Below are positions 1 through 64,000 of a DNA stretch of 64,000 nt, one piece after another (position 1 is the first letter of the stretch; each line of letters begins with the position of its first letter). Made by a program: the position numbers and the translations under genes. Source of the stretch: a candidate division WOR-3 bacterium. GTDB lineage: Bacteria; Hydrothermota; Tepidihabitantia; B3-TA06. The stretch lies in assembly GCA_965649265.1 (NCBI GenBank), contig CBFGKC010000003.1, positions 51,776-115,775 of the forward strand. Direction: 5' to 3'. The notes below the pieces were generated by a model. It worked only from the letters and a program-made list of their open reading frames with translations. It was not told the origin of the DNA and did not search any database.

Positions 1-1
1 T

Positions 2-514
2 GAGTCCATTGAACCGTCCGATCTCAGCACATTCGCAGATTGGACAGATCGTGCCGAGTCATTTACTTCGTTACCGTCTACTGCGTATTCCATTCCCCTC
101 GAAGGCATGGTACCGGGTGCATATCTCTACCTGGCTTGGGAAGTCTTTTCCCCGGGTACCGGAGTCGGAGCTGATGTCTTTCTGGGCCCTGTATCCGGCG
201 TTCACGAGGACCAGTTAGGTGTTCTTCCTCTTGACGTCAAGGAATATGGAGTTATTAACGAAGTCAAGTTCCTTGATGTCAACGCCTTCTCGGGATATTC
301 CACTATCCAATACTTTATACCTAAGGCAGCTAACGTGAACTTGAGCGTGTATGCGGTGACTGGTGAGTGTGTGGCCACACTCGTCAACGAGGAACAATCA
401 GCCGGTGGACATACCTTGCGCTGGGAAGGCAACGGACTGCCGGCAGGACTTTACATCGCACGCCTCTCAGCCGACGGCATCCAGGCTTCGGAGAAGATGA
501 TCAGGCTTAAGTAA
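2..514 (+). CDS. secreted protein with T9SS type A/FlgD-like C-terminal sorting domain (5' partial)
   Basis: Frame is open from position 2 (ESIEPSDLSTFADWTD...) into the listed 107..514 ORF; C-terminus NLSVYAVTGECVATLV...GLYIARL...KMIRLK; paralog of 800..1852. Confidence 0.75.
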   Translation, partial: ESIEPSDLSTFADWTDRAESFTSLPSTAYSIPLEGMVPGAYLYLAWEVFSPGTGVGADVFLGPVSGVHEDQLGVLPLDVKEYGVINEVKFLDVNAFSGYSTIQYFIPKAANVNLSVYAVTGECVATLVNEEQSAGGHTLRWEGNGLPAGLYIARLSADGIQASEKMIRLK

Positions 515-603
515 GTTCAAAAGCAATGCATTTCTGTTTCAAAATCGAATCATTCGCTCTGAATTGAACGGAGACCTGAGATCATTAAAACTCTCTTAAT
601 GAA

Positions 604-638
604 TTTTAGGCGCGGAGAAATAGACTCCGCGCCTAAAA
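604..638. terminator. intrinsic terminator-like hairpin
   Basis: 14-bp inverted repeat TTTTAGGCGCGGAG / CTCCGCGCCTAAAA. Confidence 0.6.
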
Positions 639-799
639 ACATCCTAAAGCCGGAGTGTTTCAAATTATCCGGGCATTCTGAAAAGATTACCCTCTATAAC
701 CATTGATTGCCGTGGAGCGGCAGAAAGGAGAGCGCGGAGCACAAATCTAAAAAGCCCGAAAGGCACTTTTCACCAAAATCTAAAACTAACGGAGATAAA

Positions 800-1852
800 A
801 TGAAAAGGATAACTACAGTAACTCTGGTAGCCCTGGCAATGGCTACGATGGCTTTTGGATACAAAGCCAGTAAAACTATCCTCATTCATCAGGACAAATG
901 CGATACCGCAACCGATATCCACTTCACAACTTTCCAGAAGGAAAAAAACATCCACATCAACAGCTATAATATCACTGTGGAAGGCTTCTCAAATGTTAGC
1001 ACAACCCCGAATGATCACGGGGTAGGAGACGGCCAGGTTCACGGTGTCGATGTGGATTGCGAAGGCGGAGCCATTCCTTATTGCCAAGAAATCAAGGTGC
1101 AAATCGAGTTCGATTTAAGCGACTTCAATACGGTAAGAATCGAAAACATACAATGGACTTATAATGGAGATACAATCCCCGGAGTTCCTCCTGACACGAT
1201 CCCCGCCGGAGTTCCAAATCTCGGATTTGCAGTAGATTACATTAACTCTCAGAATCAGTCAACCTACTGGTTCTACAATGATGATTCGGTAACCGTAATA
1301 GTACGTAACTTCCGTATGGCACTAAATCAACCGGGTTACATGATTCCTGACAAGTTGTTTAATTTCACAGACTGGACCAACTTTTATAGCGATTTCGTAG
1401 TTCCTCCTTACAGCTTCTGCGCGATTCCTCTGGACGGTATGCTGATAAGTCTCTACACTTTTGCAGCTTACGATGTTTACAAGCCGGGCTCTGCATACAA
1501 TGCTGAAATGAAAGTACTTTCATCTACCGAGGTACATGAAGATCAGACCGGAGGCGTTACTGAGCCTCTTAACATAGAAGAGATGGGTCTTCTTAAGGAT
1601 ACAAAGATTCTTGAAGTTGCAGCCTATCCGGGTTACTCCGAGATCAAGTATCAGCTTCCTCGCTCTTCCTACACAAATCTGTCCGTATACTCGCTTACCG
1701 GCGAAAAAGTAGCGACCCTTGTCGATGAAGTTCAATCTGCAGGCGGTTATACTCTTCGCTGGGAAGGCGACGGCCTGCCAGTCGGGCTTTACATCGCACG
1801 CCTCTCCGCCGATGGCATTCAGGCATCGGAAAAGATGATCAGGCTTAAGTAG
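800..1852 (+). CDS. secreted protein with signal peptide and T9SS type A-like C-terminal domain
   Basis: GGAG RBS before ATG 800; MKRITTVTLVALAMATMAFG signal peptide; C-terminal YSLTGEKVATLV...GLYIARL...KMIRLK. Confidence 0.8.
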   Translation: MKRITTVTLVALAMATMAFGYKASKTILIHQDKCDTATDIHFTTFQKEKNIHINSYNITVEGFSNVSTTPNDHGVGDGQVHGVDVDCEGGAIPYCQEIKVQIEFDLSDFNTVRIENIQWTYNGDTIPGVPPDTIPAGVPNLGFAVDYINSQNQSTYWFYNDDSVTVIVRNFRMALNQPGYMIPDKLFNFTDWTNFYSDFVVPPYSFCAIPLDGMLISLYTFAAYDVYKPGSAYNAEMKVLSSTEVHEDQTGGVTEPLNIEEMGLLKDTKILEVAAYPGYSEIKYQLPRSSYTNLSVYSLTGEKVATLVDEVQSAGGYTLRWEGDGLPVGLYIARLSADGIQASEKMIRLK

Positions 1853-1869
1853 TAAACTTAGAGAAAAGT

Positions 1870-1900
1870 AAAGAAGGGATCGGCAACGATCCCTTCTTTT
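1870..1900. terminator. bidirectional intrinsic terminator
   Basis: AAAGAAGGGATCG-GCAA-CGATCCCTTCTTT between convergent genes. Confidence 0.75.
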
Positions 1901-1957
1901 ATCTCTGATTTATTAAGAGATCCTACACGCAGATGAGTAGACGGACATGCAGGTGAA

Positions 1958-3616
1958 TTAAAACAACCCGGAAATTTTTCCCTCATCGTCAATATCGATG
2001 CGTTCGGCCGCTGGAGTTTTTGGAAGGCCTGGCATCCTCAAAATCTCGCCCGTTATCGGGATAAGGAATCCTGCACCTGCGGCTATAACGATGTCGCGAA
2101 CGGTCACGAGAAAATCCTTTGGTCGTCCGAGGAGGTGGGGGTTGTCCGAAAGCGAATTCTGTGTCTTGGCGATGCATATCGGCAGTTTGTCGTATCCGAG
2201 CTTCTTGATCTGGCGAAGGTCTTTCTCGGCGTCAGGAGTAAAATCAACCGCTTCAGCCCCGTATATCTCCCTGGCAACGGTCTCTATCTTTCGCTCGACC
2301 GGCCAGTCCAGTTCATATAAAGGTTTGTAATGTCCTGGTTCCTCTCTGAGCACTTTGACCACCTTCTCCGCTAAGGCCATTCCACCCTCGCCGCCCCTTG
2401 CCCAGACCTCAGCCCTTGCGGACTCGTATCCCTTCTCCTGGCAGAACTCCTCGATAACCCTTATCTCCTCCTCGGTATCATTGGTGAAAATATTTATCGC
2501 CACCACCTCAGGCATCGAAAACTTGGCAATGTTTTCAAGGTGTTTTGCAAGATTCGGCAATCCCCTGCGCACGGCCTCGGCATCCGGATTATCGAGTTCT
2601 TTCTTGTCGACGCCGCCGTGCATCTTGAGTGCACGCACTGTGGCCACAAGGACTACAACGCCCGGGTCTAGGTTTCCGGTTCTTGAGACGATATCAAAGA
2701 ACTTCTCAGCACCGAGATCGAAACCGAATCCGGCCTCTGTGACAACGTACTCCCCGTGATGGAGGGCTAGTTTAGTGGCCATGATGGAGTTGGCTCCCTG
2801 CGCTATGTTGGCGAAGGGTCCTCCATGGATGAAAGCTGGAACTCCCTCGGTCGTCTGGACGATGTTAGGTTTGAACGCATCCCGCAACAGTGCAGCCATC
2901 GCGCCTGATGCCTTGATGGCTTTTGCGGTCACTGGCTCACCTGTGTAAGTAAAGCCTATGAGGATCCTGTCGAGCCGGGCTTTAAGGTCTGAGAATGTCT
3001 CGGTCAGGCAAAGAATAGCCATTACTTCGGACGCCGCAGTGATGTCGAAACCCGATTCGCGCGGAAAGCCCATCGCTTTCCCGCCGAGTCCGATGACTAT
3101 CTGACGCAGGCTGCGGTCGTTCACGTCCATGACGTGTCGCCAGAGCACTGTCCTTGGATCTATTCCGGCTTCGTTTCCATGATGGATGTGATTGTCTATC
3201 ATGGCAGTCAAGAGGTTGTGTGCCGCGGTGACCGCATGGATATCACCCGTGAAGTGGAGATTGATGTCGTCTGAAGGAAGAACCTGTGATGCTCCGCCGC
3301 CGGTTGCACCACCCTTTACCCCCATTACCGGTCCGAGCGAGGGTTCCCTCAGTGCGAGCGCCGGATTCTTACCTATCTTTGCAAGCCCCTGTGCAAGCCC
3401 GATGGAAATGGTTGTCTTTCCTTCGCCCGCAGGGGTGGGGGTTATGGCGGAGACGAGTATAAGCTTACCCTGATGTTCGCACCCGTAAATGGCGTGGCAT
3501 TTCTTTTCGTGAATCTTTGCCTTATACTGCCCGTAGAGTTCCAACTCATCCGGCATTATCCCGATCTTTGCGGCGATGTCGAAGATCGGCTTCATCTTTA
3601 AGTTATCAGTCGACAT
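1958..3616 (-). CDS. fhs: formate--tetrahydrofolate ligase
   Basis: TPTPAGEGKTT, KGGATGGG, INLHFTGD, HGGPFANIA, MPGLP motifs; 552 aa. Confidence 0.97.
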   Translation of the reverse strand: MSTDNLKMKPIFDIAAKIGIMPDELELYGQYKAKIHEKKCHAIYGCEHQGKLILVSAITPTPAGEGKTTISIGLAQGLAKIGKNPALALREPSLGPVMGVKGGATGGGASQVLPSDDINLHFTGDIHAVTAAHNLLTAMIDNHIHHGNEAGIDPRTVLWRHVMDVNDRSLRQIVIGLGGKAMGFPRESGFDITAASEVMAILCLTETFSDLKARLDRILIGFTYTGEPVTAKAIKASGAMAALLRDAFKPNIVQTTEGVPAFIHGGPFANIAQGANSIMATKLALHHGEYVVTEAGFGFDLGAEKFFDIVSRTGNLDPGVVVLVATVRALKMHGGVDKKELDNPDAEAVRRGLPNLAKHLENIAKFSMPEVVAINIFTNDTEEEIRVIEEFCQEKGYESARAEVWARGGEGGMALAEKVVKVLREEPGHYKPLYELDWPVERKIETVAREIYGAEAVDFTPDAEKDLRQIKKLGYDKLPICIAKTQNSLSDNPHLLGRPKDFLVTVRDIVIAAGAGFLIPITGEILRMPGLPKTPAAERIDIDDEGKISGLF

Positions 3617-3722
3617 CTGACCTCCTTTGATATTCCCTTTAGTCTAACCGGAAAAAAGAGCGTGTCAAAGGGATTGACATCTTGATTCTGCCCGAGTATT
3701 CTTTTCCAAAAAGGAGGCTTTC

Positions 3723-4739
3723 TTGAGAACTACGATAATTTTCTTATCCACGGTAATAACCTTTCTGGGAGCAGGGGAGCTGGTAATAACCCGCGACGGA
3801 GAAGTCGCTCAGACACAGGATGTATCCGATTGGACGCCCGGGGAGGAGTTTTGCTTCCTCGAGGGTGAGCCCTACAACAACTACTACTACCCCTGGTCGG
3901 GCGAGGAGTCCATAGATTATATGGTCGACGACAAGGGTCTGTGGGTTAGTGGCACGCTCAAGGGTTTCACGACCTTCGATCAGGAACCGAAGAAAGTAAG
4001 GAAACCTCAGGACGTGGTGACGATTCTGGCGACCGTCGAGTACCTTCCGGACCTCGTGCGTTTTCCCAATCTCGTGGCACTTTCCGTTGTGCCGACGGAT
4101 GAGGAAAACAATCTCTCCGACCTTCGAGCGCTCAAGGGGCTTCGCTACCTTAACCTTGGCGAGGGTCCAATCGCGGATAATGGAGTGGACGCGTTTGTTG
4201 GTCTTGCCGATCTCAGGGAACTCGACGCTAGCTTTACCATCCTTCCAGAGGGTGCAATGGAGAACATTGGCAAGCTTCCGAATCTAAAAAAACTCTCACT
4301 CAACGCGGTCTCCGGGGAGGAAATACTCTGCCTTAGGGGTATGAAAAAGCTCGAGGCGTTAAGCACGATGTATACGATAGCCGACACCCCCTGGCTCGAA
4401 TTGCTCCCGACTCTCACCGGACTCAAGGAGCTATCAGTCATCCAGTCCGAAATCGCACCCGAGGTTCTGGAACTGCTTGCAGGAACGAATCAGCTTGAAA
4501 GGCTCTACCTGCCATACGCCGGTATCGACGATATCCATCTCAAGTCGATAGGCAAAATGACCAATCTAAAGGAACTCGATCTCTACGGCACAAGGATAAC
4601 GGAATCGGGCCTCAAGTATCTGGAGAAGCTCGTGAATCTGAAAACACTCTATCTCGGCGGCGGCGGAGAAATCACCCCCCAGGGGGTGGAAAAACTTCAT
4701 AAGAAGCTTCCTGCGTGTGAGATAGGATACGACGAGTAG
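3723..4739 (+). CDS. exported leucine-rich repeat protein
   Basis: AGGAGG RBS + TTG; signal peptide; repeated LxxLxxLxL units (e.g. LKELDLYGTRITESGLKYL). Confidence 0.8.
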   Translation: MRTTIIFLSTVITFLGAGELVITRDGEVAQTQDVSDWTPGEEFCFLEGEPYNNYYYPWSGEESIDYMVDDKGLWVSGTLKGFTTFDQEPKKVRKPQDVVTILATVEYLPDLVRFPNLVALSVVPTDEENNLSDLRALKGLRYLNLGEGPIADNGVDAFVGLADLRELDASFTILPEGAMENIGKLPNLKKLSLNAVSGEEILCLRGMKKLEALSTMYTIADTPWLELLPTLTGLKELSVIQSEIAPEVLELLAGTNQLERLYLPYAGIDDIHLKSIGKMTNLKELDLYGTRITESGLKYLEKLVNLKTLYLGGGGEITPQGVEKLHKKLPACEIGYDE

Positions 4740-4792
4740 GCTTGACAAGCTGATTTTTTAGTTTAGTCTTGTGCAATATAAGGAGGAACGTT

Positions 4793-7165
4793 ATGGTTCG
4801 GATCGTTAGGAAAAGCACCACAAGTAAATTCCCGATGTTTTTGTTTGTCTCATCCCTATTGCTGCCTTTGGTGGGATATTCCCAGGGGGACAGGGTGGAT
4901 AGTCTTATTGCTCTCCTTCAATCTCGTAATTTCGAAACCCAAAAAGAAGCAATCCGCGGATTAGCCTGGATTGGTGACTCACGGGCAGTTTTGCCTATTG
5001 AGAAATTGCTCGACGAGGATGATATTCGCATCAGGCGAGAAGCAACCAGGGCACTAGGGGCTATTGGTGATACTAGCGCTACCGAAAGAATTCTCGCATT
5101 GATGAACGATGCTGACACAGCCGTCATATTGGATGCCATAATTGCTCTGGGTGTGCTCAAAGACAAAAGGGCAGTCGAGCCGCTAGTGATAAGATTAAGG
5201 AGTGAAGACAGGATTGAACAAACATCAGGCAGGAGCTTAATTGAGATAGGCGATGCGGCGGTTCCGATTCTTATCAAAGCTTTATCAAATCAAAAATGGA
5301 ATGTCCAATATCCAGCAGAAGCAGTCTTACGAGATATGAAATCAATCAAAGTAGAAACTTTAATCGCAGCATTGCATGATGACAGTTCAAGAACCCGACG
5401 TATAGCTGCAAATCTTCTTGGACGTACAAAATGCAAAAGAGCGTTGGGGCCCCTTATAGATGTTCTTCAGGATTCAGTTGCGTTCGTTAGATTTAACGCC
5501 GTAATCGCCCTAGGGACAATAAACGACATTCAAGCAGTGGAGCCTTTGATTCAATCTTTAAAAGACAGCGACCCAGATGTCAGGACATATGCAATTCAAA
5601 GTTTAGCAAGTTATAAGGATGAACGGTCAGTAATTCCTTTCATGGGATGCTTAAACGATGAGAATTCCTACGCCAGGTCTGAGGCTTTCAAAGCTTTGAA
5701 AGCGTTTGCTGATCCGAGAACTATAGACTCTTTAATTCCCTTTCTGCGCGATTCTTACGTCCGCTCAGAGGCTGAAGAAGTCCTAGCCGCCATTGGCAGA
5801 CCTGCAGTTAAGCCGCTGCTTGAGGCATTTAGGGATTGTAAATATTACGACACTAAAATAGGAATCATTTCAACGCTGGGAGAAATAGGTGGTCCCCTTG
5901 CTTTAAGGAAACTTGCAGAGATAGCTGACTCACAAGTTTACTCGTTCAGTGCAACGCAAGCCTTGGGAAAAATAGGAAAGCCTGCAGTTGGCGAGTTGAT
6001 AAACTTGATGAATGCCAAGGAACCATTTGTACGCGAGGAAGCAATTGAAGCTTTGGGGCGAATTGGGGACAAACGGGCAGTCCAACCCCTCGTTGAGATA
6101 ATCCAGAAAAAGGATTCATCAACCCTGATTCCTGCAGTAAAGGCTTTAAAAGCCCTGGATAGTTCCGAAGCATTTCCTTTCTTATTAAGTATGCTGGAAT
6201 ATCCGGATAGTAACGTTAGGGCGTTTGCAGCATGGGAATTGCGAGATATGAATGATAGTCGAGCAGTCGACCCCTTGATTTCTTTGTTGGAGAACGATGA
6301 TAGTTGGATTGTAAGGAGGAATGCAACTTGGTCTTTGGGTGATATAGGCGATAAGTGTGCCACGCCAAAGTTAATTAATGCCTTCAAGAATCCAGGTAAG
6401 TACTATGTAATCGCTGTTGAAGATGCCTTGATAAGGATCGATGATACTACGGCAGTTCCTGATATGATAAATGAACTCGGAGGCAATAATGCTGGGTATG
6501 CTGCAAGAGTACTCGGACATTTAAAGGACAAGCGTGCGGTTGAACCTTTGATTAATGCGTTGAAAAGTGGAGGCCGTTTCACCAAGGAAGAGGCTATAAA
6601 AGCCCTGGGGCAACTTGGGGATAAGAAAGCTGTGGAACCACTAATTGCTGAGCTTTCCGATTCTAATGCACGGATTCGAAATGAAGCCTGTAATGCATTA
6701 GTGGATTTGGGGATACAATCTGTAGAACCTTTAATTGAAGCTTTGGAAACGGAAGATACTTTGATTGTAAAACAAAGCGTAGGGATTCTTGGTCGTATTA
6801 AGGATCGCCGTGCCATTGAACCACTAATTACTCAAATCCACGGTTCTATTAAAGGAATTAGATGGGAAAGCGCAGTTGCTCTGCTCAATTTCAAATGCGA
6901 GCAGCATTCACAGGAGACTTTTGTTGCACTCCTCGATGATGAATTTCCTTGCATGCGAGGACTGGCTGCTATGGCACTATGGCACTGTGAAGAGGTAGAT
7001 CCTCAATCAATAAAGTATTTAATATATGCCCTTACAGATGGCGAATGTAGATTCAATCAAGATAATGCCTGGACAGCCCTCAAAATGATCACAAGAGAAG
7101 ATTTTTTATATGACTACCGTACTTGGCGCAATTGGTGGGAGAAAAACAAAAGATCGTTTAAGTAG
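4793..7165 (+). CDS. HEAT/PBS-lyase repeat protein, probably exported
   Basis: Many ALGxIGDxRAVEPLIxxL repeats; AGGAGG RBS before ATG 4793; hydrophobic N-terminus. Confidence 0.85.
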   Translation: MVRIVRKSTTSKFPMFLFVSSLLLPLVGYSQGDRVDSLIALLQSRNFETQKEAIRGLAWIGDSRAVLPIEKLLDEDDIRIRREATRALGAIGDTSATERILALMNDADTAVILDAIIALGVLKDKRAVEPLVIRLRSEDRIEQTSGRSLIEIGDAAVPILIKALSNQKWNVQYPAEAVLRDMKSIKVETLIAALHDDSSRTRRIAANLLGRTKCKRALGPLIDVLQDSVAFVRFNAVIALGTINDIQAVEPLIQSLKDSDPDVRTYAIQSLASYKDERSVIPFMGCLNDENSYARSEAFKALKAFADPRTIDSLIPFLRDSYVRSEAEEVLAAIGRPAVKPLLEAFRDCKYYDTKIGIISTLGEIGGPLALRKLAEIADSQVYSFSATQALGKIGKPAVGELINLMNAKEPFVREEAIEALGRIGDKRAVQPLVEIIQKKDSSTLIPAVKALKALDSSEAFPFLLSMLEYPDSNVRAFAAWELRDMNDSRAVDPLISLLENDDSWIVRRNATWSLGDIGDKCATPKLINAFKNPGKYYVIAVEDALIRIDDTTAVPDMINELGGNNAGYAARVLGHLKDKRAVEPLINALKSGGRFTKEEAIKALGQLGDKKAVEPLIAELSDSNARIRNEACNALVDLGIQSVEPLIEALETEDTLIVKQSVGILGRIKDRRAIEPLITQIHGSIKGIRWESAVALLNFKCEQHSQETFVALLDDEFPCMRGLAAMALWHCEEVDPQSIKYLIYALTDGECRFNQDNAWTALKMITREDFLYDYRTWRNWWEKNKRSFK

Positions 7166-7265
7166 GGGGACGGGTAAAAGGGGTCCCAAGAAACTGCAAT
7201 ACGGTTTCCCGGGGTATTCAAGCAGGGTTCCCCAGAAAAAACGCTGTGATTTTCGGGGGTTAAAA

Positions 7266-7337
7266 AGCGGCGGACGGGACTCGAACCCGCAACCAACAGC
7301 TTGGAAGGCTGTTACTCTACCATTGAGTTACCACCGC
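7266..7337 (-). tRNA. tRNA-Gly(TCC)
   Basis: Reverse complement GCGGTGGTAACTCAATGGTAGAG...CAGC-CTTCCAA-GCTG...GGTTCGAGTCC...CCGCCGCT; cloverleaf; CCA not encoded. Confidence 0.93.
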
Positions 7338-7367
7338 GGGTCGGCGATGTTTCACGCACAAATATGA

Positions 7368-7433
7368 AGTATAGCAATGCCCGGAAAGTATGTCAACCTT
7401 AAACCTTGACACTCATGCAACTTGAAATATAAT
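7368..7433. promoter_or_regulatory. back-to-back sigma70 promoters for the two tRNAs
   Basis: Plus: TTGACA(7406)-16-TATAAT(7428). Minus: TTGACA(7396)-17-TATACT(7373). Confidence 0.8.
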
Positions 7434-7475
7434 CACAGCTGAAAAGGCTTTTCCTCGGAAAAACGCCGTTTCGAT

Positions 7476-7550
7476 CGGGGCGTGGCGCAGCCCGGATAGC
7501 GCACTAGCTTGGGGTGCTAGGGGTCGGTGGTTCAAATCCACTCGCCCCGA
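7476..7550 (+). tRNA. tRNA-Pro(GGG)
   Basis: CGGGGCGTGGCGCAGCCCGGATAGCGC...CTAGC-TTGGGGT-GCTAG...GGTTCAAATCC...CGCCCCGA; CCA not encoded. Confidence 0.93.
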
Positions 7551-7555
7551 TGTAT

Positions 7556-7595
7556 AGAGGCGGATTTTCCTTAAAGGAATCTCCGCCTCTTTTTT
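7556..7595 (+). terminator. intrinsic terminator after tRNA-Pro
   Basis: AGAGGCGGA...TCCGCCTCT stem followed by a T tract. Confidence 0.7.
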
Positions 7596-7613
7596 CGGAA
7601 TATCTTAGTTGTT

Positions 7614-8489
7614 CTAGGGTAAATAAGTTCCGATGAACTCCTCTATTTTTTTGGAGTAATCGTCTCCCGCGGTGTAAGGTACGTTGCCGTGCCCTGCATT
7701 CTGTACCCAGAAAGAATCCTTAGGCTCTTCAGCCAGTTCCCAAAGCACAAGCGCGTTGTGCTCAAACACCACGTAGCTATCACTGCGTCCATGCATCATG
7801 AGCAATGGGCAGCCGATATTCGCGATCCTTTTTTCGCTGTCGAAATCGTCGCCGGAGACGAGTCCGCCCGGAAGCCCCAGGAGCCCCGAATCTTTGAGTA
7901 GTGCTGCGGTCGAAGCGGGGGATGATTCGAGGATGACGGCCCCTGGCGAGCGCACGTCCGCCGCGAGGTAGGTCGTCATGTAACCGCCGAGTGAAAAGCC
8001 TAAAAAAACGATCTTTGAAGTATCAACCATCTTCTGGGCGAGAATTCTCTCAAGTGCTCCTTTGGCGCTTTCGAAACAGGTAACGCTTGAAGGTTCCCCC
8101 TCGGAGCGGCCAAACCCCGGGTAGTCGTAGATGTACACGCGGTAGCCCATCTCCCACAGGAGTTCTACCCGATCCCAGTACGCGTCTATGTTGGCAGAAT
8201 TGCCGTGACTGTAGAGTATTGTAACCCTTTCGCCGAAAGGCATGGACGTGTCGGAGAGTGTATCACCGGGATGCAAAGCCCAGAAACCGTAGATCAAACC
8301 CGAACTGATTGAGAAGCTGTCAGGGACGATAAGGTCATCCGGTATTATCCCGCGGTAATGCTCGAAATTCTTCATAACCTCTGGATCAAGGTATGAGTCT
8401 GTGTGTACGTTATCATAATAAAAAGGTTCAAGCGAGAAGCATCCTGCGTTAAGTAAGAGCGCGATAGGCAAAAATAGGCGGTTAATCAT
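7614..8489 (-). CDS. alpha/beta hydrolase lipoprotein (ABHD17/BEM46-like)
   Basis: HGN, DYPGFGRSEG, GFSLGG nucleophile elbow, HGxxD, AGH; lipobox LNAGC; start ATG 8489 behind GGAGG. Confidence 0.85.
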   Translation of the reverse strand: MINRLFLPIALLLNAGCFSLEPFYYDNVHTDSYLDPEVMKNFEHYRGIIPDDLIVPDSFSISSGLIYGFWALHPGDTLSDTSMPFGERVTILYSHGNSANIDAYWDRVELLWEMGYRVYIYDYPGFGRSEGEPSSVTCFESAKGALERILAQKMVDTSKIVFLGFSLGGYMTTYLAADVRSPGAVILESSPASTAALLKDSGLLGLPGGLVSGDDFDSEKRIANIGCPLLMMHGRSDSYVVFEHNALVLWELAEEPKDSFWVQNAGHGNVPYTAGDDYSKKIEEFIGTYLP

Positions 8490-9135
8490 TGCTTCCTCCG
8501 GGGTAGAGCGTGACTCCCAGAACGACTCCGAGAGCACCCTGGTCTAAGGGTGAGATGGGAAAGTTCACGACTCGGTATTCTGAGTTCTCTGTCGGTGAAT
8601 ACCATTTTACTTCGAGATCGACGCCTGCATACCCAAGCCTGTACTCGGCACCTAAGAGTCCTGCCCATGCCGCATAAGGCTTCTCGAGTTGAAAGAACGT
8701 TTGTCCTCCTGAGTAGAGCAGGAGTTTGTCGCAGACTATCCATGAGAAGATTGCCTCAACTTCGGGCGAGAATCCAGCAGCCACGTTGAACGGGTTAACC
8801 CAGAAGGTAGGATTGGCTCCGAGGACAAGTGAAGGCAGGAGTTTTTTTCCATGAATGATTTCATAGCTTAAACCTGCTTCCAGGCCGATTGTTCCGAATG
8901 CAAGCATTGTCGGGTGCAAACCTATGTGGGCCTCAAGGCTTTTTAATACGCCCCAGCGGTAGCGTAAAACGGAGTAGGGGAGTGGCAAATCACCGATGCC
9001 AGGCAAGGTTACGATTGGACCACCAACAGAGACTGCCACGGCGTTTTGTCCCGGTTCGAGAGGCCTGACTGTGGAAACCGTTCCACAACCCGTTATTAAA
9101 ATTGCCAAGAAGAACAATTGCAGACGTTTAATCAC
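8482..9135 (-). CDS. hypothetical lipoprotein, beta-strand rich (outer-membrane-like)
   Basis: Lipobox LITGC; amphipathic strands; translationally coupled to the hydrolase. Confidence 0.65.
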   Translation of the reverse strand: MIKRLQLFFLAILITGCGTVSTVRPLEPGQNAVAVSVGGPIVTLPGIGDLPLPYSVLRYRWGVLKSLEAHIGLHPTMLAFGTIGLEAGLSYEIIHGKKLLPSLVLGANPTFWVNPFNVAAGFSPEVEAIFSWIVCDKLLLYSGGQTFFQLEKPYAAWAGLLGAEYRLGYAGVDLEVKWYSPTENSEYRVVNFPISPLDQGALGVVLGVTLYPGGSND

Positions 9136-9357
9136 GCTTCCTCCATTTTTGGAGATAATATATTACATCAAAGATTTAAGTCAACAGAAGGAATTGAAAC
9201 AAAAAAAGATATCAAACGTCTTTAGGATAATGGTAGTCGTGAGTTTATACTCATGCCCCATGGTGATTAAACGACAATTCAAAGGGGAGAGTCCTGCAAG
9301 ACTCTCCCCTTCAGTAAGATACCTACAGGAACATAAGAATCCTGGTATGGAGGATAA

Positions 9358-9600
9358 ATGGGTATAGCCAGCTTTATTCTATCCATCGTCGGGCTTGTGG
9401 TGGGGGCTATTGGACTTGTGCCATTGTTGGGCTTGTTGGAATGGGTGGCGCTGGCCCTGGGTATTATGGCTTTTATAATGGCGATTGTACCAATATCAAG
9501 GCGAATCGTTGCCCCTTTTGCCATTGTGGGGCTGATCCTCTCGATAGTCGTTATTGTCATGGCGATTCTCAGACTTGCCGTCGGAGGCTGGTTTAGTTAA
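9358..9600 (+). CDS. small integral membrane protein (DUF4190-like)
   Basis: GGAGG RBS; MGIASFILSIVGL... with three hydrophobic segments. Confidence 0.65.
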   Translation: MGIASFILSIVGLVVGAIGLVPLLGLLEWVALALGIMAFIMAIVPISRRIVAPFAIVGLILSIVVIVMAILRLAVGGWFS

Positions 9601-9654
9601 GGGATTCCCATTACGATGGATTTCCGGGGGGAGGGGGTTGAACCTTTTAAACCT

Positions 9655-10368
9655 TTAGTTTGGATTTGCTTGACGTCTGAGGTCTTCGAAAGAAAGATGT
9701 AAGCGATAGTTGATTCTTGCGATTTCTGATTTGGTGTCGCAGTTAACCCGCGGGTATATAGGATGCCCTATATAAACTTCGATGCGGCGGTTAAGTACAT
9801 TACCTAACACAGAAAATGCGCCTTCCCAGGCCTCATTAATCCATGGTCTAGAGTATGGCTCAGGTCCAAGGATTAGATTCTTGAGATAAACGGGAACAAT
9901 GGGCGTATTGGTCTTGATCGCCAGGAATGCAGCTCCTTTATTGATTCCTGAAATTGCTCCGTCTCTGTCAAGATGAGCGGAAGGGAAAATCCCTAAGTTC
10001 TGTTTGTGTTTTAAAAGCTCTATAGCCCTTTTTATTCCCTTGAAATTGCACAAACCTTCGTTAATGGCAACCGGTATCATATCGCAAAAGAAAGTCATGA
10101 AGAATTTTATGAAACGCCCTTCAAACCATTTTTTGGCTGCGAGCATGAAGAGTCGGCGCTTGAGAGCAATCTGCAGAATTATGGAATCCACGCCGGTTAC
10201 GTGGTTGGCTACCACTATCGTATTTCTCTTGAGATTCTTCCGGAAGTCCATACCGAATATCTTGATTCTGACCAGGCGACCGTAGGCTTTTAGAAATGTA
10301 TTCTTGAGACTCGTAAAGAAAGATCGTATTTCTGATGGCCAAAGCTTTGGCCCACCGTGTAAGTCCAT
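9655..10368 (-). CDS. plsC: 1-acyl-sn-glycerol-3-phosphate acyltransferase family (PlsC-like)
   Basis: NHVTGVD (NHx4D), GIFPSA (variant of FPEG), GAAFLA..TPIVPV. Confidence 0.8.
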   Translation of the reverse strand: MDLHGGPKLWPSEIRSFFTSLKNTFLKAYGRLVRIKIFGMDFRKNLKRNTIVVANHVTGVDSIILQIALKRRLFMLAAKKWFEGRFIKFFMTFFCDMIPVAINEGLCNFKGIKRAIELLKHKQNLGIFPSAHLDRDGAISGINKGAAFLAIKTNTPIVPVYLKNLILGPEPYSRPWINEAWEGAFSVLGNVLNRRIEVYIGHPIYPRVNCDTKSEIARINYRLHLSFEDLRRQANPN

Positions 10369-10581
10369 AAGATAAATTTAATCCGTATAATGTAGTTGTC
10401 AATCCCGAAAAATTGCATGTGTTTCCGGTCTAAAAAAGCAATGAACTATGATTCGTCAGAAACCAATCGTCGGTTATGAGTAGTCAGCAGCTTCCGAAAA
10501 TTCTTTTTGAAGAATACAGGAGTTGCATCTTTCTTGGATTTCAAGTGCTTGACAAAAGGCGTAAGACCTCTATAGTTTTGC

Positions 10582-11553
10582 GTGGACGAGATGCAAGACA
10601 CCAAAGAGAGTCAAAATCTTGAAGAAATGAATCTGGACGAGCTTCGTGATTATACCGAGCAAAGGCTTACAGAGATACTATCGGTTCTTTCCGACGTTGC
10701 ACTGGGTGATCTGACTGTAGAGGTCCCTATAACAAGTGAGGATATATTCGGTTCCGTTGCCATGGGTGTCAATGTAATGGTTAAAGGACTGAGGGAGCTC
10801 AAAGCACAGGATGAAGAAAAGACCCACTTGCTCGAAAAAACAAATCAGGAACTCGAGGATTTCGTATACATTGTAAGTCACGATCTAAAGGCCCCACTGA
10901 GGGCAATGATGGGTTTCTCAAGGTTTCTCAAAGAGGATTACCAATCCAAGCTTGATGAGGTCGGGCAGGACTACGTAAGAAGGATTGTCGGAGGTGCCGA
11001 AAGGATGGAGCGCCTTATTAACGATCTACTGGAACTCTCACGTATCGGGCGACACCGCAACCCGTTCAAGGAATCGGATTCCGGAGAACTTGTCAAACAA
11101 GCCGTTGAATTCGTTCATCCTGATCCGAACGTAGAGATCGTTATTAAAGACGACATGCCTGTAATATGGTGCGACGAGGTAAGGATAGTTCAGGTCTTTT
11201 CCAATCTTATAAGCAACGCGATCAAATACAACAACCAGCCGCAAAAGACAATAGAGATATGCTGGGTTTCTCATCCGGAGGACGGATTGGACGAGTTTAC
11301 GGTTCACGATAACGGTATAGGCATTGAAGAAAAGCACATGGAAAAGATATTCAGGATATTCCAGAGGCTTCATAGCCAGGATGAATACGGAGGTGGCACT
11401 GGCGTCGGTCTCAACATTGTGAAGAAAATAGTCGAGCAGCACGGGGGCAAGATATGGGTTCAGTCTGCCCCAGGTCAGGGTTCGACGTTCCATTTTACTC
11501 TTCGCCGCCCTATTGATGAGGACGAAGTAACTAAAGGAGTATGGGAAGCTTGA
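10582..11553 (+). CDS. cytoplasmic sensor histidine kinase (HAMP-like + HisKA + HATPase), orphan
   Basis: SHDLKAPL H-box, NLISNAIKY N-box, DNGIG, GTGVGL; no response regulator nearby. Confidence 0.9.
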   Translation: MDEMQDTKESQNLEEMNLDELRDYTEQRLTEILSVLSDVALGDLTVEVPITSEDIFGSVAMGVNVMVKGLRELKAQDEEKTHLLEKTNQELEDFVYIVSHDLKAPLRAMMGFSRFLKEDYQSKLDEVGQDYVRRIVGGAERMERLINDLLELSRIGRHRNPFKESDSGELVKQAVEFVHPDPNVEIVIKDDMPVIWCDEVRIVQVFSNLISNAIKYNNQPQKTIEICWVSHPEDGLDEFTVHDNGIGIEEKHMEKIFRIFQRLHSQDEYGGGTGVGLNIVKKIVEQHGGKIWVQSAPGQGSTFHFTLRRPIDEDEVTKGVWEA

Positions 11554-11586
11554 CAAATTTCTTTGACGGAGTAGTGTGATTTATAT

Positions 11587-11850
11587 ATGGATAGGTTTAT
11601 TTGCGTCCATACCTGCCCTCGTGAAGAGGCGCTCGTAATTGCCGGGCTGCTTCGAGCCTCGGAGATAGCAGTGCATCTTATAGAAGATTCACCTGGCAAC
11701 CTTCGTCCTTTTTCGGACAAGAAACCAGTTGTCCGGATAATGGTTCCACGCGAAGCGGCGGAATTCGCTTATCAACTTATCAGGGATTCGCAGGAGCAGG
11801 ATTTCGCCGATTTCGAACAGAGCGCCGAGCAAGACGACCAAGAGTCTTAG
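11587..11850 (+). CDS. DUF2007-like small protein
   Basis: EALVIAGLLRASEI...VRIMVPREAAE pattern. Confidence 0.65.
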   Translation: MDRFICVHTCPREEALVIAGLLRASEIAVHLIEDSPGNLRPFSDKKPVVRIMVPREAAEFAYQLIRDSQEQDFADFEQSAEQDDQES

Positions 11851-11957
11851 TTCCTCAAACCATCAGCGGTCAAAAAATCCAGGAGTTTTCTACTGAAAAA
11901 AGCTTCACCCTGTTGGTATAATCATAATGGTTTGTATTTTTCAAGGAGTAAGGAAAG

Positions 11958-13529
11958 TCAGAATGTTGCAGGAACCTTTGTGCCATCACCTTCTACCAGC
12001 CACTTCCACGTTTTTTCAATCCTGTCCCAATTTTCTTCTCTGTCAAGCGACCAGTAGCGGCCTATGACGCCTGCGACCTTTCCCAGTTGCATGGCCCTGC
12101 ACTCTTCTTCAATCATGCCCACGTACCTGGCGCCTGCCTGAGGTCTTTCCCCGCGTCTTCCAAGCATTGCATGAACGAAGACGTTATCAGCGTTCCGGAT
12201 TTTGCAGAGCTTAAGAAGTGCACGTAGATGCTCGATTGATCCGTGAGAGGAGTAGAAGCTGACAATGCCGAGAAGATGCAGCGCCCTGCCTCCGGTTTTT
12301 GCCCCATCGATGGCCCATTTAAAGATTTCGTTCTCCATGAAAGAACCGTCGGCGATCGCTTGATCTATTCTGACCCTGTCAGATGGAACGTGTCTGCCTG
12401 CGCCTATGTGAAGGTGTCCTACTTCCGAGTTCCCTACGCTCCTTTCCGGCAATCCGACCCAAACTCCTGCTGCGGCAAGTGTCGTGTGCTGCCGGGAATT
12501 CCAGAGGTTATCGAAATTCGGCGTGTTCGCTCTAATAATCATGTTACCGAATGAATCCTCATTGTAACCCCAGCCGTCTAAAATGATGAGCAGGAGTCTT
12601 TTTGCGCAAGGGGCCTTACCATTTATCAACGAATTGCCGTTCATCTCGAGTGGTTTCTCCAAATCGCAGAGCGAGAGGATAGTAGGTGCGACATCACGCA
12701 ACTCACCTTGATTGAGGCTGTAATCGCCGGGGGCATCGATTATGAAAGGGACCGGACTTCGGGTATGTCCCGTGTCTATACCCCCCTCCGGGTAAAGCCA
12801 GTGCTCAACCGTTCCGTGATCGGCGGTCACAATCGTAATCACATCATTCCTTCTGGCGCATAAAAGCATCTTCCCCAGGCTTTCATCCACCGTCTCGATC
12901 GCTTTCAGCACGGCCTTTTCATTCTCAAAGTGCCCGACCACATCAACGTTGCACAGGTTGACGATGATTATATCTGCCGTCGGGTCAGCGAGAGCCTTAC
13001 AGGTTTCATCCGTCACCATCACGGCCGACATCTCGGGTGCTTCATCGAATGTGGCTACATCTTTGCGCGTCGGGATGGTGATCCGCTCCTCTCCAGGATA
13101 AGGCTCCTCCCGCTTCCCGTTCAGAAAGTATGAGACGTGAATCGCTTTCTCCGCCTCCGTGATCTTGAGTACACGTTTACCGGCATTTGAAAGAACCTCG
13201 CCAAGCGTATTACGGAGTCTCTCTAAAGGAGGAAAGGCTTCCCTGACTCGAAGACCGCTGTGATAGTGTATCATCGTCGCGAAAGTAAGATTGAGATTTC
13301 TGATCTTGAAGTGATGGAATTCCGGTTCGGTAAGAGCTTCGGTAAGTTCTACTTCCCGTTCCCCTCTGATATCGTAAAAGATTACCGAATCTCCTTCTTG
13401 AATGCGTCCTATAGGATTGCCTTGATCATCAACCAGAACGTGCGGCACGAGCAATTCATCCTCTTGGTCGGAATCGTAGGCCTCAAGGATTGCCTTTGCG
13501 AGAGGGGTTTTAAGAGAGGGCTCGTTCAT
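11958..13529 (-). CDS. gpmI: 2,3-BPG-independent phosphoglycerate mutase, circularly permuted
   Basis: All iPGM motifs present (LIILDGWG, GNSEVGH, GRYWSLDR, NVDVVGH, TADHG, TGHT) but the canonical C-terminal half comes first. Confidence 0.88.
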   Translation of the reverse strand: MNEPSLKTPLAKAILEAYDSDQEDELLVPHVLVDDQGNPIGRIQEGDSVIFYDIRGEREVELTEALTEPEFHHFKIRNLNLTFATMIHYHSGLRVREAFPPLERLRNTLGEVLSNAGKRVLKITEAEKAIHVSYFLNGKREEPYPGEERITIPTRKDVATFDEAPEMSAVMVTDETCKALADPTADIIIVNLCNVDVVGHFENEKAVLKAIETVDESLGKMLLCARRNDVITIVTADHGTVEHWLYPEGGIDTGHTRSPVPFIIDAPGDYSLNQGELRDVAPTILSLCDLEKPLEMNGNSLINGKAPCAKRLLLIILDGWGYNEDSFGNMIIRANTPNFDNLWNSRQHTTLAAAGVWVGLPERSVGNSEVGHLHIGAGRHVPSDRVRIDQAIADGSFMENEIFKWAIDGAKTGGRALHLLGIVSFYSSHGSIEHLRALLKLCKIRNADNVFVHAMLGRRGERPQAGARYVGMIEEECRAMQLGKVAGVIGRYWSLDREENWDRIEKTWKWLVEGDGTKVPATF

Positions 13530-13672
13530 TCCTTTGAATTATATTCGACTACCTGTGATTGGCAAGATATCAGAGTCCCACTGTAAAAAGGCTCAGAATC
13601 TGCAAAATAAGTGTTGACCAGCCCAAAAACGCGGATATAGTCTTATTTCTAACCTTAAAAAAGGAGGATGAA

Positions 13673-13966
13673 ATGCAAGAAAAAGCGAGGACAAGAACAG
13701 TACGTCTGACGCTCTCGCCTTTCGTGAAAGTCTTACTCGTGGTTATCGCGGTAGCCCTGTCGGTCATTGCAATGAGAGGGCTTCTTTCCCCCTCCTCCCT
13801 CTATGCGCAGTCTAACTCGGGCACAATGGACGTAAACATAGAGAGTATCGGCGGAACATCAATTTACGGATCCATTCCGGTCGACATAAAGGATTTTCCC
13901 TACGAGGGGCTGAAGATATCCGAATTCCCTTACTCGGGATTGAAAGTTGAAGTCAAGAACAACTAG
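13673..13966 (+). CDS. hypothetical membrane-anchored protein
   Basis: AAGGAGG RBS; one TM segment; short internal repeat DFPYEGLKI / EFPYSGLKV. Confidence 0.65.
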   Translation: MQEKARTRTVRLTLSPFVKVLLVVIAVALSVIAMRGLLSPSSLYAQSNSGTMDVNIESIGGTSIYGSIPVDIKDFPYEGLKISEFPYSGLKVEVKNN

Positions 13967-14047
13967 GTTTCTGAAGTTGTTATTCAGGCAGGAGGTATGG
14001 GGATAATTTAACCTTGACACCGGCTTAAGCATCCATAAACTTCATGC

Positions 14048-14812
14048 ATGGGTTTATTATTGCTTATAACGTTCTTTACGCAGTATGCAGACGTTTATGC
14101 TCCCCAGAAACCTCTTGATGTGGAGTCAGGGACTACCGTGTCCGCGGCCAGCGCGGAACTGGATTTTGTGTACAGAAATGCAAACGGTGACAGTACCATC
14201 TCATCCCCCTTTTTAACACGCATCTCCTTTTCTCCGGATGGTTACAACGACTTTGGAGTAAATCTGCCTATCATGTGGGTTTTGGTGAACGATGCTCACA
14301 AGATTTTTATCGGGAATATGGATGTTCATTACAAACGTCGAATAATAGGTTCACTCCCATACGGGTATCTCTCTGCCAAGGCTAACGCTCACTTTCTGTC
14401 ATCGCCGCCGGATGATTCCTTGGGGATTAGGGATTTCCTTGGCGAGGCCAGATCCACATACGGTCTTGGTCTGGCCTACACCTATGAAATGCGTCTACTC
14501 AAGGAGTATAAGGATATCATCGGCAACCTTCCGCTTGTTGGTACCGTTGCTGTCGAAGACAATTTTCTTTACAGAGACGGTACCACTAAAGAGTGGGGCA
14601 CCGATTTCGCCAGCGGATTCGCATGGGGTGCATCTGTTGACGTACTTCCTCTTGCGTTCGTTTTTGCCGGCGCATCGGTGGAGGGAACGAGCGATGGTGT
14701 AACAATAGCACCGCATCTGGGAGTACGCTGGTTCTGGATTGACCTTGCCGCAAGCTACAGAATTGCACCTTCGAGACAAAGTTTCAATGTGAGTTTCAGG
14801 TTCTTCCTGTAG
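14048..14812 (+). CDS. hypothetical outer-membrane beta-barrel-like protein
   Basis: Short signal; alternating hydrophobic strands; ends FNVSFRFFL. Confidence 0.6.
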   Translation: MGLLLLITFFTQYADVYAPQKPLDVESGTTVSAASAELDFVYRNANGDSTISSPFLTRISFSPDGYNDFGVNLPIMWVLVNDAHKIFIGNMDVHYKRRIIGSLPYGYLSAKANAHFLSSPPDDSLGIRDFLGEARSTYGLGLAYTYEMRLLKEYKDIIGNLPLVGTVAVEDNFLYRDGTTKEWGTDFASGFAWGASVDVLPLAFVFAGASVEGTSDGVTIAPHLGVRWFWIDLAASYRIAPSRQSFNVSFRFFL

Positions 14813-14885
14813 TATCCCTGAATCCTTTAATTGGTGACAAAACAAGGGATGGGAAGCGTTTAATTGTTTCAGGGCTTTGAGGGAA

Positions 14886-15749
14886 TTACCTTACGATCCG
14901 GCCGATGCGTTCCCAGTTTATCCGTGCGATTCGCTCGAGAAGATTGTTTCCCTCGCCTAAAGAGAAATAGATGACGACAGGTGATCCCTTGAGGAATTTT
15001 ATAGGAATCGGTCCCCAGTAGCGGCAGTCGTCGGACTGGTCGCGGTTATCTCCCATGCCGAAGACATAACCCTGGGGAATAATAATCGGACCGAAGTTGT
15101 CGCGCACCTCGTAGCGGCGTTCGAATTCAAGGTTCAGCCAGCGTTGGTTGAATTCTTCGCGGGCAACTACGGGTGGAAAGAGCGACGGGTCCTTGTGGGT
15201 CACGTAGCGCGAGTCGTCAAAAGCCTTTCCATTAACGTAAACTTGTTTGTTTATCACCTCGACTGTATCCCCAGGAAGCCCTATGCAGCGTTTGACGTAA
15301 TTGTGAGGCGAGTACCATGTAAAGTGCTTTTCCCATTTATCCCAGAAGATCGGCAAGAGCGGGAACCATTTCGGGAAAAAACGGCCATACCTCTCCTCGG
15401 GTTCGGGCCACCTCGTGTCCCTGGGATAGCGAAATACGATTATCTCCCCGCGCTTTGGCAGCCTCCCCGGGATTATGTCTGCGTTCGTAAAAGGAGCCTT
15501 GAATCCGTAAACGAACTTGTTGACGAGAAGAAAATCGCCCGGAAGAATCGTATCTTCCATTGATCCTGTAGGAACCGTGAAGGCCTCAATGACGAAGGCG
15601 CGTATGGCGAGAACGATGAGGATCACTAGCCCCCACGAGCGCACGAACTCCCACAGCCTGCGTCCGAAAGGCTTCTTCTGTTTTCTGGGCTGCTCGATCC
15701 TGTTCTGCTGCGGCTGCTCTATGTTCCTTTTCTTCTTGCTCTTCGACAT
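14886..15749 (-). CDS. lepB: signal peptidase I
   Basis: PTGSMEDT (Ser), YVKRCIG (Lys), GDNRDQSDDCRYWG. Confidence 0.93.
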   Translation of the reverse strand: MSKSKKKRNIEQPQQNRIEQPRKQKKPFGRRLWEFVRSWGLVILIVLAIRAFVIEAFTVPTGSMEDTILPGDFLLVNKFVYGFKAPFTNADIIPGRLPKRGEIIVFRYPRDTRWPEPEERYGRFFPKWFPLLPIFWDKWEKHFTWYSPHNYVKRCIGLPGDTVEVINKQVYVNGKAFDDSRYVTHKDPSLFPPVVAREEFNQRWLNLEFERRYEVRDNFGPIIIPQGYVFGMGDNRDQSDDCRYWGPIPIKFLKGSPVVIYFSLGEGNNLLERIARINWERIGRIVR

Positions 15750-15877
15750 AAGACGACATTATAGGTGTCCAAGACGCTTAGTCAACAGTAATCGTAAGGA
15801 TTCTTTCTATACTATTTATATTTGTTTTCGGCTGTGTGTTATAAATTGGTAAAAAAATCCCTATATCCCTGATGAAA

Positions 15878-17098
15878 TTAATTGACCACTTTTCCGATTC
15901 TCTCCCAGTGCGTTCCAAGTATCCTCATTGGAATACTCAGCTTGTTGGAGTCCCTGTCGAACTCGTCGCCGAGCGAGTAGTAGCATACCGCGGGTGAACC
16001 CTTTAGCATCTCTTGCGGGACGAATCCCCAGTAGCGGCAGTCATGTGAATAATCCCTGTTGTCGCCCATTCCGAATACCATTCCTTTAGGAACGACAATC
16101 GGTCCAAAGTTGTCACGCATATAGAAATGCATTATGTATGATACGTAGAGTGAACTGTCAATATCGGGCAGGGTATCGTTGTACGCACGCAGATATATCC
16201 GGTTGTAGTAATTCTTGAGATCGAAAGAATCCTTTTCGGGCAGAGGAAGTTCGAGAGGCATGCCGTTTTCTCTCAAAGTCCTGAGATGTCTGGGAAGCAT
16301 GTAAAAGCTTAATATGTAATGCATGTAGAGTTTTTCTGGAATCCTGCCTGTGTAATAGAGCTTGTTGAAGAGACTGTCGCAGTATAGACGAATGTTTTTG
16401 AAAGTCACTTTGTCGAAGTTTCCATAGTTTTTGTAGACTGCGGAATCGGAATAGTATAGGCTGTCCTTGAATTGGAAGCAGATGAGGTCCATCCAGCGTT
16501 TTGAAAACTCCTCGCGCGGTATCAGCCTTGGGAAAAGATAAGGATCTTGGAATACGGCTTTGTCCTTATCGTCAAATGGTTTTCCGTTGATGTAAAGGTG
16601 TTTATCTACAACTTCAACGGTGTCGCCCGGCAATCCAACACATCGCTTGACCCAGTTTTCGGGTGCGTAGAAACTGAACTTCCTTTCCCAGCGGTCCCAG
16701 TGAATGGGCAAGAGCGGGAACCATTTGGGAAAGAATCGAGCATAACGCTCGTCGGGCTGCGGCCATCGGCCGTGGTGCGGGTATCGAAAAACGATTACAT
16801 CACCCGTTCTCGGTGCACGTCCGGGGATGATGTCTTTGTTCGTGAAGGGCATCTTGAAACCGTAACGAAACTTATTCACGAGCAAGGCGTCTCCGGGCAT
16901 TATGGTTTCCTCCATCGATCCCGTAGGTACGATCATGGACTCAACACCGAATGCCCTGATGACGAGTACGAGCAAGATGATGGTTGACCAGTCCCTTATG
17001 AAATGCCACGTTTTTCTCCAGAAGCCTCTCTTGGGTTTTACGACCCCCTCCTTACTGCTGGTCCCTTCTGTAAAACTACTCATCGGCTGCTTTGCCAT
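15878..17098 (-). CDS. lepB: signal peptidase I paralog with large insertion
   Basis: PTGSMEET, WVKRCVG, GDNRDYSHDCRYWG; start moved to ATG 17098 because the -10 box overlaps 17107. Confidence 0.9.
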   Translation of the reverse strand: MAKQPMSSFTEGTSSKEGVVKPKRGFWRKTWHFIRDWSTIILLVLVIRAFGVESMIVPTGSMEETIMPGDALLVNKFRYGFKMPFTNKDIIPGRAPRTGDVIVFRYPHHGRWPQPDERYARFFPKWFPLLPIHWDRWERKFSFYAPENWVKRCVGLPGDTVEVVDKHLYINGKPFDDKDKAVFQDPYLFPRLIPREEFSKRWMDLICFQFKDSLYYSDSAVYKNYGNFDKVTFKNIRLYCDSLFNKLYYTGRIPEKLYMHYILSFYMLPRHLRTLRENGMPLELPLPEKDSFDLKNYYNRIYLRAYNDTLPDIDSSLYVSYIMHFYMRDNFGPIVVPKGMVFGMGDNRDYSHDCRYWGFVPQEMLKGSPAVCYYSLGDEFDRDSNKLSIPMRILGTHWERIGKVVN

Positions 17099-17234
17099 AA
17101 GTGGCATTATAAAGTATCCTAAATTCCTGTCAATAGAAGACGGATATTCTTATCTAAGTTACAAGAACATCTGTTCGGGAATGCTCAGGTGAAATGGCGT
17201 AATCTTCCAAGCTTCTTAAGATCAGGGTAAGGGG

Positions 17235-17687
17235 CTAAAAATCAATGATTCTTCTTGCCCCGGCATAGCGGTGTTCGTAGTAGATGTTACCGGTAAAGGG
17301 GACGACGATTACGCCGTCAGTAGAGGATGCATGAACCATTTTACCGTCCCAAAGGTAAATGCCCACATGATTGACCTCTTTCGAACCCTGTGTTTTGAAG
17401 AAAACAAGATCACCAATCTTAAGGGCCTCTCTTGAAACGCTCTTGCCCATTTTGAACTGGCCTGAAGCCGTATGAGGTAGCTTGACGCCAAACCTTGCGA
17501 AGACGGTCATTGTAAAACCCGAACAGTCAGTTCCGCTTGATGTTGATCCTCCGTATCTGTATGGTGTACCTTTGAACCTATGGATTTCCTCCACAAGAGC
17601 ATCCCTCGTAGGAGTGCGAATTACTGTCGAGGACATACACCCCATCAGACTCAAAAGAAGAACGCAGACTACTTGTATGGCTCGCAT
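17235..17687 (-). CDS. NlpC/P60 (C40) peptidoglycan endopeptidase lipoprotein
   Basis: PYRYGG, DCSGF, GDLVFF, HVGIY, HASS; lipobox LMGC. Confidence 0.92.
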   Translation of the reverse strand: MRAIQVVCVLLLSLMGCMSSTVIRTPTRDALVEEIHRFKGTPYRYGGSTSSGTDCSGFTMTVFARFGVKLPHTASGQFKMGKSVSREALKIGDLVFFKTQGSKEVNHVGIYLWDGKMVHASSTDGVIVVPFTGNIYYEHRYAGARRIIDF

Positions 17688-17719
17688 CCTTCCCTTTCGA
17701 AGCAGGGTCCACATAATCT

Positions 17720-19744
17720 TTAATTCAAGTTATCTTCGAGGAGTGCGTTTATCTCCGATGAAAGAATTTTGTCAACGTTTTGGAATCTTCCAACGTGCTG
17801 GAACTGAAGCCGTCCCTTTTTGTCGATAACAAGATGTGTGGGTATTGATTGAATATCAAACATTGATGCAACCTGGCCGTTGTCCAAGAAGACTTGGTAT
17901 AAGAAAGTGTTTTGATTCAGGAATTCGTTGATTATTTTGGCATCCTCGTTGGATACGCCAAGAAAAACTACATCGTCTCGATCTTGGAATTCCTTGACCA
18001 GAGAGTTAAGCTGAGGCATCTCTTCTCGGCAGGGCTGACACCAGGTTGCCCAGAAGTTAATTATTACAACTTTACCTTTCAGGCTTTCAAGAGTGATCGA
18101 ATTCCCTGAGAGATCAGTAAGACGAAAATCTGGGACACTTACGTTCATCCTGTTTCTGAGAGCAACTTTCATTTTTTCGTTAAAGAACCACTCTCCAAAA
18201 CCTGTAGTATCTTCATGTTCAATCAAGTAAATATCCTTGATTGCGTCCTGTGTTGCCGTATCCTCAGGTTGAACAATTAGCAAGTTGACAAGGGCCATGA
18301 GTCTTACATCAAGATTGCCCGCCTTTTCGCTAACGGCAAGAAGCTTACGATATAATTCTTCGCTGTAAGCAGGTATCTCGGAAAGAAGCGTGTCGGCCTT
18401 GAGAAGGTTTACCAGTGCCGCATCATAATCACCCGATTTGAAAGAAAGCCAACCCTTTGTCATATATAGGCTTGCCTGGGATTGCAGGAGCTTGCTTTGA
18501 CGCACCTCAAAACTTTCCCACCAGAGTAACTTGCGATATTGATCCTGGGTAGTTTCAGCAATGGCTTTATTCATGGCCTTTGAGGCTTCGGCAAAGTTTT
18601 TTCCTTTCTCTGCCGCTGCTTCAGCGAATACAACGGCAGCTTGAGGTGTCTTCGATGCATTCAGACCGTTGCGGTAATAGTTGATGGCTGTATTCCAGCT
18701 CCTTTCCTTGTAATACTCGGCCAATTGAAAATTGAGTTCAGGGTCATTGGGATATGATTTCCACCATTTTTCGAGTTCAGTGGCCCACTCGGCGGTAGGT
18801 TGATCATATTTGACCCCAAGCATAGTTACAATAAAAGCAGGTGCAAGTTCAGATGACGGGAATTCGCTAAGAAAGGAATTGGCTATATCCTGAATTCTTC
18901 TCTGCCGCCCGCCTCCCAGTGCATAACTCATTAGGAGAAAATAGCCGCTTTCTTTCGCTTTCCCTTTTAGCAAAGGAAAGACTTCTCTTTCATAATTGCC
19001 TACTGTTTCGGGAGTTTCTTTAATGTAGCTGTATATGGAGTACTCGTAGGTGGTCCAGTACGAACTTTCGGGATATTTCTCAGCACAAACAAGCATCAGA
19101 TCTTGGGCTTTTCCTTTGAACTCCGTTGAAGTCAAAAAAAACTCCATTGACGCAAAGTAAAGAGCTTCAAGGGAGTCGGGGGCCAAAGCGATTAGAGAAT
19201 CCAACTTTGCAGCAATTGAAACCTTGTCTGTTTTACCTTCTTCAAGTTCAATCCGTTTAAGAAGGACAAATGCTGCCCAGTTCATCGGGTAGTTAACAAG
19301 TTCTTGTTCTAGAAGTTGTTGCGCTTTTGTCAAATGATCTAGGTTAGCATCTAGGTAGAGACTTGCGTAAAGACGATATGAATCATAAACGGGTTTTTCT
19401 TTGTTGTCGTATAGAGGGATTCCGTCAAAGAGCAAATCGTCCTGCATAAGAGAGGCGTCGTTATCTTCAATTGTATATTGAACAAAGCGAGCATTTTCAG
19501 GGATCTGATACGAGAAAATAAAGGATTCGGCAGCTTTCTTTCCATGAACGATTGCGACTAGAACCGTATCGGGCGTATGGGCTGAGAAGACAACCAACGG
19601 GTCTTCAGACAACCTTGGGAGCGAGTTCACAGTTAGGGTTATTTTCTCTCCTGTCTCAGGATATGCAGGTTTTATTTCAAATTGCTCAGAAGCAGCAAGA
19701 AACCCAAATAAACCAATAGCAAGTAATGTAATTCGTTGAATCAC
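17720..19744 (-). CDS. TPR-containing TlpA/ResA-like disulfide reductase
   Basis: C-terminal NFWATWCQPCREEMP and IPT; helical repeats upstream; GGAGG + GTG at 19744. Confidence 0.85.
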   Translation of the reverse strand: MIQRITLLAIGLFGFLAASEQFEIKPAYPETGEKITLTVNSLPRLSEDPLVVFSAHTPDTVLVAIVHGKKAAESFIFSYQIPENARFVQYTIEDNDASLMQDDLLFDGIPLYDNKEKPVYDSYRLYASLYLDANLDHLTKAQQLLEQELVNYPMNWAAFVLLKRIELEEGKTDKVSIAAKLDSLIALAPDSLEALYFASMEFFLTSTEFKGKAQDLMLVCAEKYPESSYWTTYEYSIYSYIKETPETVGNYEREVFPLLKGKAKESGYFLLMSYALGGGRQRRIQDIANSFLSEFPSSELAPAFIVTMLGVKYDQPTAEWATELEKWWKSYPNDPELNFQLAEYYKERSWNTAINYYRNGLNASKTPQAAVVFAEAAAEKGKNFAEASKAMNKAIAETTQDQYRKLLWWESFEVRQSKLLQSQASLYMTKGWLSFKSGDYDAALVNLLKADTLLSEIPAYSEELYRKLLAVSEKAGNLDVRLMALVNLLIVQPEDTATQDAIKDIYLIEHEDTTGFGEWFFNEKMKVALRNRMNVSVPDFRLTDLSGNSITLESLKGKVVIINFWATWCQPCREEMPQLNSLVKEFQDRDDVVFLGVSNEDAKIINEFLNQNTFLYQVFLDNGQVASMFDIQSIPTHLVIDKKGRLQFQHVGRFQNVDKILSSEINALLEDNLN

Positions 19745-19863
19745 AAAAAACCTCCAATTGCATGAAAAAATAATTTGAGGAATTATAGGTGTTGTAGATA
19801 GGGTGTCAAGGCAGCGTTTATAATAGCAGTTGACACATTGATACTCCGGCATAAGCTTGCATT

Positions 19864-20280
19864 ATGAATTTCATGGATTCTCTTTTTGTTTCAGGAATGG
19901 GAAAATGGCTCGCTGTGGCGGTTGGGTTGTTATGGCTCACGGTGATTATCCTGTTGTTGATTCATTTTGCCAGGCGCAGATCTGGCTATTATGTTGCACA
20001 CCCCTTGGTTTCAAAAGGTGCAAAGACAATCCTGCTCATTCTGGACATTATGCTTTTCATTTTGGCAGTTCTTGTTGGTGTTGTTGCGGTGAAGTTTTTT
20101 TCACATGGTTCTCTGGTCTGGGAGATCCGACTTGGGCTTATCTCAGGGGTTATTGCTTTGCTTGGTATTTTGATCGTGATCAGGGAAGGCTTTTCGTTGA
20201 GAATCTCAGCGTCAAGTGATAATACTAGTAATTCCGGTGTTTCCACGAAGACCACAAAAAAAAGTAAGAACAAAACTTGA
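19864..20280 (+). CDS. hypothetical membrane protein (3 TM)
   Basis: Three hydrophobic segments; own promoter. Confidence 0.65.
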   Translation: MNFMDSLFVSGMGKWLAVAVGLLWLTVIILLLIHFARRRSGYYVAHPLVSKGAKTILLILDIMLFILAVLVGVVAVKFFSHGSLVWEIRLGLISGVIALLGILIVIREGFSLRISASSDNTSNSGVSTKTTKKSKNKT

Positions 20281-20311
20281 CACTGCTCCCGTTGATGGTA
20301 GACTACGGCGG

Positions 20312-21622
20312 ATGATTACGAAGTTGCCCCTGAATAGAAGGATGTGGCTTTTACTGTTCGTCCTTGCTATTGCAGGATTGCAGATGTTTATGAAAATCGG
20401 ACCGTGGTTTTTTGTTGGAACAGGGATTTTTCTTGCATTGGCCGTAGGCTATACTGCTCTAACCGTCGGGAGGGAATACCCTCACGAACCTCCTGATCCG
20501 ACCTATCTTCCGTTCGTATCCATAATCATTCCTGCCCATAATGAAGAAAACGTAATCGGCCAGACGGTATTACAGGCCTTCAAGATTCGCTACAATAAAA
20601 AGGGCAAGCGAAATTACGAAGTCTGGGTGATTGACGATCGCTCTACCGACCGAACCAGAGATGTTCTGATTACTCTAAAGAAGAAACTTAGGGGCCTTCA
20701 CATTCTTTCCAGAAAGTATGATGCATTCCCGGGAAAATCGGCTGCTCTTAATGATTGTCTTCCTCTTACGAGGGGGGAGGTGTTGCTCATACTCGATGCG
20801 GACGCACACTTTTCTATTGATCTCATATCACAGGTGGTTCCTTTTTTGGCCGCGGGTGATATAGGAGGCGCACAGGTGGCCAAAAGGATAGCTAACCCCG
20901 AGACAAATGTACTTTGTTCCAGACAGGCAGATGAATACAAAATTGATATCAGTGTTCAGCTAGGTCGGGATACTGTAGGGGGAGCGGTCGAATTCAAAGG
21001 CAACGGAACTTTCATAAAACGCAGCGCTCTTGAAGCCGTCGGCGGATGGACCAACCACACACTTACAGATGATCTCGATCTTTCGACAAAGATGCTTCTC
21101 GGTGGCTACCGGATAAGATTCGTGCCCGATACGGCGGTCTGGGAACAGGCCGCACCCGATTTAAAAGGTTTTTTCAAGCAGAGACTAAGGTGGATCGAGG
21201 GCGGAATGATGAGATATCTCGAGTATCTCCCACGAATTTTCCGCGGACCGATGCAACCGCGTCAGCGTTTCGACATGATTATGTTTTTGCTTGAATATGC
21301 CGTTCCTGTGTACGTTCTTTTCGATCTCTTGTCTCAGTTTGTCTGGCAATTTACGCTCGGTTATTTACGACTCGGCAACCTTGGTCTGGTAATGCTTGCG
21401 ACCATTGTCACATTCGGCGGGAAGCTCATTTCCTCTTACATCCGAGAACGCAGATATAACTTTTGGCAGATACTGGGACGGACATTCCTGACCATGTTCT
21501 ACATGGGTCACTGGTTCCCGGTCGTCATTGCAGCCACATTCAACTTGATATTCGGTCTGGAATCGAGAACGTGGAAGAAAGTGAAAAGGGTAAAGGCCGA
21601 AGAAATAGTCAAAACCTCTTAA
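20312..21622 (+). CDS. GT2 glycosyltransferase, MgdA (monoglucosyl-diacylglycerol synthase)-like
   Basis: IPAHNEE, DDRSTD, GKSAALN, DAD, TDDLD, QRLRW; N- and C-terminal TMs. Confidence 0.85.
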   Translation: MITKLPLNRRMWLLLFVLAIAGLQMFMKIGPWFFVGTGIFLALAVGYTALTVGREYPHEPPDPTYLPFVSIIIPAHNEENVIGQTVLQAFKIRYNKKGKRNYEVWVIDDRSTDRTRDVLITLKKKLRGLHILSRKYDAFPGKSAALNDCLPLTRGEVLLILDADAHFSIDLISQVVPFLAAGDIGGAQVAKRIANPETNVLCSRQADEYKIDISVQLGRDTVGGAVEFKGNGTFIKRSALEAVGGWTNHTLTDDLDLSTKMLLGGYRIRFVPDTAVWEQAAPDLKGFFKQRLRWIEGGMMRYLEYLPRIFRGPMQPRQRFDMIMFLLEYAVPVYVLFDLLSQFVWQFTLGYLRLGNLGLVMLATIVTFGGKLISSYIRERRYNFWQILGRTFLTMFYMGHWFPVVIAATFNLIFGLESRTWKKVKRVKAEEIVKTS

Positions 21623-21632
21623 TCTCTTACAA

Positions 21633-21768
21633 TGTCGCGGATGATGTAAAATGACTACCGGGGGGATGCAATTATTATGTAAAATGCTTCAGTGTTTTTG
21701 AGGTTTGCTGACGTTTTGTTTTACTTTGCTAGACCGTTTTTAGGGTGCTTTTGCAGATGTTTTGTTTT
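21633..21768 (+). repeat. candidate prophage left end with transposase-binding / pac-like repeats
   Basis: Starts TGT; ATGTAAAATG at 21644 and 21677; TTTGCTGACGTTTTGTTTT(21704) vs TTTGCAGATGTTTTGTTTT(21750) 17/19 identical, partial copy at 21725. Confidence 0.55.
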
Positions 21769-24408
21769 TTAATGCCAACTGACTATTTTTTCGAGAAGTT
21801 TTAAACAATGATCATTGTCAGGTTCTTTTTCAAGACCAATGTTACAAAACTTTTTCGCTTGTTCTTGATCATGCATATTCATACACAACCACGCCACTCT
21901 TGAACAATCAACCCCATCTGCTTCTTCAATTCTCTTTTCCATTGCATCTACAAGAGGTCGAGCTAATCTTTCCTTTATGGTAACTTCCATGTTTGATAAT
22001 TCGACGCGAAAAAGTTGGTTAATTCTGTTTGCGGTATAGCTAATTATTGCAAACGGAATATCTGGAAGTAAACACCGTTCCACAAGGGCTTGGGCTTCAC
22101 CCTCCCAATCCACGGTAATACGACACAAATTAGCTAATCTTTTCCAGGCATCAAGTTGGTCATTTATTGATGAAGGTTTTTCAAGAAAGGTGCGTATTGC
22201 ATTTTTTGCCTTATTAAAATCACGAATGGGTCTTTCTTCGTACAGAGTAGCTATAAGTAACCATGCAGGAGTATAATTGCGAGCTATTAATTCTAACATT
22301 GGAAGGTGTTTATCTAATTCGGTGGCTTTTTTAGAAACCAAATCTGATATATACTTAAAGAGCCTCTGTATACGTGGCCCGAATCCGTGTCGGATATCTG
22401 ATTTTTGTGCTGCACCAAACATCCGAAGTAGCTGAGTATCAGTTTCTATAGCGCTTTTTTGGACACTTGTTCTTAGTTTACTGCTTCCAAATTGTGCTGC
22501 CGCTAATGGTACCGTTATGAAAATTTGTTTGTCTGCTTCCGATCGCATAATCTCGACCAATGAACTTCTAACCAGTTCGTCAATTCCTTCTTCAACATCC
22601 ATCTTCTCACTCTCAGGTCTACTGAGAAGAACTGCCTCTAATGCAAGTTTCGGAATGGTTGAACGCCAATTACACAAAGTAAGGAATACTCGATTTGCTA
22701 CCGGAGAAAGTCTTGTATATGTCCTTTCAAATAGAGCTTCCAATATCTCGCCTTTACCTGCAACAATTCTTTCGACAGATTCGAATTTTTGGGATTTTGC
22801 CATTTCTCCAAGTAGTATTTTGATAACATAAGGATGCCCATCGGATTCGTGGTACAATTCAGACTTGACTTTTTTGTCAAGGATATTATGTAACCCAAGA
22901 GGACCAGAAACAACATCAATAAGTTTTCCACTTTCTTCTTCGGTCATACCTCTAACTTCAAGAGGGTAGTCTGCTTTAAAGTCACTCCTCCGAGTAGTGA
23001 TAAGAACCTTGTTTGGGAGTCTTACATGTGCGTCAATCCATTTGTAAAGTTCCATGGGGTGTTCAATAGTTTCAAAATTATCAAACACAAAAAGTGTAGG
23101 TTTGAATCCTGTTGGAACTTCGTTTAATTGTTCAGCAAAAAAATCAACAGATCGAAAATCTTTCATTCGGAATTCGGGGGGCTTTACAAGACGAGTATAC
23201 TCATCCGCTATTTCATTCAATGTGACTACATGGGGTGCTACTGGTTTCGGGCCTTCTGGTAAAAGGTCAATGTCTCGAGCAGAAAACCAGACATTGACTT
23301 CAAATTTCCCTACTTCTGATATACGATGAAGTACAGTCAGTGCCAACCAAGTTTTACCTATACCGCCTCTTCCCCTTAGAGATACGATTGGGTGCCTATC
23401 GTCCATAAGCACCCGGTACAATTCCTCTTCTAGTTCTTTTCTTTCAATGTAATCTGGTTGTTGCGGAGGAAGGTTCCCGAGCCCTTTCCCTTGCACATCA
23501 AATTCTCCAAGGCCCTGCGTATCACTTTGGGGTAATGAAGATGCAGGTCGAGAATATTTTGAACCATCTTTGTCGGGATTCTCACCCGTGATATAAGAAA
23601 GGGTTTCAAATCGGTTGTCTTTAAAACTTCCATTCGGGTAGAAAAAATCTCTTGCATCAGGGTCAGACTCTATTAATTCAACATGGCTTGGTGAAGAATA
23701 CCCGAAGTGAACATATACACCATCTTCGAAATGAGGTAAATTAACCGCACCGCTTTTTCTTTTTAGATAGTCAAAACTTGTGGTGTTTCTAGACCAAGAA
23801 GTGACTCGGTAGGCATAGTGAAGATTACGGCGTAGGTAAGCCCATGGTCTTTCAAATAAGGAGTAATTATTACAGAGGATTAATATTGATTTATAGAGAT
23901 CAGGGCCTAGCGGACAGCAGACGCTCGTAAGTAATGCCCCATGTCCCTTTGTCTTATTTCTAAAAGTGGAAAAATATGAAAACCACATTCGCCCGCTAAC
24001 CTGATTTGGCAAATCTAAAGACTCAGACCCAATTGCCTTCAAGCATTTATGCATAAGCGCGACTGCGTCATATTGCCACTCCCCATCTTTATGTTTTTGG
24101 GTTAGTTCATTTCGTTCATTCCTTACTTCGATTGGAAGAAGCTGAGCTGTTTTTCCAGTATAGCTAAGAATTTCATCAATCGCATCGCTCCATGTACCCA
24201 CGCCACCAGCACGAACTAAATTGTATACTTGTAGGTATTTATGTCTTTCTTGATCTTCACCCATTGCAGCAACAAGTCCTGCGGCGACAGTTTTGGTCAA
24301 CATTTCTCCGAAGAGGAGCAAATCTGAGAAAAAGGTCATATCCGAGTCTTCACGTGCTCTTTCAACTCGTTCATTCATGCGGTCGAAAGGAAGAAACCCT
24401 AAACTCAT
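21769..24408 (-). CDS. STAND (NB-ARC) ATPase with N-terminal HEPN-like domain and C-terminal TPR-like repeats; putative anti-phage moron
   Basis: GRGGIGKT, LFVFDNFE, VLITTR, GHP, winged helix; RNKTKGH motif; AT-rich. Confidence 0.8.
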   Translation of the reverse strand: MSLGFLPFDRMNERVERAREDSDMTFFSDLLLFGEMLTKTVAAGLVAAMGEDQERHKYLQVYNLVRAGGVGTWSDAIDEILSYTGKTAQLLPIEVRNERNELTQKHKDGEWQYDAVALMHKCLKAIGSESLDLPNQVSGRMWFSYFSTFRNKTKGHGALLTSVCCPLGPDLYKSILILCNNYSLFERPWAYLRRNLHYAYRVTSWSRNTTSFDYLKRKSGAVNLPHFEDGVYVHFGYSSPSHVELIESDPDARDFFYPNGSFKDNRFETLSYITGENPDKDGSKYSRPASSLPQSDTQGLGEFDVQGKGLGNLPPQQPDYIERKELEEELYRVLMDDRHPIVSLRGRGGIGKTWLALTVLHRISEVGKFEVNVWFSARDIDLLPEGPKPVAPHVVTLNEIADEYTRLVKPPEFRMKDFRSVDFFAEQLNEVPTGFKPTLFVFDNFETIEHPMELYKWIDAHVRLPNKVLITTRRSDFKADYPLEVRGMTEEESGKLIDVVSGPLGLHNILDKKVKSELYHESDGHPYVIKILLGEMAKSQKFESVERIVAGKGEILEALFERTYTRLSPVANRVFLTLCNWRSTIPKLALEAVLLSRPESEKMDVEEGIDELVRSSLVEIMRSEADKQIFITVPLAAAQFGSSKLRTSVQKSAIETDTQLLRMFGAAQKSDIRHGFGPRIQRLFKYISDLVSKKATELDKHLPMLELIARNYTPAWLLIATLYEERPIRDFNKAKNAIRTFLEKPSSINDQLDAWKRLANLCRITVDWEGEAQALVERCLLPDIPFAIISYTANRINQLFRVELSNMEVTIKERLARPLVDAMEKRIEEADGVDCSRVAWLCMNMHDQEQAKKFCNIGLEKEPDNDHCLKLLEKIVSWH

Positions 24409-24565
24409 TATTCGCCTCTTGCTTCTGAAAGGACTTTATAATATAATTTTAAATTGAATGGCAGGATATAATAAAAAAGATCGACGATCTTCAAAGCAAT
24501 ATTATGCCCCAAGATATTTCGATTGTTTTCAACTTTAAACCGGTCGCCCCAGTAACCCATAATAT

Positions 24566-24594
24566 ATAATAACTAAAGTCAGTTATTTTGTCAA
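24566..24594 (-). promoter_or_regulatory. sigma70 promoter of the STAND moron
   Basis: TTGACA(24594)-17-TATTAT on the minus strand. Confidence 0.55.
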
Positions 24595-24628
24595 GCCTTG
24601 TCCCCGATCACACTCGTTATTCTTTCAC

Positions 24629-25549
24629 TCACTCCGACCTCCCCTGGAAGGACTTCTCTTCACGACAGAGTTCCAAAGCTCTTTTGTTCCGCCACACGAT
24701 CTCTATCCTTTCACTTCGTTTCTTTCCTTCGGCCTTCTTTGTCAACGACGCAAAACAATAGGTTTTGAAAATGGACTTATCCCATTTTGCCTTCTCCAAT
24801 GGGGCGTATAACGGATTGTCGTATCCTGAAAGGACAACTGCACCTTTAATCTTCAATAATACTGTAATCAATTCCTTGTGGTGCTCGTCATCCATTTCGT
24901 GTCTGTAACTACCGCTCTTTCGAGTACTATGAACATACGGAGGATCCAAGTAGAAGACTGTATCTTTAGAGTCCCACTTTTGGATCACATCAAGGGCATT
25001 TCTATTTTCTATTTGAACGCAAGTCAGACGTTTATGCCACCAATATAACGCGGCCAATCTTATTCTCCAACCTTGTGTTTTCTTGCAGCGGTTACCATCT
25101 GGTGTTACTGCACGAGCCCAACTTGCCTTATGGTGATCGACACTACCGCTAATGCCTTGATTCTGAGCTACAAAAAGTGCCCAAGCTCGATCATCAAGTG
25201 AAGATTCTTGATCTTTTAAAACCTCAACAGCCTTTTCGTATTCCTTTCGTGCGTAAAGTGTCCAGACCACTCTGTGCGCCAGCTTGTCGAATCTCTTTTG
25301 ATCCTGAAGCGCTCGAAAAAGAGCCACCAGGTTTTCGTCTAGGTCATTATAGACTTCAATTGCCACTGGTTCTCTGTGAAAAAGAATGTTAGCCGCGCCT
25401 CCGTAAGGTTCGACATATACTTTTCCTTTCGGTATCAGTGGTATCAATTTATCTGCGATCAGTCCCTTACCCCCGAACCAAATTAGTGGCGCGACGGTTC
25501 GTCTTGATTTGGGTAAGGCACTAATGATGAAGTGTGTAAAGTAATGCAT
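24629..25549 (-). CDS. DNA N6-adenine methyltransferase (D12/Dam class)
   Basis: WFGGK, YVEPYGGAA, EVYND, FYLDPPY, VLSGY. Confidence 0.92.
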   Translation of the reverse strand: MHYFTHFIISALPKSRRTVAPLIWFGGKGLIADKLIPLIPKGKVYVEPYGGAANILFHREPVAIEVYNDLDENLVALFRALQDQKRFDKLAHRVVWTLYARKEYEKAVEVLKDQESSLDDRAWALFVAQNQGISGSVDHHKASWARAVTPDGNRCKKTQGWRIRLAALYWWHKRLTCVQIENRNALDVIQKWDSKDTVFYLDPPYVHSTRKSGSYRHEMDDEHHKELITVLLKIKGAVVLSGYDNPLYAPLEKAKWDKSIFKTYCFASLTKKAEGKKRSERIEIVWRNKRALELCREEKSFQGRSE

Positions 25550-25573
25550 ATCCTTCCTTTCTTCCCCCTCAGT

Positions 25574-27106
25574 TTAGCCTTTAAATACTCTCGCTATGCC
25601 CCCTGCGAATCTCTCGACTACAGAAAAAACTCTACGTTTGAGTGACTGAATTCTGATTCTTCGTCTGCCCATACCTATTCCCTCAATCTCCAATTTCATC
25701 ATACCGGCCACAAGAGCGTCTGGAAAGTGATCTTCTTTCTTCACTATGTGGCCGCCCTCGTCCCTTCTCCACCTGCGCAACTGCCTCAAAAGCATGTGCT
25801 CCGAAGGTCTGATTCCTATCTTTCCCTTTTCAAATAGGTAAGCCAGATTCGAGACGCCTTCCTCTTTGAATGTATTGAATACGACGCCCAGAGTTGCATC
25901 AGGGTCTTCCGGTTTCGAACTCCAAACGGCGAATCCTTCGTCGCGCATTCTCTTGTTCTCGAACGGATGCGAGGAGTCGCCGAATACTTCGCGCACTCCC
26001 CAAAGATCGCGAAGTTTCCTAAGCTTTTCTACTATCGGATCGATCCCGTGTCTCGAAAACATTTCAGTGTGACGCACGAATACCGTATCCCCGGCTATAC
26101 CGAGGATCACCACGGCCGTCATGCTGGCAAATCCCCAGTCGATACAGAACCAGGAGTAGTCGAACTGGACAGGAAAGCCTCGACTTCCCAAATCTATGGC
26201 TCTGTCAATGTCCGGAATCTGGATCACCAGGCCGGTGGAAGCCGGCCGCATACCCATTATTTCGACCTCGAATGTGTCCTTCGGAGAATCCTTCCACTCG
26301 CCTACGATCTCGTTGACGTCTATCCATCCGTTAGAACGCTTCGCTTTCCCCTTGCAGTATTTATCTTTGAACTCCGGCACCGGGCAGTTCTCGCATTCGT
26401 AGGCGCAGGGTTTCGCGATATCGAAGCTGTCCCAGGAGAAGAGTTCGTACCCCAATTCCTTGTGATTTTCGACGAGATCTGGGAAACTGCCTGTAAGCTT
26501 GTGATACGTGGACATGCGAAGGATGATCGCAGGTTTCGCGGTACGTACCGTATAGCGGGCGGCTTTCATGACATCATCGTCGGTTTCCGCTTCTTCGTCG
26601 ATGATGAGAAGGGCGCCGCGCTTGCCCCGTCCCAGGTGCATGCCTCTAATCGACTTCGGAGAGGCGGTCTTCGCCACGATCCGGTTGCCGGTCTTCCCGA
26701 CGAGATCGCTGTGGCGTATCCGTTCTACGGCGTCGCTCAACTGTTCTTCCTCTTCCGCAAGGTCGAGCCAGTCGGTGATGTATCCGAAGAGGGTCAAGGC
26801 CTGGGTCTCTGAGCCAGCGACTATCCCGACATCATAATCCTTGAAGAGAAAGAAAGCGGTCGCGATAATGGCAGCCCCGAAAGTTTTTCCTCCTCCTCGT
26901 GGGCCGAGCGCGACGGCTTTCAAGACTTCGGTTGAATAAAGCTGGTTGAACATCCTTTCGAACGTAGGAAAGAAATTGATGCCGCGTTCCTTGAAGAACA
27001 ACTGAGGGTCTTTCTTGTAGACGTTCTCGTGACGCTTAAGGAGACTGACTGCATCGACCAGGAGACTTCGTCTGACCTCTTGTAGATTGAGCGTTTCCTC
27101 AGGCAC
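25574..27106 (-). CDS. terL: terminase large subunit
   Basis: GPRGGGKT Walker A, LIIDEEAE Walker B, nuclease IDWG and DHFPDAL. Confidence 0.88.
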   Translation of the reverse strand: MPEETLNLQEVRRSLLVDAVSLLKRHENVYKKDPQLFFKERGINFFPTFERMFNQLYSTEVLKAVALGPRGGGKTFGAAIIATAFFLFKDYDVGIVAGSETQALTLFGYITDWLDLAEEEEQLSDAVERIRHSDLVGKTGNRIVAKTASPKSIRGMHLGRGKRGALLIIDEEAETDDDVMKAARYTVRTAKPAIILRMSTYHKLTGSFPDLVENHKELGYELFSWDSFDIAKPCAYECENCPVPEFKDKYCKGKAKRSNGWIDVNEIVGEWKDSPKDTFEVEIMGMRPASTGLVIQIPDIDRAIDLGSRGFPVQFDYSWFCIDWGFASMTAVVILGIAGDTVFVRHTEMFSRHGIDPIVEKLRKLRDLWGVREVFGDSSHPFENKRMRDEGFAVWSSKPEDPDATLGVVFNTFKEEGVSNLAYLFEKGKIGIRPSEHMLLRQLRRWRRDEGGHIVKKEDHFPDALVAGMMKLEIEGIGMGRRRIRIQSLKRRVFSVVERFAGGIARVFKG

Positions 27107-27656
27107 CAGAGCCTCTATTCAGAGCCTTCAGCCTTCTTTCGAGTTCATTGAAGATCTCGTCTTGCTTTTCAGTAAAAGCAGTACCCAGCAGTCTTCTAAG
27201 TATCTCCACGAAGGGTTCCATTGCCGATTCGAGGATTTTTCTTACGTTCGGACCCTTCGATTGCCCCTCCATGATCTTCAAACGCTCGCGTTCCAGTTCA
27301 ACCAGTGCATAGATCGCCTGTCCGGGCGAGAGTCTGACCCCTTCCTTGACTTGCTGCAGATACTGATCATAGGTCGTATTGATTAGCTTCGAGTACCTTT
27401 CGAGTGTACTCAACTTCTCGTCAACGACTCTGGCTCTTAGTTTCTCGGCGAGGTCGGACTTGGCTATCTCATCCTGGGCTTCCCAATCGTCCTCAATACG
27501 CCACTGGTCGATGGTTCGTGTTGTCGGTCCCTGAATTTTGAGCTTCTTGCGGCAGTAATCGTCGAGTTGTGCGGCTATCTGGGGTCTGGAAAAGCCTTTT
27601 CCATGAAGGGTATATGCGAGGGTTCGTATTTCCGGAGGGTATTTCTTACTTGCCAT
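27099..27656 (-). CDS. putative terminase small subunit
   Basis: N-terminal HTH (GFSRPQIA...TIDQW...W) plus helical body; directly upstream of and overlapping terL. Confidence 0.65.
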   Translation of the reverse strand: MASKKYPPEIRTLAYTLHGKGFSRPQIAAQLDDYCRKKLKIQGPTTRTIDQWRIEDDWEAQDEIAKSDLAEKLRARVVDEKLSTLERYSKLINTTYDQYLQQVKEGVRLSPGQAIYALVELERERLKIMEGQSKGPNVRKILESAMEPFVEILRRLLGTAFTEKQDEIFNELERRLKALNRGSGA

Positions 27657-27894
27657 TTTGGTGTTTTTCAGTCTCGACAAGCGAATGTAGACTTTTCAAG
27701 GCCTTCTCTTTATAAAGTTCGTGCAGTTCCTCCTCTCTCGATTCAAGCAATTTCCTGTATTTGGCAATCTCCTCGTCTTTCTCTTTGTCTATTCGGATTC
27801 TTGTTTCTTGAAGAACTTTCCATAAGGCCACGACAGCTACGATCAAAGTTGAAAGGGGGATTCCGAAGTCTTTGACCAGAGACAGAATATCCAA
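27646..27894 (-). CDS. holin/antiholin-like single-TM coiled-coil protein
   Basis: N-terminal TM (FGIPLSTLIVAVVALW) then charged coil; near the endolysin. Confidence 0.5.
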   Translation of the reverse strand: MDILSLVKDFGIPLSTLIVAVVALWKVLQETRIRIDKEKDEEIAKYRKLLESREEELHELYKEKALKSLHSLVETEKHQNGK

Positions 27895-27903
27895 ATTCCA
27901 CCC

Positions 27904-28173
27904 CTAGCCCTGGAGTTTCTTCAGGACCTCATCCGCTTTCTCGCAATCGGCGTTGCGCAGAATTGAATAAGCACTCACGTCAGAGAAAAACTGCGCATCG
28001 GAAGTCTGACGATCCTTATATGCCTGGAGTCCCTGAACGAGATTGTTTTCGGCGCTTTCGACAGCGGTTAAGGCGCTTTTGGGATCTTTGCCCTCGGAGC
28101 ATTTCTTCCTTGCAAGGGATATTGCCTCGAGGGCCCTGGCGAAATATTCTATGGGTTGAGGTTTTCTTGCCAT
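27904..28173 (-). CDS. hypothetical phage protein
   Basis: GGAGG RBS before ATG 28173; fills the operon. Confidence 0.55.
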   Translation of the reverse strand: MARKPQPIEYFARALEAISLARKKCSEGKDPKSALTAVESAENNLVQGLQAYKDRQTSDAQFFSDVSAYSILRNADCEKADEVLKKLQG

Positions 28174-28175
28174 TC

Positions 28176-29108
28176 TTATCCTCCAAATGCGAGTTGTTTG
28201 AGTTTTAACCAACTCTCCTTGCCGCATACCCCGTCTGGCTTGAGGCCGTTAGCCTCTTGAAATTCAATGAAAGCGTTTTGCGTCTTCGTCATCCAGTCAC
28301 CGTCGACCTTTCCTGGATCGTGGTGCAGTGTCTTCAGTAATTCCTGAAGCCTGCGAACCGGACCGAAATCAGTCAGATCGCGAATCCCCATCCTCAGCGT
28401 CGGATCGAACCTTGGGGGTCCGTACGTATGTCTTGCTGCTTGCGAAAATTCACTGTAGTCGTTCATACCCCATAGAGTGAGGATGACGGGCGTTCCTTTG
28501 GGATGATCCTCGAACCAGGCAAGGAACGTTTTCCAAGGCTCGCCTTCCCAGCTGCCACAGGGCCCTACGCAGCCCGCGCTGTAATCGAAAATGCTGGGGT
28601 CGGTCTGTTTTCCCATGGGATGGAACCACTGTCCTATCGCATCGGTACGGGGTATCTCGTCAACGTCCTGGGTGTAACGGTTTCCCTGGTTCTTTCTGTC
28701 TCGCCAGAAACGGGTCTTGCCGGCTACACCTTGAAGCACAAGTCGTCCGTCCTTCGGTCTGTTCGTAGCCTCGAATGGATGCTGTCCCCAGCACAGATTC
28801 GCGGCACCTTCGGGATTGGCCTTCTCCGTCTCGGTATAAAGCCTTCCTGGAGCGGACGTGCCGTAAGACGCAAAAATCTCTTTCTGTTTAGTCAGTGGAT
28901 TTATCCTAGCCAGTACGCAGGTGTCGTTGTACTTGTCCGGCTCGTTGTCGTTCGAGGATATTCTTTGGAGATCTGTACCTTCCCTTTCCGGCGTAGCGCC
29001 CTGTATGAAAATGATGTTGACGGCTCCCGGATCGTCGTTCCACTTGCCGCATAATCCTTGTCTAACGAACCGTTCGAGGTAGCCGTAGTCGAGATTCTCG
29101 GAAAGCAT
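28176..29108 (-). CDS. endolysin with C-terminal PG_binding_1 domain and H...SxGC catalytic domain
   Basis: VRRLQELL...VDGD...T..A...FQ...GLKPDGVCG; WFHP...YSAGC. Confidence 0.75.
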   Translation of the reverse strand: MLSENLDYGYLERFVRQGLCGKWNDDPGAVNIIFIQGATPEREGTDLQRISSNDNEPDKYNDTCVLARINPLTKQKEIFASYGTSAPGRLYTETEKANPEGAANLCWGQHPFEATNRPKDGRLVLQGVAGKTRFWRDRKNQGNRYTQDVDEIPRTDAIGQWFHPMGKQTDPSIFDYSAGCVGPCGSWEGEPWKTFLAWFEDHPKGTPVILTLWGMNDYSEFSQAARHTYGPPRFDPTLRMGIRDLTDFGPVRRLQELLKTLHHDPGKVDGDWMTKTQNAFIEFQEANGLKPDGVCGKESWLKLKQLAFGG

Positions 29109-29773
29109 CAGAACCTCCATCCAGCTTCGGCGGTGAGTTGAATGCCGTAAAGTGTCACAGTCGGACCTACGCTTACTGGCCCCCATCCGATATATCCCCT
29201 TATGGCAGGCTCTACAAAAGGCATAGTCGAATCACCCCACAGTTTGAAGCCCGCGTTGATAGCCAAACCGCCGTAAAATTTAGTCCAGAATCCTCGAGGC
29301 TTTTCCACGTAAAATCCGTCGCCCTTCGTCTTGATGGAGAAGTCGGTCTCTACATCGTAAAGATATTCTTTGACTAACGCCGTATTATTCCACGAATCGG
29401 CAGGGACGAGTGAAGTAAAACTCAGTTTGTGCCCTTTCTTTTCGAGGTCTATGATTGCTTCGGGCCAGTGACCCCATATCGTATCGGGAATGATGCTGTC
29501 CTTCGAGACGAAAACCGTTTCCGGTTTCGCCTCTTTCTTGAATGGTTTCTCATACCATTTGATGACCGTATCTTGCTTCAGGTTTTTGAGATAATCGGCG
29601 AGGCTGTCCAGGTTGACGATTCGTTTCTGCAAATCCCCTAATTGCCCCCACAAAGGCACGACGCTCTTCTGTTCCTTCCAGCATGATCCGGTAATGAAAC
29701 CTGCTATCACGGCCACTATAACTGCGAGTGTCCACCAGAAGATACGTCGAAAAAGAGGTTGTTTACTTTCCAT
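29108..29773 (-). CDS. membrane-anchored lysis-module protein (possible spanin)
   Basis: N-terminal TM/lipobox (ITGSC), coiled coil, C-terminal beta strands ending AGWRF; coupled to the endolysin. Confidence 0.55.
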   Translation of the reverse strand: MESKQPLFRRIFWWTLAVIVAVIAGFITGSCWKEQKSVVPLWGQLGDLQKRIVNLDSLADYLKNLKQDTVIKWYEKPFKKEAKPETVFVSKDSIIPDTIWGHWPEAIIDLEKKGHKLSFTSLVPADSWNNTALVKEYLYDVETDFSIKTKGDGFYVEKPRGFWTKFYGGLAINAGFKLWGDSTMPFVEPAIRGYIGWGPVSVGPTVTLYGIQLTAEAGWRF

Positions 29774-29832
29774 GTATTAGTGTAATTTTGCACTTGAGCG
29801 TGTCGAGGTTTTTCTGAGCGCACGGTAGTCTT

Positions 29833-30870
29833 TTATTGGCTGACAGGAATTCCATACTGTACCGCCCTTTCGAGGTACTGAGGAGGCAATCCCTGGGGAG
29901 CGAAACCCCATCCCTCGTCCGGATGCTCTGCGGGGGCTATAGGATCGGGGATCATTCCGTAATGTTCTGCGACGTATTTCGAGATCAGGATTATGCTGCA
30001 GCGACAGTTGAAGCCGTTGGGCGGCCACCATTCGTTCCATACGGGAGAGTCCAGGGGAGCCTTGAAACCGTGCATGGCTCTGTGCGCCGGTCTGGTTCGC
30101 TCGTCCCTAATCGCGTGGTACTCCGCCAGGGCTATCCGCTGCTGGTTTTGTCTCGCATAATTACGCTGCCCTTCGTTATAGGCACTCTGGACGTTCGTGC
30201 GGTAGACGGTTTCGAGATAACGAGCATTCGATTTGCTCATTCCAAGAGACGTGAATGTTTCGTCTATAGAATCTCTCCACTCCGCAAATGTGCCGCCCTT
30301 TTTAATGTGTTCAGCCATAGCTTGCTTCACGTCCTCGATCAAATCCGCTGTAGTGAGTCTCGAAATGGTGAAGGCCTGGTTCCTGTACTTAGCGTCAAGT
30401 CTTTCGTACTCATCATGGGTTAGGGGAATCTTCTTCAGGATGGCTTCGACGGCTTCCCTGGTCAATAACGGAGCCTCGTCGAAACCGGCATAATAAGAAT
30501 CGGCGAGTTCCCCGAAATCGACATTCTTCCGTACCTGATCTTCAACGTGTTTAATCGCCACGAGATTCCCCAGGAGCATGGCCTGTCCCAGGGTCTCATC
30601 GGCGTCGTCGAAGCTTATTCCGAGATCATTCCAGGAAAGCTCTCTTACTTGACCCTCGGAATCGGCTTCAAGAATCCTCTCCTTTAGCCTGTCGAATATA
30701 CTCGAAAAAGCCGAGTATCCTTCTTTCGCTGCGTTTCTTACTTTACGTTCGAGATCCTCGTCCTGGGCGTGAGCGAAAGCATCGCGGACTTTGAATCCCG
30801 GTGTATCGGGATGTGGAGAGACGAGTTCTTCGGAGTAATATGCGAAACTGCCCGGCTCCTCCTCGATCAA
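29833..30870 (-). CDS. Mu gp30/F-like minor head morphogenesis protein
   Basis: AFTIS, LETVYRTNVQSAY..G, DERTRPAH, WWPPNGFNCRC. Confidence 0.92.
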   Translation of the reverse strand: MIEEEPGSFAYYSEELVSPHPDTPGFKVRDAFAHAQDEDLERKVRNAAKEGYSAFSSIFDRLKERILEADSEGQVRELSWNDLGISFDDADETLGQAMLLGNLVAIKHVEDQVRKNVDFGELADSYYAGFDEAPLLTREAVEAILKKIPLTHDEYERLDAKYRNQAFTISRLTTADLIEDVKQAMAEHIKKGGTFAEWRDSIDETFTSLGMSKSNARYLETVYRTNVQSAYNEGQRNYARQNQQRIALAEYHAIRDERTRPAHRAMHGFKAPLDSPVWNEWWPPNGFNCRCSIILISKYVAEHYGMIPDPIAPAEHPDEGWGFAPQGLPPQYLERAVQYGIPVSQ

Positions 30871-30887
30871 GACGAAGGGTTTATCCT

Positions 30888-32177
30888 CTACGACCTCCCG
30901 TTCCGACCAGGCGCGAAAAAACGGCCTTCCTCCCTGAATATCGGTAGCGTCGGAGGGGTGCCTTTAAGTATCTCTTCGTCTTTCTGAGCCTCAGGAATCC
31001 CGAACGTCTCGCGAACATACTTCAGGGATATAGGCAGCCCCGCATTCGAGAGAGCCACCAGGGTGTCGGCGTACTCCTTTGAGGCCTTGTTGGGCGCCGT
31101 CTTTATTATGAAAGAAGGGCAAAAATCCTCTGTAGCGGCAAGGCCGTAGTTGAAATCCACGAGCCATGAGACGACTGTGGCGTCCATGGTGCCTTGAAGG
31201 AGAGTCGCGTCAGATTCTATTATGTCCTGGCGGACCTCCTGGTGCGTTTGTGAGGCCGCGTAAGAACCCACCTGGCCCACTTCCTGGGTAAGGGTTCCGC
31301 CGAGTACGCACTTCGAGATCTCGGAGTTGCAGAATTCGAGAAGTTCCTTGAAGAAACTGCCCCTTTCTCCGACGCTTGTTTTCGCGAGTTCGGTATCTAT
31401 GGTCGTGTCGTTAGGTACGGCAGCCACAGAATCCTGCTGCAGATTAACGAGGGCGGTGACGAGTGCCTTCACATCGTCGTCCGTGTAATGAGAAGGATAC
31501 TTCCCTACGATGGAAGGGACCCCGAACTTCTCCGCGACTATCATCCAGAATGACTGACCGTGTTTCTTGAAGAACCAGGGCCAGTAAATGGAAACGAGAA
31601 GGGGAGTGGCGTAGGGGATGTCATCGAGCGGGTCGTGTTTGTGGCAGATAAACTTCCTGTCGGGCAGGTCTCTTGGCTGCCAGGTAAGACCATCTATGAG
31701 ACGGAGCACATTGTCTTCCCCGAGAGTGAACCTGTCGGGCTTGCGGGTTTTGTATTCTTTGACTCTAATCTCCTCCGGATTGACGCTCCACATGATCTCT
31801 ACTACGCTGTGGCCGTACGGAACGGCCTTCAGCAGGTGACCGAGCGTTTGCTCGAAACGAGGTATAGAATACAATGCACTTCTTACGAAATCCGCTATTT
31901 CGACCGCTCTGGGCGAGTCGTCTTTCGCTATTATCTCCCAGGTGCGGCCAGCAACTCCTGCCCGTCTGGAACGGAACACGCTCTGGATATGCGGGTCTGC
32001 CATCATCTCTTCTGCAACGTCCCAGAATCTCTTCCCAGGGTGCCGTTCCCAGAATCCAGGTATTGAAACGGGCATTTCGTTGAGTACATTGAAGAAAAGA
32101 CCGCCCAGGAAAGACCTCGTCTGAGGTGCGCTGATTTCGGCTGTGACGGGTTTGGGTTTGCTTTCTTCAGTCGGCAT
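30888..32177 (-). CDS. Mu gp29-like portal protein (DUF935)
   Basis: DPHIQS...R, YGHSVVEIMW, EKFGVP...GKY, ISKCVLGGTLT, GSYAASQTHQEVR. Confidence 0.92.
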   Translation of the reverse strand: MPTEESKPKPVTAEISAPQTRSFLGGLFFNVLNEMPVSIPGFWERHPGKRFWDVAEEMMADPHIQSVFRSRRAGVAGRTWEIIAKDDSPRAVEIADFVRSALYSIPRFEQTLGHLLKAVPYGHSVVEIMWSVNPEEIRVKEYKTRKPDRFTLGEDNVLRLIDGLTWQPRDLPDRKFICHKHDPLDDIPYATPLLVSIYWPWFFKKHGQSFWMIVAEKFGVPSIVGKYPSHYTDDDVKALVTALVNLQQDSVAAVPNDTTIDTELAKTSVGERGSFFKELLEFCNSEISKCVLGGTLTQEVGQVGSYAASQTHQEVRQDIIESDATLLQGTMDATVVSWLVDFNYGLAATEDFCPSFIIKTAPNKASKEYADTLVALSNAGLPISLKYVRETFGIPEAQKDEEILKGTPPTLPIFREEGRFFAPGRNGRS

Positions 32178-32533
32178 TACGCCTCCTTGGCTAAATGAAT
32201 TATGAACTCTTCAAGTTTTTCCGGTGCCACTCTCCATCCTTTCCGGGTTTTCCTGGCTAAACGCGAGTTCTGACACGCTCTTCGGACTGTCGCCGAAGAA
32301 CAGTTCATTATCTGGGCTATCTCGGACGGCGATTTACCCCTCGCTATGAATATGTCCTCGTTCTGGCGCCTTCGAACCTCATAAACGGGTACTCTCAACC
32401 GACCGGCAACCTTGAAAAGCGAGATCTTACCTTCTTCTCTGAGCTTGATGATTGACTTAGGCTTTATGCCTAGAAGCGAAGCCGCTTCCGCGAGAGGATA
32501 CCCTGCGGTTCTGATGGCGCCGCCCAGGTTCAT
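32177..32533 (-). CDS. tandem HTH (excisionase/MerR-like) DNA-binding protein, possible late activator
   Basis: Two modules, EAASLLGI...GRLRV and EIAQIMNCS...GWRV; sits at the early/late boundary. Confidence 0.65.
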   Translation of the reverse strand: MNLGGAIRTAGYPLAEAASLLGIKPKSIIKLREEGKISLFKVAGRLRVPVYEVRRRQNEDIFIARGKSPSEIAQIMNCSSATVRRACQNSRLARKTRKGWRVAPEKLEEFIIHLAKEA

Positions 32534-32534
32534 T

Positions 32535-32675
32535 TCAATCGTCCTTCTTTCCGCACAGAAAGTCTATGTCTTTCTTAAGAATCACATCGACTTTTATCCA
32601 ACCCATGCGGATCGACAGAATGACCACACCGACAGTAACCAAAAGTGTAATTATCATTATCCAGTCAATTACCAA
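32535..32675 (-). CDS. 46-aa single-TM protein (not in ORF track)
   Basis: GGAGG + TTG; MVIDWIMIITLLVTVGVVILSIRMGW...KKDD; fills the gap between neighbours. Confidence 0.5.
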   Translation of the reverse strand: MVIDWIMIITLLVTVGVVILSIRMGWIKVDVILKKDIDFLCGKKDD

Positions 32676-33291
32676 TCTTGCCTCCAATCGGATACTTTTC
32701 TAACAATTTAGGTTGTACTCTGAAATCGGGGTCGGCGGTTTGCAGAAGTTGATCTTTCGACCATCCCCGAATTCTCGACCAGGTGCGACCGCCGTATCGT
32801 CCCGGCCATACGTCTCGAGGTGAACTATTCGTTATGAAGACTCCGGTTATCCCGCGTCCGGCCCACGCGTCCACGAGGTGAAAGAATACCTCCACGAAGT
32901 GGTCGGAGCAGACCTCTACGCCGAGATCATCCACGACGATCCACCGGGCAGTCTTCAGGATTTCGAGTTCTTCCTCCTTCTTTTGCGTGAGGTATCCTCC
33001 CCTTCCGATGAGAAGGGAAAGGTCGGTCGCCTTAAAGTATGCGCCGGGTTCATATCCGGCGGCAATGTTTCGCGCCAGTCTGTAAGCTGCGGATAGGCTC
33101 TTACCTGACCCCGTTTCACCCTGAACTATGGACAATTGCTTAGGTCGAATCTCATTAAGGAAGAGATTCGTGGTAGGGGTAAGACGGACTTCACGGTCAA
33201 GGTACTCCTTGCCGAAACGTGCGCGTATAAACTTCCGCGCATTAGGAAGCCACATAGCCTCTCTCATCTCCGCCCTGCTGAACTCCCTCAT
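32665..33291 (-). CDS. DnaC/IstB-like AAA+ ATPase
   Basis: GETGSGKS, IVVDDLGVE, FITNS, YGGRTWSRI. Confidence 0.85.
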   Translation of the reverse strand: MREFSRAEMREAMWLPNARKFIRARFGKEYLDREVRLTPTTNLFLNEIRPKQLSIVQGETGSGKSLSAAYRLARNIAAGYEPGAYFKATDLSLLIGRGGYLTQKKEEELEILKTARWIVVDDLGVEVCSDHFVEVFFHLVDAWAGRGITGVFITNSSPRDVWPGRYGGRTWSRIRGWSKDQLLQTADPDFRVQPKLLEKYPIGGKIGN

Positions 33292-33938
33292 AAGGAAGTC
33301 CTTCCGGTTTCGACAGGCTTCTCGACAGGACTCTGCTCTCTCGAATCACCTGGTGCTTTCCTGTCCTGGACTTCGAGCATATCGTTTATGTATTTGAAGA
33401 ACTGCTTTACGAAAGCCGCAAGGTGCCAGCGCTGCGCCAGGAATGAACGAAGGTCGTATTTATCCATTGTGAAAGCCATACCCCGCATGATTCTGACGAT
33501 CCCTTGCAGCTGCTCGTCCGGAGAATAGTTCTTTAGTTTTGGATGGAGTGACGCCTCTCTAAGCATCGCCTTAGCTGCCCTGGCTATGCCACCGTATTCA
33601 TGCAGGGGGTTTTCCCTGTCGCAGGGGTCGAAATGATGGGTTTCCTTGATTATCTCCCGATACTCGTGGATCAGTTCATAAACGCGGGGGTCTGCTTCTT
33701 TCTTCTTCTTGCCTGTGATGCCAAGTCTCGCTTTAGCCGATATGGTCAACCTGATTCGGCCGTTCGTTTGTTCTACCCAGCCCGTCCTTTGGAGATCGTC
33801 AACTGAAACGTGCTGTTGTATCTCTTTTCTGGACATCCCCGCGAGTACCTTGAGGAGGGCGACGGTCAAGCCGTCGGGAAGTCTTTCCCCCAGGGCGTCC
33901 GTTGCCTTAAGCAAGGATCGGAGTTCTGTTATCGTCAT
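33288..33938 (-). CDS. hypothetical protein, possible replication initiator
   Basis: N-terminal winged-helix-like segment; overlaps the DnaC-like gene as O/P-type pairs do (positional inference). Confidence 0.45.
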   Translation of the reverse strand: MTITELRSLLKATDALGERLPDGLTVALLKVLAGMSRKEIQQHVSVDDLQRTGWVEQTNGRIRLTISAKARLGITGKKKKEADPRVYELIHEYREIIKETHHFDPCDRENPLHEYGGIARAAKAMLREASLHPKLKNYSPDEQLQGIVRIMRGMAFTMDKYDLRSFLAQRWHLAAFVKQFFKYINDMLEVQDRKAPGDSREQSPVEKPVETGRTSL

Positions 33939-34507
33939 AACATTGCCCCGGAATGAAGTCTGTGGACTGACTCATCCCGACCGTTTGGGTCGATATATGC
34001 TAGTTCGAGGCTACCAAATATATCTAATTCGTTAAAGGCAGGGAAGCGGGTGTCAGCTTGCCAGACCCCGGACCAGGGCTTGAGTTGTTTTCCAAGTTTC
34101 CTGGCTCTATTGCATAACTCGATATTCAGTTCTTTTGGTCCGGTTTTGATGAGATAAACAATTCCCCAGGTGTCCGGCGTGGCGCGATTAATGTCTATCT
34201 GGAAGCCGTCCACAACAGCCGTGATGATCTGAGGACCCTTGCTGGCTATCGTTCCACCGACATCTTTGATTAACCTTGGGATATCGAACCAGAGATTGCG
34301 GTTAGGGAAAGGTTCGAGTTCGCCGTCCTTGTTCTTAAGCCATTCGCCTTTGGGGATCACGACTAAGTCGACGTCGTGAACGAGAGGCCTCCCTCTTCTT
34401 ATCGATCCGGCTATCTCTATCCTGTCGCAAGCGACTCCGAGAGCGTCAACCATATTCTCGCCTATGATTCGGGCCTCCAGTAGAGGGAGTTGTTCGTGCT
34501 TTGCCAT
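33935..34507 (-). CDS. minimal family X DNA polymerase (palm + thumb)
   Basis: IAGSIRRG..VHDVDLVV, QIDI, KTGP...N, E.DIF..L.L.YIDP..R; 190 aa. Confidence 0.88.
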   Translation of the reverse strand: MAKHEQLPLLEARIIGENMVDALGVACDRIEIAGSIRRGRPLVHDVDLVVIPKGEWLKNKDGELEPFPNRNLWFDIPRLIKDVGGTIASKGPQIITAVVDGFQIDINRATPDTWGIVYLIKTGPKELNIELCNRARKLGKQLKPWSGVWQADTRFPAFNELDIFGSLELAYIDPNGRDESVHRLHSGAML

Positions 34508-34509
34508 AT

Positions 34510-34713
34510 CTACCTCGTTGCTCCATAGAGTCTTCTAGTCGGCCAATCCTGTCTCCTGACCCAGGTCAAAAACCTGATTTTCGAGCAGAGTTCCTTGTCC
34601 GACAAGTCGATCATCGTCGTGACACCGATGCGCTTTTTGAACAACTCGCGAGAAATACCGAGTTCTTTCAACTCGGCGTGGAGCTTTCGCATCAGGCGTG
34701 TTCTTTTAATCAT
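34510..34713 (-). CDS. GemA/Mu gp16-like protein (short)
   Basis: RLMRKLHAELKELGIS...GVTTMIDLSDKEL resembles the DUF1018 N-terminus. Confidence 0.65.
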   Translation of the reverse strand: MIKRTRLMRKLHAELKELGISRELFKKRIGVTTMIDLSDKELCSKIRFLTWVRRQDWPTRRLYGATR

Positions 34714-35606
34714 CCCTTTACTCCGGCCACGACATTCTTTGTGGTCGATTTCTGGGCTGTCGTATAGATCGAGTGGCCTCGGTTGTGATAGAGTTCCATG
34801 ACATTACGGCCGACGGTATTGATGGTCGAAGGCAGTCGGTGGAGTCCCCTTGAAGTCAAATATTCGTCGGAAAGCTTCGCCTTGATCTCGGCCACGAAAT
34901 CCTGGGTAAAAGTTCCACCGTCGCGTGAAGCCTGGAACTGAATGAAGCGTTCGACTTCGTCCGCTCCGAGTCCGGCCAGCTTGAAGCTCGACCTTCTTGC
35001 GTAATCCGGGAATTCCGGTTTGCCTTCTTCCACGATGTAATCGGGTTTGTAGAAAGCGTTCTTATCCGAAAGGTCGGCGGCAATCACTACACCTGGGCCG
35101 TACTTTTTGTTTTCTATATTGATTCGGGAAGCTGTATAAAGAAGTTCCCAGATATGGCGGGGTTGTGAAAGAGCTTCGTCGAGTATTATGAGGACTTTCT
35201 GGCCGCTTTCGTAGAGTTTATAAAGCAGATCCCTGAGCTGGAGTCTGCGTCCCTGCTTTGTCACTCCTTTTTTATCCACCCAATCCCCCCAGCGCCATGC
35301 CGGTTTTTCACCGAGTCCTATTATGATGTCCTTCCACAGCAACCCGCGAAGGTTGGTTCGCATCGTTCTCGGGTACGAACCCAACTCTATGACTATCATC
35401 TTTGAGTCTTTCTTCGCCGCGAGCCGTAGGGCATTCAGTGCAAGCGTAGCTCCCCCGCCGATAGGTGAATCGAGAACCTGAAACTTGTGTTCGTTCGCGG
35501 CATCCGTACCCTTGCGGATCACGAAATCCACATCCTTTGATTTGAAAAATGTACCCGGTTCAAGCTTTGCGACCGGCGTAAATGCGTTCAGTTCATTGAG
35601 TGCCAT
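34710..35606 (-). CDS. MuB/ExeA-like AAA protein with degenerate Walker A
   Basis: SPIGGGAT at the Walker A position, VLIILDEA Walker B, RR..F.L..L..EV..FI, PSTIN. Confidence 0.65.
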   Translation of the reverse strand: MALNELNAFTPVAKLEPGTFFKSKDVDFVIRKGTDAANEHKFQVLDSPIGGGATLALNALRLAAKKDSKMIVIELGSYPRTMRTNLRGLLWKDIIIGLGEKPAWRWGDWVDKKGVTKQGRRLQLRDLLYKLYESGQKVLIILDEALSQPRHIWELLYTASRINIENKKYGPGVVIAADLSDKNAFYKPDYIVEEGKPEFPDYARRSSFKLAGLGADEVERFIQFQASRDGGTFTQDFVAEIKAKLSDEYLTSRGLHRLPSTINTVGRNVMELYHNRGHSIYTTAQKSTTKNVVAGVKG

Positions 35607-35683
35607 TTTATACTCCCGAACGCCTGTACGCCGCCGGACTGAATCTCCTCGAACAATACCGGCGGCGACAGACGGTTTTCATT

Positions 35684-36028
35684 TTATTTCTTTCCTGTGG
35701 TGACGTTGTTAGTAACTTTGGGTCCGGCTTTATCAGCCAGGATAGAAGTCGTTTTCCAAAGTCCTGCCGCCACACCGCCGGAGAAGAAACCGTCCAGCAG
35801 CGCGACGACTATCGGAATGACCGTTTGGATCATTCCGAGCTTGAATGCGAGAAACTCCAGACCATAGACCAGTGCGCCCAGGGCAGTACCCACGATCAGC
35901 GCAAGAAGGGTATTGATCCACCCTTCGGTCTTGAGCCATTGCTTGAGTTTCGTTACGATAGTGACGACGATGACCGATCCGAGGATCGTCACGCCGAACA
36001 GATTAAGGGTCAGTTCTGCGCCCCACAT
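35684..36028 (-). CDS. holin-like 3-TM protein
   Basis: VTKLKQW...LLALIVG..LG...GFFSGGVAAGLWK pattern; basic C-terminal tail. Confidence 0.55.
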   Translation of the reverse strand: MWGAELTLNLFGVTILGSVIVVTIVTKLKQWLKTEGWINTLLALIVGTALGALVYGLEFLAFKLGMIQTVIPIVVALLDGFFSGGVAAGLWKTTSILADKAGPKVTNNVTTGKK

Positions 36029-36270
36029 TGGGCCTCCTTTTTGATGAGTTTTATCTCGAACTCCTTTTGAGTTCCTCTTGATCCGAGTTCCAGAATCTCT
36101 CTCCTTGAGATTCCGAGTTCTAAAGCTTCTTCAAGGGTCAATTCCAGACCCACGCCCTGCCCTTTGAAGGTTACGATCACCGTTGGAATGTCCGGTTCCT
36201 CTATACCGAGGATCGAATGCGCGACCTTTCTGGGAATCTTCTTCGTTATTGCGCGTACTATAGCTTTCAT
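36010..36270 (-). CDS. hypothetical phage protein
   Basis: Coupled ORF in the early operon; RBS present. Confidence 0.55.
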   Translation of the reverse strand: MKAIVRAITKKIPRKVAHSILGIEEPDIPTVIVTFKGQGVGLELTLEEALELGISRREILELGSRGTQKEFEIKLIKKEAQCGAQN

Positions 36271-36689
36271 TTTGCTTTCCCTCCTGGTGTGTCACCGTTT
36301 TCCAAACCCATGCTCCTTAGGATATCTGAAAGCGCGTCCCCTTTTTCGGAAGGAGTATCCGTGAGTCTGTCGGGATGGTTTGAAGGAGCGGAGTCCTTGA
36401 CATCTTCTATCTTCAGCTGGTTCCTTCGAGCCTTCATGAACAACTCGTAAACGTTCTTGCTGCATATCTCACAGAGCACGTCTCCCTCGACTTTGAGTAG
36501 CTCCCTCAGTTTCATTGCCAGGGACTGCGAGAACTCCTTCTTGTGTTTTTCGAGGATGGCAGCCACCGCTTCCTTCAGGAGCCTTCCGGCGAATTTCAAA
36601 GGGACGTAATTGATGCCAAGCCTTTGAAGTTCATCCACGCTACGCTGACAGTGACCTGCGCATCTGGGAATCCCCTTATCGTTCCTCAT
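36267..36689 (-). CDS. hypothetical protein with CxxxC...CxxC motif
   Basis: CAGHC and CEIC; overlaps the transposase stop. Confidence 0.55.
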   Translation of the reverse strand: MRNDKGIPRCAGHCQRSVDELQRLGINYVPLKFAGRLLKEAVAAILEKHKKEFSQSLAMKLRELLKVEGDVLCEICSKNVYELFMKARRNQLKIEDVKDSAPSNHPDRLTDTPSEKGDALSDILRSMGLENGDTPGGKAK

Positions 36690-38298
36690 TATTGCTCCTT
36701 AAAATTTCTTCTATGCTAACCTTGGACACCTCACCAAGCGCATCGAGAATGCGCTCAGTTTGTCTTTTGATTTCGATACGTGAATGTGGAACCGAACAGA
36801 AGGGATCGACTAATTCTCGTCTAATCTGTTCAGGCAAATCTCCAAGAGGACCGAGAGCCTCTGCTAAAAGGTCGCGTTGTGCATTCTCGTGCATGAGTTC
36901 CAGTCCCGGACCTTCCACCTTCCGGCCACTGGTCGACGGAGGCGGTGTCCAATCCATATCTGCGGGTATTTTCGAATCAAATACTCTTTCGACCTCGTCG
37001 AGTGTGAAAGGTTCAACGGTTTTTGATCTCTCCGATACCGACCTTCTCATCCTTTCGCTGTTTTCGTATACCGGAACCGGTCGGTTCTCACGAGCTTCTT
37101 CGAGCAGCAGTCTTTTTGCCGGGGAATATCTGGTTCCAGGTACGTAAATGTACAGTCTATCATCGAGTTTTATCAGTTCTACTTTCGTTCCGTCCTTGAT
37201 CAATTCCGGCGCGAAATAGTCCTTATTCTGATACGTCAAATAACCTCGTCTTACGGTTGCGTAGAGTTTCTTGAAGGCGAGTTCATCGTAATTGGAAGGA
37301 AACCATAGGTTCGGAACGAAATTCCTCCAGTATTCGAGTCGGGTTCCCTTCTCCGCAGAGTGGAGTTTTAGGCTTCGTGTCTTGCAGTAATCGGTCAACA
37401 GTCCGTTTACTTTGTCCAGGGAAAGTTGAACGCCCCTGGCCATACCGTTCAATATCACCGCCTCCAACTCCTGTTTTATGATTCTTATCCCTCCTTCAAC
37501 CTTGCCTTTCTTCCAGGGGCTGGAAGGTGGTGCAGGTATCTTCGTCACACCGATTTTTTCGAGCAAGTTCGAGATCTCTTCCGTCTTACCCCAGGAAGCC
37601 TGGTCGACGTAGATAGATTCGGGTACACCCCAGAATGGATATTCTGGTTTCGATTCCCATGCTGACCGCATGAACTTGATAACTAGCGAAGTGCTTTCAC
37701 CGCGAGACAAGTAATATCTCGCCCATATCATGCCCGACGCATCGTCCACGACGAGTCCTATCCACACACGCAGCCTGTCCTCGTTAGGCCGGTTCTCGTA
37801 GACATAGTTCGAGCGTATCTGCACCGAATCCTCGCCTGCGAAACGCAGAACGTCCGAAACCGAGAAGTCTATCTGATGAAGTCCGTTCGGTACGCTCCGT
37901 CTGAATCGTTTCGTGACCCGGTGTTTCTTTCCTATCCGATAGGTACGCATGAATAAAGAGAGTTCCCTTGATCGTATCTCACCCTTGGGAAGTCTTCCGG
38001 CGGCTTCGAGGGTTTCGATGAGATATGAGAGGGCTATCTTGGTGCTGGCGGAGGTGCTCATTATGGATTCCACATAAGCGGCGGCTTCTATTAGCAAAGT
38101 CCGTTTCTCTTCGGTGAACTCGGCCTGCCTGGGTCGCTCTATGAATCCTCTGTACAATGCATTCCGCAAACTCCCCGGACTGCAATTCGCGCGCTCCGCC
38201 CATTCGGAGAGAACGGTCTGCTTGCGGCAGTGTGAAGCAAGCCTGTATTCCTCCGTAAATTTCACGAATGACTCCGGGCTGAGCGCGATGGGTCTCAT
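36676..38298 (-). CDS. Mu-like DDE transposase (rve core)
   Basis: PNGLHQIDFS (D1), VVDDASG, PFWGVPESIYVDQ (D2), PWKKGKVEG (E). Confidence 0.9.
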   Translation of the reverse strand: MRPIALSPESFVKFTEEYRLASHCRKQTVLSEWAERANCSPGSLRNALYRGFIERPRQAEFTEEKRTLLIEAAAYVESIMSTSASTKIALSYLIETLEAAGRLPKGEIRSRELSLFMRTYRIGKKHRVTKRFRRSVPNGLHQIDFSVSDVLRFAGEDSVQIRSNYVYENRPNEDRLRVWIGLVVDDASGMIWARYYLSRGESTSLVIKFMRSAWESKPEYPFWGVPESIYVDQASWGKTEEISNLLEKIGVTKIPAPPSSPWKKGKVEGGIRIIKQELEAVILNGMARGVQLSLDKVNGLLTDYCKTRSLKLHSAEKGTRLEYWRNFVPNLWFPSNYDELAFKKLYATVRRGYLTYQNKDYFAPELIKDGTKVELIKLDDRLYIYVPGTRYSPAKRLLLEEARENRPVPVYENSERMRRSVSERSKTVEPFTLDEVERVFDSKIPADMDWTPPPSTSGRKVEGPGLELMHENAQRDLLAEALGPLGDLPEQIRRELVDPFCSVPHSRIEIKRQTERILDALGEVSKVSIEEILRSNNEER

Positions 38299-39539
38299 TT
38301 CTTGTTCTTCTGGGTCTTGAAGGTTCCCTTAGGAAGTGTCATGAGGTCGTCTGTGGTTCCGTCGCGGCTTTCGGATATTGCTTCGGTTCCCGAGGGATTG
38401 TAGGTTGCAACGGTCGCCGTATTATGCAAGGCATAAAGAAGGCTCTTGACCTTCTCGTAGGATTCCTCTATCTTAGGAGAGGACTCGATTATCTTAACCG
38501 CGTCTTCCGGCCACAGCTTCACCTGATTGACGAATGCCGTAAGGTCATTTTCGAGTCTGTTATGTAAGGCGATGAATGAAGAATCTATAAGTGCTTCTTT
38601 TTCTGCAAGCGTCTTACGGGTGTTTTCAGGGTCGTCGAAATCATTAAAGGGATCATCCTTTTTAGCCGGTGGCAATGCTTTCTTTTCGACTGGTTTGTCG
38701 GCTGTAAATTTTGAGAAGAGCCTCGGAAGTTCTTCGACACCTTTTTTAAGTATCTGGTCGATGGTGATCTCCTCTCCACCAACCGATGTGAATCGTCCGG
38801 TATCGAGGAATCGCGCGAATTGTTCGGGTGCCTTTAGAAATTCTCTGAGCTTTCGTTGAGGAATCCTTCCTAATCCAATTTCTTCTGCTCGTTGAAGAAC
38901 ATTGTCTTTCCCGTACTGTTTGATGAAAGCCTGCCCAAGCCTTTTACGGTAGGACACCTTCATATCACTCCACCCAAACATAACCTGGGCCGCTACACGG
39001 GGTGATTCAAATTCATCTATTACCCAGGGCGCATGTTCCCCTTCACCTAAATAAAGTGCAGCAGCAACACATAATTGTATTTCAGCGAGCGATTTGTTCT
39101 TTACCGCGTCTTCCGCATAACTCAGGGCGGCTTCTCTGTCCTGTGCCATTTCGGAAGAAATCAATATCTCAACTTGTGGCTGCCCTTTTTCCAGTTCGAC
39201 CTTAACCGTAGAACCGATCTTTAAGGTAGTAGGATTCTTTGCCGGAATATTTTTCTTCTCATTCTTGACTTCTTTCTTCACCTTCAGCTCCTTTCCGTGA
39301 ATGGCGATACATTTATCTCTATTATCGTTGAACAAGAGCCTGAGACTCGGCTCGATTTTTTCGAAACAATCCGCACATTCGGCGGGCGTAACGTTTCCCG
39401 AACGTTTGGCGCAAAAGAAGGCCTTAGATAGTTGTAATTCATCCGCTTTGGCCTTCTGGTCGGAAGCGCTCTCCTGAATGACGGAGATTGCTTCCTTGCA
39501 TTTGTGATCCCATTCTTCCGGGGTCATTTCTTCCTCCAT
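38295..39539 (-). CDS. hypothetical early protein with N-terminal Cys4 module
   Basis: Long ORF coupled to the transposase; start 39539 or 39527 (GGAGG); FFCAKR...C..C...C. Confidence 0.65.
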   Translation of the reverse strand: MEEEMTPEEWDHKCKEAISVIQESASDQKAKADELQLSKAFFCAKRSGNVTPAECADCFEKIEPSLRLLFNDNRDKCIAIHGKELKVKKEVKNEKKNIPAKNPTTLKIGSTVKVELEKGQPQVEILISSEMAQDREAALSYAEDAVKNKSLAEIQLCVAAALYLGEGEHAPWVIDEFESPRVAAQVMFGWSDMKVSYRKRLGQAFIKQYGKDNVLQRAEEIGLGRIPQRKLREFLKAPEQFARFLDTGRFTSVGGEEITIDQILKKGVEELPRLFSKFTADKPVEKKALPPAKKDDPFNDFDDPENTRKTLAEKEALIDSSFIALHNRLENDLTAFVNQVKLWPEDAVKIIESSPKIEESYEKVKSLLYALHNTATVATYNPSGTEAISESRDGTTDDLMTLPKGTFKTQKNKK

Positions 39540-39547
39540 TACTGATG

Positions 39548-39700
39548 ATCGTTCCTCCCTTAAGATTGGCGGCGCGAGTTGCGCAACCCGCGCCGCTTTC
39601 ATCGGTAAGGGAGGAGGTTACGTTGAGTTTGATAGGGCGACCGCCGCCGAGCGTTCGGAGCTGAGGAATGAGTCCGTGCCCGGCGGCGGCATTCTTTCCT
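39548..39700 (-). ncRNA. candidate structured RNA with anti-Shine-Dalgarno loops
   Basis: Three consecutive hairpins; loops CAUUCCUC and CCUCCUCCC; GC-rich third stem. Confidence 0.4.
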
Positions 39701-39722
39701 TCGTTGGCTACGAGGCTAAAGC

Positions 39723-40313
39723 TCATCGCACACCTTCAATATTCAATTCCACAGGCAGCCCCAATTTCGCTAGTTTCTCCGGTGACCCGTAAAAATGCCG
39801 AGCGCATGCTACCTTACGTCTATGGATCTCTGTCTCTCGCGAATGCAAACTGAACATATTTGCTTCGTTTTCCTCGTCGGTTAGAGGAACGTAATAGCCA
39901 AGAGGAAGCTTATTCGTACTCGCAACGTAATAGTCCTTTTCGAGCAGCATGTCCCGAATACTTTTTCTCAGAGAATCGTCCGACAGGTGATATGATCCGA
40001 AGCCTTCCGTCGAAAGTCTTTTCCTTATCTCGTGTGAAGTCATCGCATTCCGCATCCCTCTCGCGTGTACCCACAAGAGATTCCAGATCGCTTTTTCCAG
40101 GACAGTCAAAGGTTCCTTTTCGAAAGCAGGACGCGCGATCACTCGATAAGCCGCGATACATTCAGCATGAGATTTGTTAAAAGCTTCCTTACCTTGAAGC
40201 CAACAAGCCTGGCATTTCGAGGGCGTAACCCCTGCGTTCCTTTTGGCGCAAAAGAACGACCTCGAAACATTCGCCACCGACTTATTCGCGGCTTCTATCC
40301 CCAGCTGTTCCAC
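39723..40313 (-). CDS. Cys4 module + winged-helix phage protein
   Basis: FFCAKR...CQAC...C; NAMTSHEI...LRKSIRDM...GYY. Confidence 0.65.
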   Translation of the reverse strand: MEQLGIEAANKSVANVSRSFFCAKRNAGVTPSKCQACWLQGKEAFNKSHAECIAAYRVIARPAFEKEPLTVLEKAIWNLLWVHARGMRNAMTSHEIRKRLSTEGFGSYHLSDDSLRKSIRDMLLEKDYYVASTNKLPLGYYVPLTDEENEANMFSLHSRETEIHRRKVACARHFYGSPEKLAKLGLPVELNIEGVR

Positions 40314-40314
40314 T

Positions 40315-40767
40315 TCATTCCTTTACGGTACGGATCACGCAAACAGATTTTATGTTCCTTGAAGCGCCAAGCTTTTTGAGATCGGCGTCACCGAGTCTCT
40401 TAAGAGCGAGAACATCTATGGAATGCTTTACGGCGAATCCGTCCGGATAACGTTCGTCTAGGAGACGCAGCGTCTTAGCCTGATCAGTGATCACGAGTTC
40501 GTCGGTATCCTTGAAGAGCACGGTTCCGGCGTCGAATTTCTTGGACTTGCCGCCGAACTCCGCGAAATGATTGCGGCAAAACTTTTCTATGGCCGTCTTG
40601 CGGCCTTCTATCTCGGCCTGCCAGGCTTCCGTTTCCTCTTCGTATTTTTCCTGCGCCACCGCGATCGCGGCGTCGGCCTTCTGACGTTTCATTTCTACGA
40701 GTCTTTCGAGTTTACGAATCTCGACGAGCTCGGCGTTAACGTCTGGGAATCCTCTGATTCTTTTCAC
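40315..40767 (-). CDS. gam: Mu Gam-like host-nuclease inhibitor (DNA end-binding)
   Basis: Coiled coil then FC..H..EF..KSKKFDAGTVLFK; 150 aa; AAGGAG + GTG. Confidence 0.82.
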   Translation of the reverse strand: MKRIRGFPDVNAELVEIRKLERLVEMKRQKADAAIAVAQEKYEEETEAWQAEIEGRKTAIEKFCRNHFAEFGGKSKKFDAGTVLFKDTDELVITDQAKTLRLLDERYPDGFAVKHSIDVLALKRLGDADLKKLGASRNIKSVCVIRTVKE

Positions 40768-40863
40768 TTCGTCTCCTTGCTTTTAATAATGTGATGCTCT
40801 CTTGTAATGGCCGCCTCCCTTGTGTAGAATTTTAACGTCAACGAACATGCAAAGGAGACGGCC

Positions 40864-41136
40864 ATGATCTTTTTAGATGAAGGGATTCCTTCTCTTCCCC
40901 CAACTGGATACAAGGTTTTGGATGAAGCATTTGCATTTGCTCTGACCAATGCAAGCGGAAGAACCTTTGAATCGGAGGGAGGATTAGTGCTTCTCATTTT
41001 AACAACCGTGCTAGAAAACATAGGACCCGACTTAAACAACCGGTTAACCCGCATTGAAAATCTTTTACCTGAACTGGAGAAACTTCTACATAATGCACGT
41101 GAGACATCCATTCGAGGAGAAACTCACCCAGGATAG
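40864..41136 (+). CDS. small hypothetical protein, antisense to the early operon
   Basis: AAGGAG RBS; TTGTAA-17-TAGAAT upstream; occupies the gap between ner and gam. Confidence 0.55.
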   Translation: MIFLDEGIPSLPPTGYKVLDEAFAFALTNASGRTFESEGGLVLLILTTVLENIGPDLNNRLTRIENLLPELEKLLHNARETSIRGETHPG

Positions 41137-41142
41137 ACGTTA

Positions 41143-41586
41143 TCACTTCTTTCTCCTTTTTGGGAATGCCTCGTCTACTCGCAGTCCTAAAACACGGGCT
41201 ATGGCCTTCTGGAGTTTCTCGTTGGTTCTTTCACCTCTGATCGTTCTTTGAATTGAATCGGGTGTTATTTTGATACCAAACTGCTCATAGACGAGGTCTG
41301 CAATTCTTACGAAACTGATTTCCTTTCCCCCTTTTTCGAGCGGTTGAATCATCCTCTGTCTGATCACAAGGGTATTCGCTTCTCTTTTATAACCTTTCGG
41401 GTATTTCTTGACAGTTACTGTTTTTACAGTATTATCCGATGTCGGTTTAACGACATTTTCAATATGGGAGCTGAAATGAGAAACATCCTTGGAGCTTTTG
41501 CGCGTCTTTTTCGTTGCGCGCTCGCGACCGAGGGTGAGTTTAGAGGAGGCTGATTGAACTCTGGCTCTGTTAGGTGTCGTGTTCAC
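41143..41586 (-). CDS. Ner/Cro-like DNA-binding protein
   Basis: C-terminal IADLV...SIQRTIRG...LQKAIARVLG..V.E.FP; divergent from the repressor; true start uncertain. Confidence 0.65.
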   Translation of the reverse strand: MNTTPNRARVQSASSKLTLGRERATKKTRKSSKDVSHFSSHIENVVKPTSDNTVKTVTVKKYPKGYKREANTLVIRQRMIQPLEKGGKEISFVRIADLVYEQFGIKITPDSIQRTIRGERTNEKLQKAIARVLGLRVDEAFPKRRKK

Positions 41587-41592
41587 GACATT

Positions 41593-41660
41593 ATTATAAC
41601 CAATCGTATATCATTGTCAAGTCCCTTTCGTGCATACTTAATCACTAACGGTGTTAATTA
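41593..41660. promoter_or_regulatory. lysis/lysogeny switch: early promoter and candidate operators
   Basis: Minus TTGACA(41620)-16-TATAAT(41598); imperfect palindromes CAATcgTATAtcATTG (41601-41616) and TTAAtCAC-N5-GTGTTAA. Confidence 0.7.
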
Positions 41661-42635
41661 ATGAGCACGATTGGGGATAGGATAAAAGAAGTACGCAAAT
41701 TGCGGGGAATATCAGCAAAAAAGTTAGGCCAATTGTTAGGTGTTTCTCAATCGGTCATCGCAAAATGGGAAACAGGCGCAAGAAAAAACTTACGTTCAGA
41801 TTCCGTCAATAGGCTTGCAGGAGCATTAAAAGTTAACACCCAATGGCTTTTAACTGGTGAAGGGCAAATGGAGAAATCCGAAAATAATAGCTCCGATTTA
41901 CACCGCGGTGTAAATTCGGGTTCGTATTTACGCGACTTAGATGTAGAATCCTTGGATTCTAAGGCTGTAGGGAATCGAATCCGGGAGGCAAGGGAAAGTT
42001 ATCCAAATATTACATACGGAGTCGATCCTGTGGGTATTTCTCAAGCCAAGTTGGCGGACAATATCAAGGTCGACAGCAGTCTAATATCAAAGTGGGAATC
42101 GGGCGAACGCGTTCCAGGGAAAGAGCAGTTCGAGCCTCTCGCGAACGCGCTGGGTGTCAAGCTTCGGTGGCTCTTAAGTGGTGAAGGTAAAAAGGACAGG
42201 TTTCCCGTGCCTCCCTCGAAGCAGTTACAACCTGCTTCGGGTGAAATGCGCGAGGTGCCTATTTTGGGATACGTGCCCGGCAGTGATCCTTTCGCGCCGG
42301 GACATGAACCAGAAGGGAGCATCATGGTGCCACTCGAAGTATCGGAGCATCCTGGGCTGTTTGCCCTTTACATCAGGGGGGATTCAATGTCCCCTAAAAT
42401 AGAAGACGGTGATCTCGTGTTCATAGAACCCGTTGAAGGCGAACTTCGGACGGGTTCAATCGTAGTAGCCCTGATTCAGGGTGAAACCACATGCAAGATT
42501 TTTAAGCGAACCGGTTCGGGAAAACCCATGCTGGTTCCTCTCAATCCCGTAGTCGAACCTATTTACTTAACCGACGACGGAGATAGAATATTAGGGGTCG
42601 TCGCAGGAAGTTACCGGGTGTTCAAACCCCTTTGA
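41661..42635 (+). CDS. CI-like repressor with two XRE HTH domains and an S24 peptidase domain
   Basis: Two IG.RI...WE.G...LA.AL.V...WLL.GEG units; GDSM (Ser) and TCK (Lys). Confidence 0.9.
   Translation: MSTIGDRIKEVRKLRGISAKKLGQLLGVSQSVIAKWETGARKNLRSDSVNRLAGALKVNTQWLLTGEGQMEKSENNSSDLHRGVNSGSYLRDLDVESLDSKAVGNRIREARESYPNITYGVDPVGISQAKLADNIKVDSSLISKWESGERVPGKEQFEPLANALGVKLRWLLSGEGKKDRFPVPPSKQLQPASGEMREVPILGYVPGSDPFAPGHEPEGSIMVPLEVSEHPGLFALYIRGDSMSPKIEDGDLVFIEPVEGELRTGSIVVALIQGETTCKIFKRTGSGKPMLVPLNPVVEPIYLTDDGDRILGVVAGSYRVFKPL
41896..41915. repeat. perfect 20-bp palindrome inside the repressor gene
   Basis: ATTTACACCGCGGTGTAAAT. Confidence 0.8.
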
Positions 42636-42686
42636 AATAGCAGTTTCGATTAAGACCTAAAGTACCACCGCGCGCTCAAAAAAACC

Positions 42687-42732
42687 TCGACACGCGCAAG
42701 CATACCAGCACAATTTAAGCGTGAACGTTCAC
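42687..42732 (+). promoter_or_regulatory. candidate late promoter with adjacent palindrome
   Basis: TCGACA-16-CACAAT followed by GTGAACGTTCAC (42721-42732). Confidence 0.4.
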
Positions 42733-42752
42733 TCTCATTCTGGAGGTAGCGC

Positions 42753-43895
42753 GTGAAGAAATCCAAGAAGATTTTTCGTGTTCCTACCTATCACCCACGA
42801 TTCGAAATCACCAGAGAAGTGATCCGCGAGATTGCGGCTTCGTACGATCCCTCCCTTCAAATAGCGCCTTTGAAACCCGGACACCAGAGCCAACCGGGAA
42901 CGCCCGCTTTCGCCTGGTTCAAGGAAATCCGGGCAGTAGACGATTATCTGGAAGTGGTATTCGACACCGATCTCGTGACGAAGGCGGGGTTTGCAGCCTT
43001 AAAGAGCGGCAACTTCAAGACCGTTTCTCCGGAGTTTTACCCTCCCGACTCTCCCTACAATCCGACGCCCGGCAAGTGGTATTTCAAGGCGCTCGCTCAT
43101 CTCGGCGCGCAGTCGCCAGCGGGAAAAGGACTCGACACCATCGACGCTTCAGACCTTGAAGGATTCACACCCCCGGAAACGTGGAAAGTCGCCGAAGCAC
43201 TCGCTTTCGAGGAAGGCGAGCGGGAAAACGAATCTTATCTGGTGTTCGATCAGGAACCCGAAAAAGGAAAATCCAAAAACAACCTCGACCCAGGAGGTCA
43301 AGTGAAAAGACTGAAAGAAATCGTCCTGGCCGCGATCAAAGGGATCGTGCCGGACGACAAACTGGCTGAGTTCGGCGAGAAGATCGCGACTGAAGTCTCG
43401 AAAGGGATAGACGTCGCCAGCTTCTCCGAAGAAGACAAGGCTGTAATGGTTCTCGTTGAGAACCTCGCCAAGGCTCAGGCCGTAGCCTTTACCGAGCAAG
43501 GCAAGTCGCAAAAGACGGAAGCCGAACTCGCAGCAGCCCGCAAGGAACTCGCAGAGTTCTCGGAAAAGAGCCGCCGCTCGGTCATAGAAGCGAAAGCGGA
43601 CTCGCTTTCTCGCTCAGGAAAGCTTCCCCCGAAGCGCAAGGAAGAGTTCGTGAAGCTCGGCATGGCCTGCCCTACCGACGAGACGACTTACGTCGCCTTC
43701 ACGGAAAAGGACGGCAAGGCCTCGAAACGCTCTCTCTTCGACTCTTTCTGCGCGTTCTTCGAGGAGTTCGTTCCGGCCAACCAGGCCGTCATCGACGAGG
43801 TGTCCAAGCCCGAAGGGAAGACCGCCGACTTTTCGGAACAGGACAAGTCCATCGACGACATAGTCAAGCGCAATTCGGGAGGTCGCAATGGCTGA
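42753..43895 (+). CDS. Mu I-like prohead protease/scaffold
   Basis: AP...GH...PAFAW, FKTVSPEFY, LAHLGAQSPAGKGL; coiled C-terminal half with GKLPP. Confidence 0.85.
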   Translation: MKKSKKIFRVPTYHPRFEITREVIREIAASYDPSLQIAPLKPGHQSQPGTPAFAWFKEIRAVDDYLEVVFDTDLVTKAGFAALKSGNFKTVSPEFYPPDSPYNPTPGKWYFKALAHLGAQSPAGKGLDTIDASDLEGFTPPETWKVAEALAFEEGERENESYLVFDQEPEKGKSKNNLDPGGQVKRLKEIVLAAIKGIVPDDKLAEFGEKIATEVSKGIDVASFSEEDKAVMVLVENLAKAQAVAFTEQGKSQKTEAELAAARKELAEFSEKSRRSVIEAKADSLSRSGKLPPKRKEEFVKLGMACPTDETTYVAFTEKDGKASKRSLFDSFCAFFEEFVPANQAVIDEVSKPEGKTADFSEQDKSIDDIVKRNSGGRNG

Positions 43896-44274
43896 GTCTT
43901 ACGGAGTAACGACCGACTCCAGGGCGGCGGACAACCTCATCGCAGGGAGTCATCCCGCGATTCAGATTCCGGTGGTCCTGGGTTCGGGGGCAGGGGATCT
44001 CGCAAGAGGCCAGCTCCTGGGTCGCAAGACTTCGGACAACAAGTACTACAAGTTCACGCCGGGTGGTTCCGACGGAACCGAAGTTCCCCGCGCCATACTT
44101 ACGAGAGCCACTAACGCCGTCTCCGCGGACGCGAAAACGACCGCATACGTGCACGGCGAGTTCAACGAAGCGGCCATAGACTGGAACGGGGCAGACTCGA
44201 CCCAGAAAGCGGCCGCGAAGCGCGCTCTCCAGGATTCATCGATCTTCGTCGAAACCATCGCACCCGCAGCATAG
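43888..44274 (+). CDS. head decoration protein (HDPD / lambda gpD-like)
   Basis: DNLIAG, LARGQLLG, DGTEVPRAIL, AYVHGEFN. Confidence 0.85.
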   Translation: MAESYGVTTDSRAADNLIAGSHPAIQIPVVLGSGAGDLARGQLLGRKTSDNKYYKFTPGGSDGTEVPRAILTRATNAVSADAKTTAYVHGEFNEAAIDWNGADSTQKAAAKRALQDSSIFVETIAPAA

Positions 44275-44283
44275 GAGGTAGAA

Positions 44284-45303
44284 ATGCCAGTTACAGTCAA
44301 CATCTTCGAACCCAGATACATGACCGGCCTGGTCAACAAGATTCCCACAGCACCATCTTTCCTCGTGGATACCTTCTTCAATCGCTCAGTCCCTGTATTC
44401 GCCGAGCACGTCGATCTCGACGTAGTAGTCGGCGGACAGACCCTCGCTCCGTTCGTTACCGTCACCCAGCCTGGCGTGGTGGTGGAAAAGGTCGGACAGG
44501 CCGTCCAGTCGGTCAAGCTTCCCCGTATTCGCATGAAGAAGGCCTTCTCGCACCAGGACCTCTATGGAAACCGCGTTCCCGGGGGAATGATTCACGTCGA
44601 TCCTTCAGCCTTGCAGCAGGCCCGCGAGGACACCCTGTTCAGGGATCAGCAGGACCTCAAGAACATGGTGATGCGCCGTCTTGAATGGATGGCCGCAAAA
44701 CTACTTTCCACCGGAAAGATCACCTATTCCGGGGAGCGAGTCGAATTCGAGGTCGACTTTCTCCATCCCTCGACTCACAAGGAAACCCTGGCCGGCGCGG
44801 ACAGGTGGAGCGAGACGACCGCCAAGATCATAGCGAACATTCGCGCCTGGAAGAGGAAGATCACGAATTCGACGACCTTCGACCCAGATATCGCGATCTG
44901 CGGAACCGCAGTTGCGGACGCCCTGTACGCCAACGCCGAAGTGCGCGCTCTTCTCAACAACAGAAACATCTCTCTCGGTGAGCTTGCCATAGGCAAGAGC
45001 AACTACATAGGCCGCCTCGCCGGCGTAGACATCTACGAGTACGGCAAGGAGTACAAGGACGACGACGCCACGACCAAGACGTTCATCGCGCCCGATCAGT
45101 TCATTCTCGTCGCTCGCAACGAGAACTTCGTGAGGCACAGCGGAGTTATCCAGGACCTCGATACGCCGGGCGTGACCGCGATGGAGTACTTCTCCAAGGG
45201 CTGGATGGAGCCTGACCCGTCGCTCTACTGGATTCTAGTGGAATCCAGACCCATGCCCGCTTGCAGCTGGCCGGAAAGCTTCTTCATCGCCGACGTGCTC
45301 TGA
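44284..45303 (+). CDS. major capsid protein (Phage_cap_E type)
   Basis: FLVDTFF, LAPFV, RRLEWMAA..L.TGKI, W...DPS...LVESRPMP. Confidence 0.92.
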   Translation: MPVTVNIFEPRYMTGLVNKIPTAPSFLVDTFFNRSVPVFAEHVDLDVVVGGQTLAPFVTVTQPGVVVEKVGQAVQSVKLPRIRMKKAFSHQDLYGNRVPGGMIHVDPSALQQAREDTLFRDQQDLKNMVMRRLEWMAAKLLSTGKITYSGERVEFEVDFLHPSTHKETLAGADRWSETTAKIIANIRAWKRKITNSTTFDPDIAICGTAVADALYANAEVRALLNNRNISLGELAIGKSNYIGRLAGVDIYEYGKEYKDDDATTKTFIAPDQFILVARNENFVRHSGVIQDLDTPGVTAMEYFSKGWMEPDPSLYWILVESRPMPACSWPESFFIADVL

Positions 45304-45313
45304 GAGGTGCGGT

Positions 45314-45754
45314 GTGGATAAGAAAACTTTCACCGATTGGTGCTTTCAGTTCGGCATAGCCAAAGAAAAGGCGGCCTCCTTGTCGGAGGCCGCCGGCATC
45401 ACCGAAACCGACACGTTCACCGAGATTCAATTCCGCAAGATGGTTCCTATGACTGTCGAAGACTGGCTTAGGGTGACCTCTTCCATCAAAGCTGCCGAAC
45501 GTGAAGAATTCTGCGGTAAGTATGGATTCAAACTCGCCGACGAGATCGACGAGGAAACCTTCAAGGAGGCCGTCAAGGACTTCGCGAAGTCGAAAGAAAC
45601 GACCTCTTCTCCTTCGACTGAAGAAGGAGCGCTCTTCAAGGTTTTGTCGCCTATTCGTATCGGCGGAGAAAGGTACGAACCTGGTTCAGAGGTTAACCTT
45701 TCGACATGCTCCGCCCAGGAAATCGCCCGGTTGAAAGCGAAGAGAGTGATCTAG
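45314..45754 (+). CDS. hypothetical virion-associated protein
   Basis: Two short internal repeats plus C-terminal VLSPIRIGGERYEPG module. Confidence 0.6.
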   Translation: MDKKTFTDWCFQFGIAKEKAASLSEAAGITETDTFTEIQFRKMVPMTVEDWLRVTSSIKAAEREEFCGKYGFKLADEIDEETFKEAVKDFAKSKETTSSPSTEEGALFKVLSPIRIGGERYEPGSEVNLSTCSAQEIARLKAKRVI

Positions 45755-45758
45755 AGAA

Positions 45759-46235
45759 ATGGCCACTGGTGACGGTCGGTACATTACCATACAGGACGTT
45801 AAGGACGAAATCCCGGACAAGCTCCTGAAGTGGGCGACGTACGGAGTCGATCACGAAGATCAGTCACCGACCGTCTGGACAGTGGACGAAACGAAGATAG
45901 CCAAGACGATACGATTCGCGGAAGGCGACGTAGACTCGAAGATATGCAAGCGCTACCGCGTTCCGTTGGATCTGAGTGCCATAACGGATGAGGCTGCCCG
46001 TGACGTAATCGTCCAGGCAGCCTTGCTCCTTACCGTCCACAAGCTTTACGACAGGATAGGGCACGGCGAGGATGTACGTTCGAGACTCGCTCAGGCTCTA
46101 TCGAGGCTCGACGGAATAGCTACCGGAAACATGGAGTTGCCGGGTGCGGAGAAGCAAGCGAGGAAAAGAATTTACCACGACGCGCCGAAAAGGGTATTCG
46201 GAGATTCGGCGCGTGAGGGGAATCTGGAGGATTAG
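45759..46235 (+). CDS. Mu gp36-like head-tail adaptor (DUF1320)
   Basis: YITIQD, AEGDVDS...RYRVPL, AL..L..IA.G...L. Confidence 0.85.
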   Translation: MATGDGRYITIQDVKDEIPDKLLKWATYGVDHEDQSPTVWTVDETKIAKTIRFAEGDVDSKICKRYRVPLDLSAITDEAARDVIVQAALLLTVHKLYDRIGHGEDVRSRLAQALSRLDGIATGNMELPGAEKQARKRIYHDAPKRVFGDSAREGNLED

Positions 46236-46844
46236 GTGAGTGCTACGGAAAGAATTTCCCTGGACGCCCTGATTACCCGGTTGGGTAATGCGAACACCAC
46301 GTTCGCGAATCCTCAGGACTTTCTGGAAGATGTAGGACTCGCTCTGGAAGGAACCACCAAGAAAAGATTCGACGAGCAGTCGTCTCCCGATGGCTCACCC
46401 TGGAAGCCCCCTTCAGCCTTGACCATATACTTGCGTTCAGGCTCTAAAGGCGGCGAGAAAGCGCTCCAGGATACGGGCGCCCTCTTGTCGTCCATATCGC
46501 ATTTCGTAGAGAGCAACGTCGTTCATGTAGGTTCGGGTCTCATTTACGCAAGGATTCACCAGGAAGGCGGAACCATATCGGCAAAGAACGCTCCAGCCCT
46601 TACCATCCCGCTCCATCCTGCAGCGCGAAGGATGGGATACAAGAGACTAAAAGAAAAAGGCCTCTTCAAACTGCCCGGAAAGCCCGTCCTTGCCTTGCCT
46701 GCTTCGGACGGTAGCGTTACACCCATGTTCGCTCTCAAGAAGAGCGTCAATATCCCTCAACGAAAATTCCTCGGTCTTTCCCAGGACGACGAGCGGATAC
46801 TCGCAAAGATAGTTTTCGACCACGCTGACAGGAGTCTTTCCTGA
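46236..46844 (+). CDS. virion morphogenesis protein (Mu G / P2 S family)
   Basis: RFDEQSSPDGSPWKP, LQDTG.L..SI, YARIHQEGG, IPQRKFLGLS. Confidence 0.92.
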   Translation: MSATERISLDALITRLGNANTTFANPQDFLEDVGLALEGTTKKRFDEQSSPDGSPWKPPSALTIYLRSGSKGGEKALQDTGALLSSISHFVESNVVHVGSGLIYARIHQEGGTISAKNAPALTIPLHPAARRMGYKRLKEKGLFKLPGKPVLALPASDGSVTPMFALKKSVNIPQRKFLGLSQDDERILAKIVFDHADRSLS

Positions 46845-47797
46845 TGGCTTTACCCTATGGATACAACACCAGAGGTTTTACCCCTCAGTGGTGTTACTCG
46901 CATATAAAGGACGTTATCTCTACCTTGAAGAACGTGTTCGGTGTGGAGCATTTCATGGGGCGCGAGGAGTTCTTCATAGGATACGAGGAACTCGACCCGC
47001 GCGCATTAGAGGTTCTTCACTTGCCTACGGCAGTCATCAGGTGCACCGGTTTTACGCCCGGCAATTCCCTGCGTCAAAGTCCTTCCGAAACGTTCTACTT
47101 TCCCGGTGAAATCGCTCATTCGGGATCGGGAACCGCGACGGCTGCACTCACGGGTAAGCACAAAGGGAACAATAGATTCAGACTGGTTATAACAGAATCC
47201 GGAACGGTAGGAATGGACGGAGGATACGAGCTTTTCAAAACCGAGTGGACTGGGTCAGCGTGGGGAACGGAAACGAGCGTCGCATCCGGGGCTGTGCCCG
47301 TCGACGGAAGGATATTCGTCGGCAACGGTCAGATTTTATGTCTCGAAACCGGTAAAACGGTCGTCCTCGGCGACACCTATTCATGGGAAACCCAGGCTTA
47401 TAAAGTAAGTTCCATTCTTGGCCGGAACGTAACGGCGCGTTTTACTGTCGATCTCTATCTCTGGAAGCCCATGGAGATCATATTCAGTCCGCACAATCTT
47501 CTCAACCAGGCGCTGCTTCTTTTCAACTACCGTTCCTGGTTCGTGGAGTCGTTCGCAGGGCATGGAGTGGAGATTGAGGAAGCCCTCACGAACGTCCGAC
47601 CTCACAACGAACGAATAGAGATAGTCTCGGTGGACGAGAAAGGCAATCCACAAAGTTCTACGCGACCGGTCTTCATGCTATCTCTGGACCTCGAATACAA
47701 GGGGCCGGATTCCGGGAAAGAACCGGTATGCTTCACAGCTGACGTCCAGCCTCTCGTGGTTCCGGACATAGAAGAAGTCAAAATCCCCGAAGATTAG
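46844..47797 (+). CDS. putative tail terminator/completion protein with inserted sheath-like beta domain
   Basis: Position between G and sheath; LPTAVI; central domain resembles the sheath insertion. Confidence 0.55.
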   Translation: MALPYGYNTRGFTPQWCYSHIKDVISTLKNVFGVEHFMGREEFFIGYEELDPRALEVLHLPTAVIRCTGFTPGNSLRQSPSETFYFPGEIAHSGSGTATAALTGKHKGNNRFRLVITESGTVGMDGGYELFKTEWTGSAWGTETSVASGAVPVDGRIFVGNGQILCLETGKTVVLGDTYSWETQAYKVSSILGRNVTARFTVDLYLWKPMEIIFSPHNLLNQALLLFNYRSWFVESFAGHGVEIEEALTNVRPHNERIEIVSVDEKGNPQSSTRPVFMLSLDLEYKGPDSGKEPVCFTADVQPLVVPDIEEVKIPED

Positions 47798-47807
47798 GAG
47801 GAATCGA

Positions 47808-48098
47808 ATGTCAGAAGAAAAACAAACCGAGTCGAAGACTCCCGGAAAGAAAACCCAGGAGTCAACTCAATCCAGGCTGGAACCGGGTGAATCGAAACCT
47901 TCCGTTCCGGTCAAGGAGGCGCAAGTGACAAAGAAAGAAGAAAAGAGGGCGTTCTCTAAACTCGTCGAGGAAGCGAGGCTCACTCCCGCCCGCACGTACG
48001 TTATCAAGCATCATACGGGCTGGACGGACGACACTCTCGTTTCTCGCGCCGAGTTCGACGACGCCATAAATAAACACCTCAAAGGAAAGGGGAACTGA
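47808..48098 (+). CDS. small hypothetical protein preceding the sheath
   Basis: AGGAGG RBS; GW....VS.AEF..A motif. Confidence 0.6.
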   Translation: MSEEKQTESKTPGKKTQESTQSRLEPGESKPSVPVKEAQVTKKEEKRAFSKLVEEARLTPARTYVIKHHTGWTDDTLVSRAEFDDAINKHLKGKGN

Positions 48099-49933
48099 TG
48101 CCAGTACGCGATTTGCCGGGTTATTACCCGGAAATACAGGACGGCGGACTCGGTGTCCTTCCTCCTTCACTCGCGGGACTTTTCTGCATCGTAGGAACGG
48201 CGGAAAAAGGCTCGACCGACGTCAAATTCGCCTTCAATGCCGATGACGTATTCGAGGAGTACGGATACGGAACGATCCTCGAAAAGGCTATGGACGCCTT
48301 CTCAGCGGGCGCAGCCCAGATAGGGATCGTTCGTGCTCGTTCGGAGTCGGTCGCGACACCCATCACGACGCCGGTTCACAAGAAGTTCGGTTCGCCTACG
48401 GGCGGCGGTAAGGCTACCTTTACGGTAGGTCTCGTTTCTCCGCACGTCGTCGTCGGTTCGAACCGCCGGTTCGTGATCCGCATCGTAAAGGGCGGTTCGT
48501 TCTCTACCGCCACATACGAACTTTCATCGAATGGCGGCATAACGTTCAGCCCGGAGACGCGGTTCACGATAACCACGCCCGGAACGCCGAACAAGTCGAA
48601 GATCGACGTCGGTAACGGAACCTACATCGAGTTTTCGGAGTTCAATACGACTCCGGCGGACAGTTTCCTCGCGGGCGACGAGTATCGCTGGTGGACGTAC
48701 GAGACTCGCGCGACTATGACCGAGTTAATAGCCGCCTGTGAGCGAGCGCTCGGCTGGAAGGATTCGAACACCGGTCAGGGTTTCGAGTACGTCTACGTCG
48801 GGTGTCTTGACTCCACGACATGGGGTTCCAGGACGAAAACGAACATTACCGCCTTATGGGGCGCGCTCATCACCGCAGCCGACACTCTCTGGACTCAGGA
48901 GCAGAGACCAGTCTTCTTCGGCGTCGACGCTCCGCCTATGCTTCCCATGAAAGCGGAAGACGCAACCGAAGAACTCGACGACTGGATCGATCTTCTCGTC
49001 TCCTGTTCGGCAGCAAAACGCGATCCCAGGCTCTGGGTCAACGCCGGGCAGATGCTCGCGGTCGACGATAGAGGCGACGTTCAGGTGCACATGGCCGGAG
49101 GTTCGGCAGCCGGACTCATATCGGCCGCAAAACTTCACCATTCCATAGGCTGGGTCCGTACTATGGACGTTCCGAACGCCATTGCGGTCTATCCGTACAA
49201 ACCACCGTTCGACGTGGCAGACGAGAATCTAGGAACCGGCGACGGCTCGAAGAAGACCTTCTTCGGTTTCCTCGCCAAGTCGCCGGTGGTGCCCTGGACG
49301 GTCAAGATCACCTCGAACGACACCGCACCCGAGGAGTTCGTGGATGGCGGCGACGGTAAGCTCTACGATTCGACCTCGGGTGCTCTTGCCGGAACCATAG
49401 ACTACTTCACGGGGTATTACTCGGTCACTTTCGTAGCCGCTCCTGCGGCGACCAAGATAGTCTCTGCGGACTACCAGTACGTAACCCGCGACGAAATGGA
49501 CAAGGGACATGTATCCCTCCTCAACGACGCCCGTTTTCTCACCATGCGTCACTGGATGGGCTACGGAATACGCTTCACGGACGACTGGATGATGGCTCCC
49601 GCCACATCGGACTACTTCTGCATTCGCAACCGACGGATAGTCGACGAAGCAGTTCGCCAGGTCGGAATAGCGAACACTCCTTACGTCAACTCTCCGGGAA
49701 TCACCCCAAGGGACATGGGAGCTTACAAAGCCGATCTTTCGAGGCCTCTGGACGCCATGAAGATCACGGATACCGATACCGACAAACCGATAATGGACTT
49801 CAAGATAACGCTCACACCCGACGCGAACGTCTGGTCCAACGGTATCATCCACGCTAAGGTCGAGATAGTTCCCACGCCGACCAAGAAGAAGCTCGAAGCC
49901 GTGTTCGTTCTCAAAACTAAAGTCAGCGAGTAG
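48098..49933 (+). CDS. tail sheath protein (DUF2586-like)
   Basis: IQDGGLG N-terminus; L.DARF.T.R...G.G...M....SDY..I..RR.VD.A.R. Confidence 0.85.
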   Translation: MPVRDLPGYYPEIQDGGLGVLPPSLAGLFCIVGTAEKGSTDVKFAFNADDVFEEYGYGTILEKAMDAFSAGAAQIGIVRARSESVATPITTPVHKKFGSPTGGGKATFTVGLVSPHVVVGSNRRFVIRIVKGGSFSTATYELSSNGGITFSPETRFTITTPGTPNKSKIDVGNGTYIEFSEFNTTPADSFLAGDEYRWWTYETRATMTELIAACERALGWKDSNTGQGFEYVYVGCLDSTTWGSRTKTNITALWGALITAADTLWTQEQRPVFFGVDAPPMLPMKAEDATEELDDWIDLLVSCSAAKRDPRLWVNAGQMLAVDDRGDVQVHMAGGSAAGLISAAKLHHSIGWVRTMDVPNAIAVYPYKPPFDVADENLGTGDGSKKTFFGFLAKSPVVPWTVKITSNDTAPEEFVDGGDGKLYDSTSGALAGTIDYFTGYYSVTFVAAPAATKIVSADYQYVTRDEMDKGHVSLLNDARFLTMRHWMGYGIRFTDDWMMAPATSDYFCIRNRRIVDEAVRQVGIANTPYVNSPGITPRDMGAYKADLSRPLDAMKITDTDTDKPIMDFKITLTPDANVWSNGIIHAKVEIVPTPTKKKLEAVFVLKTKVSE

Positions 49934-49941
49934 GAGGATAT

Positions 49942-50418
49942 ATGGCAGGCACGATCCTTTTGAACAAGAAGATACATGACTGGTCGGACGTGGACGTTAA
50001 GTTCCTGATCCCGAAACTGGGGCAGCCCGATCTCGACAAGGGCATAACCGCCATCAACTGGAAGGCGGAACAAGCGAAGGAGCTTCAGTATGCCCAGGGC
50101 ACGAAACCCTACGGAGTAGGGCACGGACACAAGACCTACTCGTGCGACTTTACCCTCGTTCTTCATGCCGCAGAGCTTTTCGAGACCATAGCTATGGCGG
50201 CAAGCATGGACGCGACCGATTACGTTCCCTTCGACGTTTTCATTCAGTACATGGAGAAAGAAGACGACGGGCAGGGTCTGCTCAAGGCCGTTCCCGGACT
50301 CAAGACGACTACGCTGAAAGACGTCACCATCACCGGAGTCGAGGAGTCGCTCGACGAGGGAACCCAGAAGATTGTTCGCAAGTACACCTGTATCTGCGGC
50401 GGAATAAATAAAACCTAA
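49942..50418 (+). CDS. tail tube protein
   Basis: N.K..DWSDV, ITAINW, YAQG.KP.G.G.G, PFD....Y; follows the sheath. Confidence 0.8.
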   Translation: MAGTILLNKKIHDWSDVDVKFLIPKLGQPDLDKGITAINWKAEQAKELQYAQGTKPYGVGHGHKTYSCDFTLVLHAAELFETIAMAASMDATDYVPFDVFIQYMEKEDDGQGLLKAVPGLKTTTLKDVTITGVEESLDEGTQKIVRKYTCICGGINKT

Positions 50419-50487
50419 AAAACTTAATCGTTCCTGCCGGGATTTGCAAAGCGCGAGTTCCGGCATGAACTTTCCGAAGGAGCCGTA

Positions 50488-50853
50488 ATGGACGCAGAAA
50501 GAAAGACAAACGAACACCGGATAGAACCGGAAAAGATAGCCGAACTCAAGAAATCATATCCCGTGATGAAGCTCGTCACGTTCAATCTCGAAAAGGAAGA
50601 CGGTTCGGTGGAGATATGGGAAGCGCTCTTTACCAAGCCTTCACCTCTCGTCTTCAAGAACACATCCAATCAGGCGCAGTCAGGGGATGCATATTCCGCA
50701 TCGGCCACCCTCGTCCTCAACACCCTCGTCTTTCCCTCGAAAGACACCATGCGCCGACTCATCGAGGAAGACCCTTCCATCGCAGCAAAGGTTTGCGGTG
50801 AGTTGGGTGATCTCATGTCCTCGGTGTCGGAGATCAGTTCAAAAAAAGTATAG
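50488..50853 (+). CDS. tail assembly chaperone (G)
   Basis: IAELKKSY...KP; between tube and tape measure; ends in a slippery A7 run. Confidence 0.75.
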   Translation: MDAERKTNEHRIEPEKIAELKKSYPVMKLVTFNLEKEDGSVEIWEALFTKPSPLVFKNTSNQAQSGDAYSASATLVLNTLVFPSKDTMRRLIEEDPSIAAKVCGELGDLMSSVSEISSKKV

Positions 50854-51089
50854 AGTGGCTGCGTGAATATAGGAACGAAGCCCGCACGAATTACGTCTCG
50901 CAAGCGCTCGCACGATACATTCTCCGGTACGGAGAACTTCCGGACGGACCGCCCGAGAAGCGAGAAGAAGAATGGGCTTTGTTCTGGGAGCGAATCGCGG
51001 CCATCTATATCGAGGACGACCGGATGGTCGAAGTGATTGCCAAAGGAGTACATAAAGCCCTGATTCAGGCGTTCGGAGGAACTGACTGA
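50841..51089 (+). CDS. -1 frameshift extension of the tail chaperone (GT)
   Basis: A AAA AAA at 50841-50847; -1 frame open (SIEWLREY...AFGGTD) to TGA 51087-51089, overlapping the tape measure ATG. Confidence 0.75.
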   Translation, partial: KKSIEWLREYRNEARTNYVSQALARYILRYGELPDGPPEKREEEWALFWERIAAIYIEDDRMVEVIAKGVHKALIQAFGGTD

Positions 51090-53653
51090 TGGCCGACAGG
51101 TCGTTCACCGTAGAAATGCTCCTCGAATGGATAAACAAGAATCAGGGACTCGTACAGGCGATGGCGCAGGGAAAGACCCTCCAGGAACAGACCAAAGGCC
51201 TGCGCGAGGATTTCAAGAAGTCTCTCGCGCAGGTCGGCGCTTTCTTTGAGAGAGGGTTCACGGGGATGGTGAACTTCGGAAAGAAAGCTATGGTTATCGG
51301 CGGTCTGGCCGCCGCCGCTTTCGGGGGAATGACCGCCAAATTAATACAGGCGGGTGATCAGTGGAACGATTATAGGGACAACATCGAAACGGTCGTTAAA
51401 GACCAGGAACAAGCGAATAAACTCATCGAGTATACGGGAGGACTGAGCTTCAAGCTACCTTTCGAGAAATCCGACATCCAGGAATCAATCCGGCTCATGA
51501 CCATATTCGGGTACAAACCCCAGGAGTGGATCAATACTTTCGGCGACGCCGCTCTGGTAGCGCATACATCCCTGGCCGACATTACCCAGGCCTTCGGAAA
51601 GGCGAGAGTGACCGGCGGACAGTCGCTTAGAGGACTCACGGCGCAGCTCGCCATAACTGACGATCAGTTGAAAGCTATGGGCTGGAGCGGTAAGGCCGAG
51701 GATATAACCGGACTCGAAAAGGCAATGAAAGCTCTCATAGAAACCCGATTCGGCGGACGCATGGCTAAGGAAATGAACGAGGCCAAGTCCGCTATCCAGA
51801 ATCTCAAGAACGGCTTTTCCTGGTTTATGGGCGAGGTGGGTTCGAAGATACTCTCTACGCTCGCGCCCGATCTCGTCTCACTGCGAGAGAAGTTCTTTAA
51901 ACTTTACGAATCCGGCAAGCTAAAGGAGTGGGCGCAAAGGGTAGCGGACGGATTCAAGATGATCTGGGATGGTTTGAAGAAGGCAGGAGAGGTGGTCTGG
52001 AAGTTCGCGAAGCCGATATTGAACTTCTTCAAGGAACACCCCAAGATGGTTTCCTGGGCCATTGCTGCCGTGGGCGTCGGAGGCGCGCTCACGTTCCTTG
52101 GCGGAGGCCTCTCGTTCGTGTTAGGCAAAATAGGTCAACTCGGGATCGGACTCTTTCGAGGGATAGGGCAGTTGAAGAACTTCGGGGGAGCGGTAGGAAA
52201 GTTGTTCACGACACTTCGCGCGGGCGGCGGCGTATCCGGAATGCTCGCCGGAAAGGGCGGCTTGCTTGGAGGCATAGGACAGATAGCCGGAGGCCTGGGT
52301 GGTAAACTGTCGGGGATGGGCGGAATCGGAGGTAAGATAGGCGGTTTACTCGGTGGAGGAGGAGCGGCAGCCGGAGGTGCAGGCGGAATAGTGGCGACCC
52401 TTTCCGCAGCGCTGCCCATAATCGGAGCCGTAATAGCCGCAGCCGCACTCTTCGCGACCGCCTGGAAGAAGAACTTTTCAGGGATCAGAGAAGAAACCAA
52501 GAAAGCCTTCCAGCCTCTGGGTGACATAGCACGTCAACTCGTAGGTCTTCCGAAGAGTGCTGGCAGCCCGCTCAAAGCCATTGGAAACGTCTTCAAGGAA
52601 ACGTGGCAAGGACTCGCCCGCGTTGCCGCTCCCATATTCAACTTCTTGATAAAATCCATGACGGCGCCATTCCGAATCCTCAAAGCCATTGCGACGCCGA
52701 TCATAGACGCTATAAAGAAAGTACTCGAAGCTTTCGGGGTAGTGGGAAAAGGAAGCGCGTCGGGGATCAAAACCGCGTTCGAGGGACTCGGAAAGGTGTT
52801 CGATTGGCTCTTTAAAGGACTCGGCAAGATAATAGACTGGATAATAGAACCTATAGTCTGGGGTATCGGAATGATCGTCAAGGGTATCCAATGGCTCACG
52901 AAAACGCTTGGACTCAACAAAGAAAACGTCTCGAAGTTCGGCAAGAACCTCAAGGCGGAATTCGAAGGCATAGGCAAGGTTGTGAAGTGGGTCGTGGGTC
53001 TCATAGGCCTGATCTGGTCGAAGATAATCGGAAAGATCGTAGACTGGTTCAAGGGACTCGTGGAGAAGATCTCCGGCCCCGTGCAAAAGATAGGTCAGTT
53101 CTTCAAGGGGCTTTGGGACGGAATAGTCAAAGGCGCCGTTGCCGCATGGAACTGGATAAAGACGAAGCTAATCGATCCCCTGGTTAAGGCGTTCAATTGG
53201 CTCAGGGATAAAGTGTTCAAGCCCATTGCTGACTTCTTTGGCAATCTCTTCAAGCCCCTTATAGACGGTGTAAAAGCCGTGTTCAAATGGATAGGTGATC
53301 TGTTAGCCAAAGCACCAGGCTGGCTCATGAAAACTCTCGGTATCACCGAGTCCGATCTTCTTAAGCTCAAGGGCTGGGTTTCGGGTCCTATGGGGCCACA
53401 GAAACCTGCGGGCATTCCAGGAAGGGCAGGAGAGGCAGGTTCAGAAGCAGGCGCACCACCGACACCGGGTGGAGAATTGGCAGGGGCAGGCGCCGGAGGT
53501 TCTTCCGGAGGCGGCGGACCTTCAATAAACTACTGGCAAACCCATAACCATTATGAACGAGGTTCGATAATAATTAACAACAGCGGCGACCCTGCAGCCA
53601 TGAAAAAGGTCTTACTCGAAATATTCGGGCAAGAGGCTCTGGCGACGACATGA
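51089..53653 (+). CDS. tape measure protein
   Basis: LPFE...GDAA tape-measure domain, NLK, Gly/Ala-rich hydrophobic middle, periodic W/F repeats. Confidence 0.9.
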   Translation: MADRSFTVEMLLEWINKNQGLVQAMAQGKTLQEQTKGLREDFKKSLAQVGAFFERGFTGMVNFGKKAMVIGGLAAAAFGGMTAKLIQAGDQWNDYRDNIETVVKDQEQANKLIEYTGGLSFKLPFEKSDIQESIRLMTIFGYKPQEWINTFGDAALVAHTSLADITQAFGKARVTGGQSLRGLTAQLAITDDQLKAMGWSGKAEDITGLEKAMKALIETRFGGRMAKEMNEAKSAIQNLKNGFSWFMGEVGSKILSTLAPDLVSLREKFFKLYESGKLKEWAQRVADGFKMIWDGLKKAGEVVWKFAKPILNFFKEHPKMVSWAIAAVGVGGALTFLGGGLSFVLGKIGQLGIGLFRGIGQLKNFGGAVGKLFTTLRAGGGVSGMLAGKGGLLGGIGQIAGGLGGKLSGMGGIGGKIGGLLGGGGAAAGGAGGIVATLSAALPIIGAVIAAAALFATAWKKNFSGIREETKKAFQPLGDIARQLVGLPKSAGSPLKAIGNVFKETWQGLARVAAPIFNFLIKSMTAPFRILKAIATPIIDAIKKVLEAFGVVGKGSASGIKTAFEGLGKVFDWLFKGLGKIIDWIIEPIVWGIGMIVKGIQWLTKTLGLNKENVSKFGKNLKAEFEGIGKVVKWVVGLIGLIWSKIIGKIVDWFKGLVEKISGPVQKIGQFFKGLWDGIVKGAVAAWNWIKTKLIDPLVKAFNWLRDKVFKPIADFFGNLFKPLIDGVKAVFKWIGDLLAKAPGWLMKTLGITESDLLKLKGWVSGPMGPQKPAGIPGRAGEAGSEAGAPPTPGGELAGAGAGGSSGGGGPSINYWQTHNHYERGSIIINNSGDPAAMKKVLLEIFGQEALATT

Positions 53654-54201
53654 TAGACCCATATAACGTAACGAATCCCCTCGCGAAGCTTCCAGTATTC
53701 AACCAGGGACGTTCGGGCAGGCTGTACGGGCCTGTTCAGACCGAACTGGAACTCGGCGTAGAACCGGACAATCTGCTCTTTCGGCTTCCTTGCTGGTTCA
53801 CCATCGACGCCGCTCGCAAGATAACCGTTCATTCCGTTCCCGGACTTCCCGATACGGTCAAGATGGATATGGGATTCGACGGCTTCAAGATCAATATCGC
53901 GTCGCACGTCGGCGATTACGACATACGGGTCGTTTATAGGCTCCAGGGGCAGCAGCCGATCGTCGCCCTGGATACGGTTCACGATATAGTCGCTTATTTC
54001 CGAAACGTCGCCGGACCTATCTGGGCGGTGGATAAAGAAGGAGTGCTTTCCAAGATAGGCATCACTCACATCGTAATGACCGATGTTCACCTCGATCCCC
54101 AGCCGGACAGACCCGGAGTCTACAACATTTCGCTGTCGTGCCTTTCGGAACTTTCGCCGACGATGAGCGCCATAGAACTTCTTACCGAGGTTTCGGCATG
54201 A
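53650..54201 (+). CDS. putative tail tube initiator (gpU-like)
   Basis: Position after tape measure; KITVHSVPG..TVK, GI..IV, YNISLSCLSE. Confidence 0.6.
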   Translation: MIDPYNVTNPLAKLPVFNQGRSGRLYGPVQTELELGVEPDNLLFRLPCWFTIDAARKITVHSVPGLPDTVKMDMGFDGFKINIASHVGDYDIRVVYRLQGQQPIVALDTVHDIVAYFRNVAGPIWAVDKEGVLSKIGITHIVMTDVHLDPQPDRPGVYNISLSCLSELSPTMSAIELLTEVSA

Positions 54202-54632
54202 GTGAACGGCAGTTCATAGAGCACTATGTCGGGGCAAACGAGGACATATTCAAACTCGCAGAACTATACTACGGCAACGCCGAGCGCTGGACCGTCATCT
54301 ATCACGAAAACATCGACGTGATAGGCGACGATCCCGAAGCGCTCAAAGTAGGAACAAAGGTGAGAATACCTCTGGTCGAAACCTCCGAGGAACGCGGTGC
54401 CATGCCTGAAATTCCTTCCGAAGGAATGGATGCACATTACGACCCGCTCGTCTCCCTGGCAAAAGACAAATACGGCGATCAGACTATGGTTCTCGATATA
54501 AGGGAGCGTAATTCCTTAACCGACGATCGGATCGTCTTACCTGGAACGGCTCTGCGGTTTCCGGCCCAGGGCGAGAAGCACAACCTCAACCTGGCCCTTC
54601 GCTGGCGCCAACAATTCAGGAGGAAGCGGTAG
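54198..54632 (+). CDS. LysM / tail X-like protein (two LysM-like modules)
   Basis: H.V...EDIFKLAELYYG...W..IY..N...LKVG..RIP. Confidence 0.75.
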   Translation: MSERQFIEHYVGANEDIFKLAELYYGNAERWTVIYHENIDVIGDDPEALKVGTKVRIPLVETSEERGAMPEIPSEGMDAHYDPLVSLAKDKYGDQTMVLDIRERNSLTDDRIVLPGTALRFPAQGEKHNLNLALRWRQQFRRKR

Positions 54633-55717
54633 TGCCTTATCTCTTCCCTAAATTCGAACTCCGCCTGGGCGTCTATAGAGTAAACTACGTACAGAGCATC
54701 GCGATTATGCTCTCTCGCAAGCTTCCTTGTGATACTTGCGAAATAGAACTTCCCATGCTCAAGGAGTTCGATCTCGCTGAGTTCCGCAAGGACGGCCTGG
54801 CTCTCTCGTCCGAGGTGCAAGTCAAGCTCGGATACGACAACCCAGAGCCCTTGGTCGTTTTCTCCGGCGTCATCACCGAGATCTCGCCCAATATCCCCCT
54901 TAAGATCAAATGTGAAGATCATGGCTGGAATTTGAAACAGAAGCGATTCACGAAAAGCTTCACCAAAAAGGCTAAAGGTCCCCTCGGAGGTGAAGAAACC
55001 TGGTATTCGGAACTCGCCGCCTATGCCATAACACAGGCCGGACTCGAACCTCTCATCCCCACATCGGCAAGATATTCGAAAGATTCTGGTGACGTAGTTC
55101 GCGAAAGCTACAGGGTAGATCACCAGACTTGTGCCCAGGTGCTCGACGATCTCAAGAAGAACGGTTGGGATTACTTCTGTGTGCCCGGAACGAAGCAGAT
55201 TTACTTCGGTCCTGCCTGGCCGTGGGGACAAGGTATCATCAAGCAAGATCGCAAGTTCAGTTTTCGGTTCGGCTATCCCAACGAGTACAATCCCCAGAAC
55301 CCGCCGAATATCCTCTCATCTGACGGGCTTACTTTCACTCCCAGGGAAAAGGTAGGTAAGGTCATCGTCTGGTTCGTGGATTCGGAGTTTACTAAAACTG
55401 CAGTAAAGGGTGAGTACGGTTCAGGTGAACCTGTCAGAGAGTTCAGCTTCGAGGAATCGGTAGACGATAATGCGGAGGCCGTGGCCAGAGCGAGAGCGAA
55501 ACAGCTTCACCAGCAGTTGAATTCGAACTCGTTCACTGGTTCCTTCGATACCATAGGTCACCCGTTTCTTACTCATTCTGTCGAAATCTATCTCGAAGAC
55601 ACGCACCACCCGGAACGATCCGGTGACTACTGGATAGACCAGGTGGAGCACAAGTTCGGAACGGACGGATTCCTGACCACCGTTTCGCTCTGCGAGAGAG
55701 AGGAAGGCAGGCAATGA
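54632..55717 (+). CDS. baseplate hub (late control D / Mu P-like)
   Basis: DTCEIELP, V.VKLGY, FSG.I..I, IKCED, G.Y.I..VEH.FG..GF. Confidence 0.82.
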   Translation: MPYLFPKFELRLGVYRVNYVQSIAIMLSRKLPCDTCEIELPMLKEFDLAEFRKDGLALSSEVQVKLGYDNPEPLVVFSGVITEISPNIPLKIKCEDHGWNLKQKRFTKSFTKKAKGPLGGEETWYSELAAYAITQAGLEPLIPTSARYSKDSGDVVRESYRVDHQTCAQVLDDLKKNGWDYFCVPGTKQIYFGPAWPWGQGIIKQDRKFSFRFGYPNEYNPQNPPNILSSDGLTFTPREKVGKVIVWFVDSEFTKTAVKGEYGSGEPVREFSFEESVDDNAEAVARARAKQLHQQLNSNSFTGSFDTIGHPFLTHSVEIYLEDTHHPERSGDYWIDQVEHKFGTDGFLTTVSLCEREEGRQ

Positions 55718-56361
55718 GAAGACGCGACATCGTCACCCAACCGGGAAGCATAAGGAGTTCCCTTAACATGCTCGTGGAGCAAGGCAGCCAGGCCTTCATA
55801 GGCACCGTGGTGCACCGTCAGATTCCGAATGAAGCCGATTCCTTACGCAAGGGTCTCTATTGGTGCGACGTACAACCGGAGCGCGACACGGATGCGAAGG
55901 TCGAATACGTGCCCATGGCTTTGCGGGTAATGAACTACGAGGACGATTTCGGGATAATCATCGTGCCTAAACTCAATACCGAAGTGCTGGTCGCACTGGT
56001 CGACGGAAGGCCGACCATAGACTCGTGCCAGGAATGGGACAAGCTGATAATCAAGAAAGACGACTCCAATTATATCGTCTGGGATCTCGGCACGAACAAC
56101 GTAGAGATGAAGACATCGGGAACCATCACCATAGAAACGCCGCAAACGATCCTGGAAAAAGCCGGTCTAGAACACCAGACCGATTCACAGAAGATAATAC
56201 ATGGTCCTTTAGGTGCCTTCAGTCATTTGCTCGGCGAGATCGTTCAGGCTATCTACAATTCTCACACGCATATTTCTACCGCACCCACACTCCCGACCTC
56301 GCCGCCCGTGCCCTTGATTCCAAAAACCGCCCTCTCGAATAGGGTAAAACTGGATTCCTAA
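55714..56361 (+). CDS. baseplate central spike (gpV / Mu gp45-like)
   Basis: OB-fold N-terminus (CDVQP, VP...EVLV...G.P); C-terminal YNSHTH HxH tip. Confidence 0.8.
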   Translation: MRRRDIVTQPGSIRSSLNMLVEQGSQAFIGTVVHRQIPNEADSLRKGLYWCDVQPERDTDAKVEYVPMALRVMNYEDDFGIIIVPKLNTEVLVALVDGRPTIDSCQEWDKLIIKKDDSNYIVWDLGTNNVEMKTSGTITIETPQTILEKAGLEHQTDSQKIIHGPLGAFSHLLGEIVQAIYNSHTHISTAPTLPTSPPVPLIPKTALSNRVKLDS

Positions 56362-56369
56362 GGAGTTAA

Positions 56370-56759
56370 ATGTTTGATTTAGGCCGTGACGTAAAACTAG
56401 AACTGGATACCGAAGGCGCCATCCTTGACGTAAAGATCGTTGACGGTGACTTCGCACTCCTTGACGGCGAGGACTGCCTCAAGCAAGACCTCTTGAACGA
56501 ACTCTGGTGCCAGTATTACGATTGGGCGCTCGCTTTCACGGTCGGGTCAAGACTTCCGGAGTTCGTGAACATGCCGATGGCTGGGATCGTATTAGCGGAT
56601 TTGTACAATGCCATACGCGAACCCCTGGAACGAGAGATGAGGCTCGTATCCGGACGGTATAACATCCAGTTGACCGATGAAGGTTTCACTTGCGGAGTGG
56701 TTCCAAGAAACCGGGTACAGCCTAAAGAAATCTCTCTGGACATCCGGTTCAACAAGTAA
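56370..56759 (+). CDS. baseplate wedge gp25/W-like
   Basis: GDFALLDG.DCLKQDL...GS.L...E.R. Confidence 0.7.
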   Translation: MFDLGRDVKLELDTEGAILDVKIVDGDFALLDGEDCLKQDLLNELWCQYYDWALAFTVGSRLPEFVNMPMAGIVLADLYNAIREPLEREMRLVSGRYNIQLTDEGFTCGVVPRNRVQPKEISLDIRFNK

Positions 56760-56769
56760 GGAGGATTCG

Positions 56770-57294
56770 ATGCATTTCAAGACTGCGAATGAAGTTTTTA
56801 CTGACATGAAGTCGCAGCTTAATACCGAAGCGCCGCAGATCACGAACTGGACTACGCGGGGTGTTGTGCGTTCCATCCTCACCGTAGTCGCTGCGGCAAT
56901 ATCCATGCTTTGGGACAGGTTAAAGCTTCTCTACCTCGATCTATGGGCGCAGTATTCGGACAGGGCGACGCTCAGGCGTTATTATGAACTCTGGGGACTC
57001 ACCTGGTCGAACGATCTCGACACCGAAACCGCTCGATCGGTCGTGCTCGCGAAATACAGGGAAAAAGGAAAAGGGACGAAGGCCTGGTATCGGGCGGTCG
57101 TGCTTTCCGAATTTAAGGATTCCGTGACCGAGGCAGTTGTGATCCTCCGCGTTCGCGGACCTAATACGGTGGACGTTACCGTTTCGTCCAACGGCGGCGC
57201 CGTCTACGAGGATACGATAGATGCGATCCAGGACTTCTTTGAGCAAGAAGAAAATAATGTAGCAGGCGTGGAAGTGCTGGTGAAGAGCGTATGA
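56770..57294 (+). CDS. baseplate J-like protein (short)
   Basis: ITNW...GVVRSIL, GT...Y, RGPNTVDV; ATG 56770 after GGAGG. Confidence 0.75.
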   Translation: MHFKTANEVFTDMKSQLNTEAPQITNWTTRGVVRSILTVVAAAISMLWDRLKLLYLDLWAQYSDRATLRRYYELWGLTWSNDLDTETARSVVLAKYREKGKGTKAWYRAVVLSEFKDSVTEAVVILRVRGPNTVDVTVSSNGGAVYEDTIDAIQDFFEQEENNVAGVEVLVKSV

Positions 57295-57908
57295 GTCGCT
57301 TTCAGTTCTCCTTCGATATCCTCACGGACAGAAAGACATTCAGGGATCTCCGTGAGGAGAGTCCCTTACGGAAACTCCTCGAGGCCGTCCGCTCAGAACT
57401 TGCCGGAAGAGACGGCGCCACTCTTGAATTCGTGCCTCACGGTCTCAATGCTCTCTACGATTCAGCATTCATAAACACCGCGTCGAGCGACGAACTCGAT
57501 CGCTGGGGGACGACTCTCGACCTTCCCCGCAGCGCCTCGGAGACGGATTTGGCCTATCGTTCGCGGCTTCTTTCGGAGCTTAGGGATTTTACCTCGTGCA
57601 TCACCGTCGACGCCCTGGCCGACGCGGTAGAGGTCATAACTTCGGAAAGACCGGAGATCGTCGACGTTCACACTTTGGCCCCGGACTGGCCCCTGGAATG
57701 GTGGGAGAACGTCGGAGCGGCGAACGTATCCTGGTGCGACTGGTTTAACCTTGCCGACTTTCTGCTCATTCTGGACTCTGCACCCTCGCAGTCCGAACTG
57801 AATCAGATCGCGGCCAAAATGGAAGAGTTGAAATTAGCGCCTACCCGGTGTCTCGTGGTTACCGAGAACCCCGGAGGCTATTATGAACTCAAGAAATTAG
57901 TTGAATAG
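57291..57908 (+). CDS. baseplate wedge (gpI / Mu gp48-like)
   Basis: TA...LDRWG..L.LPR...ETD..YR.RL. Confidence 0.75.
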   Translation: MSRFQFSFDILTDRKTFRDLREESPLRKLLEAVRSELAGRDGATLEFVPHGLNALYDSAFINTASSDELDRWGTTLDLPRSASETDLAYRSRLLSELRDFTSCITVDALADAVEVITSERPEIVDVHTLAPDWPLEWWENVGAANVSWCDWFNLADFLLILDSAPSQSELNQIAAKMEELKLAPTRCLVVTENPGGYYELKKLVE

Positions 57909-57916
57909 GAGTATAC

Positions 57917-59929
57917 ATGGGAACAAGATTCAACCGCAACGACGCGAACGTGCCCGACGACCGGCTTTTCGCTTCGGACTTCATAACCGACCAGAATGCC
58001 CAGGATGTCGATCTCTTACAGATCGCAAAAGATTTCGGCTGCCTGCCCTGTCTTGGAACCGGACTCGAAGTCACGGAAAAGAGCGCGTCGGAACATAAGG
58101 TTCAAATCTCTGCTGGCTGGTCTTACGATAAGGACGGTCACCGCATCACGGTAGAGACTGCCCAGGAAGCCGTACTGATCACATGGGACGGAACGACCAA
58201 TTACGTAAGGATCGCCTATACGTCGACGACCGATACCTCACGTCCGGCGCATAGAACCGGCGTTTCTTATCCTACACTCAAGAAGGATTCCTTCACGATA
58301 ACGATTTCGACAGCTACGCCAGGATTAGACGACATCGTACTCGCTACGATCAGACAAAATGGGACCGATCCAATGTCGCTTTCCGTCTCGGAACGTATCA
58401 CCCGCACGTGCAAGCTCGTTCCTCAGTCTTCCGTGCCGGCCGTAGCCGCAGAAGAAGGCACAGGAACCGGAGCCGAACCGCCTCCTCCGGGCCAGCAGAA
58501 CCAACTCCCTGACCTTCCGAAGGGTCGAACCATCCCAATGCCTGTCATCCTTTCGGGCACTCGAAACGGTGTGGCCTGGAACGGCATCGAAACCGTAATG
58601 CCCGAAGAACTCGGACGCACTACCGCCGCCATCAACGCCTTGACTCTTGAGCGCGTGAATTTAAAGTCCGGAACCCCTCTCGCGGACGTCAAGGTCTGGA
58701 TAGGCGATTGGGGCACCGGACAGCGCAGCGGTACGACGGGACAGGAGAAAAGATGCGTCTTTTCCATGCCTACTAAATCCGGTGTATCGGCATGGGACGA
58801 CCATTTGTGGATAAGCGATCCACCCGGGGCAAGCAAGTATTTTCTGATCAAGCACGACGAAAGCTGGTACTCTCTCATCACGGACTCCGGAAGTAACTGG
58901 ATAGAGTGCGTGGACGACGTCCCTTCGGGAGCCGCAGCGGAATACTACGTTTGCCCCTATGCCGAAAAATATCGAGTCGAAGCGATACCTTACGAAACGG
59001 ATTCGGTACTCAGGGTTGCCGATTTCAAGGGAACGGTTTTCGTTCCCCGCAGGGCTTCGCCGGCCGCGCCTCTCGTGGTCGTCCAGAATCTCAATCTCGG
59101 CGGCAAGTACAAGCTTCAGGCCGCCTCCATGATAACGGGCGACAACTTCACCAAGTACGCCGAAGCCGATTTCGTGGTCGGGTCTGACCTCCTCTTGTGC
59201 TGGGAGCCTGAGACCGAAGAAGTCGCAGTGAACCCCGTCGACGGAGGAGTCGAACTCGTCATCCCTGCTCCTGGGACGAGCAAGCCCGACCCTGAGGCTT
59301 ACGAAATATGCTACACCTACGGAACGGATTCGACGTCCGATCCGGCCACCCCAGACTTCTCCAATTCCGAACACCCCACGATTCGATCCAAGGAACGCAA
59401 AATGAAGCTCGACGTACCACCCGGCCGCAAGGTGAACGTCAAGGTTCGCGCCGTACGCTCACGAATGGTCATGCGCTGTACGGGCATGGATAAGGTGCTG
59501 TCCCTGGTCGGGACTCGCGCCGGCGGCGTTTCCCTTCGCCGCAATCGCAAGACCTTCTCGAATCACTTCATAGTGACCTCCCTGGCTGCTTCGGCCACCA
59601 AAACGGTCGACATTCAAAAACTCCCGAATCCCATCTGGCCGGAATCCATATCACTCTTCAATCCAACCGACGCGGCACAGACGAATTTAGAGGTCTACGT
59701 TCACGGCTCCAATCAGGCTTTCGACGCCGGACGCAAGATACAAATAGGGACGGGCGGCGAGGCCTCGACGATAGACGCGAGGGGCTGGGTCGAAAAGGCT
59801 ATCTCCGATTTCCGGATCACCGACCCCGCCATGAAGGTCACCTTGAAGAACATCGCCACGAGTCCTCAGACTCTCGAATTGAATTACACGGTTCAGTATC
59901 GGGAAGACTCAGATACCGAACTCAACTGA
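57917..59929 (+). CDS. tail fibre / baseplate attachment protein
   Basis: N-terminal GLEV...V.ISAG..YD.DG.RI; FN3/Ig-like beta domains. Confidence 0.65.
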   Translation: MGTRFNRNDANVPDDRLFASDFITDQNAQDVDLLQIAKDFGCLPCLGTGLEVTEKSASEHKVQISAGWSYDKDGHRITVETAQEAVLITWDGTTNYVRIAYTSTTDTSRPAHRTGVSYPTLKKDSFTITISTATPGLDDIVLATIRQNGTDPMSLSVSERITRTCKLVPQSSVPAVAAEEGTGTGAEPPPPGQQNQLPDLPKGRTIPMPVILSGTRNGVAWNGIETVMPEELGRTTAAINALTLERVNLKSGTPLADVKVWIGDWGTGQRSGTTGQEKRCVFSMPTKSGVSAWDDHLWISDPPGASKYFLIKHDESWYSLITDSGSNWIECVDDVPSGAAAEYYVCPYAEKYRVEAIPYETDSVLRVADFKGTVFVPRRASPAAPLVVVQNLNLGGKYKLQAASMITGDNFTKYAEADFVVGSDLLLCWEPETEEVAVNPVDGGVELVIPAPGTSKPDPEAYEICYTYGTDSTSDPATPDFSNSEHPTIRSKERKMKLDVPPGRKVNVKVRAVRSRMVMRCTGMDKVLSLVGTRAGGVSLRRNRKTFSNHFIVTSLAASATKTVDIQKLPNPIWPESISLFNPTDAAQTNLEVYVHGSNQAFDAGRKIQIGTGGEASTIDARGWVEKAISDFRITDPAMKVTLKNIATSPQTLELNYTVQYREDSDTELN

Positions 59930-59940
59930 AAGGAAACATC

Positions 59941-61146
59941 ATGGAAACGATCAGCACACGCTCCGTAGAAGTGATTAGAGTCGGAACCATCGGTCTCGAA
60001 ACGAACTATCCAGGAAAGCAAGTCGTTCGCCTTCGCGATCTCTCTACGCTCTACGAAGGGGGACCTCTCAAGGGACTTTCCTCCGCTTTCGAACTCGCCG
60101 AGAAATGCAGGACGGGTAAATCCTTCGAGGTCCCAGGGTCGAAGGACGATGAAGGAAACGACCTTGTGAAACCCTGGCAATGCGAGATCAAATCGCCAGA
60201 AGTCCTCGACAATGCGGTAATAGCCCTCATAGAAGGCGTTCAGGACCTCTTCACGCGAATGAAGGGCAAGAGACTCTCGGGGATAAACGTCGAGATATGG
60301 GATCAGATTTCTGGCGCCTTCGTCGGCGTCACGAACACAGACAAGAACGGAACCTTGGTACTGCCCACCGACCGCCAGTTCGTGGAGGTGCTGCAGTGGA
60401 AACTCGCGGGCGGCGGCTACTCCGATTGTTTCAACGGCGAACGGGCAGCCGGCACTCCCGGACTCTTCTTTTACTTCCACTGCAACGAATACGGGGCATC
60501 GCAGATAGAGAGCTTTCAGGGCGTATCCGGACAGAAAGCCGTCTGGGACGGCGAGTGGCACCCATCCGGTTTCTTCTCGCGCCCCGCATTGAAATTCCGC
60601 AGCGGCCAGAACGATCTCGTCTTCATTGGCCTCGATCCCCAGGGACACCGTTCGTTCCAGTTCCTTTGGTACTGCAGCAGTACTAAAGAGAACTATACGA
60701 TCTTCAGCTACGCGCAAGGAAAAGGAGTGAGCACCACGCCCGGGTTCAGATTGGAGTTGAATTCCGGAGTGCTCAAAGCTCATGCCGGGACTGCGTCGGC
60801 CACCGGAACGACCACAATAGAATCCGAGAAATGGTATATGATCCAGGTGAACACGCGGACGATTCCGACAGGATACGACAATGTGAATAAAGTATTGCTC
60901 TTTTCCATGCAAATGGACGTTTATCTCGGCACTGCGTTGGAAGCGAGCGCGTCAAAGGACGACGTGGCCGCATCCGGCTTCGTGTACGGCGTCCTCTTCG
61001 GATGTGCCGAACGCGATGGCCTGGATGAGATACGGCACTTGAACCGCAATCTCGACGCGAGTGAAATTGCCAACTATGCGGCTTTCTTGAAGACTGGTCG
61101 CTATCCTGGCAAGAGCGACGGTGCCTTGGGAGTTCCCGGATGGTAA
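59941..61146 (+). CDS. putative receptor-binding protein with LamG/ConA-like C-terminal domain
   Basis: Y.H.NE, F..ALKF, SFQF.W, KWY.I, LDEIR..NR.L...EI. Confidence 0.6.
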   Translation: METISTRSVEVIRVGTIGLETNYPGKQVVRLRDLSTLYEGGPLKGLSSAFELAEKCRTGKSFEVPGSKDDEGNDLVKPWQCEIKSPEVLDNAVIALIEGVQDLFTRMKGKRLSGINVEIWDQISGAFVGVTNTDKNGTLVLPTDRQFVEVLQWKLAGGGYSDCFNGERAAGTPGLFFYFHCNEYGASQIESFQGVSGQKAVWDGEWHPSGFFSRPALKFRSGQNDLVFIGLDPQGHRSFQFLWYCSSTKENYTIFSYAQGKGVSTTPGFRLELNSGVLKAHAGTASATGTTTIESEKWYMIQVNTRTIPTGYDNVNKVLLFSMQMDVYLGTALEASASKDDVAASGFVYGVLFGCAERDGLDEIRHLNRNLDASEIANYAAFLKTGRYPGKSDGALGVPGW

Positions 61147-61236
61147 CGTTCAGGAGACCTTTATGCGCGATTTAGGTCGAAATAAACATTTGACAAATCC
61201 GGAATTTGAGTACAATATACTCATAAGGAGGAAGCG

Positions 61237-61833
61237 ATGACAAAAATAATTTTAATTTTATCCTTATCTTTCACTTTCGCGTTAGCGGCGCCCCTCGAAT
61301 TAGAGGGAGGTGCGCTTTACGTAGAAGCTTCCGATACGACCCTTACATTTGAGGCCCCGGATGATGGAGTAGTGTTTATTGGATGCGAAATTGGAGGATA
61401 TTCCTTGGGAGACGGGTTTTATCTTCTAATCGATCAAGACACGATTGCCCTTCCAGTTGGTGGGAATGCGAATGCAGCACAAGGAAGTACTATCGTATCG
61501 ATCTCCCCAGGAACGCATCACTTTCACATGATGTTTGCACCTTATGGTGGAACTCGGACTATTTCTTCATCCCGGATCTGGGTGCTCTTCTGGCCGAAGA
61601 AGACGGTTGCCGTAGCCGAGCCCGGCGAGCAGCCGGGGATTCCCCCTGTGGCCTTCCTTGCTTTGCTCTGCAGGGCAGGAACTCCTATTCAGGTATCCTT
61701 GCCCTCCTCGGCCGTGTACGACGCCTCAGGCAAGCTCGTAGAACGTCCTGGAGGGGAATGGATTCCTGCGTCGACAGGAACGTACTTCATCAAAGGCGAA
61801 AAACAAACCCAGAAGGTCGTCGTGGTGAAGTAG
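61237..61833 (+). CDS. secreted moron protein with T9SS-like C-terminal sorting domain
   Basis: Signal peptide; C-terminal VYDASGKLV...GTYFI...KVVVVK; TTGACA at 61190 and AGGAGG RBS. Confidence 0.7.
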   Translation: MTKIILILSLSFTFALAAPLELEGGALYVEASDTTLTFEAPDDGVVFIGCEIGGYSLGDGFYLLIDQDTIALPVGGNANAAQGSTIVSISPGTHHFHMMFAPYGGTRTISSSRIWVLFWPKKTVAVAEPGEQPGIPPVAFLALLCRAGTPIQVSLPSSAVYDASGKLVERPGGEWIPASTGTYFIKGEKQTQKVVVVK

Positions 61834-61853
61834 GAAGGGGTTAAGGAGGAGCG

Positions 61854-62642
61854 ATGAAGATCAGATTTGGATCGATCGGCAGCCTATTGATTCTAGGGGT
61901 TGGGGTCTTCGCATTCGATGCATGTATGAAATACATTAGGCCGGAAATAAAATGGTCGGCTGCGGAAATCTCTCTACCAGCCTACGAACCAGGGAATGAG
62001 ATAGTCAAACACCTCGCATATACTCTAAAATACGATGAGGAGTATGAACAAGCTGACTGGGTTGCTTACGAACTAACCGCAGAAGAGGCTCAAGGAACAT
62101 TATTGAGTGGGGGAAGTTTTGTAAAAGACCCGTTGGTTTCAACTGGCTCGGCACGTACAACAGACTATACAAATTCCGGCTATTCCAGAGGGCATCTAGC
62201 TCCGGCAGGTGACATGCAGTGGTCTAAAACGGCACTGAAAGAATCATATTACATGAGCAATGTAAGTCCTCAAAAGCAAGACTTCAACAACGGCTTATGG
62301 AAGGAACTAGAAGAGCAGGTAAGAACCTGGGCGATAGAAAACGGGGCGGTACTCGTAGTTGTTGGTCCCGTATTGAGAGAAGGCTTACCTACACTCAAGA
62401 ATAAAGGTATAGTTGCCATCCCTGAATATTTCTATAAGGTAATCATCGACGTCAGGGAGCCGGACTTCAAAGGTGTTGGGTATGTGTTCCCAAGCAGGGA
62501 ATCAGACCAACCATTAAGCGATTTTGTGGTAACGATTGACTCGGTCGAGGCTTTGACGGGAATAGATTTCTTCCCAGATTTGCCAGACTCGCTTGAAAGC
62601 AAAATAGAAGCCTCTAAGTCTTTTACGGGATTATTCCCGTAA
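61854..62642 (+). CDS. DNA/RNA non-specific endonuclease (NucA/EndoG family), exported or lipoprotein
   Basis: ADWVAYEL, SGYSRGHLAPAGD, SNVSPQ..FN.G.W..LE, IPEYFYK, VEALTGIDFF. Confidence 0.93.
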   Translation: MKIRFGSIGSLLILGVGVFAFDACMKYIRPEIKWSAAEISLPAYEPGNEIVKHLAYTLKYDEEYEQADWVAYELTAEEAQGTLLSGGSFVKDPLVSTGSARTTDYTNSGYSRGHLAPAGDMQWSKTALKESYYMSNVSPQKQDFNNGLWKELEEQVRTWAIENGAVLVVVGPVLREGLPTLKNKGIVAIPEYFYKVIIDVREPDFKGVGYVFPSRESDQPLSDFVVTIDSVEALTGIDFFPDLPDSLESKIEASKSFTGLFP

Positions 62643-62694
62643 AGAATTATGTTTGTAGTCTTGCCTTGAAGATGGGACACAAAAGGAGTTTGAA

Positions 62695-63312
62695 ATGGAT
62701 TTTTTTCATTTTTCGAATAACTCAGAATGGTTTGAACTAATAGCTCTTATCGTTGCATTAATCACGGCTGTAGCCACTTTTTTGATCGCAATATTCACCT
62801 ATCTCTCTGCACGTGCTTCGCGTCAAACAGCAAAAGAAGCACTTCAAATAACTATAGTCAAGGAACTTCTTGACGACTATAGAAACCCCTTGATGAGAAA
62901 GGCGATGGTGACCGTTGGCAAGTGGTATGATGATCATTGTCATGAAAAGAATTGGTCCGAGACTTTTGTTAACAGCATGAGAGAGAAAAAGTTAGGAAGG
63001 CAACAAGGCGAACTTATAACGTACGATGACTGTCGCAGAAGATTCAGTCATTACCTATATCGAATCCATGAATACTTTAAAGCAGGAGTACTGGATATTA
63101 ATAAAGTAAAAAGCACAGCGAGTGTTTCGGCAGTGGCATTTGCTGTATTCATAATAGAACATTTAGAGAAAGCTCTCAATTCTGCATATAATGTGGAGAT
63201 GTTTAAATTCTTCGACTCACTCTACACTGATGATCAACTCATGATGGATTATCGTTCTTTCCACAAATGCCCTCCAGTCAAAATTCGGCTCAAGACTTCT
63301 CACCGATCGTAA
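62695..63312 (+). CDS. hypothetical N-terminal TM protein (DUF4760-like)
   Basis: One N-terminal TM followed by a helical domain; AT-rich; AAGGAG RBS. Confidence 0.6.
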   Translation: MDFFHFSNNSEWFELIALIVALITAVATFLIAIFTYLSARASRQTAKEALQITIVKELLDDYRNPLMRKAMVTVGKWYDDHCHEKNWSETFVNSMREKKLGRQQGELITYDDCRRRFSHYLYRIHEYFKAGVLDINKVKSTASVSAVAFAVFIIEHLEKALNSAYNVEMFKFFDSLYTDDQLMMDYRSFHKCPPVKIRLKTSHRS

Positions 63313-63331
63313 TTGTTCGAGAAAGGGAACT

Positions 63332-64000
63332 ATGAAACAATTCGATGATTTCGGAGATGATCGAAACAGGGGGTTTTGTGTCTTTTGCGGAGGCAGTACC
63401 GAAACGCGTGATCATATACCTTCGAAGGTCTTTCTGGATGAACCTTATCCGGCTAATCTTCCGGTAGTTCCCGCGTGCCAATCATGTAACGAGAGCTTTT
63501 CTCTGGATGAGGAATACGTCGCATGTCTCATAGAATGTTCCTTGAGTGAATCTGTGAAACCGTATGAAGTCGGACGTGAGAAAATAAAACGTATTCTCGA
63601 AGAGAAACCCGCTCTCGTCTCGAAGTTATCTGTGACTCTTCAGGAAAGCTTGGTGGGAACGTTCCATTCTATAGAAGAGGAAAGAGTAAAAAGAATAATC
63701 TTGAAACTCGCCAGAGGGCACGCGGCCTTCGAATTGAGTGAACCGAAATTAGACGCCCCTGCAATGGTGACTTTCATACCATTCCCATCCATGTCCTCCT
63801 ATGCTTCGCAGAATTTCGAGACCCTTCCTAAATCATACCTTTGGCCGGAAGTGGGAAGTAGGGGAATGCAACGGATGACGCATAAAGGAGCTCCCGCTTG
63901 GATTGACGTCCAGTCGGGAAGATACCGCTACCTTGCATTCGTGAATCATGATGGTGAGACTATTCGGATTGTACTTAGTGAATATCTGGCAAGTGAGGTC
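63332..64000 (+). CDS. HNH endonuclease domain protein (3' partial, not in ORF track)
   Basis: MKQFDDFGDDRNRGFCVFCGGSTETRDHIPSK...VPACQSCN; frame open to the window end. Confidence 0.85.
   Translation, partial: MKQFDDFGDDRNRGFCVFCGGSTETRDHIPSKVFLDEPYPANLPVVPACQSCNESFSLDEEYVACLIECSLSESVKPYEVGREKIKRILEEKPALVSKLSVTLQESLVGTFHSIEEERVKRIILKLARGHAAFELSEPKLDAPAMVTFIPFPSMSSYASQNFETLPKSYLWPEVGSRGMQRMTHKGAPAWIDVQSGRYRYLAFVNHDGETIRIVLSEYLASEV

Follow-up and report, generated by a model that had tools for sequence, protein, structure and literature searches.

A modular early operon in a Mu-like prophage, with a minimal family-X DNA polymerase, a MuB homologue lacking the Walker A lysine and a DnaC-like ATPase

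Do the unusual early genes of a Mu-like prophage in a candidate division WOR-3 bacterium form one co-evolved pathway, or did they join the operon separately? The window (the whole 64,000-nt stretch of DNA that was analysed) carries on its minus strand, at 32665–40767, genes for Gam, a DDE transposase, a MuB-like protein, a family-X DNA polymerase (PolX), a winged-helix protein and a DnaC/IstB-like ATPase. The genes belong to the early operon of a Mu-like transposable prophage that looks intact and comes from a small uncultured clade.

A CI/LexA-type repressor with two HTH domains and an S24 peptidase domain (41661–42635, plus strand; HTH_3 6.3e-24, Peptidase_S24 3.8e-21) is encoded divergently from the operon, all of whose genes lie on the minus strand. 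The first early gene (41143–41586) encodes a 147-aa candidate small regulator with a weak match to a transcriptional-repressor family (phrog_769, 4.7e-4) and with same-position homologues in the related phages L166 and L167; its place in the operon is that of Ner in Mu. Next comes Gam, a Ku-like DNA-end-binding protein (40315–40767; PF07352 5.2e-16; phrog_491 1.8e-13), whose identification was confirmed by its PF07352 score (59.4 bits; cut-off 28.3). The conserved 196-aa p196 (39723–40313; phrog_2113 2.5e-10) and the clade-specific 435-aa p435 (38295–39602), whose gene overlaps the start of the transposase gene by 4 nt, are both kept in the relatives L165, L166 and L167. For p435, Pfam gave nothing above cut-off and the PDB no match by sequence; its family has 10 members, including the window's own, in a set of 5.8 billion proteins. 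The 540-aa rve-type DDE transposase (36676–38298) matches phrog_310 at 1.1e-20 and, as predicted, has a conserved catalytic triad, with D144, D232 and E268 invariant in all four relatives. Its matches to rve (1.6e-4) and to the NCBIfam IS21-family (4.9e-11) and IS481 (3.4e-10) models fall below the cut-offs, and its best matches in the phage collection are only 23–29% identical.

Downstream lie the 140-aa p140 (36267–36689), kept in L165–L167 and without a family match in Pfam, PHROG or NCBIfam searches; a small 86-aa ORF (36010–36270) with a homologue in L167 only and no family match; and the 114-aa p114 (35684–36028), hydrophobic by eye and with a weak holin-like match (phrog_1299, 1.6e-4), which is kept in L165–L167 and also in a second element on contig C1. 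The last five genes encode the MuB-like protein (34710–35606), the 67-aa p67 (34510–34713), PolX (33935–34507), the 216-aa p216 (33288–33938) and the DnaC-like ATPase (32665–33291). They are tightly coupled, as had been proposed: successive genes overlap by 4 nt, save for the 2-nt spacing between p67 and PolX. Beyond them, a 118-aa HTH protein (p118, 32177–32533; HTH_17 5e-15, phrog_6401 1.2e-6), which may be a regulator or small-terminase-like, is encoded just upstream of the genes for the portal protein (30888–32177; phrog_113 3.8e-103) and a MuF-like minor head protein (29833–30870; phrog_220 2.2e-48). The arms of a 43-nt inverted repeat, 86% complementary, head the leftward late block (29793–29835) and the rightward protease/capsid/tail block (42658–42700), and L166 carries a 68-nt inverted-repeat pair at the two equivalent positions. 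A search for prophage ends and a target-site duplication found neither.

The loss of the Walker A lysine from the MuB-like protein, which the original prediction had noted, is borne out by an hhalign alignment with the canonical MuB cluster (95.7% probability, E 8.7e-9), which places S-P-I-G-G-G-A-T on G-x-x-x-x-G-K-T. The P-loop reads S47-P-I-G-G-G-A53-T54, and the Walker B motif is D143-E144. In all seven MuB-like proteins of the clade the lysine is replaced by Ala or Gly, with or without a DnaC-like gene, and only two of the seven retain the Walker B Glu; canonical MuB proteins keep the lysine in 30 of 30 cases. As the lysine-less protein also occurs without a DnaC-like gene, the latter is not simply compensating for it. 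A Foldseek search with the AlphaFold2 model (pLDDT 66.6) retrieved ORC/Cdc6 as well as the MuB filament 8xvb (8.3e-5), all at low TM scores (0.3–0.4), and relatives of the protein carry precomputed PF13401. The family totals six proteins in the 5.8-billion-protein set.

PolX, 190 aa long, is a stand-alone minimal family-X polymerase of palm and thumb. Its thumb exceeds the Pfam cut-off (PF14791, 7.4e-7; 29.4 bits against 25), and it aligns with the palm and thumb of Thermus thermophilus PolX (3au2, residues 179–316, 2.2e-5). The catalytic motifs are complete, and the carboxylates intact as predicted: among 20 homologues, G34, S35 and D45 are invariant, as is the triphosphate-binding motif G34-S35-x-R37-R38, and D47 and D105 are present in at least 90%. 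Polymerase activity, like any link to transposition, is predicted for this protein. Relatives are encoded on 173 IMG/VR stretches and 339 genomic stretches, and the family extends beyond phages to the genomes of bacteria and archaea from many phyla. A tblastn search of the phage collection returned a single match among 50,697 records, a 116-kb Escherichia phage, and our literature search found no paper tying PolX to Mu-like phages.

The genes on either side of PolX encode conserved proteins without a clear family. The p67 ORF, conserved in all four relatives, had been read as GemA, a reading that found no confirmation: the protein has no Pfam match at E ≤ 0.1, no PHROG match at E ≤ 0.01 and no NCBIfam match, and hhalign against a weakly GemA-like cluster gave only 1.5%. 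The same cluster gave only 0.9% with p216. An AlphaFold2 model of p216 (pLDDT 71.6) has an N-terminal winged helix and a helical domain; Foldseek searches of PDB and BFVD with this model gave nothing at E ≤ 0.001, and its best VIA-align Z score is 6.5, with DnaD domains at a noise level of 4.5–5.3. The protein is conserved across five loci.

The 208-aa DnaC/IstB-family AAA+ ATPase has, as expected, intact and conserved Walker A and B motifs and matches phrog_50 at 9.5e-15. Across 32 sequences (31 homologues and the window protein), G58, G63, K64, D121, D122 and N155 do not vary. Of these sequences 24 match PF01695; the window protein itself has no PF01695 match at E ≤ 0.001. NCBIfam matches to PRK06835 (2.5e-8) and to the IstB helper model (1.9e-6) are below cut-off. 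The family is sparse, numbering 57 representatives out of 1.84 billion at E ≤ 1e-3.

Comparison of related phages shows how these genes are inherited. The clade order, ner-gam-p196-p435-tnp-p140-p114-MuB*-p67-PolX-p216-(DnaC)-p118-portal-MuF, holds in both L166 and L167, and in L165 over the reach of its contig, which spans p196 through the beginning of the portal gene. PolX is present in all three relatives with enough flank, at 48–49% identity to the window protein in L166/L167 and 63% in L165. The DnaC-like gene is found in two of four related phages (the window and L165/L168) and is absent from the 20-kb loci of L166 and L167; it is an insertion specific to this lineage, placed between p216 and the HTH/portal genes. 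PolX, the lysine-less MuB, p67 and p216 co-travel in the clade, and the genes are modular.

More distant PolX loci, 80 viral and 80 genomic, place the enzyme in several settings. Mu hallmarks (MuB, transposase, Gam or GemA-like genes) occur in 35 of the 160 (22 viral, 13 genomic), a 22% share that is biased because these loci are the most similar to the window PolX, and that stands without a background rate of Mu-like contigs. A tyrosine integrase lies near PolX in 32 loci, and some PolX virus records have terminal repeats and no transposase match; this indicates that the role of PolX is not specific to transposition. A further 95 of the 160 loci are unclassifiable. The two transposase clusters of these loci gave no hhalign match to the alignment of the window transposase. 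In every one of the 32 loci with MuB, PolX and MuB share a strand. The Mu/integrase label requires 9 changes on the PolX tree, against a mean of 22.2 after shuffling, and none of 500 shuffles was that low. These data support a repeated presence of PolX, in matching orientation, in the early regions of Mu-like phages, with PolX lineages that follow phage type; many Mu-like phages have long carried it as an accessory.

The host background is also informative. Across the host assembly, a PolX thumb is matched by the prophage protein alone, so that the host has no PolX of its own there, and PolX is absent from all 10 sister genomes of the host family. It is present in 208 of 272 genomes of the phylum sample, mostly as ORFs of 570–630 aa, a count that includes the window genome through its prophage PolX only; most genomes of the phylum carry the full-length PolX1 type, as the available text of a recent survey defines it (PMC12926913). 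Searches of the host assembly found DciA, no Ku, no ATP-dependent ligase and no DnaC-type loader of its own; the sole PF01695 match over the cut-off is in a 451-aa ORF, taken from its size to be DnaA.

We lean, with modest confidence, towards a modular Mu-like early operon in which PolX is most likely a gap-filling accessory, the MuB homologue has lost its lysine and the DnaC-like ATPase is most likely a lineage-specific helicase-loader add-on. PolX would be produced together with the transposition proteins and fill short gaps, either the target-site gaps that each new insertion leaves or other gaps and nicks in the DNA of the phage, an activity that would count most in a host family without its own PolX. 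Gam would shield DNA ends, and the lysine-less MuB may serve the transposase either as a variant nucleotide binder or as an adaptor that needs no ATP hydrolysis. The DnaC-like ATPase would most likely recruit the DnaB helicase of a host that relies on DciA, and ligation would be left to the host.

A further reading, built on the original prediction, joins Gam, PolX, the degenerate MuB and the DnaC/IstB-like ATPase into one co-evolved pathway for end protection, gap filling, and helicase loading or target capture, with the intact ATPase replacing the dead MuB. Co-orientation of all the genes and translational coupling of five suit such a pathway, as do the host's lack of PolX, Ku and DnaC and the transposase's score on the model of IS21, whose natural partner is IstB. 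The recurrence of PolX in Mu-like early regions also stands, but the genes are not co-inherited: L166 and L167 combine lysine-less MuB, p67, PolX and p216 without the ATPase, DnaC-like searches gave two weak matches in the 160 distant loci and one marginal P-loop match in 22 Mu-like PolX virus records, and the MuB that accompanies PolX in distant Mu-like loci has the lysine in 30 of 30 cases, which makes PolX independent of the degenerate protein. No ligase is encoded either, so that the proposed "NHEJ-like" finishing stays an analogy. We therefore regard the joint pathway as quite improbable; PolX, degenerate MuB and the DnaC-like ATPase look like separate add-ons. It is only slightly less doubtful that the ATPase is instead an IstB-type target-capture and transposase-activating partner of an IS21-like transposase. 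The IS21 model covers nearly the full length of the transposase, and PF01695 spans both IstB and DnaC, but the ATPase gene lies about 3.4 kb downstream of the transposase gene, past PolX and p216, and is missing from two related phages with the same transposase. Moreover, the closest solved structure is Aquifex DnaC (3ecc, 1.9e-4), and the PHROG family is named helicase loader.

A more serious contender, possible if still the weaker reading, holds PolX to be a general DNA-repair or counter-defence enzyme, patching DNA in the base-excision manner of African swine fever virus (ASFV), with no special tie to transposition and a place in Mu early regions merely because accessory genes gather there. 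Its spread through integrase-type and other phages and many cellular phyla fits this, as does the phylum sample, where a minimal PolX lies beside only one of 13 Gam loci, that of the window, so that most Gam-bearing elements there lack it. PolX lies downstream of MuB, however, in 28 of the 32 co-oriented loci, and the grouping of its lineages by phage type speaks for a long-standing association with the transposition module rather than random hitch-hiking; both points are still compatible with general repair. Least probable is that the 190-aa protein is a Pol-beta-fold nucleotidyltransferase with another substrate, serving for instance in protein nucleotidylation, untemplated tailing or the making of a signalling nucleotide. 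Neither the 8-kDa domain nor the fingers domain is present, and the position before the conserved T122-G123, which we take to be the steric gate of the Pol beta YFTG motif, is not aromatic; the PolX-specific thumb, the palm-and-thumb alignment, the invariant triphosphate-binding motif and the three carboxylates speak for a polymerase.

The preferred reading, a modular operon, sets the prophage beside known systems. With Mu and Mu-like transposable phages (Mu, BcepMu and the B3/D3112 types) it shares the DDE transposase, the MuB-family AAA+ partner, Gam, the Mu-type portal, the MuF head protein and the divergent repressor. It differs from them in its lysine-less MuB, in a Gam gene upstream of the transposase and in late genes arranged in two outward-facing blocks; Mu-type ends were not located in the window prophage. 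Like MuB, TniB and TnsC, the MuB-like protein has an initiator-clade AAA+ fold and is encoded downstream of the transposase, but it lacks the Walker A lysine, retains the Walker B Glu in few clade members and is separated from the transposase by three small genes. The ATPase resembles DnaC/DnaI and IS21 IstB (PF01695) in its AAA+ core, Walker A and B motifs, sensor Asn and short N-terminal extension; it differs in its small size, in scoring below all curated cut-offs and, relative to DnaC/DnaI, in residing in a transposable phage, where a helicase loader is unexpected. ASFV DNA polymerase X, a virus-encoded, stand-alone protein of 174 aa with palm plus thumb, is considered to repair short gaps. 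The window PolX would resemble it in this general build. A PDB search with the window PolX at E ≤ 1 did not retrieve ASFV Pol X by sequence, T. thermophilus PolX is its nearest relative of solved structure, and the two enzymes have nothing in common in host, genome context or lineage. According to the available text of the 2026 survey of bacterial DNA polymerases, which makes no link of PolX to prophages, PolX1 carries 8-kDa and PHP domains, and PolX2 lacks both and has an extra C-terminal helical domain (PMC12926913). By these descriptions the window PolX has neither the 8-kDa and PHP domains nor the PolX2 helical domain, and shares with the bacterial groups the family-X palm and thumb (PMC12926913).

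A prophage-like block of raised G+C extends from ~25.5 kb to ~62 kb of the window, and its early genes form a compact operon on the minus strand that starts at 41586 and runs leftward past 32665-40767. The operon opens with a gene for a 147-aa protein, which is followed by Gam, proteins of 196 aa (39723-40313) and 435 aa (38295-39602), a 540-aa DDE transposase, three small ORFs, a 298-aa MuB-like protein (34710-35606), a 67-aa ORF, a 190-aa PolX (33935-34507), a 216-aa protein and a 208-aa DnaC/IstB-like ATPase (32665-33291), with genes for an HTH protein, the portal and a MuF-like head protein after them. The four junctions from the MuB-like gene to the DnaC-like gene are, in order, a 4-nt overlap, a 2-nt gap and two further 4-nt overlaps. 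Divergent from the operon lies a CI/LexA-type repressor (41661-42635), and the plus-strand block after it presumably holds protease, capsid and tail genes, as read from the translations in the light of the gene content of Mu-like phages. The endolysin and large terminase are encoded farther down the minus strand.

The ends of the prophage are approximate. No terminal inverted repeats were found between the candidate end regions 21600-25650 and 61100-64000, and the sister genomes supply no empty site, the host gene at ~20342-21617 being all that they share. A stretch of ~93 nt directly after the conserved host gene (21632-21724) recurs at 92% identity both on a different contig of this genome and in the sister genus-level genome. 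The presumed left edge carries an 879-aa NB-ARC/STAND-type NTPase of low G+C (0.40; 21769-24408), a region for which no counterpart was found in the sister genomes, and a D12-class adenine methyltransferase (24629-25549); near the presumed right edge is a gene for a non-specific DNA/RNA endonuclease (61854-62642; PF01223, 5.6e-49). Within the prophage, the two outward-facing late-gene blocks are headed by the arms of a 43-nt inverted repeat with 86% complementarity (29793-29835 and 42658-42700), which enclose a 12.8-kb segment with the early genes, portal and MuF. A related metagenome phage locus, L166, has a 68-nt inverted-repeat pair at the same two positions. The repeat is a candidate for a repeated late promoter or activator site, or for a recombination site.

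The original prediction assigned to this early region Gam, an intact DDE transposase, a MuB-like protein without the Walker A lysine, GemA, a minimal PolX with intact carboxylates and an intact DnaC/IstB-like ATPase, and these gene identities are borne out for all but GemA. Gam matches PF07352 well over the curated cut-off (59.4 bits versus 28.3), and may protect DNA ends. The transposase belongs with the phage transposase family phrog_310 (1.1e-20), and its DDE triad (D144, D232 and E268) is invariant across four related transposases. Its matches to the NCBIfam models of IS21 and IS481 fall under both cut-offs, and its alignment finds no match by hhalign in two transposase clusters from distant loci. 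The 435-aa protein, whose gene runs 4 nt into the start of the transposase gene, shares a short N-terminal motif with the 196-aa protein, and the latter as a phmmer query also picks up homologues of the former (E ~1e-3). Both are specific to the clade, and no known family was found for either.

The MuB-like protein itself has no Pfam match, and its entire family in a set of 5.8 billion proteins amounts to six members. Relatives carry PF13401, and a profile of four sequences aligns with a canonical MuB cluster (AAA_22/TniB/Phage-MuB_C; hhalign 95.7%, E 8.7e-9), placing S47-P-I-G-G-G-A53-T54 on the Walker A motif and L-D-E-A on Walker B. When the six-protein family and the related locus L165 are counted together, the lysine position of the Walker A motif (GxxxxGK[ST]) is occupied by Ala or Gly in all seven, whereas canonical MuB proteins from distant loci keep the lysine in 30 of 30. 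The loss is clade-wide. In Walker B, D143 is invariant and the next residue is Glu in two of the seven, the window protein included, and Asn in five; canonical MuB proteins are likewise variable at this second acidic position. An AlphaFold2 model of moderate quality (pLDDT 66.6) retrieves, in Foldseek, AAA+ proteins of the ORC/Cdc6 type as well as the MuB filament 8xvb (E 8.3e-5), with low TM scores. More than 60 columns of the alignment are invariant, which indicates purifying selection and argues against a decaying gene. The protein probably works without canonical use of ATP. The known roles of MuB in target capture and immunity are dependent on ATP (PMC3894238). A MuB homologue that has lost the lysine in every member and is under clear purifying selection is a test of how much of MuB's role needs ATP.

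The PolX of the operon scores 29.4 bits on the PolX thumb PF14791, where the cut-off is 25, reaches 31.7 bits in the search of the genome, and carries the GS triphosphate-binding motif and three catalytic carboxylates, aligned with the palm of Thermus thermophilus PolX. Across 20 homologues, G34, S35, R37, R38 and D45 never vary, and D47 and D105 are each retained by at least 90%. The 190-aa protein covers only positions 149-316 of the 571-position PolX model and aligns with residues 179-316 of T. thermophilus PolX (3au2), that is, its palm and thumb. On this basis it is described as minimal, and both alignments place the 8-kDa and fingers (HhH) domains of full-length PolX outside it. The family of such minimal proteins is large, with 29 members of 159-317 aa from a word-indexed search. 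The enzyme would fill short gaps, either at target sites or in general repair of phage DNA.

PolX recurs in Mu-like early regions. Its relatives were drawn from the best 80 of 173 confirmed IMG/VR stretches and the best 80 of 339 in species genomes; neighbours within 6 kb were clustered, representatives were named by Pfam, and all loci were searched with the cluster HMMs. Mu hallmarks (MuB, a large upstream transposase-like protein, Gam or a weakly GemA-like protein) occur in 35 of the 160 loci, 22 of 80 viral and 13 of 80 genomic, which is a share among loci picked for similarity to the window PolX and not a rate of PolX among Mu-like contigs. A tyrosine integrase is found in 32 loci, two of them with Mu hallmarks as well, and 95 loci have neither. 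Where MuB is present, PolX lies on the same strand in 32 of 32 loci and downstream of it in 28. Among PolX records of high completeness or with terminal repeats, some gave no transposase match. Cluster HMMs were needed to detect the Mu genes, since phmmer with 16 single window proteins missed them and recovered from the 160 loci only PolX, the portal (5 loci) and MuF (7 loci). The phrog_310 profile, which is less sensitive than the cluster HMMs, hit 12 records when run on 50 of the 80 viral ones. On a FastTree phylogeny of PolX (162 rows, leaving out L168, L002, L003 and rows with fewer than 120 matched residues), the Mu/integrase label requires 9 changes, compared with a mean of 22.2 for shuffled labels, and none of 500 shuffles reached so low a number; the 94 unlabelled rows are not counted, and a caveat is that relatives share labels. 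The window clade is one marked group on this tree.

The last ATPase of the operon matches phrog_50 (9.5e-15) and the Aquifex DnaC 3ecc (1.9e-4), with NCBIfam matches under their cut-offs. Aligned with 31 homologues, it retains intact Walker A, Walker B and sensor residues (G58, G63, K64, D121, D122, N155 and R173, invariant in all 32 sequences); 24 of the 32 match PF01695, the window protein itself having no match at E<=0.001. The protein may recruit the host DnaB in a DciA-type host. A complex prediction from the C-terminal domain of host DnaB (190-509, 10-row alignment) and the DnaC-like protein (32-row) scored 0.00, which speaks neither for nor against binding. A putative DnaC-type loader encoded by a phage whose host uses DciA is in line with the view that helicase loaders of this type spread from mobile elements.

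The 67-aa and 216-aa proteins were both considered as GemA. Neither matches PF06252 at E<=0.1, and hhalign gives 1.5% and 0.9%, respectively, against a weakly GemA-like cluster that is itself under the Pfam cut-off and so makes for a weak test. The model of the 216-aa protein combines a winged helix with a helical domain; Foldseek searches of PDB and BFVD return nothing at E<=0.001, and the best VIA-align hit (Z 6.5) covers the winged helix only. Look-alikes among DnaD domains and replication initiators are at noise level and are given no weight.

Gene content in the close relatives, all metagenome contigs, bears on whether the early genes form a single co-inherited kit. The loci L166 and L167, with PolX 48-49% identical to that of the window, keep the order ner, gam, p196, p435, transposase, p140, p114, lysine-less MuB, p67, PolX, p216, p118, portal and MuF (p denotes operon proteins by length in aa). 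L165, with PolX 63% identical, keeps the same order from p196, where its contig starts, to the start of the portal gene; it is counted as one phage with L168 because the genes in common have identical E-values. Of these phages, the window and L165/L168 carry the DnaC-like gene. L166 and L167 lack it; there, p216 is followed directly by the HTH gene, and PolX is flanked by other small ORFs. The lysine-less MuB is independent of the DnaC-like protein. Across the 160 distant loci a DnaC-like HMM makes only two weak matches (E ~2e-4), and phrog_50 makes one marginal match of 30 positions in 22 Mu-like PolX virus records. Its absence from L166 and L167 and near-absence from distant PolX loci mark the DnaC-like gene as a lineage-specific accessory, and the original prediction of one kit for transposition, repair and replication lacks support as a unit inherited together. 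Each of the activities proposed for it is plausible on its own.

The host assembly, 96% complete, encodes DciA; its sole PF01695 match over the cut-off is a 451-aa ORF, taken to be DnaA from its size alone. Neither Ku nor an ATP-dependent ligase was found in this assembly, and its only PolX thumb is that of the prophage. In a sample of the phylum, 208 of 272 genomes have a PolX match, mostly in ORFs of 570-630 aa, the window genome being counted through the prophage PolX only; none of the host family's 10 sister genomes has one. Gam occurs in 12 of the 272 genomes: the window's own, 9 of 10 from the host family and 2 of the 261 others. Only the window's Gam, among 13 Gam loci, adjoins a minimal PolX, and in the two Gam-bearing genomes outside the family the PolX matches are full-length and on other contigs. 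A second relative of the prophage, without a transposase, lies on contig C1 of the window's own genome (G000:C1 ~51500-55650; L188:11513-15634). This cluster holds repressor-like, Gam, short p435-like, p114-like and HTH genes and a portal (7.5e-154 to the window's portal), and no transposase, MuB-like, PolX, p216 or DnaC-like gene was found in it. The block is syntenic in all 10 other host-family genomes at 66-74% DNA identity, and has the appearance of a Mu-derived cluster that is passed on vertically and may have been domesticated.

These observations can be joined in a single reading, in which this phage clade has rebuilt Mu-type transposition to suit hosts from a family without PolX, Ku or a DnaC-type loader. 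MuB would act as a fixed adaptor no longer able to use ATP canonically, the phage's minimal PolX, expressed alongside Gam from one early operon, would close target-site gaps, and one sub-lineage would have added its own helicase loader for the replicative step. As a whole, this combination is improbable. The sequence itself documents gene content, conservation and co-occurrence.

Repair of the short gaps flanking a new Mu insertion has been attributed to host functions, and a literature search found no link between PolX and Mu-like or transposable phages. A tblastn search of a phage collection gave one PolX match in 50,697 records, in a 116-kb Escherichia phage. The available sections of a 2026 survey of bacterial polymerases distinguish PolX1 from PolX2, which has an extra C-terminal domain, and no description of the 190-aa type was found in them (PMC12926913). 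A polymerase gene that many uncultured Mu-like phages carry in their early operon would offer a direct genetic handle on Mu gap repair, and the phage would, if the joint reading were true, be the first known case of a transposable element that supplies its own polymerase for gap repair.
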